Source: Nitrospirota bacterium
GTDB lineage: Bacteria > Nitrospirota > Thermodesulfovibrionia > Thermodesulfovibrionales > Dissulfurispiraceae
Length of the DNA: 64,000 bases
Assembly (NCBI GenBank): GCA_963710375.1
Contig: CAVPZX010000008.1
Span: forward strand, 192,001 to 256,000
Direction: 5' to 3'
Shown: positions 1 through 64,000 of the stretch, in pieces
How positions within the stretch are numbered: the first letter of the stretch is position 1
Layout of the letters: every line of letters starts with the position of its first letter
Notes under the pieces: generated by a model
What the model saw: the letters and a program-made list of their open reading frames with translations, nothing else
Databases searched by the model: none
What the model was told of the DNA's origin: nothing
Position numbers and translations under genes: made by a program

Positions 1-9772: not shown

Positions 9773-11071
9773 TTATTCACTGCCCATATACTCCTCTTCG
9801 CGAATAGTATACTCCTTTATCTTATTTCTTACGGTCCTTACTGTCTTCCCAAGTAATTCAGCGGCTTTTGTCCTGTTGCCGCCCGTTTTCCTGAGCGTTT
9901 CAACTATCAGTTCCCGTTCCATGTCCTTAATTGTGCCGGTTTTGCCCTCACCACCAACTGCAGTATTTTTTGACGGCCCATCTGCCGGCGGCATTAATAC
10001 CTCAGCCGGAGATATAACGGCAGTCCTGTAAATAAAATTCTCCAGCTCGCGTGCATTGCCCTCCCAGGCAAGATCGCCAAGGTATGATTTAAGCTCATCG
10101 GACAGTGAAAAGTGTCTGCCCATCTTGGCTGCTAATTTTTTAAGAAAGAACTCGGCCAAAGGTATAATGTCATCCCGACGTTCCCTGAGAGGCAGCAGCT
10201 TCAAAGGAAAAACATTTAACCGGTAGTAAAGGTCCTCCCTGAAATGCCCGTTCTTCACCTCGGCAAGAAGGTCGCAATTAGTCGTAGCAATGACCCGCAC
10301 GTCAACGGGAATCGGCAACCGGCCGCCTATACGGTCTATCTCCCTTTCCTGGATGGCTCTTAACAGCTTCGCCTGGAGCGAATAATCCATTTCACTGATT
10401 TCGTCCAACAGCAGCGTTCCCTGGTTGGCAAGTTCAAACTTACCCATGCGCCGGTCTACAGCGCCGGTAAAAGCGCCTTTTTCGTGGCCAAACAATTCTG
10501 ACTCCAGGAGGTTTTCTGAAATAGCGGCGCAATTAATGGCAACAAATGCCTTATCGGCCCTGAGGCTGTTTTTATGTATAAACCTGGCCACGACCTCCTT
10601 ACCGGTTCCGCTGTCTCCTGACAGCAGCACAGTAATATCGCTCTTCGCTACCTCTTTTGCTACGGACAGCAGGTTCTTCATCTGATTTGACGTGGCTACG
10701 ACGTCGGTGTCCTCCGAAGGGATTATCCGCTCAATGACTCGCCTGAGCGAATCAAAAGAAAAAGGTTTCATGATATAATCAGTTGCGCCGAGTTTCATCG
10801 CGTCAACGGCATTCTCAACAGTGCCAAATCCGGTAATTACAATGACAGGCACAAAAATATTCCGCTTCCGTATTACCTGAAGAAACTCGATTCCGTTCAT
10901 CTTCGGCATCCTCATGTCCGTGATGATAAGCGAGAAATCCCTGATATTGCATGATGCAAGGACATCCACCGGGTTGTGATATACGACGGGATCAAAATCG
11001 CACCGTCTTAACGCTTCGCTGAGCACAAGCGCCATATCGACCTCATCATCAATTATCAAAACCGGTTTCAT
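9773..11071 (-). CDS. sigma54-dependent response regulator (FleR/FlrC/FlgR-like)
   Basis: REC (DD..D..K), AAA+ with GAFTGA, C-terminal Fis HTH; flagellar context. Confidence 0.9.
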   Translation of the reverse strand: MKPVLIIDDEVDMALVLSEALRRCDFDPVVYHNPVDVLASCNIRDFSLIITDMRMPKMNGIEFLQVIRKRNIFVPVIVITGFGTVENAVDAMKLGATDYIMKPFSFDSLRRVIERIIPSEDTDVVATSNQMKNLLSVAKEVAKSDITVLLSGDSGTGKEVVARFIHKNSLRADKAFVAINCAAISENLLESELFGHEKGAFTGAVDRRMGKFELANQGTLLLDEISEMDYSLQAKLLRAIQEREIDRIGGRLPIPVDVRVIATTNCDLLAEVKNGHFREDLYYRLNVFPLKLLPLRERRDDIIPLAEFFLKKLAAKMGRHFSLSDELKSYLGDLAWEGNARELENFIYRTAVISPAEVLMPPADGPSKNTAVGGEGKTGTIKDMERELIVETLRKTGGNRTKAAELLGKTVRTVRNKIKEYTIREEEYMGSE

Positions 11072-11081
11072 ATTATTCCGC

Positions 11082-12227
11082 TCATGTCTTTATTAACTCC
11101 GGCAGGGAAACCTTAAACTCTGTCCCTGCGCCCGGCCTGCTTGTGACCTCTATGCTTCCTTCATGGGCCGCTATTATACCCGAGGTTATCGATAATCCGA
11201 GACCGGTGCCCCTGTCTTTTGTCGAAAAGAATGGTTCAAATATCCTTGACTTTGTCTCATCGTCCATGCCGGGACCATTGTCACGGATCGAGATTTCGAT
11301 TGCAGAAGGTATCACCTCTGAATATCCTATTTCCACTGTAATGTTCCCTCCATCAGGCATTGCCTGTACCGAATTCAATAGGATGTTGATCAGCGCCTGC
11401 CTTAATAACCCTTTGTCTGCATTTACAGGATAATGTCCATGCTCTATAAATTCAAACCGAACATTGCTCCCTGAAAACAATTCCCTGAATTCCCTGCAAA
11501 TCTCATTAACAACATGGTTTAACAAGCACTCTTCGCGGTGCAATTTTATCTCTTTCGAAAATCTGAGCATGTTATCGAGAGTATTGACAAGCGTCTTTAC
11601 TGAGTTGGAGATCCTGTTTGCATAATCCCCCTGTGTCGTGCCTTTCAGGTCATTGGAGATCAGGTTAGCAAACAGCTCGATGCTACCGAGCGGGTTCCTG
11701 ATCTCGTGAGCAATTTTCAGCACAAGCTCGCCCATGGCGCTCAGCCTGGCGTTCCTCTCGTTTTCAGCCTCGAGCTGCCTCAATCTGGTAATATCCTTGA
11801 ATATGAGCACATGGCCAATTTTTTTTTCTCCGGAATCATTCACAGGTGAATTTGATACAAGGGCATAAAAAGGTTTACCTTTTTCAGGCAGAATCCTTAG
11901 CATTCTTGCCCGACGATCTGGCCGTTTTGCACCAGCGTCATCACCGATCTCGGCGCGGAGCGAGCGGCCTCCTATGATTTTATCGGATTTGACCGAAAGC
12001 AGCCGTTCAACGGCACTATTTATCAAACGTATAATTCCCTGCTTGTCAAAAAATACAACACCTACATCAATGCTATCCAAAATACTGTTGAGCAGACGTT
12101 TTTTGTGCTCTACCTCTTCAGTCAGCAGTTCAACCTTGTCCTCAAGCGTTTTATAATAGAGTGTCAGCGTCGCAGAGGCAGAATTAAAGCTTTCGATCGC
12201 TTTGTTAAGCAGTTCTATATCAGCCAT
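11082..12227 (-). CDS. Cytoplasmic PAS sensor histidine kinase (FleS/FlrB/FlgS-like)
   Basis: IAHEIRNPLGSIEL H-box; N, G1, F, G2 boxes; no TM helix. Confidence 0.88.
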   Translation of the reverse strand: MADIELLNKAIESFNSASATLTLYYKTLEDKVELLTEEVEHKKRLLNSILDSIDVGVVFFDKQGIIRLINSAVERLLSVKSDKIIGGRSLRAEIGDDAGAKRPDRRARMLRILPEKGKPFYALVSNSPVNDSGEKKIGHVLIFKDITRLRQLEAENERNARLSAMGELVLKIAHEIRNPLGSIELFANLISNDLKGTTQGDYANRISNSVKTLVNTLDNMLRFSKEIKLHREECLLNHVVNEICREFRELFSGSNVRFEFIEHGHYPVNADKGLLRQALINILLNSVQAMPDGGNITVEIGYSEVIPSAIEISIRDNGPGMDDETKSRIFEPFFSTKDRGTGLGLSITSGIIAAHEGSIEVTSRPGAGTEFKVSLPELIKT

Positions 12228-12241
12228 AACCCATTCATCCT

Positions 12242-13909
12242 TTACCTTTCAATTAGCAGTCCGGCAGCTTTCCCTACTATGCCGCCGCTCTGCGCAGCCT
12301 TTTTCAAATACTCTTTATTGCCGGTCATTTTGCCGTACTGGTAGTATGCCCACTGGAGATTCTTTTGATCCGAAAGGCCCAAACTCAACGCCCGCTTATA
12401 ATACGCCCGGGATTGGGATGCGTTTCCGCTAAGGTAAAGCAGATCACCGGCCTTCAGTGCAGCAATTGCACCCCCCATGTCAGAGGCGGTCTTATAATAT
12501 TTTAATGCCGTGGTCCTGTCTCCGGTCTCTATATATAGATCGGCAATCTTGCTATCGATCCTGCTGTCTTTTGAATATTTGGTCGCCTTTTCAAGACAGG
12601 TGATAGCCCCTGCCGGATCTCCCTCCCTGCTCAATATATCAGACATGAGAAATGTTGCCTGGGTGAAGTATCTGTTTTCGAGCAAAAGAGGTTCGACAAG
12701 TTTTTTGGCCTCGCTGTATTTCCGGTCATTGAAAAGCACTTCAGCCATTGCAAGAGCAGCATCGCCTCTTTCTACACCATTCAGTGCCCTTCTGAGCAGC
12801 ATGGTGCCTTCTAATTTCTTTCCGCTGTCGATCATGTATCGCGCAGCCGTAACAATAAACGGGCTATCCGAGCTGATCGCAACGGAAAATTTGCTCAGGT
12901 ATGCCAAAGCTTTGGGATTCCTTGCAGCCATAAGCTTCTTGAGATGCTTTTCCATTTCTGCGGACCTGATGACCCTGTCCTTAACCAGGCTCAAATATCT
13001 TAGGGCATTTCCAGTCTCTCCTTTTATATCATAAAGCTTAGCTATGGACATCTTTATGTTGTCAGCCGGATCATAAGGGACAATTTCGAGATACAATGCC
13101 AGAGCCTCATCCACCCTTCCCTTCCCCTCGTACAATCTTGCAAGGATTTTCTGGGCCTTCTGTAGTTCAAGCTTCGATGCAGGGTCTGCGATTATGGACT
13201 TGCAGAGTTTCTCCGTATCGTTGTACATGGACGCATTAAAAAAAATTAATGCCTTTTCCGCCCTCAAGTCCTCTTCTTTTAATGTAGCATTTAAAACTTT
13301 GCTGATTATGTTTACCGCCTCTTTATGTATGCCTTTCTTACTCAAGATGGCAGCCCTTACATAGAGTGCCCGTGGATTATATTCCAGATCTTTCTTGTCT
13401 ACAGCACCAATGATTGTTTCTGCAGCCGCCACGTTATCGCTCCTGAGAGCAACCTCAGCCCTTCCTATATCGCCCAACGGTTTTAAAGGACCACTTACCC
13501 TCTCAAAATAACGCTCAGCCTGATCCATTTTGTGATCATTCATTAAAATATAACCGAGGAGAAGAAATGCGTCGTTCACATAAACCGACTGCGGGTAGGC
13601 CAACAAGAAGCGATCAGCATTCATGTGAGCCATATTATAGCGTTTTAGTTTGTAATCACTTTTGGCCATCCCGAATAATGCACGCTCCGCAACCGGACCC
13701 TTCTTGTTGTTAATAAAGACCTCGCGATAAATCTCATCTGCTGCGCCGTAATTTCTTTGCCTATACAAATTGTCTGCTGATTTCAGCTGGTCTTCATTAG
13801 CACAAACCGGACACGTGCATATAGCAACCAGCACTATCACTACAGACAAAATACATAATGCTTTTTTTAAATCCAACCTTCTGCTCCTCACCTGTTTTCC
13901 ACTCTTCAC
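12242..13909 (-). CDS. Exported TPR-repeat protein
   Basis: N-terminal signal/TM segment followed by multiple TPR-like helical repeats. Confidence 0.75.
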   Translation of the reverse strand: MKSGKQVRSRRLDLKKALCILSVVIVLVAICTCPVCANEDQLKSADNLYRQRNYGAADEIYREVFINNKKGPVAERALFGMAKSDYKLKRYNMAHMNADRFLLAYPQSVYVNDAFLLLGYILMNDHKMDQAERYFERVSGPLKPLGDIGRAEVALRSDNVAAAETIIGAVDKKDLEYNPRALYVRAAILSKKGIHKEAVNIISKVLNATLKEEDLRAEKALIFFNASMYNDTEKLCKSIIADPASKLELQKAQKILARLYEGKGRVDEALALYLEIVPYDPADNIKMSIAKLYDIKGETGNALRYLSLVKDRVIRSAEMEKHLKKLMAARNPKALAYLSKFSVAISSDSPFIVTAARYMIDSGKKLEGTMLLRRALNGVERGDAALAMAEVLFNDRKYSEAKKLVEPLLLENRYFTQATFLMSDILSREGDPAGAITCLEKATKYSKDSRIDSKIADLYIETGDRTTALKYYKTASDMGGAIAALKAGDLLYLSGNASQSRAYYKRALSLGLSDQKNLQWAYYQYGKMTGNKEYLKKAAQSGGIVGKAAGLLIER

Positions 13910-14032
13910 TTTTTAACTTTTCATGCCTTACTCATATAAATGCAGAACAACCCATTCTTTGAATGAAAAAAATATGCCAGCCCCTTGAGGGGCTAATGAC
14001 AATCCTGATTACCTGAGATCAGGCATTATCAA

Positions 14033-14088
14033 GTCAATTATATGACATATTTATTTTCTTTCATTTTCAAAAGTGTTATTTTTATGAC
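14033..14088. promoter_or_regulatory. Pair of GTCA-N6-TGAC palindromes (candidate FleQ-type boxes)
   Basis: GTCAATTATATGAC (14033-14046) and GTTATTTTTATGAC (14075-14088). Confidence 0.55.
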
Positions 14089-14119
14089 ATCTAATAAAGG
14101 ATTGGCCATGGCCCGTTAT

Positions 14120-15115
14120 TTACAAATCCAACCGCTTCATTTTCTCGATTAATGTTGTGCGATTGATATTAAGATATTTTGCAGCCTGACTCTTAACACC
14201 GTTATGAAGCTCCAGAGCATGAAGAATAAGTCTTTTTTCGTAACCCTCAAGCGCCGCATTAAGGTCAAGACCGCTGACAAAGGGGTTGTTATCATCATCC
14301 TCGATATGAGGCAATTCGGGTATTCGCTTTCCGGTCATCCTTTCAGGCAAATCGGATGGTGTCACAATATCATTGTCTTTCAACACAAGAAGCCGCTCTA
14401 TTGCATTTTCAAGTTCTCTAACATTGCCCGGCCACGAGTAGCCGGCCAAAACCTTCGCAGCTTCGCTAGTAACATTTATCGGGTTTCTTCCAAATTTTTT
14501 AGAGTATTTTTCTATAAAAAAACCACAAAGGAGAGGGATATCATCCACCCGATCCCGCAGAGGAGGAATTTCAATTGGAATAACATTAAGACGATAAAAC
14601 AGGTCTTCCCTGAAACGTCCTTCTTTAACAGCAGCCTCAAGGTTTTGATTGGTCGCGGCGATTATCCTGACGTCAACACTGATGGTCCTGGTGCCGCCTA
14701 CCCGCTCAAAAGAACGTTCCTGAAGCACCCTTAGAAGTTTCACTTGCAGCATCTGCGGCATCTCCCCGACTTCGTCGAGAAGTATTGTTCCCCCGTCGGC
14801 AAGCTCGAATCTTCCGATCCTCGTCGCAATTGCCCCTGTAAATGCGCCCTTCTCATGGCCGAACAATTCAGACTCAAGCAGATCGGTAGGAATGGCCCCG
14901 CAATTTACAGGGATAAACGGCCTGTCAGCCCTGTCGCTGTGAAAGTGGATTGATTTGGCAACAAGTTCCTTGCCGGTGCCGCTCTCTCCTGACATAAGGA
15001 CAGTACTTTGACAACAGGCCACTTTGGCCATCAATTCATAAATACGCTTAACAGCTGGAGAATTACCTATAATCTGGACAGTATTGACAATTTCTAAGGG
15101 CTTGCCATTTCCCAT
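14120..15115 (-). CDS. sigma54-dependent enhancer-binding protein without N-terminal sensory domain (FleQ/FlrA-like)
   Basis: GESGTGKE, GAFTGA, WPGNVREL, C-terminal NRTTLIEKMKR HTH; starts almost directly at the AAA+ domain. Confidence 0.85.
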   Translation of the reverse strand: MGNGKPLEIVNTVQIIGNSPAVKRIYELMAKVACCQSTVLMSGESGTGKELVAKSIHFHSDRADRPFIPVNCGAIPTDLLESELFGHEKGAFTGAIATRIGRFELADGGTILLDEVGEMPQMLQVKLLRVLQERSFERVGGTRTISVDVRIIAATNQNLEAAVKEGRFREDLFYRLNVIPIEIPPLRDRVDDIPLLCGFFIEKYSKKFGRNPINVTSEAAKVLAGYSWPGNVRELENAIERLLVLKDNDIVTPSDLPERMTGKRIPELPHIEDDDNNPFVSGLDLNAALEGYEKRLILHALELHNGVKSQAAKYLNINRTTLIEKMKRLDL

Positions 15116-15129
15116 GTCATAAATATGAC
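15116..15129. promoter_or_regulatory. GTCA-N6-TGAC palindrome abutting the activator start (candidate autoregulatory box)
   Basis: GTCATAAATATGAC. Confidence 0.5.
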
Positions 15130-15167
15130 ATAAGAAATAGTAAAAGGTCAATAAGATTGAACAATAC

Positions 15168-15362
15168 TAACCCACATTATTAATAAATTTATACAAGGAG
15201 CAGGCGGGACATGGTGCTGAGCGGACTTTGACAGCCTAAGTGACACCAAGGATGGTGACACAGGCTGTCATAGCCTCGGAGCAAGGCTGGACGCCTCGCG
15301 AGAATGAGTGAAGCACTGTGGCCTGACTGCTCCTTGTATAAATTTATTAATAATGTGGGTTA
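15168..15362. mobile_element. MITE-like fold-back element (195 bp) with 36-bp perfect terminal inverted repeats
   Basis: taacccacattattaataaatttatacaaggagcag ... ctgctccttgtataaatttattaataatgtgggtta; internal hairpin gacagcct..aggctgtc; TA at both ends. Confidence 0.7.
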
Positions 15363-17990
15363 TAGCTCATAAATACCCTCTAAGAAATTCTTTGCGTAAC
15401 GCTCAACTTTAGCGTCGTCATGCAATACCGCATCGAGTTGCCTTGTATAAGCAATCAGCCTGCCTAAGTTATCGAGCATCTTCTCCATGTCGTCGCGTAT
15501 TATATTCGCAATCCGCCCGATAATAAGATCTCCCTTTGTTTTCGTATTGAACCCGTATTCTTTTAAAATAATCGCGATCAACTCTATCCTCCTCGATCGT
15601 TTTACCATTTCGGTAGCGCCGCCGGTAAAACGGAAGTAGATGTGGTTGTTCCTCGCAGTTTCACTGCAATAACAATCGATCATGTTAAAGTGATAGCCGA
15701 ACTTGAGGCTCAGATTGAGGTATTCATGCGAAATAACTGCAACGTTGTTGGCCGCATAACTGTCGTTGCCGGAAACGATATCAGGCATTCGCATCATGCT
15801 CGTGAGAAAATCATTCACCCTTAATGATACAGGTCCGGAATGCCATGCCCCGGGATGCATCATACCATGAAGAACAGCCCTGAGAGGAATGGAAACAACT
15901 TGTTCGAAACTAACGCTGTCGCTCCCCGCCCTGCGATTCATAGTGTTGTCCAGACCGCCTCCTATATCCACCACGATAATTCCCGCAGGTATCGGCAGGT
16001 CCAACTTCATGGCCGCTTGTCCCTTTAGTCCGTTCATTGCATTGTCGATAAGCTCCATGACAGATTTCTCATGTATAAACCTAAGGATATCGTGCATGGT
16101 CTTGCACCCTTCAGGACTAAATCTTTCCAGCAGGGGGTCCACGAGGTTGAGAGGAGAAATATATCTCAGCACATATCTCTTTTTGCGGTACTCGTAGATA
16201 TCCTCCATCGCAGCCTGGCCGGAACGCGCGTGTTCAAGCACCTCTCTGAGTATCCCGTCATATACAATCAACATATCCTCATCGTCTACAGTCACAGTAA
16301 TCTCCTGCCCTTGCTTGAGAATCTGCGTTGATGAGCCTGCGTTGACAAACGCAGGCACCTTGAATTCCCTGCATAGAGAAGCCATATGACTTGTAAGCGA
16401 CCCGGTATCGGTAATAATTGCAGAAGCATAGGGCATAACCCGTATGAAATCAGACGAGTCATTCCTGGCTACAAGGACATCCCCCCTGGAAAATTCCTGA
16501 AGCCCGTCTGCATTCTTGAAAATGAAAACCCTGCCGGCGCCCACACCCTTTTGCACAACATTACCCCTGGCTTTCATCAGGATATTTGTCCCGTCATGAG
16601 AAAATGAGAGTTTAGAGCTTTCCTTATCGCCGGCTGCAATCTTCAACGGTCTCGCCTGAAGTATGAATATTTTTCCGTCCCTGTCTATGGCCCATTCAAT
16701 ATCCTGAGGCTGACGGAAGTAATTTTCAATGAGCATCGCCTGTCTTGCAAGCCCCAGCGCCTGTTCTTCCTGCAGTGAACTCTGACCTGTACTTGCCGCA
16801 GAAGCCTGTACCTGAGTCACACCACAGTCTTCGCGGCATACTATCATAGAACGCTTTTCCCCGATCCTTTTAGTTATTATTACAGGCGACGTACCCTTTC
16901 TGATCAAATAAAAATCTGCATCTGTCTGACCTTCAACTACCGAAGTGCCCAGTCCCCATGTCGAATTTATGATCATAGTGTCTGAATCTCCGCCCGGATT
17001 TGTCGAATAGATGACGCCGCTGACGGCTGCATCGACCATAAGCAGACAGCCGACCGCCATTTTTATGCTTCCGATAGCTACCCCAAGTTGCTGATGATAA
17101 GCTGTTGACTTGTCCGAAAACAGACTGGCAACCACCCGCTTGTACGCCTCCTGTACCGCCCTGTTCTCCAACGGTACATTCAGGACAGTATCAAACTGTC
17201 CCGCGAAAGAAAATTCCCTGTCCTCTGCCTGGGCGCTGCTCCGAACAGCGAGAAAGCATTTATCTCCATATTTCTCCCTGAAGGTCGATATGGCTTTGTC
17301 GAGAGCATGTTCAATACCGGAAGGGATATTTCCGTTCATGATCGAAGTATATATTTTGTTCAACGCCTCTTTTGGATAAATATCATTTCCTTCCAGCGCT
17401 GAAATCATTTCATTGATTTTATTATGACGAATAAATTCATCGTATGCGAACACAGTAACAGCAAATGCGTCAGGAATGTCCAGAGCAACGTTATTTTTCA
17501 ATTCAGCAAGATTGGCGTTTTTTCCGCCTACCTCATGCGCCATGCTCCATGTAAGCGCGCTATAAGGCAGCACATATTCCCTTTGATAAAAATAGGAATA
17601 GCGGCCATCCAATGTACTATCATTTCTTTTTGTTTCGATTAAATGGGCGCTGTCCCCGTTTTTATAAACAAGCAGTCTGACTTCTCTATCGATGCGGCCA
17701 AATACATCTTTGAGGCGAGGATATTTATTCTTTGTGAGGACATCGAAGCTTGCCAGAGACTCTGTTAGCGTATCGTACAATCCGGCATAGGCGCTCCTGA
17801 TATAAGAAATATCAAATATATAGTCACCGCCAAGTTTGTCGCCCATATCAGCGATGATCTCAACGGCCTTGTTATGACTTTCAAGCACCTGCCTAAACCG
17901 GGTGAACATTTCCTTAAAGGTCACATGGCCCGCGGTGAATGTGTCCCTGATAATTTTCTTACCTAATGCTATGATCTTATTGAAAGGCAT
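15360..17990 (-). CDS. PEP synthase/pyruvate phosphate dikinase-family protein (ATP-grasp plus phospho-His domain, non-canonical C-terminus)
   Basis: VGGKNANL, AVRSSA, SFAGQFDT, QDIEWA, ILQARP, TGSLTSHMASLCRE; C-terminal about 280 aa not recognisable as the PpsA pyruvate-binding barrel. Confidence 0.85.
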   Translation of the reverse strand: MPFNKIIALGKKIIRDTFTAGHVTFKEMFTRFRQVLESHNKAVEIIADMGDKLGGDYIFDISYIRSAYAGLYDTLTESLASFDVLTKNKYPRLKDVFGRIDREVRLLVYKNGDSAHLIETKRNDSTLDGRYSYFYQREYVLPYSALTWSMAHEVGGKNANLAELKNNVALDIPDAFAVTVFAYDEFIRHNKINEMISALEGNDIYPKEALNKIYTSIMNGNIPSGIEHALDKAISTFREKYGDKCFLAVRSSAQAEDREFSFAGQFDTVLNVPLENRAVQEAYKRVVASLFSDKSTAYHQQLGVAIGSIKMAVGCLLMVDAAVSGVIYSTNPGGDSDTMIINSTWGLGTSVVEGQTDADFYLIRKGTSPVIITKRIGEKRSMIVCREDCGVTQVQASAASTGQSSLQEEQALGLARQAMLIENYFRQPQDIEWAIDRDGKIFILQARPLKIAAGDKESSKLSFSHDGTNILMKARGNVVQKGVGAGRVFIFKNADGLQEFSRGDVLVARNDSSDFIRVMPYASAIITDTGSLTSHMASLCREFKVPAFVNAGSSTQILKQGQEITVTVDDEDMLIVYDGILREVLEHARSGQAAMEDIYEYRKKRYVLRYISPLNLVDPLLERFSPEGCKTMHDILRFIHEKSVMELIDNAMNGLKGQAAMKLDLPIPAGIIVVDIGGGLDNTMNRRAGSDSVSFEQVVSIPLRAVLHGMMHPGAWHSGPVSLRVNDFLTSMMRMPDIVSGNDSYAANNVAVISHEYLNLSLKFGYHFNMIDCYCSETARNNHIYFRFTGGATEMVKRSRRIELIAIILKEYGFNTKTKGDLIIGRIANIIRDDMEKMLDNLGRLIAYTRQLDAVLHDDAKVERYAKNFLEGIYEL

Positions 17991-18075
17991 AATTATGTTA
18001 ATTATGAATTAAAAATTAGGAATTACGAATGAATGTTTCTTCCATGATCCGCAATTCACAATTCATTATTCACTA
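17991..18075. repeat. Inverted heptamer microsatellite hairpin
   Basis: aattatg/aattaaa/aattagg/aattacg ... caattca/caattca/ttattca. Confidence 0.55.
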
Positions 18076-18438
18076 TTAACTTAGCGCGCGTTGTATGGAT
18101 GCTTTAAGCTCCTTTATTTTGACCGGCTTGGGGAAAAAGTCATGGACATCTCCCCTCAACGCCTCTATCGCGGTATCGAGGTTGGCAAATGCCGTAATCA
18201 TGATTACCTTAACACCGGGGTAAAGCTGTTTTACCGTTCTCAGGATCTCCATGCCGTCTACCCCCTTCATTTTAAGGTCCGTAACCACTACGTCAAACTT
18301 TTGCTCAACCAGGCGCGCAAGCGCGGCCTCGCCGTTTAAAAAAGTCTCGACTGCATAGCCTTCCTGTTCCAGAGACATCTTCGCCATGTCGCCCACAATT
18401 TTTTCATCATCAACAATCATGATCCTGTAGTTGTTCAT
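18076..18438 (-). CDS. Single-domain response regulator (receiver only)
   Basis: 120 aa; IVDDE..TDLKM..ITAF..KP. Confidence 0.92.
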   Translation of the reverse strand: MNNYRIMIVDDEKIVGDMAKMSLEQEGYAVETFLNGEAALARLVEQKFDVVVTDLKMKGVDGMEILRTVKQLYPGVKVIMITAFANLDTAIEALRGDVHDFFPKPVKIKELKASIQRALS

Positions 18439-18456
18439 TTAGTCCTCCCTAAAAAA

Positions 18457-18557
18457 GTTAAGGTTAAGGTTAAGGTTGAGGTTAAGGAAGATAAGAACAA
18501 AACGATGATTTTTTTTGTCTTTAACTTTTTCTTAACCTTAACCTCAACCTCAACCTG
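18457..18557. repeat. (GGTTAA)n...(TTAACC)n inverted hexamer element, copy 1
   Basis: gttaaggttaaggttaaggttgaggttaagg ... cttaaccttaacctcaacctcaacctg; overlaps the kinase stop codon. Confidence 0.85.
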
Positions 18558-19950
18558 TTTTTTTATAGACCGGCAATTCTACAGTAAAGGTGGTACCGAC
18601 ACCTACCATGCTTTCCACCCTGATATCTCCTTTGTGCTTCTTGATAATTCCGTAGCTGACCGACAGCCCGAGCCCTGTCCCCCCCTCTCCCTTGGTGCTG
18701 AAGAACGGGTCGAATATGTGAGGCAGGAATTCGCGAGGTATTCCCTTTCCTGTATCCATGACCTTGATCTCCACAGAATCCCCGCCGCTCCCAAGCCTGG
18801 TTCCCAAAAAGAGCGTCTTGCCGGCCTCCATTGATTGTACCGCATTGGTGATAAGATTCACCATGACCTGCAGTATCTGGTACTCATCGATTAAGACATC
18901 TGGGAGATCCGGGACGAAGTCCAACTTAGTTTTGATATTGGAGATGTCGAGCATGTTTTGCATAATCTTGAGAGTCTTATGCATTACCGCATTGATGTCG
19001 GTCTCTTTCAGGTGGGCCTCTTTTGGTTTTGAGAAGTCAATCAAGTTTTTTATAATTTCCTTTATCCTCTCTGTCTCCTTCTCGACCTTATCCATGAATT
19101 CAATTCTCTGGTCCTTGTCCAGCTTATCATACATTTCAGCATAGGTCTGCGCCATCATTGAAATGTTATTCAGGGGGTTTGTCAATTCATGTGCCACGCC
19201 GGCAGTGAGTATTCCAAGGGACGCAAGCTTTTTGGACTGGATAAGGTCCTCTTCACGGTTCCTCAGTTCCTCGGACATTGAATTGATAGCTGCCATGACC
19301 GAACCGAATTCATCATCCGGAATTGCGCCCTCGATTCTCTTGAAATTGCCCTTGGATATCGATTTTGCAAGCTTCTCTATCTCCCTCAACGATAGCAGAA
19401 TCTTCTGAGAAATAAAATGGCTCACAAAAACAGCGCATATGAGAATCACCCAGAATGAGTAGAAAAGTATGAGCTTCGAGCGTGATATAATGTCATTTTC
19501 CGCTTTCCTCTCAAGACGGGTGATGGTATCTGAAAATTCACGCAGCATTTTACCTTCCGCACTTAACTTTGAGTTAAGGACGGGATCACTGTGAGAATTA
19601 TGCTTCACTTCATTCACGATATCGGAGTAATGATTCAAATGTGATTTAAGCAATACAAAGTTGTTCTCTCCAACACCACGGATAATGTCCCTGCTTGCGC
19701 TATCCAGCGATTGCTGGGCCTTCTCTATCTTCTCCTGGATATCGGAAAGAAAGTCCTGCTTATGGAAAATGAAATAGTTTTTCTCTGTAAGCCGCATTTC
19801 GAGAAAAGTAGCGTTCAGGTCATCCGCTATCTCAACAAATCTCAGCTTTGTCTGCATTTGATTGAGATTCTGCATTGCAAAAAAACCTATCAGCAATATC
19901 AGCCCGATATTGACTACATTGGAAAGTATAATTTTACTTTCTATCTTCAT
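18550..19950 (-). CDS. Membrane sensor histidine kinase (2 TM, extracytoplasmic helical sensor, HAMP, HisKA, HATPase)
   Basis: GVAHELTNPLNNI, FDPFFSTK, GTGLGL; ATG at 19950 overlaps the upstream TGA (ATGA). Confidence 0.92.
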   Translation of the reverse strand: MKIESKIILSNVVNIGLILLIGFFAMQNLNQMQTKLRFVEIADDLNATFLEMRLTEKNYFIFHKQDFLSDIQEKIEKAQQSLDSASRDIIRGVGENNFVLLKSHLNHYSDIVNEVKHNSHSDPVLNSKLSAEGKMLREFSDTITRLERKAENDIISRSKLILFYSFWVILICAVFVSHFISQKILLSLREIEKLAKSISKGNFKRIEGAIPDDEFGSVMAAINSMSEELRNREEDLIQSKKLASLGILTAGVAHELTNPLNNISMMAQTYAEMYDKLDKDQRIEFMDKVEKETERIKEIIKNLIDFSKPKEAHLKETDINAVMHKTLKIMQNMLDISNIKTKLDFVPDLPDVLIDEYQILQVMVNLITNAVQSMEAGKTLFLGTRLGSGGDSVEIKVMDTGKGIPREFLPHIFDPFFSTKGEGGTGLGLSVSYGIIKKHKGDIRVESMVGVGTTFTVELPVYKKTG

Positions 19951-21149
19951 CCAGGTACAGGGCACCTGGGGACTTCGGCTTGTTCATTTCTTACCGGCAT
20001 ATACCATAACCATCCGTCTATTGTCATCAATACTCCGGCTATGATCAAAAAACCGTCGATGGCTGTCAGAATACTGAAACCGAAATAGTGTATCAACCCT
20101 AACCCGAACCCCACAAAGGAAACCCCTGTCCTGATAAAAGCGAGCCCTGTCCTCGCCCTTGCATATATGGTGCGGTAGCAAGCAGCAACTGTACGTTGTG
20201 CCGCCAGAACATTTCTTTCACGCGCCAGATGGGTACGCTCCCTGCTGGAAGGCGAAGGATACAAAATGGTGCAGTGGTCCGCAAGAAAATCACCGAGACG
20301 GGCAAGCATAGTCTGTTTGGCAGGCAGGTATGCACCGGCCTGATCAATAAAATGATAGTTCTCAAGAAATTGCACGGTTGCCGCAGTCACTTCTACAAGC
20401 GTCTGCTCTTCGGGAGGCGTCATTCTCGATCTCCTTATTTTCAAATAAGCGAAGAGACCGAAGAGTGCAAGCAAAAACCCGGCTGCCATGACCCCGAATA
20501 AGAAATAAACGCGCGTCAACCTGTAATGGCGAATAAGTATGTCCGACACTGCGATAAGCCGCAACCCCCATCTGAGAAAAGAAAAGCCGGTCCTGGCCAT
20601 TGCCAGGTCGGTCCTGTAACATGCGAGCCGCGTCCTCCATTGGGCCATTGTGTTACGCCAGAAAGCCAGCCCGGTCCTTTCGGTTCCGATGAGATAGCCC
20701 GGCTTTTCATGCAGAAAATCCTGGATGAACCATTGTATATCCTCGCCGAGCGCCACCCAGTATTCATACTTCTCCGCCTTTATAAACGTTTTTACTTCGT
20801 CATGAACAGCAGGATCTGTTGGGTCATTCGCCGCTATGACCACCGTATCACCGTCTATAATAACCGGAAACCACTGATATATCGACAGTCTCTCCCCATC
20901 CAAACCCGTCAGCAGTTCAGGCGGGATCGGCATCCGCTCATCATATTCCAAAAAGGGACAGTGGTAATGATTAGAAAGCGCCTGCAGCAGAATATGTTTA
21001 GGTATGCGATACTCCGAGATAAGGATGCTTTCCACATCGATACCCCTGGCGATAGCTGCGCGTTCAGCATCGCAAATTCTATCCTCGGTCAGTACACCCC
21101 AACCGATCAGATCACTGAATTTCTTGGAAGCAATGTTATCAACGCTCAT
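19947..21149 (-). CDS. Membrane protein: GspE_N/MshEN-like domain plus 2 DUF202-like repeats (paralog C)
   Basis: LIGWGVLTE..ALSNHYHCPFLEY..WFP..IAANDP; RTGLAFWRN..RTDLAMARTG and RTHLARERN..ARTGLAFIRTG, each followed by a TM hairpin. Confidence 0.75.
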   Translation of the reverse strand: MSVDNIASKKFSDLIGWGVLTEDRICDAERAAIARGIDVESILISEYRIPKHILLQALSNHYHCPFLEYDERMPIPPELLTGLDGERLSIYQWFPVIIDGDTVVIAANDPTDPAVHDEVKTFIKAEKYEYWVALGEDIQWFIQDFLHEKPGYLIGTERTGLAFWRNTMAQWRTRLACYRTDLAMARTGFSFLRWGLRLIAVSDILIRHYRLTRVYFLFGVMAAGFLLALFGLFAYLKIRRSRMTPPEEQTLVEVTAATVQFLENYHFIDQAGAYLPAKQTMLARLGDFLADHCTILYPSPSSRERTHLARERNVLAAQRTVAACYRTIYARARTGLAFIRTGVSFVGFGLGLIHYFGFSILTAIDGFLIIAGVLMTIDGWLWYMPVRNEQAEVPRCPVPG

Positions 21150-22845
21150 CACTACTGAACACCACCTTGCCCCATGAACGGGCCGGTACACCGTAATCAG
21201 GTATTATAAGCTCCATTTCTCCATAACAGTACGGGTACTGTTTCCTTATTTTTTCCGCAGGGAAATGCCAGTACATTCCATCGATAAAGAGTGCCAATCC
21301 AACCATTATTAGCGACATATTAAATACGGTCCAGGCTAAATTGCCCGTGCCGAAGTAGACAAGGAGTTCCATGCCTACCGCGGCTATGCCGATTCCGGTC
21401 CTGATAATAGCCAGGCCGGTCCTCGACCGCGCCATTACCGTCCGCAGTCTGGCCATAACGTTTCTTCTATCAGCCAGCATGGTCCTGTCGAGGGCAAGAC
21501 CTGTAGTGGCCCAGATACCGGGGGCGTAAGACGGCCTGACCTGTGGAACGCACTTGTAATCAGAATCGGGCTGCTTCATCGCCGGAGGAAAGACAAAATC
21601 CCATATACTCTGTTTAGCCTGGGTCTTCCTGACTAAATCAAAGCTTATCGAACCGGCACGTCGGCCCGGTAAATACCAATAAAATCCTTCTGCCGCCATT
21701 GCAATGCCTGCCATAATAAGGGCAGCGTCAAAAAAAGTCCATGGCCCGGGGCGGAACTGACGCAATAGTCCAATACCGAATCCGCCACACGCAACACCCG
21801 TTCTGGTAAATGCCAGCCCGGTGCGTGCCCTCGCCATTTTTGTCCGGAAGCCTGCCAGCATTGTCCTTTCTTCGGCAAAGTCAGTTCTGTCACTGGCAAG
21901 GAACCTGCGCCTCATTACCGGAGACAGATTGCTCCATCTGGAACGCAGAGCAGCAGCCTCCTCTATATGATCAGTACGTCTAAATACAGGATTGTCACCG
22001 GGATTCACCACTTCCAGCACCGTGGTCCCCCATGTCGGTTCAGTGCCGTTAAAATCAAATGCTTTTCCCCCTGATTTCCGGGCAGGCAGATACCATAGCA
22101 AGCCGTCAACAGTCATAATGATGCCTGAAATTAATAATGCCGCTTCGAACACAGTCAATAAACCTACACCCAGAATCCTGAAAAGCACTATTGCGATAGC
22201 AATAAAAGCTACGCCTGTGCGGAAAAAGGCGAGTCCGGTCCTGCCCTTTGACAGAGCTGTCCTGATACAAGCCATCAAAGAGCGCCTGTCAGCCAGAAAT
22301 GTTCTCACTTTGGCCAAAGGCGTCCTGCCTGCGGTGGAGGGGAAATGGGGGTTCACATCAAAGTTATGTTCGACAATCCTTACAATATCCGGAGGCAAGG
22401 CAATAATAAAGTTAACCTTTTCAACCCGCAGGGTATCTTTGATATCCTTAACCAGGTCGGAATCGGAAGGGTCATACATAATTACCTCGGCGCGCTTTCC
22501 CCCCACATAAATGGGAAACCAAAGTTGGCGTTTGAGTTTTTCCATGTCAAGACGCATGGTAATAAAATATGAAGACAAGCCGCTCTCATCGTATTCGACA
22601 AAAGGGAAATCGAGATGCATTGTGAACGCCCTTCGGGACGGTATGATAGTCTCATCATATTCGACAAAAGGACAGTGGTAGAATTCCGAAAGGCAGAACA
22701 ATATTTCGTGCTTAGGAATTCCCTTTTCAATCAAACATTCTTCAGGGTATGTGCCAGATGCAACTGATTCACGTATGCACTCATCCAACGCGCTTTCGGT
22801 GATAACGCCTCTTCTTATAAGCCGCTCAAATTTAACGTTCAGCAT
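21139..22845 (-). CDS. Membrane protein: GspE_N/MshEN-like domain plus 3 DUF202-like repeats (paralog B)
   Basis: Colinear close paralog of 22969-24603; three RTxLAxxRT..RTG plus TM-hairpin units. Confidence 0.78.
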   Translation of the reverse strand: MLNVKFERLIRRGVITESALDECIRESVASGTYPEECLIEKGIPKHEILFCLSEFYHCPFVEYDETIIPSRRAFTMHLDFPFVEYDESGLSSYFITMRLDMEKLKRQLWFPIYVGGKRAEVIMYDPSDSDLVKDIKDTLRVEKVNFIIALPPDIVRIVEHNFDVNPHFPSTAGRTPLAKVRTFLADRRSLMACIRTALSKGRTGLAFFRTGVAFIAIAIVLFRILGVGLLTVFEAALLISGIIMTVDGLLWYLPARKSGGKAFDFNGTEPTWGTTVLEVVNPGDNPVFRRTDHIEEAAALRSRWSNLSPVMRRRFLASDRTDFAEERTMLAGFRTKMARARTGLAFTRTGVACGGFGIGLLRQFRPGPWTFFDAALIMAGIAMAAEGFYWYLPGRRAGSISFDLVRKTQAKQSIWDFVFPPAMKQPDSDYKCVPQVRPSYAPGIWATTGLALDRTMLADRRNVMARLRTVMARSRTGLAIIRTGIGIAAVGMELLVYFGTGNLAWTVFNMSLIMVGLALFIDGMYWHFPAEKIRKQYPYCYGEMELIIPDYGVPARSWGKVVFSSDER

Positions 22846-22968
22846 AGCAATAGTTTTTCAGCTTCCAGACTCGCCGGCCATTTTCATGCCAATGGTTATT
22901 ATAAATGATATAGTTCTCATAATAAAACACTTTCTCTTTCGGATAATGCATCCGTCACATCATGCACC

Positions 22969-24603
22969 CTAGTCATTATCGAACACCAACTTTTTCCATG
23001 AACTTGCCGGTTTCCCGTAATCAGGTATCGGGATTTCCATGTCTCCATAACAGTACGGGTACTGCTTTCTAATTTTCTCGGCCGGAATATGCCAGTAGTA
23101 CCCGTCTGCCATAGATGCCAGCCCGGTCACTATCAGTATTACATTGAATATTGTCCAGGCAATATTGCCTGTGCCGAAGAAAACAAGGAGTTCCGTGCCG
23201 ACCGCAGATATGCCTATTCCTGTTCTGACGAGTGCCAGGCCGGTCCTTGACCGCGCCATGACCGTCCGCAGCCTCGTCATGACGTTCCTCCTGTCAGCGA
23301 GCATAGTCCTTTCGAGGGCAAGTCCCGTAGTAGCCCATATGCCCTTAGAATGAGACTGCCTGACAGGTGGAATACATTGATACTCCGAACCAGGGTGTTT
23401 CAGTGCCGGAGGGAAAAGAAAATCCCATATGTTCTTTCCTGACTCCACCTTGCAGATTGCTTCCAAACTTGCAGCACCTGCATGGCGGCCCGGGACATAC
23501 CAGTAAAACCCCTCGGCTGCCATTGCAAGGCCGACGATAATAAGCGCGGCATCAAAGAAAGTCCATGGCCCGGGGCGGAACTGGCGCAATAGTGCGATAC
23601 CAAATCCGATAAATATAACGCCGGTGCGCGTAAATGCCAGCCCGGTACGCGCCATGGCCATCCAGGTCCGGTAGTATACGTGTATCGTCCTTTCTTCGGC
23701 AAAATCCGTCCTGTCGCTCGCAAGGAACCTGCGCCTCATGACCGGGGACAGGTTGCTCCATCGGGAGCGGAGAGCCGCCGCCCCTTCCACATGGCCGGTA
23801 CGGGTAAAAAGAGGGCTGTCACCGGGATTCGCCACTTCAAGAACAGTAGTTCCCCACGTAGGTTCGGTAGAAGTGCAATCGAACACTGTTTTGCCTGCTT
23901 TCCGGGTGGGCAGATACCATAGCAGGCCGTCAACAGTCATAATGATGCCTGATATTAACAATGGGAGTTCAAACAAGGTCAGAAGCCCTATACCAAAAAT
24001 CCTGAAAAGCGTAACGGCAATGGACAGGAAGGCGATGCCGGTGCGGATGAAGGCCAGTCCTGTTCTGCCTTTTGCCTGGGAGGTCCTGGTGCAAGCCGTC
24101 AAAGAACGTCTGTCAGCCAGATATGTTCTCACTTTGGCCAAAGCCGTCCTGCCGGCTGAGGCCGGGAAATGGGGATTCACATCGAAGTTGTGCTCGATGA
24201 TCCTCACGAGGTCAGACGGCATGGCTGCAACGAAATCGATATCCTGAACCATAAGTGTATCTTTGACGTCTTGAATTACATAAGGGTCGAAAGGACGATA
24301 GGCTATTACCTCGGCGCGCCCTTTACTGACAGCAAGGGGAAACCAGAGATTCCGTTTGAGTTTCTCCATATTGAGACGCCTGGTGAGAAAAAAGGAGGCA
24401 ATGACGCTCTCATCGTATTCGACAAAAGGACAACCGTAGAATTCCGCAAAGGAAAGCAATATCTCGTGCTTCGGAACACCTTTTTCTATCAACCATTCTT
24501 CAGGATATTTGCCCGATGCAAGTGACTCTTTTAGCCCCTCACTCAATTCCCCTTCAGTGAGAATTCCTCTTTTTACCAGTCGCTCGAATTTTTTATCATA
24601 CAT
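22969..24603 (-). CDS. Membrane protein: GspE_N/MshEN-like domain plus 3 DUF202-like repeats (paralog A)
   Basis: RLVKRGILTEGEL..AEFYGCPFVEY..WFP; three Arg-ladder/TM-hairpin units ending (D/E)GxxW(Y/H)xP. Confidence 0.78.
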   Translation of the reverse strand: MYDKKFERLVKRGILTEGELSEGLKESLASGKYPEEWLIEKGVPKHEILLSFAEFYGCPFVEYDESVIASFFLTRRLNMEKLKRNLWFPLAVSKGRAEVIAYRPFDPYVIQDVKDTLMVQDIDFVAAMPSDLVRIIEHNFDVNPHFPASAGRTALAKVRTYLADRRSLTACTRTSQAKGRTGLAFIRTGIAFLSIAVTLFRIFGIGLLTLFELPLLISGIIMTVDGLLWYLPTRKAGKTVFDCTSTEPTWGTTVLEVANPGDSPLFTRTGHVEGAAALRSRWSNLSPVMRRRFLASDRTDFAEERTIHVYYRTWMAMARTGLAFTRTGVIFIGFGIALLRQFRPGPWTFFDAALIIVGLAMAAEGFYWYVPGRHAGAASLEAICKVESGKNIWDFLFPPALKHPGSEYQCIPPVRQSHSKGIWATTGLALERTMLADRRNVMTRLRTVMARSRTGLALVRTGIGISAVGTELLVFFGTGNIAWTIFNVILIVTGLASMADGYYWHIPAEKIRKQYPYCYGDMEIPIPDYGKPASSWKKLVFDND

Positions 24604-24615
24604 ATGGAAATTTAT

Positions 24616-24690
<75 letters not shown>

Positions 24691-24766
24691 AAATCAATGA
24701 GTTAGCGATATTATAACACACAAACATCATAAAAATATGCAATCATAACAAGAAACTCATAAGGAA

Positions 24767-24940
24767 AGGATCGGCAGGGGCAGGCTGTTTATCGGAGCAC
24801 TGAAACTACCTTTATTGCCAGCTACAATGCGGTATAGTCTCCATGGTCATACCAATTCTCAGGTGGGGCTCGGCGTTACTCGCCCCTGTTACAGCAGACC
24901 CGTGCATTGCTCCGATAAACAGCCTGCCCCTGCCGATCCT
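24767..24940. repeat. Fold-back element copy 1 (33-bp perfect inverted arms around a 108-bp core)
   Basis: aggatcggcaggggcaggctgtttatcggagca ... tgctccgataaacagcctgcccctgccgatcct. Confidence 0.8.
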
Positions 24941-24966
24941 ATAATCTGATTCTATAAAATAAAAAG

Positions 24967-25140
24967 CAGGATAAGGGGAACACTTGTTTTTCGACGCGAT
25001 GCACGGGTCTACTGTAACAGGGGCGAGTAACGCCGAGCCCCACCTGAAAATGGAGTCAAGTATAGCTGCTGTGAAAACATCGGTATTTGCTTACAAAGGT
25101 AGTTTCAGCGCGTCGAAAAACAGGTGCTCCCCTTATCCTG
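24967..25140. repeat. Fold-back element copy 2, inverted relative to copy 1 (32-bp arms, 110-bp core)
   Basis: caggataaggggaacacttgtttttcgacgcg ... cgcgtcgaaaaacaggtgctccccttatcctg; core shares a 48/49-nt block and a 14/14-nt block with copy 1. Confidence 0.8.
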
Positions 25141-25149
25141 ACTTCCTTA

Positions 25150-27300
25150 TTATTCTATTTGCTGTTCGATCAGCTCAGCAGTATGCATAACTTTGATCGC
25201 AGAGCCTTCTTTGTCAAAACCTCCCTTTATCTGCATAACGCAGCCGGGACAATCCATGGCAACAATGGAAGCGGATGTGTCCCTGATGTTTTTGAGCTTC
25301 CGTTGCAGTATGGGGGCGGAAATTTCAGGGAGCTTGAGTGAATAAGTGCCTCCCATGCCGCAGCACATGTCCGACTCAAACATTTCGACCAGGTCAAATC
25401 CTGATTTTTTCAGAAGTTCCCTCGGCTGATCATAGACATGCATTGTTCTCTTCAGATGGCAGGAATCGTGATAAGTGAGCAAAGGGGATGACTTTTCGGG
25501 GAGACTGTTCTTAAAGGTCAAGCGGCCTTCATCAGCCAGATTCTTGACTAAGGTGGAGAAATCCATTGCCAGCGCAGAAACCTCACGTGCCTGGGGCAAC
25601 CAATCGTTTTTGCCAAGACTCTCAAAAGTGTTGATGAATTCGTGTTTCAGTGCCACAGTGCAAGTCGGACAGGCTGAGACAATGTGCTGGACGTCTTCTT
25701 TAAGCAGGGCTTTGATGTTGTCGATTGCATTTTGGCCCGCAACCTCGTATGCTCCGCTATAGCGCGCGGGCGCTCCACAGCAAGTCTGCTCTTCAGGGAA
25801 TACGACCTCTATTCCTGCCTTATTCAATATCTTCACAACTGCACTGCCCATATCCGGATATGCAAAGTCTATGAGGCATCCGGCAAAAAAAGCGACCTTG
25901 ACCTTCTTTTTAGATATTTGGGACTGACCGATTTCTTTAAATTTGTCCCTGAAGGGCACAGGGGCTATGGACGGAAGGCTTCTGCTCTCGGTAAGGTTCG
26001 ACAGAAACATCGGGAGGTGGCGGATAAACCCCCCCTTCGCAAAAGGTTTTTGCGTTAACGAGGCGGTGCGGAGCATCGAATGGAAGAGCCTGCGGTTGTT
26101 CACCACAGAGAAGATAGCCTTCTGGGCGATCGATTGCCCCGCGTCCTTTACGATACGGCGCCTGATTTCGAGTATCAGTTCGGGGATGTCGATCTTTGCC
26201 GGGCAGACCTCCTTGCAATTGCCGCACTGGATGCAGAGGCTCTGAATGTCTTCAGATTGCTTCATTTCATCAAACCATGCAGTGAGTATTGTGCCGATGC
26301 CGCCCGTATAGACCTTGCCGAAGACATGACCGCCAACGAGTCTGAAGACAGGACAGACGTTGAGGCACGAGGCGCAGCGTATGCACTGAAGCGCCTGTCT
26401 GAACTTTGGGTCATTCGCCATCTCTGTCCTGCGGTTGTCCATCAGAATGATATGGAGGTCTTTCAACGACCCATCAGTGTTAGGAGTCCGGCCGGTGATA
26501 ATAGATACATAACTGGTCAGCAACTGGGACGTAGCACTCTTCGGAAGCGCTGTCAGAATGGGGACAATGTCTTTAAAGTCAGCAACAAGTTTTTCGATAC
26601 CGATAATTGCGACATGGATCTTTGGAAGTGTAGTGACAAGCCGTGCATTCCCTTCATTGGTGACAATTACTATGCTGCCGGTCTCGGCCACTGCAATGTT
26701 GGCTCCCGAGATACCCATGTCGGCAGTAAGAAACTTTGTGCGGAGCCTGGCCCGCGCTACCTTGACGAGTTGAGGGATGTCAGTGCTAAGGCGCTCATCG
26801 ACCTCTTTGCTAAAAAGCTCTGCGACCTCCTCTTTGGTCATGTGGATTGCCGGAAGTACCATGTGTGAGGGCCTCTGCCCAGCAAGCTGGATGATCCATT
26901 CCCCAAGGTCGGTCTCATTTACAGAGATACCATGGTCTTCGAGATAAGGGTTCAAATGGATCTCTTCCGACGCCATGGACTTGGATTTGACAACCTTCCT
27001 GACGCCGTTCTTCCTGGCGAGGTTGACTATATATTCCTTAATTTTTTCAGGATCTGTCGTCCTGAAGACCTTAGCTCCTTTCGCCTCGGCATTCCTGGTA
27101 AAAACCTCTGCCAGTAGATCGAGATGAGACGCAGCATACGATTTCAGTTCTGCGATCCTGGCCCTGAGGGCCTCAAAATCTATCCCTTCGTAAGCCTTGG
27201 CACGACTCGTCCTGTAGGCTTCCGAAAACCTGCCGAGCGCGCCCGTCAGGTTCGCATTCTGCAGGGCCGTATTTATGGATTCTCTGAATTCTTTTTTCAT
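25150..27300 (-). CDS. lutB: L-lactate dehydrogenase large subunit (LutB/LldH type: LUD, 2x4Fe-4S, two CCG domains)
   Basis: KSKSMASEE, ETDLGEWIIQL, PSHMVLPAIH, CIRCASCLNVCP, QTCCGAP, CCGMGG. Confidence 0.9.
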   Translation of the reverse strand: MKKEFRESINTALQNANLTGALGRFSEAYRTSRAKAYEGIDFEALRARIAELKSYAASHLDLLAEVFTRNAEAKGAKVFRTTDPEKIKEYIVNLARKNGVRKVVKSKSMASEEIHLNPYLEDHGISVNETDLGEWIIQLAGQRPSHMVLPAIHMTKEEVAELFSKEVDERLSTDIPQLVKVARARLRTKFLTADMGISGANIAVAETGSIVIVTNEGNARLVTTLPKIHVAIIGIEKLVADFKDIVPILTALPKSATSQLLTSYVSIITGRTPNTDGSLKDLHIILMDNRRTEMANDPKFRQALQCIRCASCLNVCPVFRLVGGHVFGKVYTGGIGTILTAWFDEMKQSEDIQSLCIQCGNCKEVCPAKIDIPELILEIRRRIVKDAGQSIAQKAIFSVVNNRRLFHSMLRTASLTQKPFAKGGFIRHLPMFLSNLTESRSLPSIAPVPFRDKFKEIGQSQISKKKVKVAFFAGCLIDFAYPDMGSAVVKILNKAGIEVVFPEEQTCCGAPARYSGAYEVAGQNAIDNIKALLKEDVQHIVSACPTCTVALKHEFINTFESLGKNDWLPQAREVSALAMDFSTLVKNLADEGRLTFKNSLPEKSSPLLTYHDSCHLKRTMHVYDQPRELLKKSGFDLVEMFESDMCCGMGGTYSLKLPEISAPILQRKLKNIRDTSASIVAMDCPGCVMQIKGGFDKEGSAIKVMHTAELIEQQIE

Positions 27301-27852
27301 TGATTCATCGCTCCAGGCCCATCGACAAATATTATGATAAGTCTTTCCGGGCCATGGACGCCGATGGTAAGCACACGTTCGATGTCAGCCTGTCCGGCTC
27401 GGTCCGGTAATTAACGCCATATAGCCGCTCTCTTTGGGATCAATCTTAGTCAGCAGAGATGGCAGGTCTGCCAGAAGCCTGTCAGTGGCTGCCAGGGCTA
27501 CGTGGATAAGCGGCAGCGAAGATGCCAGCCTCTGATCAACCGCCGTAGAATCCTGCATCAGTGATCCCGTATTTGCTATGGCCCAATCCATCTGGGTAAT
27601 CCCTATTCTGGATTCCGCAGCAGCCTTGCGGCTGAAGTCGAACTTAAGTCCCGGCACTTTCTCAGATAGCTGCTTCCTGTCAAGCCCGTCGAGAAAGCGG
27701 CAATCGGCCCAAACAGCATATGACCCGGGATTGTCGGCAATGCCCTCTTTTTGGAGAAGCTCGATAATAAAATCAAGTGCCTCTGCGTCTGAACGAAAAC
27801 GATGGACTTCCGCATTTACCGCTTCAGCACGCATTTTGAATATATCAAACAC
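27297..27852 (-). CDS. lutC: Lactate utilisation protein LutC/LldG; +1 frameshift near 27389
   Basis: AIANTGSL..ITGPSRT; removing one G gives the canonical ADIERVLTIGVHGP, with the stop overlapping the lutB ATG. Confidence 0.88.
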
Positions 27853-27905
27853 AGCCCTGGTCCTTCAGCACGATCTTCTTTCCCATTAGTACTTCCTGCT
27901 TCAGC

Positions 27906-29684
27906 TATACCCCTGCTGGATTGCCCATGACTCTGGACATCACTGTAACCAGCAATGCGAGACCCGCAGTCAAACCAAGATATGTCAATCCGTCAGATGG
28001 AAATGCCGGCTTTGCGGCAGCAGCCGCAGTCTGCGGCGACCACAGGAGGAGCCGCGGCCGCCACTTTTACGGCTACAGGCACAATCCATTTGATGACATA
28101 TGCCTGCAGACAAGCCATAAGGCCGATAACGCTGGTTAGGATAATGGAATGTTTTAGGGTAAAGCGGAAGATATCAGATTCGTGCCCCACAAGTCCTACA
28201 GCCGCAGTTGCAACAGAAAGGGACTGAGGAGAAATCATTTTTCCGCAAACGCCTCCGGAAGAGTTTGCTGCCACCGTGACAATCGGGTCGACGCCTATCT
28301 GGGTAGCGGTCACGTACTGCAGCTTCCCAAAGAGTGCATTGGAAGAAGTATCGGAACCGGTCATAAATACGCCGAGCCAGCCTAAGAATGCGGCAAAGAA
28401 CGGGAAGAGTACGCCCGTCATCGCAAAGGCGTTTCCGAGGGTAATCACCATACCCGAGAAATTAAAGATGTAAGCAAATCCGAGGATCGAAGAGATTGTT
28501 AATACAGGCAAGCGAAGCTTCTTCAGCGTGTCTCCGGCAACACTTAACGCCGTCGAGATCGACGCGCCCATTACAGGTATCGAGAATAGTCCGACAAACA
28601 GGATAGCGGTCCCCGTTGCGCTAAGAATGTTGAATATGTATACTGCGGGCATCGGCTTCCCACCCCTGATGACCATATTGTGAAGTCCGGGTATCTGGAA
28701 TTTGGCGAGGCCGTAAAAATCGAGGGCTGCCTTGATGGGCTTGATGCCCCAGGCAGCCACAAAAATAGAAAGGATAAGAAAAGGCGCCCACGCCCTGAAG
28801 ACCTGCCCGCCTGTACATCCGAGTTTCCCTCTGCCGCAGGCTGCCGCTTCATGGTCGAAAGTCCAGCTCTCTTTAGGGTGCCAGAATCTGAGGAAGAATG
28901 TCAGGCAAAGGATCGAGGTGATGGACGCAAGGATATCCGGGAGCAAAGGTCCCAGAAAGTTGGAAGATAAATACTGTACAATCGCGAATGACCCTCCGCT
29001 CACAAAGCAGGCCGGCCAAACTTCCACGCCTTTCTTCCAGCCGGACATAAGCACCACAAGGTAGAGAGGGATAATAACACTGAGGAAAGGCAGGGTCCGG
29101 CCAACCATCTGGCTGAGAGCCATCTGATCAACTCCGGCAACCTGTGCGCCGACTATGATAGGTATTCCGATAGCGCCGAACGCAACCGGGGCGGTATTGG
29201 CTATAAGACATATACCGGCAGCATAAAGCGGATTGAAGCCGAGACCCATCAGCATTGCAGCGGTTATGGCTACCGGCGCACCGAAACCGGCAGCGCCTTC
29301 AAGGAACGCGCCGAAAGAAAAGGCTATAAGAAGGGCTTGCATACGCCGGTCATCCGATATGGCGGCAAGCGATTGCTTGATGATCTCGAACTGCCCCGTC
29401 TTTACAGAAAGGTTATAAATGAAAAGGGCTGTGACAATGATCCATGCGACCGGCCACAAACCGAACAAACAACCATTGAGCGTCGCAAGCACCGCATACT
29501 GTACAGGCATTCCATAGCCGATAATGGCAATGAGCAGGGCTATCCCAACAGCGCTCATTGCCGCCCAATGTCCTGCCATCCTTTTGAACGCCAGCGCCCA
29601 GAAAAGATATATTACGGGAACTGCCGCCATCAGGGCGGAAAGACCGAGATTCCCTAAAGGATCAATCACTGTTTGCCAAGGCAT
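27906..29684 (-). CDS. lctP: Lactate permease (LctP/LldP family); probable frameshift near 28040 hiding a last TM helix
   Basis: FLEGAAGFGAPVAI, NTAPVAFGAIG, TGSDTSSNALFG, GKMISPQS; alternate frame continues ..DGLTYLGLTAGLALLVTVMSRVMGNPAGV*. Confidence 0.92.
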
Positions 29685-29778
29685 ATTCTTCCTCCTCGTT
29701 TAATACTGGAATTTTAACGATGATTTAGTTTATGGCATTGGGTCAAAGAAGAGAATCGACGTTAGTCTGATTTTATTC

Positions 29779-29795
29779 ATAGGGTTTTGTCCTAT
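29779..29795. promoter_or_regulatory. Candidate response-regulator site upstream of lctP
   Basis: ATAGGGTTTTGTCCTAT (ATAGG-N7-CCTAT); related site at 32744-32760. Confidence 0.45.
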
Positions 29796-29906
29796 AAAAA
29801 AGGCAGGTTAAGGTTAAGGTTAAGGTTAAGAAAAAGAAAAAAGACAAGGATAAAGTCTTAACTTTATTTTCTCAATCTCAACCTTAACCTTAACCTGCCT
29901 TTTTTT
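29796..29906. repeat. (GGTTAA)n inverted hexamer element, copy 2 (terminator-like)
   Basis: aaaaaaggcaggttaaggttaaggttaagg ... ccttaaccttaacctgcctttttt. Confidence 0.85.
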
Positions 29907-32709
29907 ACCTGCTTTTTTCAGTACACTTGTCCACAAGGTAAACGATCGACTGATAGTCTATGCTGCTGTGACGGGTCAGCCCGATCTCGCAGGTGCGGCT
30001 ATTAGAATATCCCGCAGAGCAATCAGCCGGGATCGATCCTCTCAGTTCAGCAAGGGCAGACGCGTTAAGCTCGGGATGAGAAAAGCCCCTGTCTCCTGCG
30101 AAGCCGCAGCATCCGACAGCGGGAGGAGTAATGACCTTCTCTGCGCATGCCTCGGCAACAGCCCTGAATTTCCCCGCAAGTCCCATCTTCACCGAACTGC
30201 AGGTAACATGAACCGCTACAGTGTCCGGCGCTTTCCTGAACGTCAGCCGGTCCATGAGAAATGTGTGGATGAATTCCACCGGCTCGTAAAGCTTCAGCCC
30301 CGAACTAAAGGCATTCCTCATGCGGTACAAACATGGACTGGTGTCGCATAGCACTGGATATTCGTCCCCGCCGCAGGCCAGAAGCGCTTTTTCGAGTTCA
30401 GCAGACATCCGGTCTGCCTGCTCGAAAAAGCCTTTGCTTTCGAATGGCAGACCGCAGCATAACTTTTCGATCCCTTCAGGGAACAACACGTCGTACCCTG
30501 CCTTTCTCAGGATGGATAGCATAGCCTCGAATACCTTTCTTTGGTCTTTATCATATTTGGAAGGACCCATGGTCCTCACTATGCAGCTCGGGAAATAGAC
30601 AACGGCACGGTCCGAGCCGTTCCTGATATCCCGGAACCGAGGAGCGGAAATCCCCTTCGGCATGTGACGGTTCCAGCGGGAGCTGCTGATTCTCTCCATG
30701 AGTGAAGAACCGAGTACCGAGTGCAAGACCCCTGCAGCCTTTAAACCATATCTGATGCCGGTCAACGCCAGGGGATAGTGGTCAGCGACCCACCGGGCCG
30801 CACGGATGCCGGGCAGACCATGTTTAAGAGAGCGAAGATATTTAGTCAGCCGCCCGGTATCGATTGCTATGGGGCAGGCCGTTGCGCATAAGCCGTCAGT
30901 AGCGCATGTCTGCTCCCCCAGGTAATTGTAGCTGTTTTCGAGAACTCGAAGCAGTCCGCCATTGTTGCCGGCTGCCCTGAGCCGGGAAATCTCCCTTTGC
31001 ACCGCGATGCGCTGTCTCGGCGTCGTGGTAATGTCCTTCGAAGGACACTTGACCTCGCAGTATCCGCATTCTATGCACCTGTCCACGATCTCATGGGTTT
31101 TCGGAAGAGGTTTCAGGTTTTCTATGTGAACAGCCGGATTATCATTTATCATCACACCAGGATTCAGGATGTTGTCTGGATCGAAGGCTTTTTTTGTCCT
31201 TTTCATCAAATCATATGCCTTCCTGCCCCACTCCAGTTCGACAAAAGGCGCCATGTTCCTTCCGGTCCCATGCTCGCCCTTTAAAGAACCGTTATATTTT
31301 TTCACTACTACATTACAAACATCATCCATGAAACTTCGGTACCTTTTCACTTCTTCGGGTAAGTTAAAATCCTGTGTAAACACAAAATGCAGATTTCCAT
31401 CGAGGGCGTGGCCGAAGATGATCCCCTCGCTATAGCCGTGTTTTTTCATCAGCGCCTGTAACTCAACTGTAGCACTCGCAAGCTTTTCGATAGGGAAGGC
31501 AACATCCTCGATTATGACCGTAGTGCCGATTTTCCTGGCAGCGCCCACTGCCGGGAAAAGTCCTCTCCTGACGTCCCAGAGCGTTTCATATTCCTCCTTC
31601 AAATCGGTGAATGAAACCGGCAGGACTGTATGGATGGCCCGCAGGGAATCCATGATCTCGTCTATCTGTCTTCTCAGGGTATCCTGGTCACCTGCCCGTG
31701 TCTCTATGAGCAGGGCAGCGGCCTCCTGGTCGAGCGACTTCAGATATGAAGGCATTCCTTCCCTTTCTTCCACGGAACGTAGAGACTCCCTGTCCATCAA
31801 TTCCACCGCGGAGGAAGGTCCCCCTTTCAGCATGATCGTTGCCTTGCAGGCATTCTCTATGTCAGGGAAGATGATGAGCGAGCTGGCTTTATGCGTATGT
31901 TCGACGACTGTCGCATAAGTAATCTCGGAAATAAAGCCGAGCGTGCCTTCCGAACCGATCATTAAGTGCAGGATTATGTCTATTGGATCGGTGAAGTCCA
32001 CAAAAGAATTAAGGCTATAGCCGGTAGTATTCTTGATGCGGTACTTATCGATTATCCTTTGCCTGAGATCCTTGTCACCGTTTATTTCGTCTCTGATGCG
32101 TCCGATCTCATCCAGAATCTCTTTACGGGACTCCTGGAACCGCAGCCGCGATCCGGGGTCGCGGGTGTCCAGCACATAGCCGTCGCCGAATATAATCTTC
32201 ATTCCCTCGACGGTCTTATAACTGTTCTGGGCGGTGCCGCAGCACATGCCGCTGGCGTTGTTGGCAGCGATACCGCCGATCATGCAGCTGTTGATCGAAG
32301 CTGGATCCGGTCCTATCTTCCTCTTGTGAGGAATGAGATAAGCGTTAGCCTGAGCGCCGATCACTCCTGGTTCTAAGGTAATCCGCTCCCCGTTGTCGTG
32401 GATCGCAAACCTCTTCCAGCCGCCCGATATAACCAGCAGAACTGAGTCGGTTACCGCCTGTCCCGAAAGGCTGGTGCCCGCTGCCCTGAATGTGACCGGA
32501 ACCTTGAAAGAACGTGCGGCGTTCAGAATACGCGACATTTCCTCCGGCGCTTTTACCAGGATGACGATTTTCGGGACCAGCCTGTAGAAACTGGCATCCG
32601 TACCATACGCCAGTGACCGGAAGGCATCGCTGAAAAGCCTCGACCCTGGGATAAATCCGGCAACCTCCTGATAAAATGATCTGTAGTTCCCTGCAAGAAT
32701 GTCCGCCAT
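29905..32709 (-). CDS. dld: FAD- and Fe-S-containing D-lactate dehydrogenase (Dld-II type)
   Basis: YGTDASFY, FRAAGTSLSGQ, GSEGTL, GHALDGNLHF, GEHGTGRN, CIECGYCE, C-terminal CCG domains; next to lctP and lut genes. Confidence 0.88.
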   Translation of the reverse strand: MADILAGNYRSFYQEVAGFIPGSRLFSDAFRSLAYGTDASFYRLVPKIVILVKAPEEMSRILNAARSFKVPVTFRAAGTSLSGQAVTDSVLLVISGGWKRFAIHDNGERITLEPGVIGAQANAYLIPHKRKIGPDPASINSCMIGGIAANNASGMCCGTAQNSYKTVEGMKIIFGDGYVLDTRDPGSRLRFQESRKEILDEIGRIRDEINGDKDLRQRIIDKYRIKNTTGYSLNSFVDFTDPIDIILHLMIGSEGTLGFISEITYATVVEHTHKASSLIIFPDIENACKATIMLKGGPSSAVELMDRESLRSVEEREGMPSYLKSLDQEAAALLIETRAGDQDTLRRQIDEIMDSLRAIHTVLPVSFTDLKEEYETLWDVRRGLFPAVGAARKIGTTVIIEDVAFPIEKLASATVELQALMKKHGYSEGIIFGHALDGNLHFVFTQDFNLPEEVKRYRSFMDDVCNVVVKKYNGSLKGEHGTGRNMAPFVELEWGRKAYDLMKRTKKAFDPDNILNPGVMINDNPAVHIENLKPLPKTHEIVDRCIECGYCEVKCPSKDITTTPRQRIAVQREISRLRAAGNNGGLLRVLENSYNYLGEQTCATDGLCATACPIAIDTGRLTKYLRSLKHGLPGIRAARWVADHYPLALTGIRYGLKAAGVLHSVLGSSLMERISSSRWNRHMPKGISAPRFRDIRNGSDRAVVYFPSCIVRTMGPSKYDKDQRKVFEAMLSILRKAGYDVLFPEGIEKLCCGLPFESKGFFEQADRMSAELEKALLACGGDEYPVLCDTSPCLYRMRNAFSSGLKLYEPVEFIHTFLMDRLTFRKAPDTVAVHVTCSSVKMGLAGKFRAVAEACAEKVITPPAVGCCGFAGDRGFSHPELNASALAELRGSIPADCSAGYSNSRTCEIGLTRHSSIDYQSIVYLVDKCTEKSR

Positions 32710-32743
32710 GAACTAGAATACAACACCGGGCAAAAAAATGGAT

Positions 32744-32760
32744 ATCAGACTTTGTCCTAT
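32744..32760. promoter_or_regulatory. Candidate response-regulator site upstream of dld
   Basis: ATCAGACTTTGTCCTAT; shares TTTGTCCTAT with 29779-29795. Confidence 0.45.
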
Positions 32761-32761
32761 G

Positions 32762-32861
32762 AAAAAAAGCAGGTTAAGGCTAAGGTTGAGGTTAAGATAA
32801 AGTCTTAACTTTAAATTCTTGACCTAACCCTTAACCTTAACCTTAGCCTTAACCTGCTTTT
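32762..32861. repeat. (GGTTAA)n inverted hexamer element, copy 3
   Basis: aaaagcaggttaaggctaaggttgaggttaag ... cttaaccttaaccttagccttaacctgctttt; gataaagtcttaacttta segment shared with copy 2. Confidence 0.85.
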
Positions 32862-32862
32862 C

Positions 32863-33504
32863 TCAGTCAGTGAGACATACGAGGTTATGCTTTATGGCAT
32901 AATTGGTCAACTCGGCATTGCTCTTCATCTTCATCTTTTCGAGGATATGGACTCTGTGCGTGCTGACTGTTTTCACGCTCAGGAAGAGTTCAACAGCTAT
33001 TTCGCTCACCGTTTTCCCGCTGGCTATCATGCACAATACCTGGTATTCACGGTCGGAAAGTCTTTCATGAGCAGGTCGTTCCGGTTCAGGTTCGAGGTCG
33101 AAGAGAAGCGTTTCCGCGATCGAGGCGCTGATATACCTACCCCCCTTGGACACTTTTTTTATCGCCTCTATTAGCTCTTCAGACGCACTCTTTTTTGTGA
33201 TATAGCCGGCTGCTCCGGCCTTTATTGCACGAACCGCGTACTGCTCCTCAGGATACATGCTCAACACCAGCACACGCAGTTTCGGCTTACTGCTCTTCAG
33301 AAGTTTCAGGGTATCGAGGCCGTTCAATCCGGGCATCGCGATGTCGAGAAGGAGGAGGTCGTAATCATTTTTTGAAACCTTCTCCAGGACCTCGTGGCCG
33401 CCGCTCGCCTCGTCAGCAACAACCATCTCAGGATCATCCTCCAGTATCTGTCTGAGTCCTTCGCGGAAGATCGCATGGTCGTCTGCAATCAGTATTCTGA
33501 TCAT
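32863..33504 (-). CDS. NarL/LuxR-family response regulator
   Basis: REC (ADDH..LDI) plus LSDRE..LSVKTVSTHR HTH. Confidence 0.94.
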   Translation of the reverse strand: MIRILIADDHAIFREGLRQILEDDPEMVVADEASGGHEVLEKVSKNDYDLLLLDIAMPGLNGLDTLKLLKSSKPKLRVLVLSMYPEEQYAVRAIKAGAAGYITKKSASEELIEAIKKVSKGGRYISASIAETLLFDLEPEPERPAHERLSDREYQVLCMIASGKTVSEIAVELFLSVKTVSTHRVHILEKMKMKSNAELTNYAIKHNLVCLTD

Positions 33505-33513
33505 CAGTAATTT

Positions 33514-35781
33514 CTAAACCTCAACCTCAGCCTTTACCTGTCTTTTTAGCGGAATGCTCACCTTGACAGTTGTTCCTTTTCCCGGTATGCCCAGTATATC
33601 GATGTTACCGCCAAGGAACCGTGCGCGTTCCCTCATTCCCATGAGCCCGAAAGAAGAGCGGCTTAAAACCTTTTCAGCATCGATTCCCATTCCATTGTCC
33701 TCTGCTTCGAGAACCAGGGTATTATCCGTCTTTCCCAACTTTACATCAACACGGGTGGCCTTTGAGTGGCGGATCACATTTGTCAGCGTTTCCTGGACTA
33801 TGCGGAAAACAGCGGTAGAGATGCTCTGGTCTTCAACCGAAATGTCGTTGGATATGGCAGCAGAGCATTCGATCCCAGTATGCTCCCTGAATTCCTTCAT
33901 CTGCCATTCTATTGCAGCCGAGAGTCCCAGATAGTCCAGCACGCCAGGCCTTAATTCTGAGGATATCCTCTGGACAGCCGAGATCGTTGTATCAATGAGG
34001 CCCGACATGTTGTCCGTCTTTTCGATGAGCTGTTCCTGCCCGTTAGTCAGCCGTTTTTTCAGCCACGAGAGGTCGAGTTTCAGTCTTGAAAGGGTCTGGC
34101 CCAGTTCATCATGTATCTCCCGGGCGATATATCCCCTCTCTTCTTCCCTTGCCGACTGGATATGAGCGGAAAGGTTCCTCAACTCCTCGCGGGAACGCTT
34201 TACTTCGTCTTCCACCCTTTTACGTTCGGTAATGTCCCTTCCGATGGTCTTTGTCCTGAGCAGTTCCCCGTTTTCGTCAAGCTCAATGAACGCATTTAAT
34301 ACCACCGGAAAAGATGTTCCGTCCTTTCTCACAAATTCCCTCTCAAGGCCATACATAGCGGCATGGCCTTTCAGCTCGGCGAATTCCTTTTCGTATGTCT
34401 TCCGGGATTCCTCAGTAAGGAAATCGGCGATAGGTCTGCCGATAATTTCGTCCTTGCTGTAGCCTAACATTTTCGCTTCAGTATCGTTGCAATCGACGAT
34501 AATCCCGTCCCTGCCGATTGAGTGGTACATATCAGGAGCGTTGTCATATAGGTCGCGGTACTTTTCCTCAGACTCTCTAAGGGCCTCTTCATATCTCTTC
34601 CTAAGAGAGTTGTTGACCAGCAGCCCAACAATGATCAAGATAAGCATGGAGATAATGGCGGAACTCGTCAGAATGAACTTTTTGTACCTGGAATAAAATG
34701 TGTCAGGTCTGCCTATGACAACGGCCTCTGCCGGAAGATTCGACTCCCTGGCGTTGAAGCGCTTCAGTTCACGGTAATCGAACATATACAGGTTCGGGCT
34801 CTTCTTCATGATAGGAATGGCCGAGACCTTTTCCCCCCGCAGGATGCGAAGAGCCATTTGGGCTGCTGATTTGCCCTGCTGAGTACTGCTCGTGAGCATG
34901 CCCCCGGCAATACCGCCGCCAAGATAAAAATCCCAGAAACTGTAAATGGGGACTTTCGATGCCTTGTATATCAGATTGAGGCTCTCCTCGTAAGGGAAAA
35001 AGTTCCCTTTACTGTCCCTGTTCACTACTGTCAGGAGAATAATGCTGTGTGGAGGAATCTCCCGTACTTTCGACAGAAGCTCCCGAATGTCAAAGTCCTC
35101 TAGAAACGCGAATCTGACCCGGTCCCTGAAATAGGGAACGACCTCGAGCACCTGATTCTTCATTGCGATACCGGTTGTGGTCTTGTCTCCCGCCACAACG
35201 AACTGCGTGGTATCGGGATGCAGCTTCAGCGCTATCTCTATGGTACTTTTCACGTCGGTATCTTCCGCTACTCCCGTTACGCGATCGTACCCCTTGACCA
35301 TCGAGTCATTGTAGTCGTTGACTCCGCAGAAGACAATGGGAACTCCGGAAAACAGCCCGTGGTAATGCTTTCGGGCAAAATCAAAGGCATCGTTATCGGT
35401 GACAATCACCACATCGAAGTGAGTAGTCCGGTATTTTTCTTTGTAGGCGTCATAGAGTTTCTGAAAGTACCGTTCACCAAAGTATCTCTTAGTGTCCATA
35501 TATTCATAATAAAGTTCGATATCCCGGCGTTCTTTTTCGCCTTTGAGCACTGATTCGATACCCTTTACGATGCCATCGGTCCAGCTTAGCCCTTCGTGAT
35601 AGGAATTGAGCACAAGGACATTCTTTTTGCCTAATGTCCCGGCATAAGCAATTTGATTAAAAATTACGAGGAAAAGAAAGAAGAGAATTGCTAGTAGGTG
35701 AAAGATTGAAGCTGAGAAGATGGGAAGTTGCGAAGTTGAGCGAAACAGTCTTGGTAACTTCACAGCTTCACAAGTTCTCAA
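33514..35781 (-). CDS. Sensor histidine kinase (periplasmic-binding-protein-like sensor, PAS, HisKA_3, HATPase)
   Basis: VLVLNSYH..PIVFCGVN sensor; IAREIHDELGQ; RIVQETLTNV; FGLMGMRERA. Start position uncertain. Confidence 0.9.
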   Translation of the reverse strand: MRTCEAVKLPRLFRSTSQLPIFSASIFHLLAILFFLFLVIFNQIAYAGTLGKKNVLVLNSYHEGLSWTDGIVKGIESVLKGEKERRDIELYYEYMDTKRYFGERYFQKLYDAYKEKYRTTHFDVVIVTDNDAFDFARKHYHGLFSGVPIVFCGVNDYNDSMVKGYDRVTGVAEDTDVKSTIEIALKLHPDTTQFVVAGDKTTTGIAMKNQVLEVVPYFRDRVRFAFLEDFDIRELLSKVREIPPHSIILLTVVNRDSKGNFFPYEESLNLIYKASKVPIYSFWDFYLGGGIAGGMLTSSTQQGKSAAQMALRILRGEKVSAIPIMKKSPNLYMFDYRELKRFNARESNLPAEAVVIGRPDTFYSRYKKFILTSSAIISMLILIIVGLLVNNSLRKRYEEALRESEEKYRDLYDNAPDMYHSIGRDGIIVDCNDTEAKMLGYSKDEIIGRPIADFLTEESRKTYEKEFAELKGHAAMYGLEREFVRKDGTSFPVVLNAFIELDENGELLRTKTIGRDITERKRVEDEVKRSREELRNLSAHIQSAREEERGYIAREIHDELGQTLSRLKLDLSWLKKRLTNGQEQLIEKTDNMSGLIDTTISAVQRISSELRPGVLDYLGLSAAIEWQMKEFREHTGIECSAAISNDISVEDQSISTAVFRIVQETLTNVIRHSKATRVDVKLGKTDNTLVLEAEDNGMGIDAEKVLSRSSFGLMGMRERARFLGGNIDILGIPGKGTTVKVSIPLKRQVKAEVEV

Positions 35782-35793
35782 CTTCTCATCTTC
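35708..35793. repeat. Inverted octamer microsatellite overlapping the kinase 5' end
   Basis: gaagctga-gaagatgg-gaagttgc-gaagttga ... cttcacag-cttcacaa-gttctcaa-cttctcat-cttc. Confidence 0.6.
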
Positions 35794-35831
35794 GGGGATT
35801 TCGCCTATAGCCCAGTGCCCATAGCCTGCTG

Positions 35832-37496
35832 TTATTCGTCACTCATGATCGCACCGCTGCCGGCGGAGCTCACTAGTTTTGCGTATCGTGCAAGATACCC
35901 ATGCCGTATCTTTGGTTCAGGCTTTTTCCATACGCTGAGCCTTTCCTTAATCTCTTTGTCCGATATGAGAACTTCTATTTTTCTTTTTGGGATATCTATT
36001 TTCAACCTGTCGCCATTTTTTAAAATAGCTATAGGACCCCCTTCCATCGCTTCCGGTGAAACATGGCCTATGCAAGGGCCCCGGGTACCGCCGGAGAATC
36101 TGCCGTCGGTAACCAGGGCCACCGATTCGCTTAAACCCATTCCAGCGATGGCTGATGTAGGAGAAAGCATTTCCCTCATTCCCGGTCCCCCTTTAGGCCC
36201 CTCATATCTTATGACCACTACATCGCCTGCCTTTATCCTGCCATTCATAATTGCCTTCATTGCAGCCTCTTCAGAGTCAAAGACGCGGGCCGTGCCTTCA
36301 AATTTCATTGTATTTTTACTTACTGCAGTCTGTTTTACGACAGCCCCTTCAGGCGCCAGGTTGCCCTTCAGGATTGCTATTCCGCCCTCTTTGTGGTAGG
36401 CCCTGTCCAAAGACCTGATGACTTCCTCATCCATTACAACTGCATCCCTTGCAATTTCGGTAATATTAACTCCGGAAACAGTAAGAGAAGGGTTGATCAT
36501 CCCCTGCAGCCTGTTAAGCACAGCCGGAATGCCTCCAGCGTTGTCCAGATCTTCCATATAGTGTGCACCACCGGGGATCATGTTGGCGATGTGAGGGGTC
36601 TTCCGGCTTAGAATATCGAAAATCTCAAGAGGCAGCTTGACTTTTGCTTCATGCGCAATAGCAGGAATATGAAGGACAGTATTAGTAGAACCTCCAAGGG
36701 AAAGGTCGACCATAATAGCATTCTCAAAGGCCCTCAAAGTCATTATTTTGCGCGGGGTTATGTTCTTTTTAACCAGATCGAGAACCCTCCTGCCGCTCTC
36801 GAAGGCTATCCTTCTTTTTTGAGCGAGCACGGCAGGGGAAGTTGCACAACCGGGCAAGCTCATGCCCAGCGACTCTGTAATGCACGACATTGTATTGGCC
36901 GTGTACATGCCCTGACAGGAGCCTGCTCCGGGACAGGCGCACATTTCCATGGCTTCCAGCTCATCGTCTTTTATCAATCCCTTTCTATATTTCCCGACTG
37001 CCTCAAAGGTATCGCTGGTAAGATTAAGCCTCCTGCCCTTATAATGTCCCGAGAGCATCGGGCCCGCAGTTACCACTATGCTCGGAATGTTCACCCTGGC
37101 CGCAGCCATCAGCATGCCGGGAGTAATTTTATCACAGTTGGTAAGAAGAACAAGACCGTCAAGTTGGTGCGCCTCTGCAATGGTTTCCACCATATCCGCA
37201 ATCAACTCACGTGATGCCAGGGAATAATGCATTCCTTTGTGACCCATGGCAATGCCGTCGCATATGCCGGGTATGCCGAACAGAAAAGGATAGCCGCCAC
37301 CGGTATGGATACCCTTCTCGATAAAGCGTTCAAGGTCTCTCATTCCTGTATGCCCTGGTATAATATCGGTAAAACTGGTTGCAATCCCTATAAACGGTTT
37401 TTCCATTTCGCTTTTAGGGATGCCAGTAGCGTAAAGGAGTGCCCGGTGAGGGACCCTTTCAAGACCTTTCTTTATAGTGTGGCTTCGCATTTTCAT
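35832..37496 (-). CDS. ilvD: Dihydroxy-acid dehydratase
   Basis: [45 protein letters not shown]. Confidence 0.97.
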
Positions 37497-37589
37497 AAAA
37501 AAATCGTTGTGCGTTCAGCGTACTGAGTTGTGGGTTAAGAAATCTATTATTTTCGTTGAACGTCCATTGTTGGACGCTGAACGCAGTGC

Positions 37590-37814
37590 TTAATTGATGC
37601 CGCTCTTATAGTTTTTTATCAGTTCAGCTATCTTGTCTTTCTTGGAAAGCTTCTCTTTCTTCATCCGATGCATCTCTATTTCCTCTTCAGGTGTAAAATA
37701 ATGCTTCTTGTTGAATTCCGAAAGCATGCTATCCAGCTCCCTATGCTCCTGGTAAACCCTTCTGAATTCCTCATTCTCCTTTTTTAAAGTTTCAATGATT
37801 TCCTCATCGCTCAT
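37590..37814 (-). CDS. DUF465/YdcH-family small coiled-coil protein
   Basis: EFRRVYQEHRELD..KKEKLSKKDKI pattern. Confidence 0.75.
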   Translation of the reverse strand: MSDEEIIETLKKENEEFRRVYQEHRELDSMLSEFNKKHYFTPEEEIEMHRMKKEKLSKKDKIAELIKNYKSGIN

Positions 37815-37891
37815 ATAGCATCCCTCCCTTCTAATGATTTGCATCTGCTAAATTTTACAATAAACGCACCAAAAAAATACATTCTCCGTCA

Positions 37892-38863
37892 CTAATGGAT
37901 GTGAAGGTCTAATGGGTTCTTTGGTGCGATCGGCACGATAAGGGGTTTATTCTGGCCTTGCTGGGTTGGAGCTGGAGTTACTGTGGCCGCTTTTCGGGAA
38001 GGCTCTGCCGGTGCCGGCTGCGCACTTTGGAGCGGCTGCGGCGCTTCTACAGGTTTTATTGCAGCGCTTTCAACCGGATTAGGTTTTGGGGGCTCCTGAA
38101 CTTTTTCCTGGAGCAGAATTATGCTGATCCTTCTGTTTCTTGAGTCAGTGGGATTATCCTTATAAAGCAGTTGAGTATCAGCATAGCCGGAGACCCGCGA
38201 TACCCTGTCGGAATCTATACCGTTGTCCTGCAGCAACCTTCGGGCAGCTGACGCCCTTTCAGTAGAAAGTTCCCAGTTGGTGAACTTTTGCTTGTGAAGG
38301 GGGGATGAGTCGGTATGGCCTTCAACAGCGACCTTGTTAGGCATGTCTTTAATATTGTCAGCAACAAATCTCAAAATTTCCATTGCCGATGGACTAGGCT
38401 CAGCACTGCCGGGACGGAACATCGGCTTTCCCTCTGTATCAACGAGCTGGATCCTGACGCCATCTTCCACTGTATCGACCATCAGGTGTTCTTTTAATCC
38501 CTTCAATTTTTCGTCTATCGCCTTTTTAAGCTTGTTTTTGAACTGTTCGGCAGACATCTCGCCAGGCCCTTGTGAAAACTCCTTATTGAGGGTCTTTACT
38601 TCCCCTGCAGGCTTTTCCAATATCTGTGAGGATTCTTTCATAAAAGATTTTCCAGATTGTTCAAAAATGGAAAAGTGTTTGAAATAGTCCGATATGGCGG
38701 CCCTCTTTTCAGGTGAAACCATCGCAAGCAGCCACATCAGCAGGAAAAAGGCCATCATTGCGGTAACAAAATCGGCATAGGCGACCTTCCAACTGCCCCC
38801 ATGGGCGCCGTCATGTCCCCTCTTAACCTTTTTAACTATTATTGTCTTGGATTTGTCTGCCAT
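37892..38863 (-). CDS. motB: Flagellar stator protein MotB with Pro-rich C-terminal tail
   Basis: HGGSWKVAYADFVTAMMAFF, EGHTD, NWELSTERA, NRRI. Confidence 0.94.
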   Translation of the reverse strand: MADKSKTIIVKKVKRGHDGAHGGSWKVAYADFVTAMMAFFLLMWLLAMVSPEKRAAISDYFKHFSIFEQSGKSFMKESSQILEKPAGEVKTLNKEFSQGPGEMSAEQFKNKLKKAIDEKLKGLKEHLMVDTVEDGVRIQLVDTEGKPMFRPGSAEPSPSAMEILRFVADNIKDMPNKVAVEGHTDSSPLHKQKFTNWELSTERASAARRLLQDNGIDSDRVSRVSGYADTQLLYKDNPTDSRNRRISIILLQEKVQEPPKPNPVESAAIKPVEAPQPLQSAQPAPAEPSRKAATVTPAPTQQGQNKPLIVPIAPKNPLDLHIH

Positions 38864-38871
38864 AGTGAAAG

Positions 38872-38943
38872 CAGGTTAAGGCTAAGGCTAAGGTTAAGAC
38901 AAATGCCTAGTTTTTTCTCGACCTTAACCTCAACCTTAACCTG
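38872..38943. repeat. (GGTTAA)n inverted hexamer element, copy 4
   Basis: caggttaaggctaaggctaaggttaag ... ccttaacctcaaccttaacctg; fills the motA-motB gap. Confidence 0.85.
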
Positions 38944-38945
38944 TC

Positions 38946-39803
38946 TTATTTTTTCAGTTCTCTGATTTTTTCCTCTACTTCGATGAATGTAGGTTTCACA
39001 TTACCCGGGACTACCCTTCTGCCGAATTCCACCGCAATCTGCGGGGCCGCTCCTCCTACAAAGCCGACAAGGGCTACCTTCAAAACATTAAGATAATCTC
39101 TTCCTTCATTGGCCGCGAACTCAAGATTTCTTGACGCAGGCCCCACAAAGCCATAGCACAGCAACACGCCGAGAAACGTGCCGACCAGCGCAGCACCAAT
39201 GCTGTGTCCGAGGACTTCAGGGGGTTCGCTTATCTTCCCCATGGTTAGAACCACGCCGAGGACCGCAGCCACAATTCCGAGGCCTGGCAGTCCGTCTGCA
39301 ACCGTTCCAACACTTTTAGATGGAATCAAAGATTCTTCATGATGTGCTTCAAGCTCGGCATCGAGCAGCGATTCGAGCTCGTGAGGCGCGATACTCGTGG
39401 TCATTACCGTCCTCAGTGTATCGGTAACCAGCGCAACAGCCTCATGATTTTTCAGAAACTTAGGATACTTGCTGAAAATCTTGCTTTCAGCAGGGCTGTC
39501 CACGTCAGCCTCTATCGACACAAGTCCCTCTTTTCTTATTTTAGTGAAGATTTCACTTAAAAGCAAAAGCACCTCTATATAGTCCGCCTTGGAATATGCT
39601 TTACCGGATAGTATATTGAAAAGTCCGCTAACGACAGCTTTGATCACCTTTGAGGGAGAGGCGATAATAAAACCGCCTATCGCCCCGCCAAATATTATAA
39701 GCATCTCAACGGGCTGAAAGATTACACTGAGATTTCCTTTTTCGAGAAGATAACCTCCGATAACTGAAACAAGAACAATACCCGCTCCGATGATAGCAAA
39801 CAT
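38946..39803 (-). CDS. motA: Flagellar stator protein MotA (enterobacterial-like subfamily)
   Basis: DGLPGLGIVAAVLGVV, GAALVGTFLG, AVEFGRR. Confidence 0.95.
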   Translation of the reverse strand: MFAIIGAGIVLVSVIGGYLLEKGNLSVIFQPVEMLIIFGGAIGGFIIASPSKVIKAVVSGLFNILSGKAYSKADYIEVLLLLSEIFTKIRKEGLVSIEADVDSPAESKIFSKYPKFLKNHEAVALVTDTLRTVMTTSIAPHELESLLDAELEAHHEESLIPSKSVGTVADGLPGLGIVAAVLGVVLTMGKISEPPEVLGHSIGAALVGTFLGVLLCYGFVGPASRNLEFAANEGRDYLNVLKVALVGFVGGAAPQIAVEFGRRVVPGNVKPTFIEVEEKIRELKK

Positions 39804-39813
39804 AAATTAATCG

Positions 39814-40350
39814 TTATCTCCTCTGTTCCCGCAGGATCTCACGCTGCCTTTTAAAGACAAACTTAACAACTTCATCCGTGATTTCTTCATCCAGGGCAAC
39901 GAATTTAGTAGCAATCATGTAACCCTTCGGCGTCTCGTCAACCTTGACGACTTCGCAGTAAAGAAACAGTGCTACCGGCGGCATCATGGGCAAAATCACC
40001 TTCGCTTCTACAATATCACCCAAGCTATACCTTTCTTTCGAAAAAAAACCGAGCCCTCCGCCACTTATGTTGACATGGGTGAGAGGCAAAGTACCAAACC
40101 CTTCTTTCTGAGAACTGAGCTTGATGATAATGTCATCGAGCTTTGAGTTTAGCATCCTGATCCACTCGCCAAGTACCTTGTCCTGCAACTCCGGCAGTAC
40201 CCTGGTATCGACAAGAGGCATATCGCCCAATGTCCTGGATTTTATAGTGCCTCGTTCAGCTTTAGGCACAAGCCGCACCTCAAAGGGGATGTGAGCATCA
40301 ACCCTCGAAAACCCTCTCATTTTTGAATACTGTTCGTCTTCCGGTATCAT
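39814..40350 (-). CDS. PilZ-domain (c-di-GMP-binding) protein
   Basis: RGFSR (RxxxR) and NISGGG (NxSxxG) motifs. Confidence 0.85.
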   Translation of the reverse strand: MIPEDEQYSKMRGFSRVDAHIPFEVRLVPKAERGTIKSRTLGDMPLVDTRVLPELQDKVLGEWIRMLNSKLDDIIIKLSSQKEGFGTLPLTHVNISGGGLGFFSKERYSLGDIVEAKVILPMMPPVALFLYCEVVKVDETPKGYMIATKFVALDEEITDEVVKFVFKRQREILREQRR

Positions 40351-40406
40351 TATATCTGTCCTCTCTCAGTCCGCTTAAATTATTTCAACGCTTAGACCAT
40401 AAGCGA

Positions 40407-41039
40407 CTATTTAGCTATTACAATCTCAACACGCCTGTTCTTCTGCCTGCCCTCTTCAGTGGCATTACTCGCCAACGGCCTGAATTCAGCGTATCCCGCT
40501 ATAGAATAGTTGGCGGGATCGATCCCCTTTTCGATAAAAAAGTGGAGCATGCTTGCAGCCCTCGCAGTGGACAACTCCCAGTTAGATGAATATTTGGAAC
40601 TTGAAATGGGCACATTGTCGGTATGCCCCTCAATGGCAATCTTTCCGGGGACGGTTGACAGCAACTTCGAAAGCTTTTCGAGCACGGCAAAAATTTCGGG
40701 CTTGAGCTCCGCAGACCCTGATGCAAAAAGCACGGAATCCGAAAATGTCACAACGACTCCTCGCGGCTCATTCCTTACGGTAATACCCTGGAGATCACCG
40801 GTCGCTTTCTTTATATCTTCCATAAGCACACTTTTTTGGGTGTCTATCTGTGGAATAGGCTTCTCGATTACCTTGAATGTCTGGTTTAAAGAGCCGGAGA
40901 ACTCCGCCATTTTTGCCTTATCGACCGAAGATAACGCATAAAGGGCGGCAAAAAAGGTAAACATCAATGTAATAAAATCAGCATAAGATATTAGCCACCG
41001 ATCAAGGTTTTCGGGCTCATCCTCATCTCTGCGCCTCAT
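40407..41039 (-). CDS. motD: Second stator B subunit (MotD/MotB-like)
   Basis: RWLISYADFITLM, EGHTDN, NWELSTARA, NRRVEI. Confidence 0.85.
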   Translation of the reverse strand: MRRRDEDEPENLDRWLISYADFITLMFTFFAALYALSSVDKAKMAEFSGSLNQTFKVIEKPIPQIDTQKSVLMEDIKKATGDLQGITVRNEPRGVVVTFSDSVLFASGSAELKPEIFAVLEKLSKLLSTVPGKIAIEGHTDNVPISSSKYSSNWELSTARAASMLHFFIEKGIDPANYSIAGYAEFRPLASNATEEGRQKNRRVEIVIAK

Positions 41040-41052
41040 ACTCACTCCTCAA

Positions 41053-41163
41053 AAAGTGAATGGTGAAAAGTGAATGGTGAATAAAAAACTTGGATGGTAA
41101 CATGTTAATATTGAACACATTTGCTTGTCTTTTTTCTTCACTTTTCACCATTCACTATTCACA
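41053..41163. repeat. Inverted heptamer microsatellite hairpin
   Basis: gtgaatg-gtgaaaa-gtgaatg-gtgaata ... ttcactt-ttcacca-ttcacta-ttcac. Confidence 0.75.
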
Positions 41164-41177
41164 TTCTTTTAAGCTAT

Positions 41178-41933
41178 TTATGTTTTTTCATGCTGTGCCA
41201 GGAATGCATTCAGGCGGGCCTTGAGGAAGTAAGGGTTTACTCCGGCTTCGACTCCAAGGACACCCTCCAGAATCAGTTCTTTTATAAATACCTCTTCTTT
41301 AAGCCTGTTAATTATTTTCCTGCCCAACGGCAGAAAAATAAGGTTTGCGGACCCGACACCGTAAATTGTTGCAACAAAAGCAACAGCAATCCCATCGCCT
41401 ATCTTCGATGGTTCGGTAACATTCCTCATGACCTGTATAAGACCTAATACTGCGCCAAGTATGCCGATGGTCGGCGCATAGCCCCCTGCTGATTCAAAGA
41501 CTTTTGCTGCCTTCTTGCAGGTGTTCTCATACGTATAAATCTCCTGGAAAAGTATGTCCTTGATCATAGCAGGGGGGATCCCATCGATGACAAGGTTCAA
41601 ACCTTTACGCAGGAAATCATTGTCGATACTTTTGACCTGTGACTCCAGGGAGAGCAGGCCCATCTTCCTGGCCTTGACGAGAAGACCCAGGATTTCCTCA
41701 ATGACTTCTGAGGACGACGACGACCTGGCGCCGAAGACCATGCCTAATGCTTTAACGGCATTAAACATGTCCCTGATAGAAGAACTTAAAAGGGTTGCCC
41801 CCAGGGTACCGCCGAAAACGATAATTGCTGCAGCTGTCTGCACAAGATGGGCGGCATTGCCGCCCTCAACCATGTTGCCGCCGACAACAGCACCTATACC
41901 GAGAAGAATCCCCACAAATGCGGCTATATCCAT
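41178..41933 (-). CDS. motC: Second stator A subunit (MotC/PomA-like)
   Basis: IVFGGT, GGYAPTIGILGAVLGLIQVM, AFVATIYGV, NP motif. Confidence 0.85.
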   Translation of the reverse strand: MDIAAFVGILLGIGAVVGGNMVEGGNAAHLVQTAAAIIVFGGTLGATLLSSSIRDMFNAVKALGMVFGARSSSSSEVIEEILGLLVKARKMGLLSLESQVKSIDNDFLRKGLNLVIDGIPPAMIKDILFQEIYTYENTCKKAAKVFESAGGYAPTIGILGAVLGLIQVMRNVTEPSKIGDGIAVAFVATIYGVGSANLIFLPLGRKIINRLKEEVFIKELILEGVLGVEAGVNPYFLKARLNAFLAQHEKT

Positions 41934-42018
41934 TTCACAATCTTTCTCCGTTCATGTTTAATAACCAAACCGATGTAATTATATACTATTTTGAAAAAAA
42001 TTTTTCCACACAAACAGC

Positions 42019-42047
42019 AAAAAACAGCAGAAAACATCTCTGCTGTT
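42019..42047 (-). terminator. Probable intrinsic terminator after fliS
   Basis: AACAGCAGA-loop-TCTGCTGTT followed by a T run on the minus strand. Confidence 0.5.
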
Positions 42048-42073
42048 CATGTCTTCAGCTTTTTGAGAGACTT

Positions 42074-42454
42074 TTAAACTTTGTTCCTGACCTCGACCCA
42101 GGCCTTCCTCAGGTTTTCGAGTAATCCGCTAATATGCATCAACTTGTCGGCGTCATAGTGGATATTTGCCAGTACAAGCTCTCTCATCATATAGTTATAA
42201 AGGTTGTGCAGGTTAACGGCGATTTCTCCTCCTGCCTCGAAATTCAGGCAGCGGTCGAGTTCAGTGATAATTGCCAACGTTCTTTTAATGTATTTAAGCT
42301 TTATCTGCAGGTTTTTAAGCTTGATGCCGGTAGCCGCTTTATTAAGATACTCAATGGCCCCATCGTACAGCATTATAATAGGGTCCAGAGGGTGGTCAAC
42401 CGATGCAACCTTGGCTTGTGAATATGAATTAAGGGCGTAAGCTGTATTGACCAT
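42074..42454 (-). CDS. fliS: Flagellin chaperone FliS
   Basis: MLYDGAI, GGEIAVNLHNLYNYM, LRKAW. Confidence 0.94.
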   Translation of the reverse strand: MVNTAYALNSYSQAKVASVDHPLDPIIMLYDGAIEYLNKAATGIKLKNLQIKLKYIKRTLAIITELDRCLNFEAGGEIAVNLHNLYNYMMRELVLANIHYDADKLMHISGLLENLRKAWVEVRNKV

Positions 42455-44334
42455 TATATTACGCTCGTATTTCTATCATTTTGAGCTGTCTCTTGCGTCA
42501 GATAATTGCTGATACTGGCGTCGTTCGAAACCGTATTCTCAAGATCGCTATATTCGGTAGTGAGTGACTGTTGTGTAAAAGCCAGCTGCTGCGCCAGGTC
42601 GGTCTCCTGGCCTTGCGCAAACGATATCTGACTATTCACGTTCTGTTCCTCAGCAGGGACCGCAACATTTATATATTCGTTCAGTGCCGATCCAAGCTGA
42701 TTCGCAAAATTGTTGATCATGTTAGTTATATCGCCTGCATTCGCAGAGGTATACGCTGAACTCAATGCTGACGCATCGAATGACATAACACCGTTTTTGT
42801 CTGTTGTAATGCCAATGGCGGCAAGATAGTTATTTTGGATGTTGCTGCTGGCGCCGTATTGCGTAGTAGGGACAGCCTGCAACTGCTGCTGCAGGTTGAG
42901 CAATTCCGAATCGCCGTTCAGATATCCCTGACCCTCTTGTTGCTGAGCGCTGGTAGTCTGAGAAGTAACGGGATTATAGAGTCCGTTTATAGTGGTCATC
43001 GCAGAGTTGTAAGCTGTAACCAGCGACCCTAATTCGTTTGCAAGCGAAGAGCTGTCGAGTGATACATTAACTTTTAAATTAGCCGAACCCGGGGTCGTTT
43101 CAGCCTGCAAGAGGTTCAAGGTGACGCCTGGAATTGCGTCCGTGATAGTATTGTTCGGCCGGTACAGCGTGACTCCATTCACCGCCAGTTTGGCATCCAG
43201 GCCGGCCTGAGTTTGTGTCATATTTGCTGTTCCGCCACTGGGATTTCCTGTTGAATCATATGAGGAGGGATTGAAAGCAAGCACCGAAAGACCGAATTTA
43301 TCCGTATCGCTGTAATTATTACTGCCTGCCTCATCCACCTTCACAGTAATCCTGTTTGCCGTGCCGGTTGAATCCGACGTCAACGCCAATTGATACGTAC
43401 CGTTAACAGCATTAGTTCCGGTAAGTGTGCCGCCGTTCGCCGCAATGGTAGGTGATTGGACCCCTGATTCAAAGCCTAACTGCTGAGGCGCCAAAGTGCT
43501 GCCTGCCCAGTTGATGGTTACATTATTGGCAGGATCGTTATTCTTTATCGTAAATGAATTCGTCGCAGTAGTCCCATAATCAGCCGAGAATGTGTTTGCA
43601 GGTATAGCTCCACCGCCGTTGCTGCTTTTTGCCGCATTCATTGCGCTCGCAATTTCGGCAGCCATATCGGTGCTGGAATAATTCCCGGCGGCCAATGTTG
43701 CGGTGTAATTATAATTGTTGTATGAAAAGGAGATAGTATTATTTGCGACAGTATTATCGCTTCCATCATTAATTACATAATTCGACGACACCTGCTCAAC
43801 CGATGCATTGACACCTATATTGGCATTGTTGATAGCGGTTGCAATGCCTGAAAGGGAGTTGTTACCAGAAGTTACTGCTATGGTGGCTGACTGAGAGCCG
43901 TTCGTTATCTGCAAATTCTCTGAAGGGGCATCAACAGTCAAATCCGCAACAGGACCGGTCTGTGACCCGAAACTAATGGAACTAATGCTCTGGGCGCTCG
44001 CAATATTGTCAATCTGTACAGGTGTAGAGCCCGTGGTAGGGGTGCCGGAGGCTGTTGCAGTAAAATAGCTGCTGTTCGACGAGGCAGCCGACAGGCCTGT
44101 AGTAGTACTTTGCATTGCCGTAACAGCGCTTTGCAAACCCGAGATACCTGAAAGCAGCGCTCCATACGCGCTGATCGTTGTTTGATAGCCCGTTACCTTA
44201 TTCTGTAAAGCAATCAGAGGCTGCTCGTCCACCTGCATAAGCTCGCTTACGATAGTGTTTACATCGATGTTTGATGCTCCACCCAACCCAAAGGCTTGCA
44301 AAAGACTTGATACATTGATCGGACTCGTTGACAT
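42454..44334 (-). CDS. fliD: Flagellar filament cap protein FliD
   Basis: N-terminal SNIDVNTIVSELM; DAKLAVNG..NNTITDAIPGVTLNL; IGITTDKNG; between flaG and fliS. Confidence 0.9.
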   Translation of the reverse strand: MSTSPINVSSLLQAFGLGGASNIDVNTIVSELMQVDEQPLIALQNKVTGYQTTISAYGALLSGISGLQSAVTAMQSTTTGLSAASSNSSYFTATASGTPTTGSTPVQIDNIASAQSISSISFGSQTGPVADLTVDAPSENLQITNGSQSATIAVTSGNNSLSGIATAINNANIGVNASVEQVSSNYVINDGSDNTVANNTISFSYNNYNYTATLAAGNYSSTDMAAEIASAMNAAKSSNGGGAIPANTFSADYGTTATNSFTIKNNDPANNVTINWAGSTLAPQQLGFESGVQSPTIAANGGTLTGTNAVNGTYQLALTSDSTGTANRITVKVDEAGSNNYSDTDKFGLSVLAFNPSSYDSTGNPSGGTANMTQTQAGLDAKLAVNGVTLYRPNNTITDAIPGVTLNLLQAETTPGSANLKVNVSLDSSSLANELGSLVTAYNSAMTTINGLYNPVTSQTTSAQQQEGQGYLNGDSELLNLQQQLQAVPTTQYGASSNIQNNYLAAIGITTDKNGVMSFDASALSSAYTSANAGDITNMINNFANQLGSALNEYINVAVPAEEQNVNSQISFAQGQETDLAQQLAFTQQSLTTEYSDLENTVSNDASISNYLTQETAQNDRNTSVI

Positions 44335-44412
44335 ATGAGCTCCTCCAAACAAATATACGAGTTTAAGGGAAAATGAGCAGATGAGTAAAAGGCGATCAGC
44401 TCATTTATTATT

Positions 44413-44439
44413 CTATCGGCATATGGAGATTAATCTTTA
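44413..44439 (-). promoter_or_regulatory. sigma28 (FliA) promoter for fliD-fliS
   Basis: TAAAGATT-N11-GCCGATAG. Confidence 0.85.
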
Positions 44440-44443
44440 GCGT

Positions 44444-44815
44444 TTAAACTGTTATATGGAATAAATTCTTGGTTACCTGTTTTAATTCTTTCATCATCTC
44501 TATATAATCTTCGGGCGGGTACTGGGCCACTACTTTACCGGTAGCATCATAAAAACGCACTACAACACCATTATGGTCGTCAAGAGCAAGACCGCCTACT
44601 ATACCTGTAGGTTCCAGGTTTGAAGATGCATTAGCTTTGCCCATGTCCTGATTCTGATTGGACAGTGGATTGTTCTTAGCCGTACTTGTTGCCTGATTGC
44701 TCGCAGTTGGGCTGTTATTTGCCTGATTGCCAACAGCCGGCCCGCTATTACCCTGCAAGTCACTCTGGCTTGTTATACCTGGCATATTTAATGTTGTTGC
44801 CGGATCTATTATCAT
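44444..44815 (-). CDS. flaG: FlaG-family protein
   Basis: VVVRFYDATGKVVAQYPPED motif; between fliC and fliD. Confidence 0.75.
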   Translation of the reverse strand: MIIDPATTLNMPGITSQSDLQGNSGPAVGNQANNSPTASNQATSTAKNNPLSNQNQDMGKANASSNLEPTGIVGGLALDDHNGVVVRFYDATGKVVAQYPPEDYIEMMKELKQVTKNLFHITV

Positions 44816-44895
44816 TCCACTTGCCTGTAATTATTATTGTATATTATACAACACAATACACCACAATGATAAATATGTCTTTACTCTTTTTTTAT

Positions 44896-44931
44896 CAGGG
44901 GTCCGTCCGCCGAGGCGGACGGACCGCCCTG
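44896..44931. terminator. GC-rich hairpin downstream of fliC (terminator or stabiliser)
   Basis: ggtccgtccgcc-ga-ggcggacggacc; no U tract on the fliC strand. Confidence 0.4.
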
Positions 44932-44988
44932 TGTTTATACTTTCAAGCAGTTCTTACACTACACTGCTTGCAGCTCAATCCCTACTTC

Positions 44989-46521
44989 TTACGTCTTCGG
45001 CAGCAGCGTGAGTATATACTGTGGAAGCGTATTAGCCTGGGCAAGCATTGATATACCGGCCTGCTCAGTAATCAGGGCTGTTGTCAGGTTACTGGTCGAA
45101 GCCGCGTAGTCAGCGTCCATAAACGTCAACCTTGCAGCGGTGATATTCGTACTATCGCTCTGAAGCTCCGAAATAGCAGAATTGAACCTGTTTACAACAG
45201 CGCCGAGATAAGCTTGCGAGTTGTTCATCGTGTTAATTCCCTGCTCAACTGCGAGAATTGCGAGGTTTGCGCCGCCAACTGTGTTGATGTTAATGTTATT
45301 AATTGACTGGCTGTTAGCGAGTGAGATACTGGTTGCGGTAGAAGCAAGACCTAATGCAAGGTCATCCGCAGTGGCACCCTGAGTAGGCGTACTAGTCGTG
45401 CCCAGAGGAGTGCTGAAAACGATCTGCCCGTTCTGACCTGCAGCTATGCTCGCGCCAGCTGTGCTGAATATATTATTCGCCAACCCTGTGCTACCGGCAT
45501 CTGCTGTGGCAACCGATACGGTGATTGCAGCTCCTGAGGTGTTGACCAGAGCAATACTGTAACCGCTGGCGACCGATGTATCAGCACTTCCAAGAAGAAT
45601 AGCGGTTACCCCTGTCTGTGTAGTATCGGTATTGATTGCCGTAACAAGAGCGGAGGCCTCAGCACCTGCATCTGTTGTCAATATCGACGCTGAACCGATT
45701 GTGATACCATTGATAGTCAAATAACCGGCGCTTAAAGAGGTAGCAGCGCCATCAGCTATTGCCGCTGTGCCAGCATATGAATTACCAAAAGAGAATGCTG
45801 TGACATTGGTCTGGCCTGTATACTGGTTTATACGGTTAATAACGGTAAGGCTGTCATTCAGCGTATTAGACTGCGCAATAGCAGCACCCAGACTCACACC
45901 TGCAATAGTTGCGGCAGCAGATAAACCGTTTCCACGGAGAGTCATTGCTGCAACGGCACATCCGATATTAGACTGGTTAGCAGCTGAATTGGTAAAATCC
46001 ACCCTGGATGACTGTACGCCAAAAGCGTTTGGGGCCACATTTGTGGTGGTTACATTTATTATCTGTCCGACCTCGTTGCCGGTCTGGAAGTTGGCGCTGA
46101 AGGCCTGGTTCAGGAACGTTGACCCGTTATACTCGGTCTGGGAAACAGTGCTGTTCAACTGGGCGATGAGCTGTTGAACTTCGTCGTTCATGTCGCCTCT
46201 GTCAGATGATGTGTTATAACTTGCGGACTGGTTTGAAAGTTCATAAATTCTCTGCAGGTTATTCGTCATTCCAGTCATGGCGCCTTCCGCGGTCTGTGCA
46301 AAATCAACGCCGTTATTCGCGTTATTCACATCCTGGGCGTAACCATTGATCTGCAGCTGCATTCTTGTTGCAATAGCAAGACCGGCAGCATCGTCTGATG
46401 CATTATTGATCTTCAGGCCTGTTGAAAGTTGTTGCATAGCCTGACTAAGAGGCTGCTGGGTTGTTGAAAGTGCGTTCCGTGCATTAAGTGCAAATAGATT
46501 TGTTGCAATCGTGAGAGCCAT
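44989..46521 (-). CDS. fliC: Flagellin
   Basis: LSTGLKINNASDDAAGLAI, QTAEGA, LGAVVNRF, DADYA, MLAQAN. Confidence 0.96.
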   Translation of the reverse strand: MALTIATNLFALNARNALSTTQQPLSQAMQQLSTGLKINNASDDAAGLAIATRMQLQINGYAQDVNNANNGVDFAQTAEGAMTGMTNNLQRIYELSNQSASYNTSSDRGDMNDEVQQLIAQLNSTVSQTEYNGSTFLNQAFSANFQTGNEVGQIINVTTTNVAPNAFGVQSSRVDFTNSAANQSNIGCAVAAMTLRGNGLSAAATIAGVSLGAAIAQSNTLNDSLTVINRINQYTGQTNVTAFSFGNSYAGTAAIADGAATSLSAGYLTINGITIGSASILTTDAGAEASALVTAINTDTTQTGVTAILLGSADTSVASGYSIALVNTSGAAITVSVATADAGSTGLANNIFSTAGASIAAGQNGQIVFSTPLGTTSTPTQGATADDLALGLASTATSISLANSQSINNININTVGGANLAILAVEQGINTMNNSQAYLGAVVNRFNSAISELQSDSTNITAARLTFMDADYAASTSNLTTALITEQAGISMLAQANTLPQYILTLLPKT

Positions 46522-46560
46522 TTTTTCCTCCTTGAAAAAATTGGTTTTTTTTTGCTATTT

Positions 46561-46575
46561 AGGGCATCCTGCCCT
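46561..46575 (-). promoter_or_regulatory. Candidate CsrA-binding hairpin in the fliC leader
   Basis: AGGGCA-GGA-TGCCCT stem-loop 40 nt upstream of the ATG; further AAGGA motifs at the SD and near 46626-46633. Confidence 0.6.
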
Positions 46576-46675
46576 TTGGCGATTCAGCGTACAGCGTTGT
46601 GCCGTAAAAAAAGTCTCTTACTCACCTCCTTGATTGGTTTGCACATAAACCGCATGCTTTTTTCGCTTGTCTATT

Positions 46676-46702
46676 TTATCGGAGGTTATTTTAAAAACTT
46701 TA
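46676..46702 (-). promoter_or_regulatory. sigma28 (FliA) promoter for fliC
   Basis: TAAAGTTT-N11-TCCGATAA. Confidence 0.85.
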
Positions 46703-46772
46703 ACAGGTGAAAAAAATATTCAGGGAGGGCCTGACTTTATAATAGAGATGCTTTCCGAATTACCTGTATTTC

Positions 46773-48777
46773 TTACACTTTCATCAAATCCCCTGCGTGA
46801 CGCAAGAAATCATCATCTTTGGGCAATTTACCTACCCACCTGGCAAAAAACTTAACCCTGTTCTTCCAATTCTCATCAGAGACATCTTCTCGAAAAAAAG
46901 TCTCTTTATAATTAAATGCAAGGCAACCAGACAGGTATCTGACAGGAATATTCAATTCTTTTGCCTTAAGGCATATATCCGGCTCAATAAGATGATTAGC
47001 TAACCCATCATCAAATTTACGAACAGATTCAAATATAGTTCTATGCATTCCGATCAATCCCCCGCCCACAGCCTCCTTATGATCGTTCAGCGTTAAGTCC
47101 TCTTTTATAAGGTACGGAGCAAAGTTAAAATCAAAACCTATGCCGAGACAATAGGGCGTCATGTCCCGGTTCTTTATCGGCACTCCAGCTATCCCGTCTT
47201 TCATGGCATTGTCTATCCCCTCGCCTTTAAAATAAACGAGGCCCGGCCTCATGAAGACCAGATATTCACCCGAAGATGCTTCAGCTCCGGTATTATAAAG
47301 ATGAGCAAGATTACCTTCAGCTTCGATAACTCTGACATCTCCTGAAATAGAGGAAAGCGTTTCCTTTATGGCTCTATCACTCGCCACAATTACAACTTCC
47401 CAATCCCTATGTTTCACATTTTGTGAAAGAGAGGTAAGAGTTGCGAGCAATGCCTCAGCATCACGCCCTGATGGGATAACAAAACTGACCCTGCCCTCAA
47501 CAAACTCCTTTCGGCCAATTCCAGCAGTTTTTTCTTTTTTTTGCCTGACTTCGAAAATATAACTTATAACGCCGGCAGCCCTTTCGACACTCCTGCCGTC
47601 GAGCTTGTAAAAATTCTCACTCAAGAATTCGCTTGTGCGGTTTTGTATGCCGGCCGGAACTCCATTCTCCATAGTGCTGATCAGGTTCGTCCAGTTGCCG
47701 ATAGGATAAACGGACTGGGCAATCCCTTCATTTACATAATAATCATCGCCCCCTGCGTCGGGATCGGGGACCGAAAACATGGGCTTGCCAAAAGCGACGG
47801 ACTCTATGGTAAGCGTAGTCTGCCCCAGAGTGACACAATAATCGGCAATGGCAATCAACCGGTAGGGATCGTATGATTGCATGATAACAGCAGAAGGGGC
47901 CAGTTCATTGATTATCTCTTTAATCTCGTCCGCGGTTTTTTTTGCTACATTCGGATGCCATTTAAAAATGCAGACTATATCCGTCTCTGTTCTTTCAGTT
48001 ACCTTCATTAAATTCTGCCATATCTCTTTTTCCTTGATGCCGGCAAATTTAATCCCTACCAGAAAAAGCACTACCTTCTTGTTTTCGGGGATGGCAAGAT
48101 CCCGCCTGATAGCTGTTCTCATTTCGGAATTCGCATACTCTTTGATAGCGGCATCGATATGAGTATTACCGATAGGAAACATCTTGTCCCTCGAACATGT
48201 GTATCCTGCCAACCGCTCTTTTGTCACCCTGCCCCAGAGCAGATCAGACTGTCGAATATTCCGTATGAACAGCATTGCCCATGGTGCGGGCATAATAATC
48301 GCCTTCCTGGAATGTGACAAAAGGAATCGCTTTCTTGAAGCATAGATGGCCCATTATCTTGCCCCAGCGTGAGCACTCGTGATGTGCAATAAACATGTCC
48401 GGCTTCTCTTCATCCATAAACATTTCCAGGCAAAAGTACTCTTCCACAGACTCTGCCAAAAGCCACGTTTGTTTACCCAAAGGCCATCGGCTATAACCCT
48501 GCCACTTGAAACAGTTGCCGGCCCACCCGTCGAACAATTCCCTCAAAGATGCGTTGACTTTATCCCTTATGTCCGGAGTCATATAATCAGAAAAGAATCT
48601 GTATTTCATTTTGCGCTTCATCATGTCAAGCTCATAAGGATATTCAGACAGCGGGGTAATAAACAGCAGTTCGCCGCCCTGCCTTTCTATTTCATTCTGC
48701 AGGGGGAGAAAAAATCTGGTATGTTGTGGAAGGGCTAGAAAACAAGCTATCCTTCTTCTTTTCATGTTCAGTGTCAT
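46773..48777 (-). CDS. Two-domain glycosyltransferase-like protein (GT-B-like N-terminus, GT2-like C-terminus), split by a +1 frameshift near 48248
   Basis: ORFs 48244-48777 and 46773-48320 join (HTEYST-ADLLWG); IGNTHID, KWHP, IESVAFGKP, DGRSVER; VSFVIP..YNTGAEASSGEYLVF. Confidence 0.7.
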
Positions 48778-49877
48778 TTCCTTAGAAGCGCCTTGATTAT
48801 GTCCGCCATGCCTTCTGTCTCTTGCTTTCTTTCATAAGCCGCCTTAAGCGAATGCGCCAGATCCCCGGGGCTATTTATAAAAGTAACCCCATCAACGTCA
48901 GGCATTTGTCCATTACGGGGATTATACACCCATGCCTCTTTTCCGTTTTGGGCCGCAAATTGGACCGGACCTATATAGGTAGGAGATATAATCACATCCG
49001 ATATCATAACGACGGGCACCAAACTCGCTGTTTCAACCAAAAAAAATCTGCACTTTATCTTTTTAATATCCTCGAAGAAGACCCCCTCTATTATTTTATC
49101 CTCCATCAGTTCACGAATGACAAACCCACGCTTGACTAATGAAAGCACCACGGGCAGCTTCGCAGCCGCGATAATCCTGAACACCTCTCTCAACTGGGGT
49201 CTGTACTTGGGATGATTATACACCACAATACCCAGTTCGGCCCGACTTATTTGTATCTCAGAATTATACATATTGTTCTTATAGGCATCTTCAATAGTGG
49301 ACAATGAATAGATGTCCATGTCATTTTCCAAAACCCGTATTTTCTCAGGCGCATTGCCCCTTTCTACATAAAAGTCCTTTTCGTATTCCTTCTTGACTAT
49401 AATGGCATCCAGCAACCGCGGCATAAGCTGATTACTTTCAAAAACAGGATAAACCTGATATCCTACCACTTTTATCCCCGCCTCCTTGGCGTTGAAAAGC
49501 AGTGTAGTATAAAAAACATCTGCATCGTCGGGAGTAGTTTCATCGTAGTTGATTACAGGGAATAAGACCATATCGGCATCCAGATTCGTGGCCCCTTCGA
49601 AGGCATAGCTGGATATATGGCCCCAGAAGTCGTCAAATGCCGCTGTCTTCCACAATTTCAAATCTGTGCCCGGCAGGACCATATCATATGTGTACCTCAC
49701 AAATATTTTAGAAAAGTCATTTCTGAGGTCATAGGTCACGGGCTGGAGTTTCCCTTCGATAAGCTTTATATGAAGATTGGGAGGAATAGCGCCGAGCTTT
49801 TTATGGATATCATCGTATACTTCTTTTGAAATCGTCATTAACTCCACGATAAAATTCTTTGAAAGGTCACTCAGCAT
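48774..49877 (-). CDS. Hypothetical protein, possibly a degenerate GT-B fold
   Basis: 367-aa ORF overlapping the next gene by 4 nt; SDVIISP..FAAQNGK resembles GT-B C-terminal lobes. Confidence 0.45.
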   Translation of the reverse strand: MLSDLSKNFIVELMTISKEVYDDIHKKLGAIPPNLHIKLIEGKLQPVTYDLRNDFSKIFVRYTYDMVLPGTDLKLWKTAAFDDFWGHISSYAFEGATNLDADMVLFPVINYDETTPDDADVFYTTLLFNAKEAGIKVVGYQVYPVFESNQLMPRLLDAIIVKKEYEKDFYVERGNAPEKIRVLENDMDIYSLSTIEDAYKNNMYNSEIQISRAELGIVVYNHPKYRPQLREVFRIIAAAKLPVVLSLVKRGFVIRELMEDKIIEGVFFEDIKKIKCRFFLVETASLVPVVMISDVIISPTYIGPVQFAAQNGKEAWVYNPRNGQMPDVDGVTFINSPGDLAHSLKAAYERKQETEGMADIIKALLRK

Positions 49878-49940
49878 CCAGCCTGATCCTTCCCATAATT
49901 GTAGAATAATCCCTGTCGCAAATCGGAAACAACAATTTTT

Positions 49941-50507
49941 TCATGAATCCGCCATATCATTTCTCAGGGTTTCTGCCTTGGTCATTACATCAAATGCCTT
50001 TTTAATCCTCTCGCTTCCCGTGGCCTTGCAAAGCTTCTGAACAATATCCCTGATTTTTGCATATTCAACAGAATACCTTGAAGCCATGGGGAGGAGAGTG
50101 CCGTAAATCTCATCCATGACGCCCTCATGGATATATTTATAATTGAACTGTTCGTTGTCCCCTTTATCCACAGACAGTAAATAATGGATTATCGTTTCGA
50201 GCATCTCGTCAAATCTTTTCATATCCAGCAAGAGCAAAGATTTAACAAACAGAAGATCTGCGTGCTCCTTCTTGACCGCAAGCCCTTCTTCAACATACCG
50301 CGCAGCATTTTCAAAGTCTCTGTTTTCGACAAGAAGGAATGCAAGAGTCGAGAGGATGCTCAAATATATATTATTTTTCTCGTTCTTTTCGTGATCGGGG
50401 ACCTGTGATAGCGCCATTGATAACGCCTCAATTGCAGCATCTTTCTGCCCAAGTTTCAAATATGACAGGGCGAAATCATAATTGGCCTTGTACGGTTTCT
50501 CGCTCAT
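49941..50507 (-). CDS. TPR-repeat protein
   Basis: YDFALSYLKLGQKDAAIEAL and FENAARYVEEGL helical repeats. Confidence 0.65.
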   Translation of the reverse strand: MSEKPYKANYDFALSYLKLGQKDAAIEALSMALSQVPDHEKNEKNNIYLSILSTLAFLLVENRDFENAARYVEEGLAVKKEHADLLFVKSLLLLDMKRFDEMLETIIHYLLSVDKGDNEQFNYKYIHEGVMDEIYGTLLPMASRYSVEYAKIRDIVQKLCKATGSERIKKAFDVMTKAETLRNDMADS

Positions 50508-50511
50508 GGAT

Positions 50512-51561
50512 TCACTCCCGAACAAATACCCATTGCATCGGTGTTCCTTTTTTAATATCCCTGTTGACTTTCCTGCCGAGTATATCACTCAGGAATTTAG
50601 GATGCAAGCCAAAGCCCGGTCTTATCGACCTTACATTCTCAACGGTTATTGTTTCTCCATCCACTATGTCTTTTACTGCAAAAAGAGAGCGGGCAAACTC
50701 CCTGCTCTTTTTAGTTTTCTCAGATAGTGCATAATTTACGATGCCCAACGCCTTTTCCACATCTCTCACGGCTTTTACCATTGACCTGAACTCTTCCGGC
50801 TCCAGGGAAAATGCAGCATCCGGCCCCCCTGAATTCCTGTCCAGTATAAAATGTTTCTCCAATATGCTTGCGCCGAGCGCCACTGACGCGGCGGGAACGG
50901 AAATACTGATTGAATGATCGGACAGCCCGACAACCGTCTTGAAAGTTTCGGCCAAATTCGGGATAGTCCTCAGATTCATCTCTTCCAGAGGCGCGGGATA
51001 GGCGGAAGTGCACTTCAGCAAGGCGACCTGTTCATTCCCCATTCTTTTACAAGCGTTTACAGCCTCTTCAATATCGCAAAGGGTCGCTATTCCGGTCGAG
51101 ATAATTACCGGTTTGCCTTTTGACGCAATGTGTTCGATGAGGGGGACGTCAGTTATTTCAAATGAGGCAACTTTGTAAGCTGGAACATCCATGCGCTCCA
51201 GAAAATCAACTGCGGTATTGTCGAACGGTGATGAAAAACAAAGCAGGCCGATATCTTCTGCCACCTTTTTTAATTTCGGCTGCCACTCCCAGGGAGTGTA
51301 TGCCTCACGGTAAAGCTGATAAAGAGTCTTGGAGTCCCATAAGGTACCGTGCTTTATCTGAAAATACTCATTATCGCAGTTTATAGTAATCGTATCGGGC
51401 GTGTAAGTTTGCAGCTTTATCGCGTCTGCACCAGCCTCTTTTGCAGCTTTTATTGTTTCCACTGCCAGATCGAATTTATGATTATGGTTCGCTGATAGTT
51501 CAGCGATTATGAATACAGGGCTGCCCTCGCCAATGTTTCTTTGAGATATTTTAAGATTCAT
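50512..51561 (-). CDS. pseI: Pseudaminic acid synthase
   Basis: IIAELSANH, KLQTYTPDTIT, AYTPWEW, GLSDH, EKHF, C-terminal SAF domain (IRPGFG). Confidence 0.93.
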   Translation of the reverse strand: MNLKISQRNIGEGSPVFIIAELSANHNHKFDLAVETIKAAKEAGADAIKLQTYTPDTITINCDNEYFQIKHGTLWDSKTLYQLYREAYTPWEWQPKLKKVAEDIGLLCFSSPFDNTAVDFLERMDVPAYKVASFEITDVPLIEHIASKGKPVIISTGIATLCDIEEAVNACKRMGNEQVALLKCTSAYPAPLEEMNLRTIPNLAETFKTVVGLSDHSISISVPAASVALGASILEKHFILDRNSGGPDAAFSLEPEEFRSMVKAVRDVEKALGIVNYALSEKTKKSREFARSLFAVKDIVDGETITVENVRSIRPGFGLHPKFLSDILGRKVNRDIKKGTPMQWVFVRE

Positions 51562-52334
51562 TTCTTCTCATTATTTTTTTTCAGGGCGAACATAATCTCC
51601 GGTGAGTACCCTTCAATCGGATTGAATCCTTTTTTTGTCAGTTCCACGGCAAGGCGGTTTATATCCGAGAAATAATCCGGCTCTCCCTGAGATAATGCGG
51701 CATTGAAAACCCTCGATATAAAATAGTACAAGCTTGCAAAATCCATCCTTTTCTCGACACGAAAAAGGTCATTAATTTTTTCTAATATGTCGAACGACAG
51801 GTACTCGTTAAAAAACTTTACCTTTATCTCATTAAGCTCCAATGTCGCCCGTATTTCATTTATTCTAAGGAGCGGTTCCGTAAAACACTCTATCATAATG
51901 TATGTGCCGTTGTCCTTTAACACGGAATAAGCGTTCTCGACCGCTTTCAACTTTTCATTTCCCTTCAGGTTAATCAGCAGCCGTTTTGTCATCACTTTGT
52001 CGAACCTTGCGTCTAACAATGAAGACAGGTCTTTAGAGGCTGCGTCGAAGTGATAGAAATGCACATTTGGCAGACTCATTTCTTCCTTTTTGGCATTAGC
52101 TGTTTCAATCATGCCTTTTGCAAAGTCAACCCCGTAAAAAACAGCCTTTGGCCTTTTGGCTGCAAGAGTCATAAGCGTTCTGCCGTTTCCGCATCCCATA
52201 TCACAAAATATGTCGCCATCCCCTATAAGACCCTCCAGAAAGAAAAGTTCCAGTTCCTCGGCCAGAGGATCAAAGTTCACAGCCTGCACTCCTTCTTTAA
52301 ACTTTTCCGCCTGGCTTTCCCAAAATTCTCTCAT
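51558..52334 (-). CDS. Class I SAM-dependent methyltransferase
   Basis: DMGCGNG motif I, GVDF. Confidence 0.85.
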   Translation of the reverse strand: MREFWESQAEKFKEGVQAVNFDPLAEELELFFLEGLIGDGDIFCDMGCGNGRTLMTLAAKRPKAVFYGVDFAKGMIETANAKKEEMSLPNVHFYHFDAASKDLSSLLDARFDKVMTKRLLINLKGNEKLKAVENAYSVLKDNGTYIMIECFTEPLLRINEIRATLELNEIKVKFFNEYLSFDILEKINDLFRVEKRMDFASLYYFISRVFNAALSQGEPDYFSDINRLAVELTKKGFNPIEGYSPEIMFALKKNNEKK

Positions 52335-52433
52335 AACAACCCTCTTGCATCTAGATAATTTTTTACAGCTCTCACCGGCTAAATGGCCCCGGGAAAACTC
52401 CGGATGTGGTTAAGTATAACAAATTAATTGGTC

Positions 52434-53441
52434 TCATCGTTTATTCATGCCGACGAGGTAATCCACTATCCTCTTTGCGCCCTTTCCATCAACCAGGGCA
52501 CTGCCGGTCTGTGACATTTTTTTTCTTCTGTCGCTATCTTCTAATTGTTTAAGTGCTCCGTCCACATTATCCAGGAGCATACCATCTTCCCACCACCCGG
52601 CATACTCTATAAAACCAGTCCGTTGCCAACCTCTTGCATGATTAAACTGATTGTCCGCTACCGCCACAACAACAGCAGGAACCCCCACCCTCGCAAGCTC
52701 GTATAATGTCTGTCCGCCCGCAGATATGGCTAAATCACTTTCTAGCATGACGGACTTCATACCTTCTGCGCCTGGAAAATAAATTAATTCTGTCCGTCCA
52801 TCTGCCGCTGTTTTTATTTCGTCCGCATTCCGGTATCCCCTGCCGATAATGACATTTTTAGCAATAAGTGGGTACCGTGTCACCAGCAATCTCAACACTG
52901 CAGGCGTTATATTTCTTGGATCATCACCGCCGAATGTGATCATAATGCTTTCAACCTTTTCCCTTATTTCCTTATCAGGTACATTCCAAAACTCCTTTCT
53001 CTGCGGTATGTATTCCGGGCCGAGCAGATAAGCAATATGTTCTCTTGAAGGGTAGTGAAGCAATTCTGCAGAGATCGAGCCATTGACAACTACCCCTTTT
53101 GGATAGTCCACTCTTTTATTATCATCGATATAGACCGGAACGCGCGCCGAATCGGATACTTCCCTGTAAAAATTCAGGTCAGCCAAATAAGAGTCAATAA
53201 TAGCTATATCCGAGCCATTAATAGAGGATAATATTCTCTCCTTATGTTCATGCCAGTTTAATCTTTTATATCGCATGTTCTTCAAAACATCATCGATGCT
53301 CGCATCACCATATACAACAAATTCAGGCAGAACACCGCTAGCCTCAAACGCCTGATACAGAGAAAGGCATCGCGTAATATGACCGAACCCGATACGATCG
53401 CCTCCCTCAGTGACAATAAATACTTTAAGTTCGCTGTTCAT
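52434..53441 (-). CDS. pseG: UDP-2,4-diacetamido-2,4,6-trideoxy-altrose hydrolase PseG (SpsG-like)
   Basis: IGFGHITRC, IDSY, ITFGGDDP, ISAGGQTLYE, VADNQ, DGKGAKRI. Confidence 0.85.
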   Translation of the reverse strand: MNSELKVFIVTEGGDRIGFGHITRCLSLYQAFEASGVLPEFVVYGDASIDDVLKNMRYKRLNWHEHKERILSSINGSDIAIIDSYLADLNFYREVSDSARVPVYIDDNKRVDYPKGVVVNGSISAELLHYPSREHIAYLLGPEYIPQRKEFWNVPDKEIREKVESIMITFGGDDPRNITPAVLRLLVTRYPLIAKNVIIGRGYRNADEIKTAADGRTELIYFPGAEGMKSVMLESDLAISAGGQTLYELARVGVPAVVVAVADNQFNHARGWQRTGFIEYAGWWEDGMLLDNVDGALKQLEDSDRRKKMSQTGSALVDGKGAKRIVDYLVGMNKR

Positions 53442-53480
53442 TATATCATCCTGATCTGAGCAATAACTATTTTATCCGCA

Positions 53481-53682
53481 AATTCAGACAGTGTAATGAA
53501 GGATGTGACTCTGAAGCGAATCGCGGAGTCCTGGTAACAGTTCTCGGGGAAGTGAGCGTCTAACAGGCGCAATGTCTGAGCCCGAAGGGCGAGTTTTGCG
53601 ACTGTAGCGAACAAGCCGTTAGAACTGTCAGGACGTAGCGCCTGAGCGCAAGAGACATATCTTTCATTACACTGTCTGAATT
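53481..53682. mobile_element. MITE/REP-like fold-back element (202 bp)
   Basis: aattcagacagtgtaatgaa ... ttcattacactgtctgaatt (20-bp perfect, extends imperfectly); nested stems gtcctg/caggac, acagttct/agaactgt, gcccgaagggc. Confidence 0.7.
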
Positions 53683-53740
53683 CCAGCTATTTTATAGCTT
53701 AACATAACGCTCATGGATATGTTATTCTAAACATAGAGTT

Positions 53741-55423
53741 ATGAGGGTTCTCTTTCTTTTTCCCGAGCATTATCTTAACATTGGGATTCCCGGTGGAGTT
53801 TCGATACTGTCAGCCATTCTCAAGCAGCACGGTCATGCCGTAAATGTATTTGACACTACCTTCCTAAAAACAGACCCTGATTTTGACCGGAAACGTCTTC
53901 ATGCCGATATCCACGGCGGCAACAGTGAAGCAGATAAGGCAGGGATGCAGCAGTTCAAGAAAACCGCTTACACACTAGAGGACCTTGTCAGGAATGATCC
54001 GGTAGTCCGGTATGAGGAAGAACTCCAGAAGACGATAGATTCGTTCTCGCCTGATCTAATTGCCGTTTCTACGATGACATCAACGTTTGATTTTGCGATG
54101 AATCTCCTGCGTAAAGTCAGGTATAAAGCCAAAGTCATTGTGGGCGGGGTCCATCCTACAATTGCAGTGGATGACTGCCTTGCCCAGAAGGAAGTGGATA
54201 TCGCCTGCATAGGGGAAGGAGATGATGTGCTCGCAGAGCTGTGCGACCTGATGGAAGCTGGCAAGGACTATACTAATGTAAAGTCAATGTACTTTAAGAT
54301 GCCGGACGGGAGCATTAAGAAAAATCCTCTTGCGCCGAGGGTTGACCTGAATGATCTGCCTTGTCCCGACTGGGGCCTTTTTGATGAGCGCCACCTCTTC
54401 CGTCCTTTTGAAGGGGTGATATACAAAGGGTCGTTCTATGTGCAGTCCAGAGGCTGCCCTCAGCAATGCACCTACTGCATAAATCCGACAGTGTCGAAAA
54501 TGTCGCGGGGGGACAAGAGTTATTTCAGAGTGCAAAAACCGTCGGTAACCATCTCCCACATTGCGGAATTCAGGGAAAAATTCGGAGCAACATGGTTCAA
54601 GTTTGCAGACGACAGCTTTCTGCTGCCTCCCAATGAACACCTTGAAGAACTGAGAGAAGGTCTTAAGCCGCTTGGTATAAAGTTCGGCTGCTCGGTTATG
54701 CCGAATACAATAACGGAAGAAAAAGTGAACATAGCAAAGGATATGGGATGTGTTGCGATGACTGTTGGCGTGGAAAGCGGTAACGCCGGTATACGAAAGA
54801 TGATTAAAAGGAATTACAATGACGAACAGCTAATCAGAAATCTCAAAATAATACAGGACTTCGGTATTAAGCTGTCAACATTCAATATCATCGGATTTCC
54901 CGGCGAGACAAGGGAGAATGTCTTTGAAACCATCGAGATCAACAAGAAAATTGGCACCAGCGCCTGCAATGTGTATATCCTGTTCCCTTATCCCGGCACG
55001 CCGATCCAGAAGGAATTCAATATACCGATCAGAGACAAAGATGGAAAGATATTCCCTGTCTCCAGAGCAAAAGAATTCAGACTGTCTAAAATGACGCCGG
55101 AAGAACTCGAAGGTCTGCAGAACACATTCAATCTTTATCTCAACCTTCCCAAGACCCTCTGGCCGCTTATCCGTTTGGCTGAATCCACATCCGGAACCGG
55201 CCCTTCACTGCTGGTAATATTGCGCAGATTTGCAACGGCATTGATATCATCTGAAACAATCGACCTGAAACCGGTAACATCTGTGCTGCCCGAAGCAGCG
55301 GTCAAACAGCATCCCTGCGATTTTCGTGTTCCTGCACTGCTGTCTGAAATATTCACGCTGCCGCTTGGCGATGCAATGGGAACAGCGCTGGATGCATGCC
55401 GCAACTACTCAGAGTCGCCATAA
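53741..55423 (+). CDS. Cobalamin-binding radical SAM protein
   Basis: B12-binding domain (VGGVHPT, IGEGD); RGCPQQCTYC (CxxxCxxC); GVESG; IIGFPGET; PYPGT. Confidence 0.9.
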   Translation: MRVLFLFPEHYLNIGIPGGVSILSAILKQHGHAVNVFDTTFLKTDPDFDRKRLHADIHGGNSEADKAGMQQFKKTAYTLEDLVRNDPVVRYEEELQKTIDSFSPDLIAVSTMTSTFDFAMNLLRKVRYKAKVIVGGVHPTIAVDDCLAQKEVDIACIGEGDDVLAELCDLMEAGKDYTNVKSMYFKMPDGSIKKNPLAPRVDLNDLPCPDWGLFDERHLFRPFEGVIYKGSFYVQSRGCPQQCTYCINPTVSKMSRGDKSYFRVQKPSVTISHIAEFREKFGATWFKFADDSFLLPPNEHLEELREGLKPLGIKFGCSVMPNTITEEKVNIAKDMGCVAMTVGVESGNAGIRKMIKRNYNDEQLIRNLKIIQDFGIKLSTFNIIGFPGETRENVFETIEINKKIGTSACNVYILFPYPGTPIQKEFNIPIRDKDGKIFPVSRAKEFRLSKMTPEELEGLQNTFNLYLNLPKTLWPLIRLAESTSGTGPSLLVILRRFATALISSETIDLKPVTSVLPEAAVKQHPCDFRVPALLSEIFTLPLGDAMGTALDACRNYSESP

Positions 55424-56452
55424 TAATACACTGCATTCTACATGCAGCCTCAAAAACATATGCGTTGCAAACCCTGCCTTGAAGTGGGCAATGCTGAGTT
55501 CTTTTTCCGTTGGTTTACAGCTGTCTCCAGGATAAAAGCGCTCCCCTAACTTATGCCACCTCAAACCACGGGTTTTCATGTGTTCAATGGCTTTCATTTG
55601 CACTACGTGACCCAACGGCTTGTCGAAAAGGTTACGGTCATATACACCAACGGCGTACAAGCCTTCTGTTTTTGATGTGTGGAACAAACCGCCCCCAACC
55701 ATTACCCCTTTGTCGTCTCTCAACACCACAAGAAACGCGTCACCACTGTTAATGGCCTGCTCCTGAATGTTCCATGTCTCGACAGAGCGAGTGGCGCGTC
55801 CGGAAACTTGATAATGCAATTGCCGGAATTCATCGAATACATTATGCTCAACCTCAGCAAATACGTTTGACTGCCAAAGTCTGTTGCCCATGGAAAGCAG
55901 TGATTTATAACTCTTTCTCAAGTTTGCCTTAATGTCCTCGATACTCATCGAAAGGTCTACAAACATCTCGTGCGCGACCCTCTGGATAGTCGCGCCTCTA
56001 TCCATGATTTTGCTATGCCATTGATCCAGGCCGTTAGTCCCTATAAAATCGACTCCTCTCCATATCTTTTGTTCGACCATCCTGCACAATTCATCAAGAG
56101 CATCAAGACAACTTGCCATCAGGTTCTTTCTGGTCTTTTCGGCAATTTTGTCTACAAATAAAGGGGCATAAACAGGACCTTCATTCGATCCGCATACCCA
56201 TGCGCCTTCTGATAATCGCATATTTAAGGGCCACACCCCGACAGGTTTATCTTCATGGAATAAAACAATCGAAAGGTCAACGAATTTATCCACTTTCTCC
56301 ATTATATAGGCCGACTGGTATAGAACCATAATGCGCGTATACGCCACCGGGGCATAGGCGGCATTTTCCAGAACATTATCCCAGTCTGCGGATGCCTCTG
56401 ACAGAGGTTTTGAATTGCCTAAATGCGAAATCGCTTCATAAAAGGATGGCAT
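55409..56452 (-). CDS. FemAB-family GNAT-fold protein
   Basis: VDLS..LRKSYKSL, SGRATRS, YAVGVYDR, SIAHFKAGF pattern. Confidence 0.7.
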   Translation of the reverse strand: MPSFYEAISHLGNSKPLSEASADWDNVLENAAYAPVAYTRIMVLYQSAYIMEKVDKFVDLSIVLFHEDKPVGVWPLNMRLSEGAWVCGSNEGPVYAPLFVDKIAEKTRKNLMASCLDALDELCRMVEQKIWRGVDFIGTNGLDQWHSKIMDRGATIQRVAHEMFVDLSMSIEDIKANLRKSYKSLLSMGNRLWQSNVFAEVEHNVFDEFRQLHYQVSGRATRSVETWNIQEQAINSGDAFLVVLRDDKGVMVGGGLFHTSKTEGLYAVGVYDRNLFDKPLGHVVQMKAIEHMKTRGLRWHKLGERFYPGDSCKPTEKELSIAHFKAGFATHMFLRLHVECSVLLWRL

Positions 56453-56459
56453 CTTTATT

Positions 56460-58502
56460 TCAAACCCTTCTGAATACAGGTTCCAGCAATTTACCTTCAA
56501 GCAACGAATCCACCATGTTATAAGCGACCCCGTATTTTAAAATATTCATGACCTCAGAATAGACTGACAAAGTTTTTTCCATGACTGAGTCATCATGCGG
56601 CAGCGAAATGTTATGTCCACCGGTGAACAAAATGCCTCTCTTTGCGCATTCCTGCTGGAAAAGGGTTTTCATTGCAAGGCCCTCCTTCTCCTCCCCCTTG
56701 AATCCCATGACCGTTCTGACAGGGAAACCATCAATGGAGATCATGGCGTCAAGTCCTCTTTCACCTATAAGTTTCTCAATGCCATCCTTGAGTCTTTTCC
56801 CTTGCTTCCATATATCCCCTATGACGTCGTGATCATGCATATAGCGTATCGTGGCAAGCGATGAAGCAATGGATGCAGTCTCACCGCCAAAGGTGAAAGA
56901 AAAGAATATCTCGTCGAAAAGCCGCATGTATTCTTTCCTGCCCACTATGGCAGAAACAGGCAGGCCGTTGCCCATTGCCTTTCCGACACATGCGATGTCC
57001 GGCGTGACTCCAAAGAATTCCTGGGCGCCCCCCAGAGCAAACCTGAAGCTCGTCACCACTTCATCAAACACGAGCAGTGCATTATTTTTATGTGCAACCT
57101 CTTTTACTTTGTTGAGAAAGTCATTCTCAGGCGCTGCCAGACTGACCGGCTCCATAATCACGCAAGCGACCTTGTCTTTGTATTGCTCAAACAGCTTTTC
57201 CAGGCTCTCTATATTGTTATACTGAAATGATAGCGTAAGTTCCTTAACTGCTTGGGGAATGCCCTTACTGCGGGTAGTCGTAGCAATGTACCAATCCTGC
57301 CAGCCGTGATAGCCGCAGCACGCTACATAGTCTCTCCCCGTGTACGCCCTCGCAAGTCTTACCGCCGCCGAGGTAACATCAGAGCCGTTTTTCCCGAACC
57401 GCACCATCTCGGCGCATGGTATTACCTGCGTAAGAAGTTCAGCAAGCTCATACTCAAGATAGTGAGGAAGTGTATAGGCGCTCCCCTTCCCCAACTGTTT
57501 TTCGACTGCTTCGAGAACCGGCTCAAATGCATATCCCAAAATACAGGCCCCAAGTCCCATGGTGTAATCAATGTAGTTATTCCCGTCTACATCGGTGATA
57601 AGACATCCTTTGCCTTCTCTTGCAAAAAGTGGCGATGCCCCGGCGCTGAACTGCAGATAGGACTTGCTGAAAGTCTGAGAGCCGTTGGGGATAATGCCCA
57701 GCACCTTTTTGAAAAGCTTGTTATTTTCGTCGAGTTTCAAAGGCTTTGCTTTCAGGCCTATAAGAAAGGCCTTGTCCTCCTCGACAGATTTGCGATAACC
57801 GGCATTTGGCACAACATGTTTAGTTTTCTCAAGCACTTTTGCATCTCCTTTTATGAGTATAAACACATCTTCATACGTAAAATCCTGCTTCTCCAGCCGC
57901 TGGAGAACTGCCCCTATCGTGTCGGCATCCTCAGGGTAATCAAGGCTCAGGTGAACGTGCGAGAGGTCTTCTTGTCCATAGGGTATGCCGATTGCTTTGA
58001 ACCTGCCGCTGCCGCGGATATAAGGACCAACATGCTCCCTTTCTGAAGGCATTACGGCATTATTATCCGCATAGAGTATCGCCTTGCCGCTGATTACTTC
58101 CACATCGAAGCCGTCAATAATTTGCGTAAGCACAAGATAATCGGCATTGTTCTCTCTGAATTTTTGTATAGCAAAATTTGCCAGCCGGTAATCTGTCAGG
58201 ATGCAGTCACCCGTTATACGTACAACATAATCAAGATTATATTCTTTTACCGCCTGTGCGAACCTGTTAAGGACGTCATTCAGGCTTCCTCTAACCACAT
58301 TCCATCCTTTATTTTGAGCACAGCCTGCCAGAGAGTCGTCGTCACTATCCTCTGAGGTTGCAAGTATTTTATAGTCCGTATCAATTCCCCCGCACCTGTC
58401 GAGAACCCATTCGAGGGTCGTTCTGCCGAGAAAATCATGCAGCATCTTCTTCGGATACCTCGTTGAGCTATTCCTCGCCTGAACTATTACACCGCTACTC
58501 AT
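56460..58502 (-). CDS. Fusion: SpsF/PseF-like cytidylyltransferase plus class III PLP aminotransferase (GSA-aminomutase-like)
   Basis: IVQARNSSTRYPKK, VRITGDC, REHV; then FGKNGSD, GYHGW, FDEVVT, GKAMGNG. Confidence 0.88.
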   Translation of the reverse strand: MSSGVIVQARNSSTRYPKKMLHDFLGRTTLEWVLDRCGGIDTDYKILATSEDSDDDSLAGCAQNKGWNVVRGSLNDVLNRFAQAVKEYNLDYVVRITGDCILTDYRLANFAIQKFRENNADYLVLTQIIDGFDVEVISGKAILYADNNAVMPSEREHVGPYIRGSGRFKAIGIPYGQEDLSHVHLSLDYPEDADTIGAVLQRLEKQDFTYEDVFILIKGDAKVLEKTKHVVPNAGYRKSVEEDKAFLIGLKAKPLKLDENNKLFKKVLGIIPNGSQTFSKSYLQFSAGASPLFAREGKGCLITDVDGNNYIDYTMGLGACILGYAFEPVLEAVEKQLGKGSAYTLPHYLEYELAELLTQVIPCAEMVRFGKNGSDVTSAAVRLARAYTGRDYVACCGYHGWQDWYIATTTRSKGIPQAVKELTLSFQYNNIESLEKLFEQYKDKVACVIMEPVSLAAPENDFLNKVKEVAHKNNALLVFDEVVTSFRFALGGAQEFFGVTPDIACVGKAMGNGLPVSAIVGRKEYMRLFDEIFFSFTFGGETASIASSLATIRYMHDHDVIGDIWKQGKRLKDGIEKLIGERGLDAMISIDGFPVRTVMGFKGEEKEGLAMKTLFQQECAKRGILFTGGHNISLPHDDSVMEKTLSVYSEVMNILKYGVAYNMVDSLLEGKLLEPVFRRV

Positions 58503-59899
58503 TGGGCCTCCAGCGAATACAGCCTTGCATCATGCAAATGGATTTTTAATGCAACTGTCCCTTTTACTGCAGACTTGAGAGTGTAATCAATAGAATTCAC
58601 CCTTTTGATATCAAAAGACGCTGCGCTCTCGGATCCCTTCATAAACTCAACAGAAACCCGGCCGTCACCGGCATCGAGGTTCAAGCGGAGCAGTCCTTTC
58701 TTCATATTTACCTTCTTTGTCAGACAATAACCTCCCGACATCGCATAAGCGTAAACGAATCCATCCTTTCTCAGATTCGCAAGCCCTATTTTGAAGCCGT
58801 GTTTCTCCTCGTCATAAGGCATGCCCTCATGGCCCACTCCATGGCTGAAGTTCGAGCCTCCGTAATAAACGAGTATTTTATCTTTTAGGAAAAGAGGGGC
58901 ATTTGCAGTATATACCATGTCGCTGTCCCATCCGCCGGGGGTCAATGCTATAAACGGCTTGTCTGAAACTCTTTTCCAGTTCCTGCAGTCATCACTCTGC
59001 GCCAGATATATCTCGACCCTTCCGTCATGGGTGCCACGCTTCACTTCATGGTCGATAAAAAAGAGCCAGAGAAACCCAAGATAGCTTGCACCGTAATTGA
59101 AACCGCAGAGGCCGTAAAAATCAGCCCATTTAAAGCCTTTTGCCATCGCCAGCGCATCTTCCGAAGGCCCAGGCGCCCATAATGTTTCCGGTTTGCTCCA
59201 TGACCTGAAATCCCAGCTCTCGGAAAACCCTACGCATCTCCTTGTCAGACCTTTGTCATCTATCACATATGTCTTTACGAAGGCCGCAAACCTGTCCTTC
59301 AAGGTGTCTTTGAAGGCCGGGGCTACATCGCTGAACCAGGTCTTTTTCGTAAGTGCGTTCGGGAAGGTCATGAGCGGAATAACAGGGTTGAGTTCATTTT
59401 CCCTGAAATGTAATCCATCCCTCGAGAATGCCGTACAGAAACCGTTATCCGTGTATCCGAAAAGTTTGTAGGGATATTTCTTGTCCCCGTCATCGCGGAT
59501 AACGCTCGGGATATGATAGGTCGACAAAATGTTGGTAAGGCAGCTCCCCCCGTTGTTTTGGCGTGAATAGAAATCCTGTATTTTATTGTCGAGCGCAACA
59601 GTGGGATAAATACCCGGTTGTTCAAAGATGAATTTCTTTATCAGCGGCTTCCGCCATTGAATACCGTCCGCAGACCGGGCATAATTCACGAAAAAGCCGT
59701 AGCCGTCCACATATGACTGATACCACATACGATATAAAGGTCCTTTCTTGAGTACAGAGCCGTAAAGATATATATTTGTGTCTTCCCACGGATATTCAGG
59801 AACTATCACCGGTTCCGGGCGTTTCTGCACCTCACCCTGCCTGAGCTCGACACCCTCCATGTGATCAATAGATGACGCATCAGGAAAAAGTATTTTCAT
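58499..59899 (-). CDS. Hypothetical protein, probable beta-propeller glycoside-hydrolase-like fold
   Basis: Repeated Asp-box-like motifs SADGIQW, SRDGLHF, SWDFRSW, SDDCRNW; C-terminal LRKDGF. Confidence 0.6.
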   Translation of the reverse strand: MKILFPDASSIDHMEGVELRQGEVQKRPEPVIVPEYPWEDTNIYLYGSVLKKGPLYRMWYQSYVDGYGFFVNYARSADGIQWRKPLIKKFIFEQPGIYPTVALDNKIQDFYSRQNNGGSCLTNILSTYHIPSVIRDDGDKKYPYKLFGYTDNGFCTAFSRDGLHFRENELNPVIPLMTFPNALTKKTWFSDVAPAFKDTLKDRFAAFVKTYVIDDKGLTRRCVGFSESWDFRSWSKPETLWAPGPSEDALAMAKGFKWADFYGLCGFNYGASYLGFLWLFFIDHEVKRGTHDGRVEIYLAQSDDCRNWKRVSDKPFIALTPGGWDSDMVYTANAPLFLKDKILVYYGGSNFSHGVGHEGMPYDEEKHGFKIGLANLRKDGFVYAYAMSGGYCLTKKVNMKKGLLRLNLDAGDGRVSVEFMKGSESAASFDIKRVNSIDYTLKSAVKGTVALKIHLHDARLYSLEAQ

Positions 59900-60795
59900 G
59901 CATTCCCCGCGCTATGCCATTTATACGGTAAAATAATCTCCTCATCATGTACTGCCAGTCCCGATAATGCCGACTCCATGGCAGCAAAGCGTCCTGTATG
60001 CCCCGCTCGAAAACATTCGTTATTGCTTATTAACTGCTTCACGCTGTCAATGCCCACCACAACTCCTTCCACCCAAGGTTTAGATGCGGCAAATAATAAT
60101 GCAAGGCATTCCGGTTTCATGCCAATTGCTGATGAAAGCTCCCGTATCTCTCTGACTTTTCCTCTCACCTGTTCAAATCTCCCCTGCAAGGCATCATCAC
60201 TCAGGAAAAAAAGACCCTGTAAGAATACCGACCTCGCAAAAAACCTCCACCCTCTGTTATTAATATCCTGTACTAAATCACTATTCAAAAATCTCTGATC
60301 AAATAGATTCAGCGGAAACTCGATCACCAGCGTATCTTTAGTCTTTAGAGCTATTTCAGCAACATCTTCAGGGTGGTATACAGAGATGCCGTAGTTTTCT
60401 ACAATGCCATCCCTGCAAAATGACTGAAGCACTGGAATGACCTTATTTCCATACATTCTATACGTGTCGAAAGAATGGATAAGAAATGCGTCGAACGAGG
60501 CAATATTCATTTTTTTTAGCGAGCCTAATATCTCATCCTCTGCAGACTGTGCGTTCAGATACTCTTTGGCCGGCAGTTTGCCGATAACTTTGAATACCTT
60601 GCCTCGCTTTGCAAAGAAATCGCCGACCACTCGCTCGGCATCGCCATAGGCGCTTGCGGTGTCTATCCACTGTATGCCCTGCGTGGAGGCATAATCAAGG
60701 ATGGCAAATGCCTCCTCATGACTTAACTTTTTATCGTTTGCAATGCCGTACCTGAGGCCGAAATTTGCGGTCCCGATGATTAATTTGGGCATCAT
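59896..60795 (-). CDS. Aldo/keto reductase
   Basis: GTANFG, IDTASAYG, GISVY, RSVFLQG. Confidence 0.9.
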   Translation of the reverse strand: MMPKLIIGTANFGLRYGIANDKKLSHEEAFAILDYASTQGIQWIDTASAYGDAERVVGDFFAKRGKVFKVIGKLPAKEYLNAQSAEDEILGSLKKMNIASFDAFLIHSFDTYRMYGNKVIPVLQSFCRDGIVENYGISVYHPEDVAEIALKTKDTLVIEFPLNLFDQRFLNSDLVQDINNRGWRFFARSVFLQGLFFLSDDALQGRFEQVRGKVREIRELSSAIGMKPECLALLFAASKPWVEGVVVGIDSVKQLISNNECFRAGHTGRFAAMESALSGLAVHDEEIILPYKWHSAGNA

Positions 60796-61985
60796 AACTC
60801 ATTAAACACAGAAAGCAATCGATGGGCTACCTTGTCTGCGTCGGCATCGCTCATCCCCTGATACAGGGGTATGCTGATTTCCCTCTCGTAGAAGTCCTCT
60901 GCAAGGGGACACAGTCCCTGTTTGAACCCTAAATTTTTATAATAGGGCTGCAAATATACAGGGATATAGTGGACCTGGACGCCAAGTCCTTTTTCCTTCA
61001 GCCTCGAGAAAATCACCCGCTTATTTTTTTTGTATGAGTCTCTGAGCCGTATGGGATAAAGGTGATGCGATGACCGGGCATATGACCTCCGGACAGGAAT
61101 ATCGAAATATGGATTGCCTCTAAACGCCTCATCATAGCGTAAAGCAATCTCTCGTCTCCTCTCACTAAAACCGTCCAGCTTTTTCAACTGGGAGGTTCCA
61201 AGAGCAGCCTGAATATCCGTCATCCTGTAATTGTTTCCCAGAAACTGCATCTCATAATACCAGTCGCCGTGGGACTCATTAACAAAGTTGTCTTTTGTTA
61301 TGCCGTGCGTCCTGAATTGTTTGAGCCGTGTATATATTTCAGGGTCATTGGTCAAGACAGCCCCGCCCTCTCCTGTCGTCATTGGTTTCACCGGATGGAA
61401 ACTGAATACCGTAATATCCGAGTGTGTACAACTCCCTATTCTGATCCAATCATTATCGCTTCCTTCCGCGCTTTCGCCTTGCGCCGGCTGCAGTCTGTAC
61501 TCTGCACTTATTGCGTGGCAGGCGTCCTCTATGACGACAAGCCCGTGCCTTTGCGCGACAGCGTGAACGGCGGGCATATCAACAGGGTGACCAGCATAAT
61601 GTATGGGTACAATCGCCTTTGTTGCGGAATTTATCAGAGGCTCAAGCAGCGCTGTGTCCATATTTCCGCTGTCTCTCTCGACATCGACAAAGACAGGCTT
61701 GATGCCGAGCATGAGCGCTGCATTGGAAGTAGCGGCAAAGGTTATGGGGGATGTAATGACTTCACCGCCGGCTTCAATGCCGGCCGCGAAATATGCAGCG
61801 TGCAGGGCGGCGGTTCCCGAGGACATGACTACAGCATAACGGGCGTTCACATACTCCGACAGCTTCCGTTCAAACATCTCTACCGCAGGTCCCTGCGTCA
61901 GATAATCGGATTTGAGCACCGCAATTACCGCTTCTATGTCATCCGCACCTATGCTTTGCCTGCTATAGGGGAAAACATCAGTCAA
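60792..61985 (-). CDS. pseC: UDP-4-amino-4,6-dideoxy-N-acetyl-L-altrosamine transaminase PseC
   Basis: PYSRQSI, LTQGP, EDACHA, FSFHPVK, NYRMTDIQAALG, QVHYIP. Confidence 0.92.
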   Translation of the reverse strand: MTDVFPYSRQSIGADDIEAVIAVLKSDYLTQGPAVEMFERKLSEYVNARYAVVMSSGTAALHAAYFAAGIEAGGEVITSPITFAATSNAALMLGIKPVFVDVERDSGNMDTALLEPLINSATKAIVPIHYAGHPVDMPAVHAVAQRHGLVVIEDACHAISAEYRLQPAQGESAEGSDNDWIRIGSCTHSDITVFSFHPVKPMTTGEGGAVLTNDPEIYTRLKQFRTHGITKDNFVNESHGDWYYEMQFLGNNYRMTDIQAALGTSQLKKLDGFSERRREIALRYDEAFRGNPYFDIPVRRSYARSSHHLYPIRLRDSYKKNKRVIFSRLKEKGLGVQVHYIPVYLQPYYKNLGFKQGLCPLAEDFYEREISIPLYQGMSDADADKVAHRLLSVFNEL

Positions 61986-62973
61986 TCACGAGCTCCTTTA
62001 CCATGGCAATTATTTCCTCCGGAGCAAGCCATCGCTCGTTCTTATCGCTCCTGTAAGAGAAGCCGTCAGTCATCCTGTGATATTTCAGGTATCCGAAATG
62101 CTTGCTTTCCTGGAAGCTGAACTGGGGCAAAATAACGTATACATCGCCCAGGTCAACGGTATTCCTTCCCTCGTCTTCAGAGATAAGAGACTCGTGCAGT
62201 TTTTCGCCTGGCCTGATGCCGATAAATTCAGATTCTCCATCAGGGCAGAGCGCCTTTACAATATCGGTTATCTTTGTGCTGGGGATTTTCGGCACGAAAA
62301 CCTCTCCGCCTACGCTATCTCTGGCAGCCCTGCAGACGAGCTCCACCCCTTGCAAAAGAGTTATCCAGAACCGTGTCATGCGTTCATCGGTAACCGGGAA
62401 CTTCTTCTTGCCGGCCTTTGCCAAATCAAGAAAAAGCGGGATAACACTTCCCCTGCTCCCGATCACATTGCCGTACCTGACTACACAAAAAGAGGTCTCC
62501 CTGTTGCCGACGTATGCATTACCCGAAATAAACAATTTCTCCATAGCAAGCTTCGTGGCTCCGTAAAGATTAATGGGACTGACAGCCTTGTCGGTGGAAA
62601 GCGCGACAACTTTTTTAACGCCTTTATCTATAGCTACTTCAACGATGTTCTGGGCTCCCAGTATATTGGTCTTCACAGCTTCGAAGGGGTTGTACTCTGC
62701 TGCAGGGACCTGCTTGATTGCAGCTGCATGAATGACGTAGTCAATCCCGTCAAACGCCCGGTACAGTCGGTCCCTGTCTCTCACATCACCGAGGAAAAAC
62801 CGGACAGGATACGTTGTTTCCGGAAAAGTCCGTGCCATTTCAAATTGTTTGAATTCGTCTCTGCTGAAAATGATGACCTTCCTTGGTTTGTAATGCTGCA
62901 AAAGATATCCGGTGAACTTCTTGCCAAAAGAGCCGGTCCCGCCGGTAATCAGTATTACTTTGTCATTGAACAT
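61978..62973 (-). CDS. pseB: UDP-N-acetylglucosamine 4,6-dehydratase (inverting) PseB
   Basis: TGGTGSFG, SRDEFKQ, STDKA, NLYGATK, RYGNV, RMTRFWI, GIRPGEKLHE. Confidence 0.95.
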   Translation of the reverse strand: MFNDKVILITGGTGSFGKKFTGYLLQHYKPRKVIIFSRDEFKQFEMARTFPETTYPVRFFLGDVRDRDRLYRAFDGIDYVIHAAAIKQVPAAEYNPFEAVKTNILGAQNIVEVAIDKGVKKVVALSTDKAVSPINLYGATKLAMEKLFISGNAYVGNRETSFCVVRYGNVIGSRGSVIPLFLDLAKAGKKKFPVTDERMTRFWITLLQGVELVCRAARDSVGGEVFVPKIPSTKITDIVKALCPDGESEFIGIRPGEKLHESLISEDEGRNTVDLGDVYVILPQFSFQESKHFGYLKYHRMTDGFSYRSDKNERWLAPEEIIAMVKELVID

Positions 62974-63026
62974 GTGAATCTCCTCGCTGCCTGGTATTTG
63001 GGATAGAAATAATCATAAGATTATCA

Positions 63027-63043
63027 AGCAAATATCATACCCA
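63027..63043 (-). promoter_or_regulatory. sigma54 promoter for the pseB operon
   Basis: TGGGTATGATATTTGCT = GG-N10-GC. Confidence 0.6.
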
Positions 63044-63141
63044 TAGGTGAGTAGATACGATCCAATTGTATTTTAAGCTTATTTCTACGTTTTATTCCGT
63101 AATGCCTCAAGGCTGTTTCTGACAAAGAGAAAGTTTTTCCC

Positions 63142-63155
63142 GTCATAAAATTGAC
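63142..63155. promoter_or_regulatory. GTCA-N6-TGAC palindrome (candidate enhancer) about 100 bp upstream of the pseB sigma54 site
   Basis: GTCATAAAATTGAC. Confidence 0.55.
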
Positions 63156-63227
63156 TATAGTATGTTATCGGGAAGAGAAGGAATAAACTTTAAAAAGCAG
63201 GCAGCCAGTCCTGGCAATCGCACTATT

Positions 63228-64000
63228 TCATGACTTATGCTTCTCAACTAAAATTTTCTGTACATATTGCTTTTCGAAATACCTGCTCTTGGAGACATCA
63301 AATGCAGCCGTCCCTTTTACAAACAGTGCCTCAAATGTCGTTTCCAGAAATTCTCTTTTATCCTTAATATGCTCCTGTATCATTTCGTTCAGAAGAGCAT
63401 CATTTGGTTCGCATTCACGCAGATAACTGCCCCCATCTGCAGCCAATGCCTTATCAAACATGATATTCTCAGCCATTTCCGTCTGGCTTGTCTTCATCAC
63501 CTTTTTATAATTCTTGACAGATGTTTTAAATTCAACATTATTCAAACTCTTGTTGATATCCTTGATCAAGCAGTTCAGCTCAGCCGCATCGTTGTATTCT
63601 ATGTGGCTAAATCCCGAATATGGAGGAGTTTCCACAAGGTGAGGATGGGAAATAAACGGCACTTTCCTCATGAGGGCATCGTTTACAGTCGGATGGGTCT
63701 CGGGATAAAACAGACTTATATTCATCAAGAGATGGAGATATCTTTGCTCTGAGAACATTTCGTCCTTTTCCTGAATGTTCAAATACTTTTTCTGGTAATA
63801 CTCGGGGAATAGCAATTCCCACGGGGGATCCCCGTAAAGGAGCACCTTACGATCCGTCCGAATGCTATCAATGACTTCGTATTTCAGGAAGGATAAGCAG
63901 CTCTGATAAAAAAAAGTCCCTAAACGGAACTCATCATATCTCCGTTGCACTTCGTTGAGCTTCATCTCATTCAAAATCATCCAGCGCAGCGAAAGCCACC
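63228..64000 (-). CDS. Hypothetical protein; 5' end probably outside the window
   Basis: Frame is open to the window edge; no recognisable motif. Confidence 0.55.
   Translation of the reverse strand, partial: WLSLRWMILNEMKLNEVQRRYDEFRLGTFFYQSCLSFLKYEVIDSIRTDRKVLLYGDPPWELLFPEYYQKKYLNIQEKDEMFSEQRYLHLLMNISLFYPETHPTVNDALMRKVPFISHPHLVETPPYSGFSHIEYNDAAELNCLIKDINKSLNNVEFKTSVKNYKKVMKTSQTEMAENIMFDKALAADGGSYLRECEPNDALLNEMIQEHIKDKREFLETTFEALFVKGTAAFDVSKSRYFEKQYVQKILVEKHKS

Follow-up and report, generated by a model that had tools for sequence, protein, structure and literature searches.

Paired genes with arginine-ladder DUF202 hairpins in a Nitrospirota bacterium may encode a five-helix membrane ring related to yeast VTC

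The window, a stretch of 64,000 nucleotides from a Nitrospirota bacterium, contains three minus-strand paralogs, A, B and C, in adjacent open frames, which combine an MshEN-like domain with three, three and two DUF202 hairpins, respectively. All eight ladder/hairpin units lie within 19995-24150 and are spread over the three frames. A preceding reading from the sequence alone had placed the feature at 19947..24160, which does enclose the eight units, but the system already starts at 24603 with the MshEN-like domain of gene A. The start of C (GTG 21152 or ATG 21149) overlaps the stop of B, and the stop of C overlaps the start of a kinase gene. The features are as follows:

22969..24603, minus strand: gene A, 544 aa, MshEN-like domain and three Arg-ladder/DUF202 hairpins of types A1-A3 (PF05157, PF02656 x3); first of the two 3-unit subunit copies
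24181..24603, minus strand: domain of A with the MshEN/GspE-N fold and a degenerate c-di-GMP motif (PF05157, structure match to 5htl)
23908..24150, minus strand: unit A1, 6-Arg ladder R152-R187, hairpin end DGLLWYLP
23491..23733, minus strand: unit A2, 6-Arg ladder R291-R326, hairpin end EGFYWYVP
23083..23331, minus strand: unit A3, 5-Arg ladder R432-R460 with Thr at the first step, hairpin end DGYYWHIP
21139..22845, minus strand: gene B, 568 aa, unit types as in A; second copy of the 3-unit subunit
22357..22845, minus strand: MshEN/GspE-N-like domain of B (PF05157)
22084..22326, minus strand: B unit 1 (type A1), 6-Arg ladder and hairpin
21667..21909, minus strand: B unit 2 (type A2), 6-Arg ladder and hairpin
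21259..21507, minus strand: B unit 3 (type A3), 5-Arg ladder and hairpin
19947..21152, minus strand: gene C, about 400 aa, MshEN-like domain and two units, C1 and C2
20709..21152, minus strand: domain of C with the MshEN/GspE-N fold and a degenerate c-di-GMP motif (PF05157, match to 5htl)
20445..20678, minus strand: unit C1, 6-Arg ladder R159-R194 and atypical hairpin lacking the W-x-P end motif
19995..20237, minus strand: unit C2, 6-Arg ladder R306-R341, hairpin end DGWLWYMP
18550..19965, minus strand: HAMP histidine kinase that overlaps C's end; a conserved neighbour, present in 60/78 loci
18076..18438, minus strand: single-domain response regulator, assigned by its resemblance to the receiver cluster of 46/78 loci
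15360..17990, minus strand: PEP-synthase-like protein with ATP-binding domain and His-swivel domain, His kept; conserved neighbour in 52/78 loci

Aligned on the RTG anchor, six of the eight units place Arg at each of six consecutive heptad steps, while the third unit of A and of B has it at five, Thr replacing the first Arg. This agrees with the description in the sequence-only reading of Arg at every seventh residue over five to six heptads in all units, and both ladders quoted there match the translations letter for letter. The hairpin ending (D/E)GxxW(Y/H)xP, which it had counted in seven of the eight, was found again at that number; the exception is the first unit of C, whose first helix also contains a conserved Asp and falls below the hydropathy threshold. 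In unit A2 of gene A one heptad has His in place of Leu. When the three proteins (Arg content 7.5-8.8%) were shuffled 10,000 times with composition preserved, 9,960 shuffles gave no ladder of at least five steps, 40 gave one and none gave two, compared to eight observed. Periods of 3-6 and 8-11 reach runs of three at most in A, B and C. Genome-wide, 3,727 six-frame open stretches of at least 150 aa yielded 14 ladders of at least five steps, eight of them these units, and seven of at least six steps, of which six belong to A, B and C.

The expected conservation of this periodicity in homologs was also observed: ladder Arg is retained in 3444 of 3451 homolog cells (2018/2023 and 1426/1428), compared to a mean conservation of only 0.75 and 0.68 for the other Arg of the same proteins. 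Mean column entropy along the L-A-x-x-R-T face is 0.02 for R, 0.09 for T, 0.28 for A and 0.32 for L, against 0.44-0.67 on the opposite helix face. In AF2 monomer models each ladder together with the first membrane helix is predicted to form one helix of 50-56 residues, consistent with the proposed stripe of Arg on one helix face. The i+-3/4 neighbours of the ladder Arg are Leu and Ala, so that the Arg cannot be neutralised along their own helix, an objection that the earlier reading had raised against itself. Stripe positions at the outer mouth are Arg, His or small, with no acidic ring, and three of the five unit types carry an additional Arg at the stripe's outer end.

In 76/76 complete GTDB loci the gene immediately downstream of a 3-hairpin gene encodes two hairpins. 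The 78 GTDB loci comprise 72 with the order AC, three with AAC, one with a split C and two that end at a contig edge. The reciprocal search from C found the 3-unit gene directly upstream in 73 of 80 metagenome loci, the other seven having no upstream DNA (73/73 with upstream sequence). The units sort into five types, each forming one side of a tree branch (SH-aLRT 93-100), and those of A and B in the window pair type by type. Gene B is 68% identical to A and contains a 22-residue internal duplication in its N-terminal domain; 155 synonymous codon differences separate the two, both frames being open, and across 4 genomes the first and second A-type copies fall into separate groups. A and B are an old duplication, which is confined to one group. 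The working, conserved bundle is likely one of five units (3+2) and not eight, the eight found here being five types plus three duplicates. A natural five-unit fusion was seen in none of 2,637 candidate proteins of 703-2005 aa, which is weak evidence. Mutual information between paired A and C columns (115 pairs, effective 57; underpowered) placed its top pairs in variable loops and termini, and A157-C308, at the same ladder level, stayed within noise.

PF02656 (DUF202/YidH) scores 46.3, 40.1 and 24.1 bits in the three proteins (gathering score 23.4), and the unit profile aligns with stand-alone YidH (hhalign probability 95.4, E 1.7e-8, 64 columns), the two being in register over the R-x6-R-x6-R that opens the first membrane helix. 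In this genome the stand-alone copy has three Arg seven apart (RVHMANE-RTFLAWI-RTS). YidH has a third helix, whereas the units lack it and carry three more ladder steps; tandem fusion of 2-3 units, the N-terminal MshEN-fold domain and the obligate 3+2 gene pair set A, B and C further apart. The ANERT(F)LxW motif of YidH/Vtc1 is absent, the units reading A(K/R)(G/A/S)RTGLAF. The function of YidH/DUF202 is not established; E. coli YidH was reported to come through a screen for D-alanine export but to fail the transport assay (PMC10299036).

With the YidH profile the first matches are Vtc1 and Vtc4 chains, which are weak (E 0.02-1.1). Through this alignment Vtc1 K24 and R31 correspond to the last-but-two and last-but-one ladder steps, both of which are Arg in 97-100% of rows. 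Searched directly against the sequences in the PDB, the unit profile gave no VTC match and nothing useful. Foldseek and VIA-align with whole-chain models returned no VTC chain among the matches listed, only the MshEN fold being clear; other helical structure matches (Z 7-10.5, including designed toroids and barrels) are within chance range, and the ESM Atlas matched only uncharacterised DUF202 clusters. The profile alignments suggest an indirect relationship, by way of YidH, between the helix lining the VTC pore and the final steps of the ladder. VTC (3 Vtc1 + Vtc3 or Vtc2 + Vtc4; PDB 7ytj, 8i6v, 9umg) is a heteropentamer in which K24 and R31 of the five TM1 helices make up rings (PMC9911596, 10.1101/2023.01.27.525886), and both basic rings are required for vacuolar polyphosphate (PMC9911596). 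It resembles the A/B/C system in basic residues seven apart on a DUF202-type helix and, as predicted for A/B/C, in five units, in unequal subunits and in alternative paralogous subunits. In contrast, VTC has three membrane helices per subunit (two in the models of our units), two basic steps (five or six) and five subunits where the five predicted units here sit on two chains. At the position of its hydrophobic ring, the gate, each of the five unit types has S/A/G/T/C in 95-100% of rows, and at that of its inter-subunit lock Glu they have G/A/S (93-100% of rows). No SPX domain or TTM polymerase (PF09359) was detected in A, B and C, where MshEN-fold domains stand in their place.

PF05157 is above cut-off in A, B and C, and the domains of A and C share the fold of MshEN/GspE-N (PF05157; MshE 5htl, PilF GSPII, XpsE-N 2d28), matching MshE 5htl with Z 14.2 and rmsd 3.2 (A) and Z 14.4 and rmsd 3.4 (C), each over 138 aligned residues. 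In MshEN proteins this domain is joined to an ATPase, whereas here it is fused to membrane hairpins. The c-di-GMP signature consists of two RLGxx(L/V/I)(L/V/I)xxG(L/V/I)(L/V/I)xxxxLxxxLxxQ motifs (PMC5013675). Its RLG and Gln positions are substituted in both half-motifs of both chains (119 rows each), as they are lost in the non-binding XpsE-N, and NF053729 reached 14.2 and 12.8 bits against a threshold of 38, with no match for C. Gating by c-di-GMP as the default reading was rejected, since the binding motif is lost.

The pair is present in 32 of 201 sampled Nitrospirota genomes, and the system also occurs in Desulfobacterota. Of the 32 hosts, 31 encode dsrA and 31 Alph_Pro_TM, the dsrA association being confounded by descent; the window's own genome (98.8% complete) gave no dsrA match. 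TauE lies within the locus in 39 of 78 cases, and no TauE gene stands beside the operon in the window's genome. No RNA run was listed as holding the system. The C-terminal part of the PEP-synthase-like protein has no Pfam or PDB match.

We propose, with a probability of about 0.4, that A or B together with C forms a five-helix inner-membrane ring lined by Arg, a regulated conduit for small inorganic oxyanions rather than a polymer. One 3-hairpin protein would pair with C, the ladder helices forming an inner barrel and the second helix of each hairpin an outer ring, and the axis would likely be lined by stacked Arg rings. Reading the heptad L-A-x-x-R-T-x as g-a-b-c-d-e-f would let Arg and Ala alternate along the axis, while Leu and Thr pack helix to helix. 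About four rings would be cytoplasmic, extending ~30 A beyond YidH, and two would sit at and within the membrane. Axis-facing positions there are small, so that the hydrophobic gate of VTC would be absent. The five guanidiniums of each ring would have to be balanced by bound anions, and the oxyanions conducted would be sulfur oxyanions or phosphate. With the c-di-GMP motif gone, the two MshEN-fold domains would serve for docking or gating, their partner probably being the co-encoded kinase, the receiver or the PEP-synthase-like phosphotransferase. A and B could be interchangeable subunits giving two rings (A-C and B-C), like yeast Vtc2 and Vtc3. Against the conduit stand the weak last step of the VTC link (E 0.02-1.1), two instead of three membrane helices, the missing lock Glu, the Asp in the first helix of C1, the ladder lengths of 4-29 steps, and an own genome without a dsrA match or operon-adjacent TauE.

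Single-hairpin relatives carry ladders of 4 to 29 steps, with tandem expansions that look recent, and those with 12-29 steps occur in the same gene cassette. The 3+2 form was found in 5/401 genomes, the long form in 14/401 and both in none, frequencies too low to inform. With such variation in length a spacer fits as well as a filter. The five-helix bundle could instead be a non-conducting, anion-stabilised stalk that anchors or switches a cytoplasmic signalling complex, as anion sensor or scaffold, its Arg layers binding oxyanions along the axis or snorkelling out to acids on a neighbouring helix. We consider this unlikely, though it is the strongest competitor. It is favoured by the tight linkage to kinase, phosphotransferase and receiver genes, including the overlap of C with the kinase start, by the fusion of one long-ladder protein (L196) to a receiver domain, and by the position of 8/14 long-ladder genes (several close kin) after a cytidylate-kinase-like/BON gene. 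Moreover, over 212 long-ladder heptads the share of Glu/Asp is 41% at position +2 and 37% at position +5. Polar cores of trimeric and tetrameric coiled coils coordinate axial ions, and those of dimers snorkel out (PMC13580157); such cores share with the Orai basic region a polar or basic residue repeated at the core and ions on the bundle axis. The ladders differ by Arg in every heptad, continuous with a membrane helix, and with no homology detected this is an analogy only. The ion-coordinating polar-core type is that of the N@d layers of trimeric autotransporter adhesins. However, a stripe that crosses the membrane with small axis-facing residues and extra outer Arg exceeds the needs of an anchor, a pseudo-symmetric pore needs what is seen here, a constant set of five specialised units, and the homologous VTC helices line a pore.

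The sequence-only reading had considered the ladder suited to threading a polyanion, and this we did not find supported. A polyphosphate chain has one phosphate every ~2.7 A. At 10.4 A per heptad, six rings would span about 52 A and each five-Arg ring would face about four negative charges; threading of polyphosphate, or of another polyanion such as polythionate, would fit this geometry, the ppk1 of the window's genome and the VTC precedent (PMC9911596). It is nevertheless improbable: ppk1 occurs in 2/32 genomes with the pair (control 7/14) and in 1/19 Desulfobacterota hosts of pair or long form, PPK2 in 0/32 (control 7/14) and the VTC catalytic domain PF09359 in 0/32 (control 3/14). In addition, no polymerase or polyphosphate-making enzyme was among the neighbour clusters of the 78 loci, the ppk1 of this genome lies on another contig, and steps vary from 4 to 29. 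Polyphosphate export as the default reading was rejected, since most hosts lack the enzymes known to make polyphosphate. We give just as little credit to a wider reading, a signal-controlled prokaryotic relative of the VTC ring at the short end of a family of Arg-cored helical tubes. These would have six rings in the 3+2 form and as many as 29, or about 290 A, in the single-hairpin forms that share its cassette, and would carry an anionic species between a cytoplasmic enzyme and the membrane. The co-encoded PEP-synthase-like phosphotransferase, in the role that the polymerase has in VTC, would make or charge the cargo, and duplicated A and B would give two rings of different lining.

That A, B and C together build one larger ring of eight units, or that the chains homo-oligomerise independently, is very improbable: three genes stand in one row here and in 3/78 loci and single-hairpin relatives must homo-oligomerise, but 72/78 loci hold only 3+2, A and B share the same three unit types and their duplication is confined to one group. 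In Orai, 18 basic residues in three rings bind anions and Ca2+ is conducted all the same (PMC6170153), so that Arg rings alone would not identify the permeant; a cation channel with an anion plug in its basic region, the rings gating rather than selecting, has this precedent but is the least probable of all, given the absence of an acidic ring at the outer mouth and of homology to Orai in any search.

DUF202/YidH proteins are widespread in bacteria, and their only solved relatives belong to a eukaryotic polyphosphate channel; with the proposed two-chain, five-unit version DUF202 function would become testable with two genes and a defined heterodimer. If true, a helical bundle cored by Arg in each heptad, to a depth of 6 to 29 layers, would be unusual among coiled coils, and the operon would encode a so far unstudied module for handling or sensing anions that is common in sulfur-cycling Nitrospirota and present in Desulfobacterota. 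No publication on the ladder family was among the papers listed for DUF202, YidH, MshEN/c-di-GMP or Vtc1 homologs in a collection with few subscription journals. The MshEN architecture tables in the supplement of PMC5013675 may include these proteins.

Three paralogous genes on the minus strand of the window encode DUF202 membrane hairpins with arginine ladders, in which an Arg at every seventh residue precedes and enters the first membrane helix.

22969-24603, minus strand: gene A, 544 aa, three hairpin units (A1, A2, A3)
21139-22845, minus strand: gene B, 568 aa, three hairpin units of the same types
19947-21152, minus strand: gene C, about 400 aa, two hairpin units (C1, C2)

We propose, with a probability of roughly 0.4, that C pairs with A or B into a pseudo-pentameric, Arg-lined ring, which would conduct small oxyanions under the control of co-encoded signalling proteins; we infer both conduction and cargo. 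The five-unit ring by itself is probable. In A, B and C an N-terminal PF05157 (MshEN) match accompanies matches to PF02656 (DUF202). A and B are 68% identical and C is ∼32% identical to either, while tblastn found no further paralog in the genome. The reading frame of C shares bases with the stop of B and with the start of a HAMP histidine kinase gene, and genes for a receiver and for a PEP-synthase-like protein lie downstream. Homologs are labelled mostly as Nitrospirota and some as Deltaproteobacteria. Among the literature matches listed, none treats the family, and DUF202 appears solely within tables in the available parts of PMC4400040 and PMC6393860.

The sequence-only reading had claimed ladders in all eight units and a (D/E)GxxW(Y/H)xP hairpin end in seven. 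Indeed, six units have six Arg seven residues apart and two have five, and the hairpin end is present in 7/8. In 10,000 shuffling trials none yielded two ladders of at least five, no run longer than three appeared in A, B or C at the other periods from 3 to 11, and six of the seven ladders of six or more in the whole genome belong to these genes. The periodicity is kept in homologs: Arg occupies each of 29 ladder positions in 97-100% of rows, the rows being best matches 59-88% identical to the query and hence kin. The A-type alignment holds 119 of the 120 matches listed, one partial match being excluded, and the C-type alignment (119 rows) combines 118 of the 120 matches listed with the window protein itself. 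Non-Arg residues fill 5/2023 ladder cells in the A-type and 2/1428 in the C-type rows; Arg of the query outside the ladder are kept on average in 75% (A) and 68% (C), with 9/24 and 8/20 of them also reaching 97%.

The heptad consensus is R-(T/N)-x-(L/M)-A-x-x. Its four conserved positions form one continuous face with the two most variable ones opposite, in line with the Arg stripe that had been predicted along one side of the helix. A g/a/d/e register gives the wide interface of a helical barrel. Reading the heptad as g=L, a=A, d=R and e=T would let Arg and Ala alternate on the axis of such a barrel. In AF2 models of A (pLDDT 83.5, pTM 0.78) and C (79.0, 0.58) the ladder and first membrane helix make a single helix of 50-56 residues, followed by a short loop and the second helix. 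Because hydrophobic stretches start at the fifth ladder step, about four steps should lie in the cytoplasm; the N-terminal domain and the basic residues that follow every hairpin are the grounds on which we infer the membrane topology. The first helix of C1 is atypical: it contains a conserved Asp and falls short of the hydropathy threshold. The same Arg stripe might instead build an anion-stabilised stalk or sensor, which we consider rather unlikely; polar cores are described as coordinating ions in the available part of PMC13580157.

Judged from gene order and unit types, five is the predicted number of units in the working assembly. In 72 of 78 GTDB loci (from the best 80 of 233 confirmed stretches) a single three-unit gene is followed directly by an overlapping two-unit gene, hereafter the 3+2 pair; the others show the A-A-C order of the window (3/78), C in two pieces (1/78) or a contig edge (2/78). 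A reverse search from C in metagenomes placed a three-unit gene directly upstream in 73/80 loci (the best 80 of 220 found with C), the other seven being without upstream DNA. In a quick tree of 74 units over 84 columns, in which many forks stay open, a single branch sets each of A1, A2, A3, C1 and C2 apart (SH-aLRT 93-100), and the units of A and B pair according to type. The two-unit gene lies in two frames at L046:9595-10888 and in locus L154, as a pseudogene or assembly error. The pair also occurs in L064, a record labelled Betaproteobacteria that is close to the Nitrospirota locus L077 in every unit type, either by transfer or by a binning error.

Among 33 whole three-unit proteins, first copies (100/99) separate from second copies (91/98), both within one group of 11 rows that includes one single-copy locus. 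Since copies group by position, one old duplication gave A and B. Both frames are intact; between them 232 codons are identical, 155 differ synonymously and 158 are changed. The five non-Arg cells in the A-type rows all belong to the duplicated group: R312W occurs in three first copies and R180K in two second ones, which probably reflects two events; first copies, including the window's A, also carry His for Leu in one unit-2 heptad. As these replacements are confined to the duplicated group or its first copies, they suggest that A and B are alternative subunits with a changed lining. Residues 69-90 of B (22576-22641, minus strand) are a 22-residue internal duplication in the N-terminal domain with a second PFVEYDE, which characterises second copies at every A-A-C locus examined.

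A unit-profile search of 401 genomes from the phylum of a Syntrophobacteraceae record (G201) found the pair in 5 and single-hairpin proteins in 14. Long ladders, of 12-29 perfect RTxLAxx steps and reaching ∼290 Å at most if helical, occur in 14 genes for single-hairpin DUF202 proteins in 13 genomes (L195-L207, L220-L233); the L196 protein is fused to a C-terminal receiver domain. A further eight matches have 4-5 Arg and are DUF202 proteins of a short, two-helix form. The stretches fetched around the 14 long-ladder genes, six of which are close kin, encode a kinase in 10, a receiver in 11, a PEP-synthase-like protein in 7 and TauE in 7, and a cytidylate-kinase-like gene directly precedes 8/14. 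In the unit tree the long-ladder units share a side with the five types and are separated (support 94) from short DUF202 proteins and from YidH. With the cassette and the side of the tree in common, the ladder is a module of variable length within one cassette, and the 3+2 pair resembles a homo-oligomer fixed in an asymmetric version.

The system is real and akin to DUF202/VTC, yet not a VTC member. The unit profile matches stand-alone YidH proteins from the phylum (probability 95.4, E 1.7e-8), and a YidH profile has Vtc1 and Vtc4 chains as top PDB matches at weak E of 0.02-1.1, while the unit profile alone matched no VTC chain in the PDB. Via YidH, Vtc1 K24 and R31 correspond to the fourth and fifth ladder steps. 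In the VTC pore, lined by five TM1 helices, there are rings of K24 and of R31 and, at M42, a hydrophobic ring, according to the parts available of PMC9911596 and bioRxiv 10.1101/2023.01.27.525886. In contrast, 95-100% of rows in each of the five units here carry a small residue at the M42 gate position, the VTC lock Glu is G/A/S in A and C units, three unit types have an extra Arg at the same stripe's outer end, and beyond the VTC basic rings the ladder has three more cytoplasmic steps and one more in the membrane. Stand-alone YidH (in this genome L106:1459-1848, three helices, R-x6-R-x6-R) occurs in many of the phylum's genomes, whether or not they have the pair; E. coli YidH was negative in a D-alanine transport assay (PMC10299036, available part).

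The pair is present in 32/201 genomes of the phylum, 31 with a full C match and one split over contigs. Threading of a polyanion, put forward by the sequence-only reading, is improbable and finds no backing in these genomes if the cargo is polyphosphate: ppk1 occurs in 2/32, and PPK2 and the VTC catalytic domain in 0/32 each, with positive controls; ppk1 occurs in 1/19 hosts of the pair or single-hairpin form in the phylum of G201. The window's genome is one of the two with ppk1, on a different contig from the operon, and none of 13 others of its family has the gene. dsrA and Alph_Pro_TM are each found in 31/32 pair genomes; for dsrA the exception is the window's genome (98.8% complete), which gave no match, although 12/13 others of its family have one. 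Genes near the pair in the 78 loci, many of them incomplete, include a kinase (60), PEP-synthase-like protein (52), receiver (46), Alph_Pro_TM (40), TauE (39) and tandem USP (36). The PEP-synthase-like protein retains its His motif, its PEP synthase match being limited to residues 139-591, and the substrate of Desulfovibrio TSUP (TauE) operons is not known according to the available part of PMC4641369. In this genome the usual cassette is scattered, with TauE and tandem USP on another contig (C3), and at L109:8514-15965 (contig C2) its Alph_Pro_TM gene stands without TauE, with ppk1 and a ppx-like gene ∼5 kb away. Stoichiometries of A, B and C other than those giving five units are very improbable beside the recurrent 3+2 order, and a cation channel plugged by an anion, as in Orai (PMC6170153, available part), is the least credible reading.

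The N-terminal domains adopt the MshEN fold, with Z of 14.2 and 14.4 against 5htl. Both c-di-GMP half-motifs lack RLG and Gln in both chains, residues that belong to the half-motif definition in the available part of PMC5013675, and NF053729 scores 13-14 bits against a threshold of 38; canonical c-di-GMP binding is therefore unlikely, and the domains may serve in docking.

A tRNA-Gly(CCC) gene (24616-24690, minus strand) ends 12 bases ahead of the start codon of A on the same strand; operon and tRNA may share a transcript, or the operon may have been inserted next to the tRNA. Upstream of the tRNA lie lactate utilisation genes (25150-32709, minus strand; FAD-linked oxidase, lactate permease, LUD-domain proteins), which are not conserved as neighbours of the pair. 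The intergenic stretch 24760-25160 contains nested inverted repeats with arms of 36, 48 and 67 nt, parts of which recur at 76-100% identity at least at 11 other sites on seven contigs of this genome; the stretch resembles a small mobile element of the non-autonomous kind or a REP-like one.

Follow-up and report, generated by a model that had tools for sequence, protein, structure and literature searches.

What are the two fold-back elements that lie head to head between a tRNA gene and ldhH in a genome of the phylum Nitrospirota, and how do their arms stay paired when arm sequences differ from copy to copy? The locus lies in a window of 64,000 nucleotides (the whole stretch of DNA that was analysed, to which plain coordinates refer; G, C and L numbers are our handles for genomes, contigs and loci). 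The source genome, G000, is 98.8% complete and its contigs break mostly at unrelated repeats. A first-pass annotation had proposed a structured non-coding RNA or a non-autonomous mobile family kept by base pairing, with a core that might carry a guide-like insert.

A twin fold-back unit and its repeat family

Re-measurement upheld the anatomy described earlier: element A (24767-24940, core on the minus strand) and element B (24967-25140, plus strand) are inverted relative to each other and separated by a gap of 26 bp. The arms of A are complementary at 33/33 positions and enclose 108 nt, whereas those of B are complementary at 30/32 positions and enclose 110 nt. The 49-nt cores agree at 48/49 positions and the 14-nt 3' block is the same in both elements, with no differences. 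The 45-nt middle had been called unrelated; A and B do differ there, but the middle is not unique, being kept inside each subfamily, and whole B copies are 84-90% identical, middle included. The unit overshoots both outer arms by a few bases and extends from 24763 to 25146. Its features and neighbours are as follows.

24619-24690, minus strand: flanking tRNA gene, Gly, anticodon CCC (from sequence), start 73 bp from the unit
24763-25146, no strand: composite twin (A reversed, spacer, B), 384 bp, GGAAG-type outer tips
24767-24799, minus strand: element A 3' arm, 33 bp
24800-24813, minus strand: element A conserved 3' block
24814-24858, minus strand: element A subfamily-specific middle, without consensus fold or target match
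24859-24907, minus strand: element A conserved 49-nt core
24866-24885, minus strand: element A core hairpin, 7-bp stem with tandem G-A pairs and 6-nt loop TAACGC; IS1182 insertion site in relatives
24908-24940, minus strand: element A 5' arm, 33 bp
24940-24945, no strand assigned: -10-like hexamer of the spacer, putative promoter element, kept across twins
24941-24966, no strand: AT-rich spacer, 14-28 nt in most twins
24967-24998, plus strand: element B 5' arm, 32 bp, inner end scoring as an inward-facing IS1182-type end
24999-25047, plus strand: element B conserved 49-nt core
25021-25040, plus strand: element B core hairpin
25048-25094, plus strand: element B subfamily-specific middle
25095-25108, plus strand: element B conserved 3' block
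25109-25140, plus strand: element B 3' arm, 32 bp
25150-27300, minus strand: flanking ldhH (quinone L-lactate dehydrogenase large subunit), stop codon 3 bp from the unit

The folding z-scores were -8.0 for B and -9.5 for A, and 0/200 shuffles were equally stable. An assembly artefact could be excluded because contigs of four public DNA runs from two studies span both elements, their junctions and the spacer; they do so as overlapping pieces, none of which covers the entire stretch, and one run is possibly the source sample. No deletion or inversion joints were found in these four runs. RNA runs were absent from those listed as containing the sequence, which has no bearing on its expression. 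In the relative G007, the tRNA gene and ldhH are present without the twin unit between them. Elsewhere in the window, positions 19947-24603 (minus strand) hold three tandem paralogous genes of 414, 568 and 544 aa, the last with MshEN and DUF202 domains.

That the core belongs to a family was borne out by a genome-wide search with its 20-nt hairpin, which located 35 copies in G000. These fall into the arm subfamilies A (2), B (7), C (16) and D (10), and further arm types (E and others) are present in relatives. All 35 cores are intergenic, between long open reading frames, and all 35 copies have terminal inverted repeats of 29-43 bp. The interior between the arms measures 104-121 nt and is the most conserved part of the element, rather than the arms. 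Its 20-nt hairpin is conserved and co-varying: the stem varies yet stays paired across subfamilies, with the loop TAACG(C/T) in most copies. The head-to-head arrangement is recurrent, as 16 of the 39 A-to-B units sampled are full twins, including a second one in the source genome (G000:C8:106762-107150); the others are internal-deletion derivatives, chimeras shortened to 57-369 bp.

The family is restricted to one Nitrospirota genus among those searched. Of the nine other genomes in the genus, eight have B-like matches, and among 51 others one has a weak match; the core is found in 5/301 genomes of the order and a degenerate core pattern in 2/401 genomes of the phylum, all of them within the genus. 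Among named loci, 48/49 are titled Nitrospirota, Nitrospirae or Dissulfurispiraceae, and the sole match from elsewhere (L092) was set aside as an isolated 20-mer with no arms. The core 20-mer had 0 matches among viral contigs.

At orthologous intergenic sites, copies are present in some relatives and absent from others, and the same sites are held by different repeat families in different genomes. Rearranged forms include a chimera in which A arms enclose the interior of another family (L004 and L064 are among these swap cases) and a variant element nested inside the hairpin of an A element. G000 also contains at least four further fold-back families (120-250 bp, arms of about 30 bp, 115 elements in all; in the window at 15168-15362 and 53481-53682), one of which has ends in common with subfamily D. 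Tandem-heptamer hairpins lie at 29796-29905 and 32765-32861 of the window, and this class takes the place of the elements at the same intergenic sites elsewhere.

Bacterial MITEs such as Chunjie of Geobacter uraniireducens, Correia/NEMIS, YPAl and Bcr1 are, in the accessible portions of two reports (PMC10969869, PMC3733652), likewise shorter than 500 bp, non-coding, intergenic and present in tens of copies, with terminal inverted repeats, a stable stem-loop, movement in trans and target duplications in younger copies (here in C and D). Compared with those partial descriptions, the present family differs in that one conserved interior sits in several unrelated arm sets, the arms of 30-35 bp are near perfect and drift in mirror, and the A/B unit, a doublet joined head to head, has no duplication that could be detected. 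A search of literature listings outside ISfinder and subscription papers returned no account of this repeat family. It is apparently a MITE-type family undescribed so far, in which conservation is inverted: the core is kept and the arms are exchanged.

Mirrored arm changes and folding of one strand

The first-pass annotation had held that arms differ between copies while each pairs with its own partner. The arms of 45 A/B/E-type copies make up a helix of 32 pairs in which 96.8% of cells are paired, and covariation in the form of two-sided changes was found in 30/32 arm pairs, in agreement with that claim. Shuffled or slid controls, which leave relatedness between copies in, came nowhere near this level. 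Between the arms of these copies, no structure other than the small hairpin is predicted.

Roughly half of the arm changes within a subfamily are exactly mirrored. Mirrored identical changes numbered 26 in B, 19 in A and 37 in C, compared to 0.7, 0.5 and 1.3 expected, and 23 of the 40 distinct variants are private to one copy. In subfamily C the inverted match continues into the flanking DNA in 6/22 copies (control 0.3%). The mirrored changes point to copying from arm to arm rather than to a proven RNA function, because two independent hits are unlikely and many of the mirrored variants occur in single copies. Template switching that perfects inverted repeats has been proposed for proteobacteria, according to the accessible part of one study (PMC5941160).

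The mismatches themselves are unevenly distributed between the strands. Distinct wobble (G-U/G-T) mismatches numbered 39 on the core strand and 8 on the other (p = 5.5e-6), and the bias was present in all four neighbouring-gene contexts (13:1, 14:3, 13:2 and 11:2). C/D show it strongly (25:3), A/B/E weakly (14:5, p = 0.064). Between replichores the element copies are split 21 vs 14, without a clear bias. One strand of the element therefore folds; the data are compatible with RNA and also with single-stranded DNA, where G-T is favoured over A-C too. The one-strand bias also counts against a purely neutral account of arm pairing. Two of the further fold-back families have one-strand wobble biases of their own (4:11 and 8:1).

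Transposition footprints and candidate transposase partners

Evidence of movement is most direct for subfamilies C and D. D/F1-type ends are flanked by 8-10-bp target duplications in 19/51 cases (control 0.1%), in a set where D is mixed with another family having the same ends, and a D copy in G005 brings an 8-bp duplication at a site that is empty in G000. For the D tip, no inverted partner was found in the 80 viral loci examined of 114. Subfamily C has a direct 8-mer (at least 7/8 identical) in 8/22 copies (control 0.3%), and in 8/22 copies the 3' end of its core strand is followed at exactly 15 bp by a -35 hexamer, as compared to 1/22 for 5' ends. C is oriented relative to the promoter although its two arms are identical. 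At G000:C3:199507-199898, an F1 and a C element stand in tandem and have three copies of one 10-bp target in common.

C starts with the terminal repeat of IS1-like transposons. Its 17-bp tip was found in 24 other genomes of the order (27/301 in total), and the three inverted pairs of this tip retrieved at distances of 3.0-3.9 kb all have 8-bp duplications. The two intact reading frames scanned from these pairs are IS1-like, as judged by matches to NF033558 and PF03400 that are both below cut-off (45.9 and 51.8 bits for the IS1 model, curated cut-off 100). These transposons are putative members of the ISMhu11 subgroup. Three more of the same kind are present inside the genus; the transposons seen measure 2.9-3.9 kb and carry passenger genes and 8-bp duplications (G299:C51:16604-20468, L379; G037:C22:135442-138497, L380; G144:C102:37914-41387, L381; and L531-L533). 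Beyond the genus, 9/27 of the IS1-like ends sampled have a -35 hexamer at exactly 15 bp on their outer side. C shares with these transposons the tip, the duplication length and the spacing; they differ in that none of the six checked carries the core hairpin, and the ends of A/B and D are other.

Since the C tip is an IS1-like terminal repeat with equal duplication length and promoter spacing, the sequence comparison ties the family to a presumptive DDE transposition in trans, and subfamily C passes every sequence-based MITE test that was run. A match to the ends of a known IS family, which had been named at the outset as an argument against the proposed reading, was found for the sibling subfamily C (IS1-like) and not for A/B.

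Oriented insertion 15-17 bp upstream of sigma-A promoters, with 8-9-bp duplications, is described for TnGBS, ISLre2 and ISKra4 in the accessible part of an earlier report (PMC3942029). C resembles these elements, as far as that text describes them, in duplication and promoter spacing, whereas its partner is IS1-like and not Mutator-like. Unlike in the p-MULT promoter-targeting class, a spacing of this kind is found in C only and not in A/B, and no Mutator-type partner was found. The element-bearing genomes have no ISH6 and no matching ISKra4, and the one ISKra4 gene found in the genus belongs to G009, a genome without any A/B match. Our search of the literature, with ISfinder and subscription papers outside its scope, found no report of promoter targeting by IS1-like elements.

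The A/B twin passes the MITE tests of size, copy number, inverted ends and presence/absence. No long target duplication was found in 35 end pairs, TA on both sides occurred in 14/39 (14.1 expected, thus no excess), and A/B showed no sharp -35 position. Promoter-like sites lie within 45 bp of 9/34 A and 8/33 B ends, compared to 6-7% upstream of genes, which their intergenic location may explain. The evidence for A/B mobility is indirect, consisting of presence/absence and deletion derivatives.

Searches for a partner of A/B covered several enzyme classes. No autonomous element with the A tip was found in 317 genomes of the order, where matches beyond the genus were at background level, nor in 29 metagenome loci. 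G000 has no match to the IS1-like protein, PF05598, PF00872 or PF06782, and its multi-copy insertion sequences are IS481/IS21-like with ends unlike the element arms. The IS256, ISKra4, ISLre2-type, ISH6 and IS4/IS5 elements of the genus were rejected as partners, their ends being different from the arms. A GIY-YIG link was seen as one cassette between an F2 arm and a B arm and otherwise nowhere.

We consider it probable that this fold-back repeat family moves as a MITE by means of DDE transposases encoded elsewhere, and that its arms are kept perfect by arm-to-arm copying. The non-autonomous mobile family kept by pairing that the first-pass annotation favoured is supported by the many copies, presence/absence at orthologous sites, arm covariation and duplications in the sibling subfamilies. 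The DDE transposase would be supplied in trans, and folding of the core strand would let one arm serve as the template for the other, possibly by template switching or hairpin repair. New combinations of arm and interior may arise from insertion of one element into another followed by recombination, which could explain swaps such as L004 and L064. The A/B twin may likewise be mobilised by a borrowed transposase, with hardly any duplication left behind or none, an IS5/IS1182-type enzyme being our leading guess. Besides the negative results for A/B, further observations count against movement as a MITE: ordinary MITEs conserve their ends, whereas here the interior is conserved and its hairpin is missing from the six IS1-like transposons checked, and the one-strand G-U bias is not predicted by double-stranded transposition.

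Other explanations and the hairpin as a landing site

The strand bias raises the question of an RNA intermediate. A structured RNA copied in trans by a reverse transcriptase (retron-msr-like or SINE-like), the twin giving two RNAs from its AT-rich spacer, seems to us unlikely. The near-fixed length, the inner stem that co-varies across subfamilies, the -10-like hexamer kept in the spacer, and a wobble bias that follows the core strand regardless of neighbouring gene direction and without clear replichore bias would all fit such an RNA. As described in the accessible text of PMC6868368, retron msr-msd RNAs similarly have a short 5' hairpin and complementary ends closing a loop, with 8-30 complementary bases (the arms here are slightly longer) and 7-10-bp hairpins; as set out there, they differ from the present family, which has no long msd hairpin, no adjoining reverse transcriptase and many dispersed copies with DNA-transposon footprints. 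Among the 45 copies, no consensus pairing is seen in the middle, hence no hairpin of the msd type. No core element adjoins any of the 21 reverse transcriptase loci in the genus, and G000 and G007 have no reverse transcriptase match. Furthermore, C copies bear the DNA-transposon signature of IS1-like elements, the excess of G-T over A-C is also expected of single-stranded DNA, and the A/B/E bias taken alone is the weak one. Repeats resembling msDNA have reportedly been found in Nannocystis.

For the structured RNA of the first-pass annotation the evidence is divided: the one-strand G-U bias speaks for it, whereas an Rfam scan gave only tRNA above threshold and no family reached its gathering threshold at the elements. 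A plant miRNA model on the central palindrome scored 53 of 140 bits, below threshold. A peptide reading, with the B core as an open frame, was rejected, as copies differ by single-base indels that break the shared frame.

Single-stranded DNA could also be the folded form, in a REPIN-like hairpin whose HUH tyrosine transposase (RAYT or IS200-type) reads the inner hairpin and ignores arm sequence. We regard this as quite unlikely, although it would accommodate the one-strand folding bias, the small conserved hairpin with its fixed loop and the lack of duplications in A/B. REPINs, in the accessible part of their description (PMC3116915), share with these elements a long hairpin, compensatory changes and nesting by other, unrelated copies; their ends, however, are conserved REPs with a linked RAYT gene, while here the arms vary, the conserved palindrome is internal and no RAYT is linked. 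Of the 29 Y1 loci of the genus, none is flanked by elements on both sides (for two, the distance to an element is about 0.8-0.9 kb), the only Y1 gene of G000 carries different inverted ends of its own, and G001, with 26 cores, has no Y1 match in a genome that is 88% complete. Moreover, the 8-10-bp duplications of C and D fit staggered cuts. A RAYT-like gene at L021:901-1918 (G000:C2), with NF047646 just below cut-off, lies within its own 27-bp inverted repeats.

The conserved hairpin is also a target for other insertion sequences. An IS1182-family element (NF033551 above cut-off) is present in 21 copies in the relative G008, and 20/21 of its right ends adjoin the hairpin loop, L164 being the exception. 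These 20 insertions occurred in the canonical stem (13) and in variants (7), at least six stem variants being used. Both flanks are visible for nine copies, of which eight are in the loop with a 3-4-bp duplication, and one further loop insertion was found in a metagenome. Of the G008 copies of an IS4-family element (399 aa, NF033592 above cut-off), 5/7 lie in C-type arms, in their inner part and flanked by 9-bp duplications (L293, L297, L299, L301 and L303). A 40-bp hairpin repeat occupies the IS1182 loop position at G000:C2:213007-213232, C3:169332-169547 and L217, and small inserts in or near the loop also occur in L007, L008, L015, L197 and L534. Other IS1182-type elements of the genus lie inside a different short palindromic repeat (L123, L129, L132). 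Insertion sequences that target REPs have reportedly been found as well.

From these insertions one could argue that IS1182-type transposases, by recognising the hairpin and the inward ends of the arms, swap or mobilise the interior and leave the element to persist as a dedicated landing site; this we find very doubtful. On an IS1182-end matrix, the inner tips of B reach 15.0 and 12.8, in the top 0.01% of sampled genome 16-mers, which speaks for recognition, as does the precision of the loop insertions. The matrix is small (14 IS1182-type ends, own scores 12.3-23.1), and the A and C tips reach the top 0.5-0.9% only. In other Nitrospirota, relatives of the IS1182 element are inserted at the TAAC/CAAC ends of palindromes that we take to be attC-like, some in tandem (L250, L252, L254, L255, L262, L264, L267, L269 and L270), so that the preference predates the element; the IS4 element likewise favours these repeats, and G000, G001, G003 and G007 have no PF05598 match. 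The fold-back elements themselves were rejected as attC sites, there being no long hairpin between TAAC and the 3' block. The literature searched, with ISfinder and subscription papers outside its scope, held nothing on IS1182 at attC sites in these bacteria. IS1272/TnSha1, of the IS1182 family, is described in the accessible part of PMC4923244 as targeting hairpins without a sequence rule, cutting in stems, with deletion; by that description both elements enter hairpins, and the one here inserts at a single fixed position of the loop, leaving a 3-4-bp duplication.

The constant-variable-constant layout had suggested that the element is a scaffold RNA whose variable guide serves an RNA-guided enzyme. 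This is highly improbable and already largely refuted, because the middles are inherited within subfamilies and lack matches outside other copies: 125 middles gave 123 non-element matches, the 30 examined being short and weak (14-22 nt, E >= 0.09), phages and plasmids matched at chance level only, and no nuclease or recombinase gene recurs near 109 copies except the inserted IS1182 (IS110 and TnpB were not queried directly).

Movement as a MITE with borrowed DDE transposases and arm-to-arm copying therefore remains our preferred explanation. A bolder idea, which we hold to be doubtful, is that the interior cassette is the real unit: a strand-specific folding module that would ride in the ends of unrelated transposase families, set the direction of insertion near promoters even where the two arms are identical, and act as a sink drawing insertion sequences off genes (20/21 for IS1182 and 5/7 for IS4, in one genome). 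If true, the interior cassette would be a portable transposon decoy, made of RNA or single-stranded DNA, unlike described MITEs.

Since arm changes that mirror each other can have a mutational origin, covariation along a long stem in repeats should not be read as proving an RNA gene. The hairpin is a very precise natural IS1182 target, with one loop position in many stems, that is useful for the study of site choice. Insertion at 15 bp from -35 boxes, seen here for an IS1-like group, follows a rule described for Mutator-type enzymes (PMC3942029, accessible part). If the interior is a functional folded strand common to different transposon ends, the family would represent a new design of non-autonomous element.
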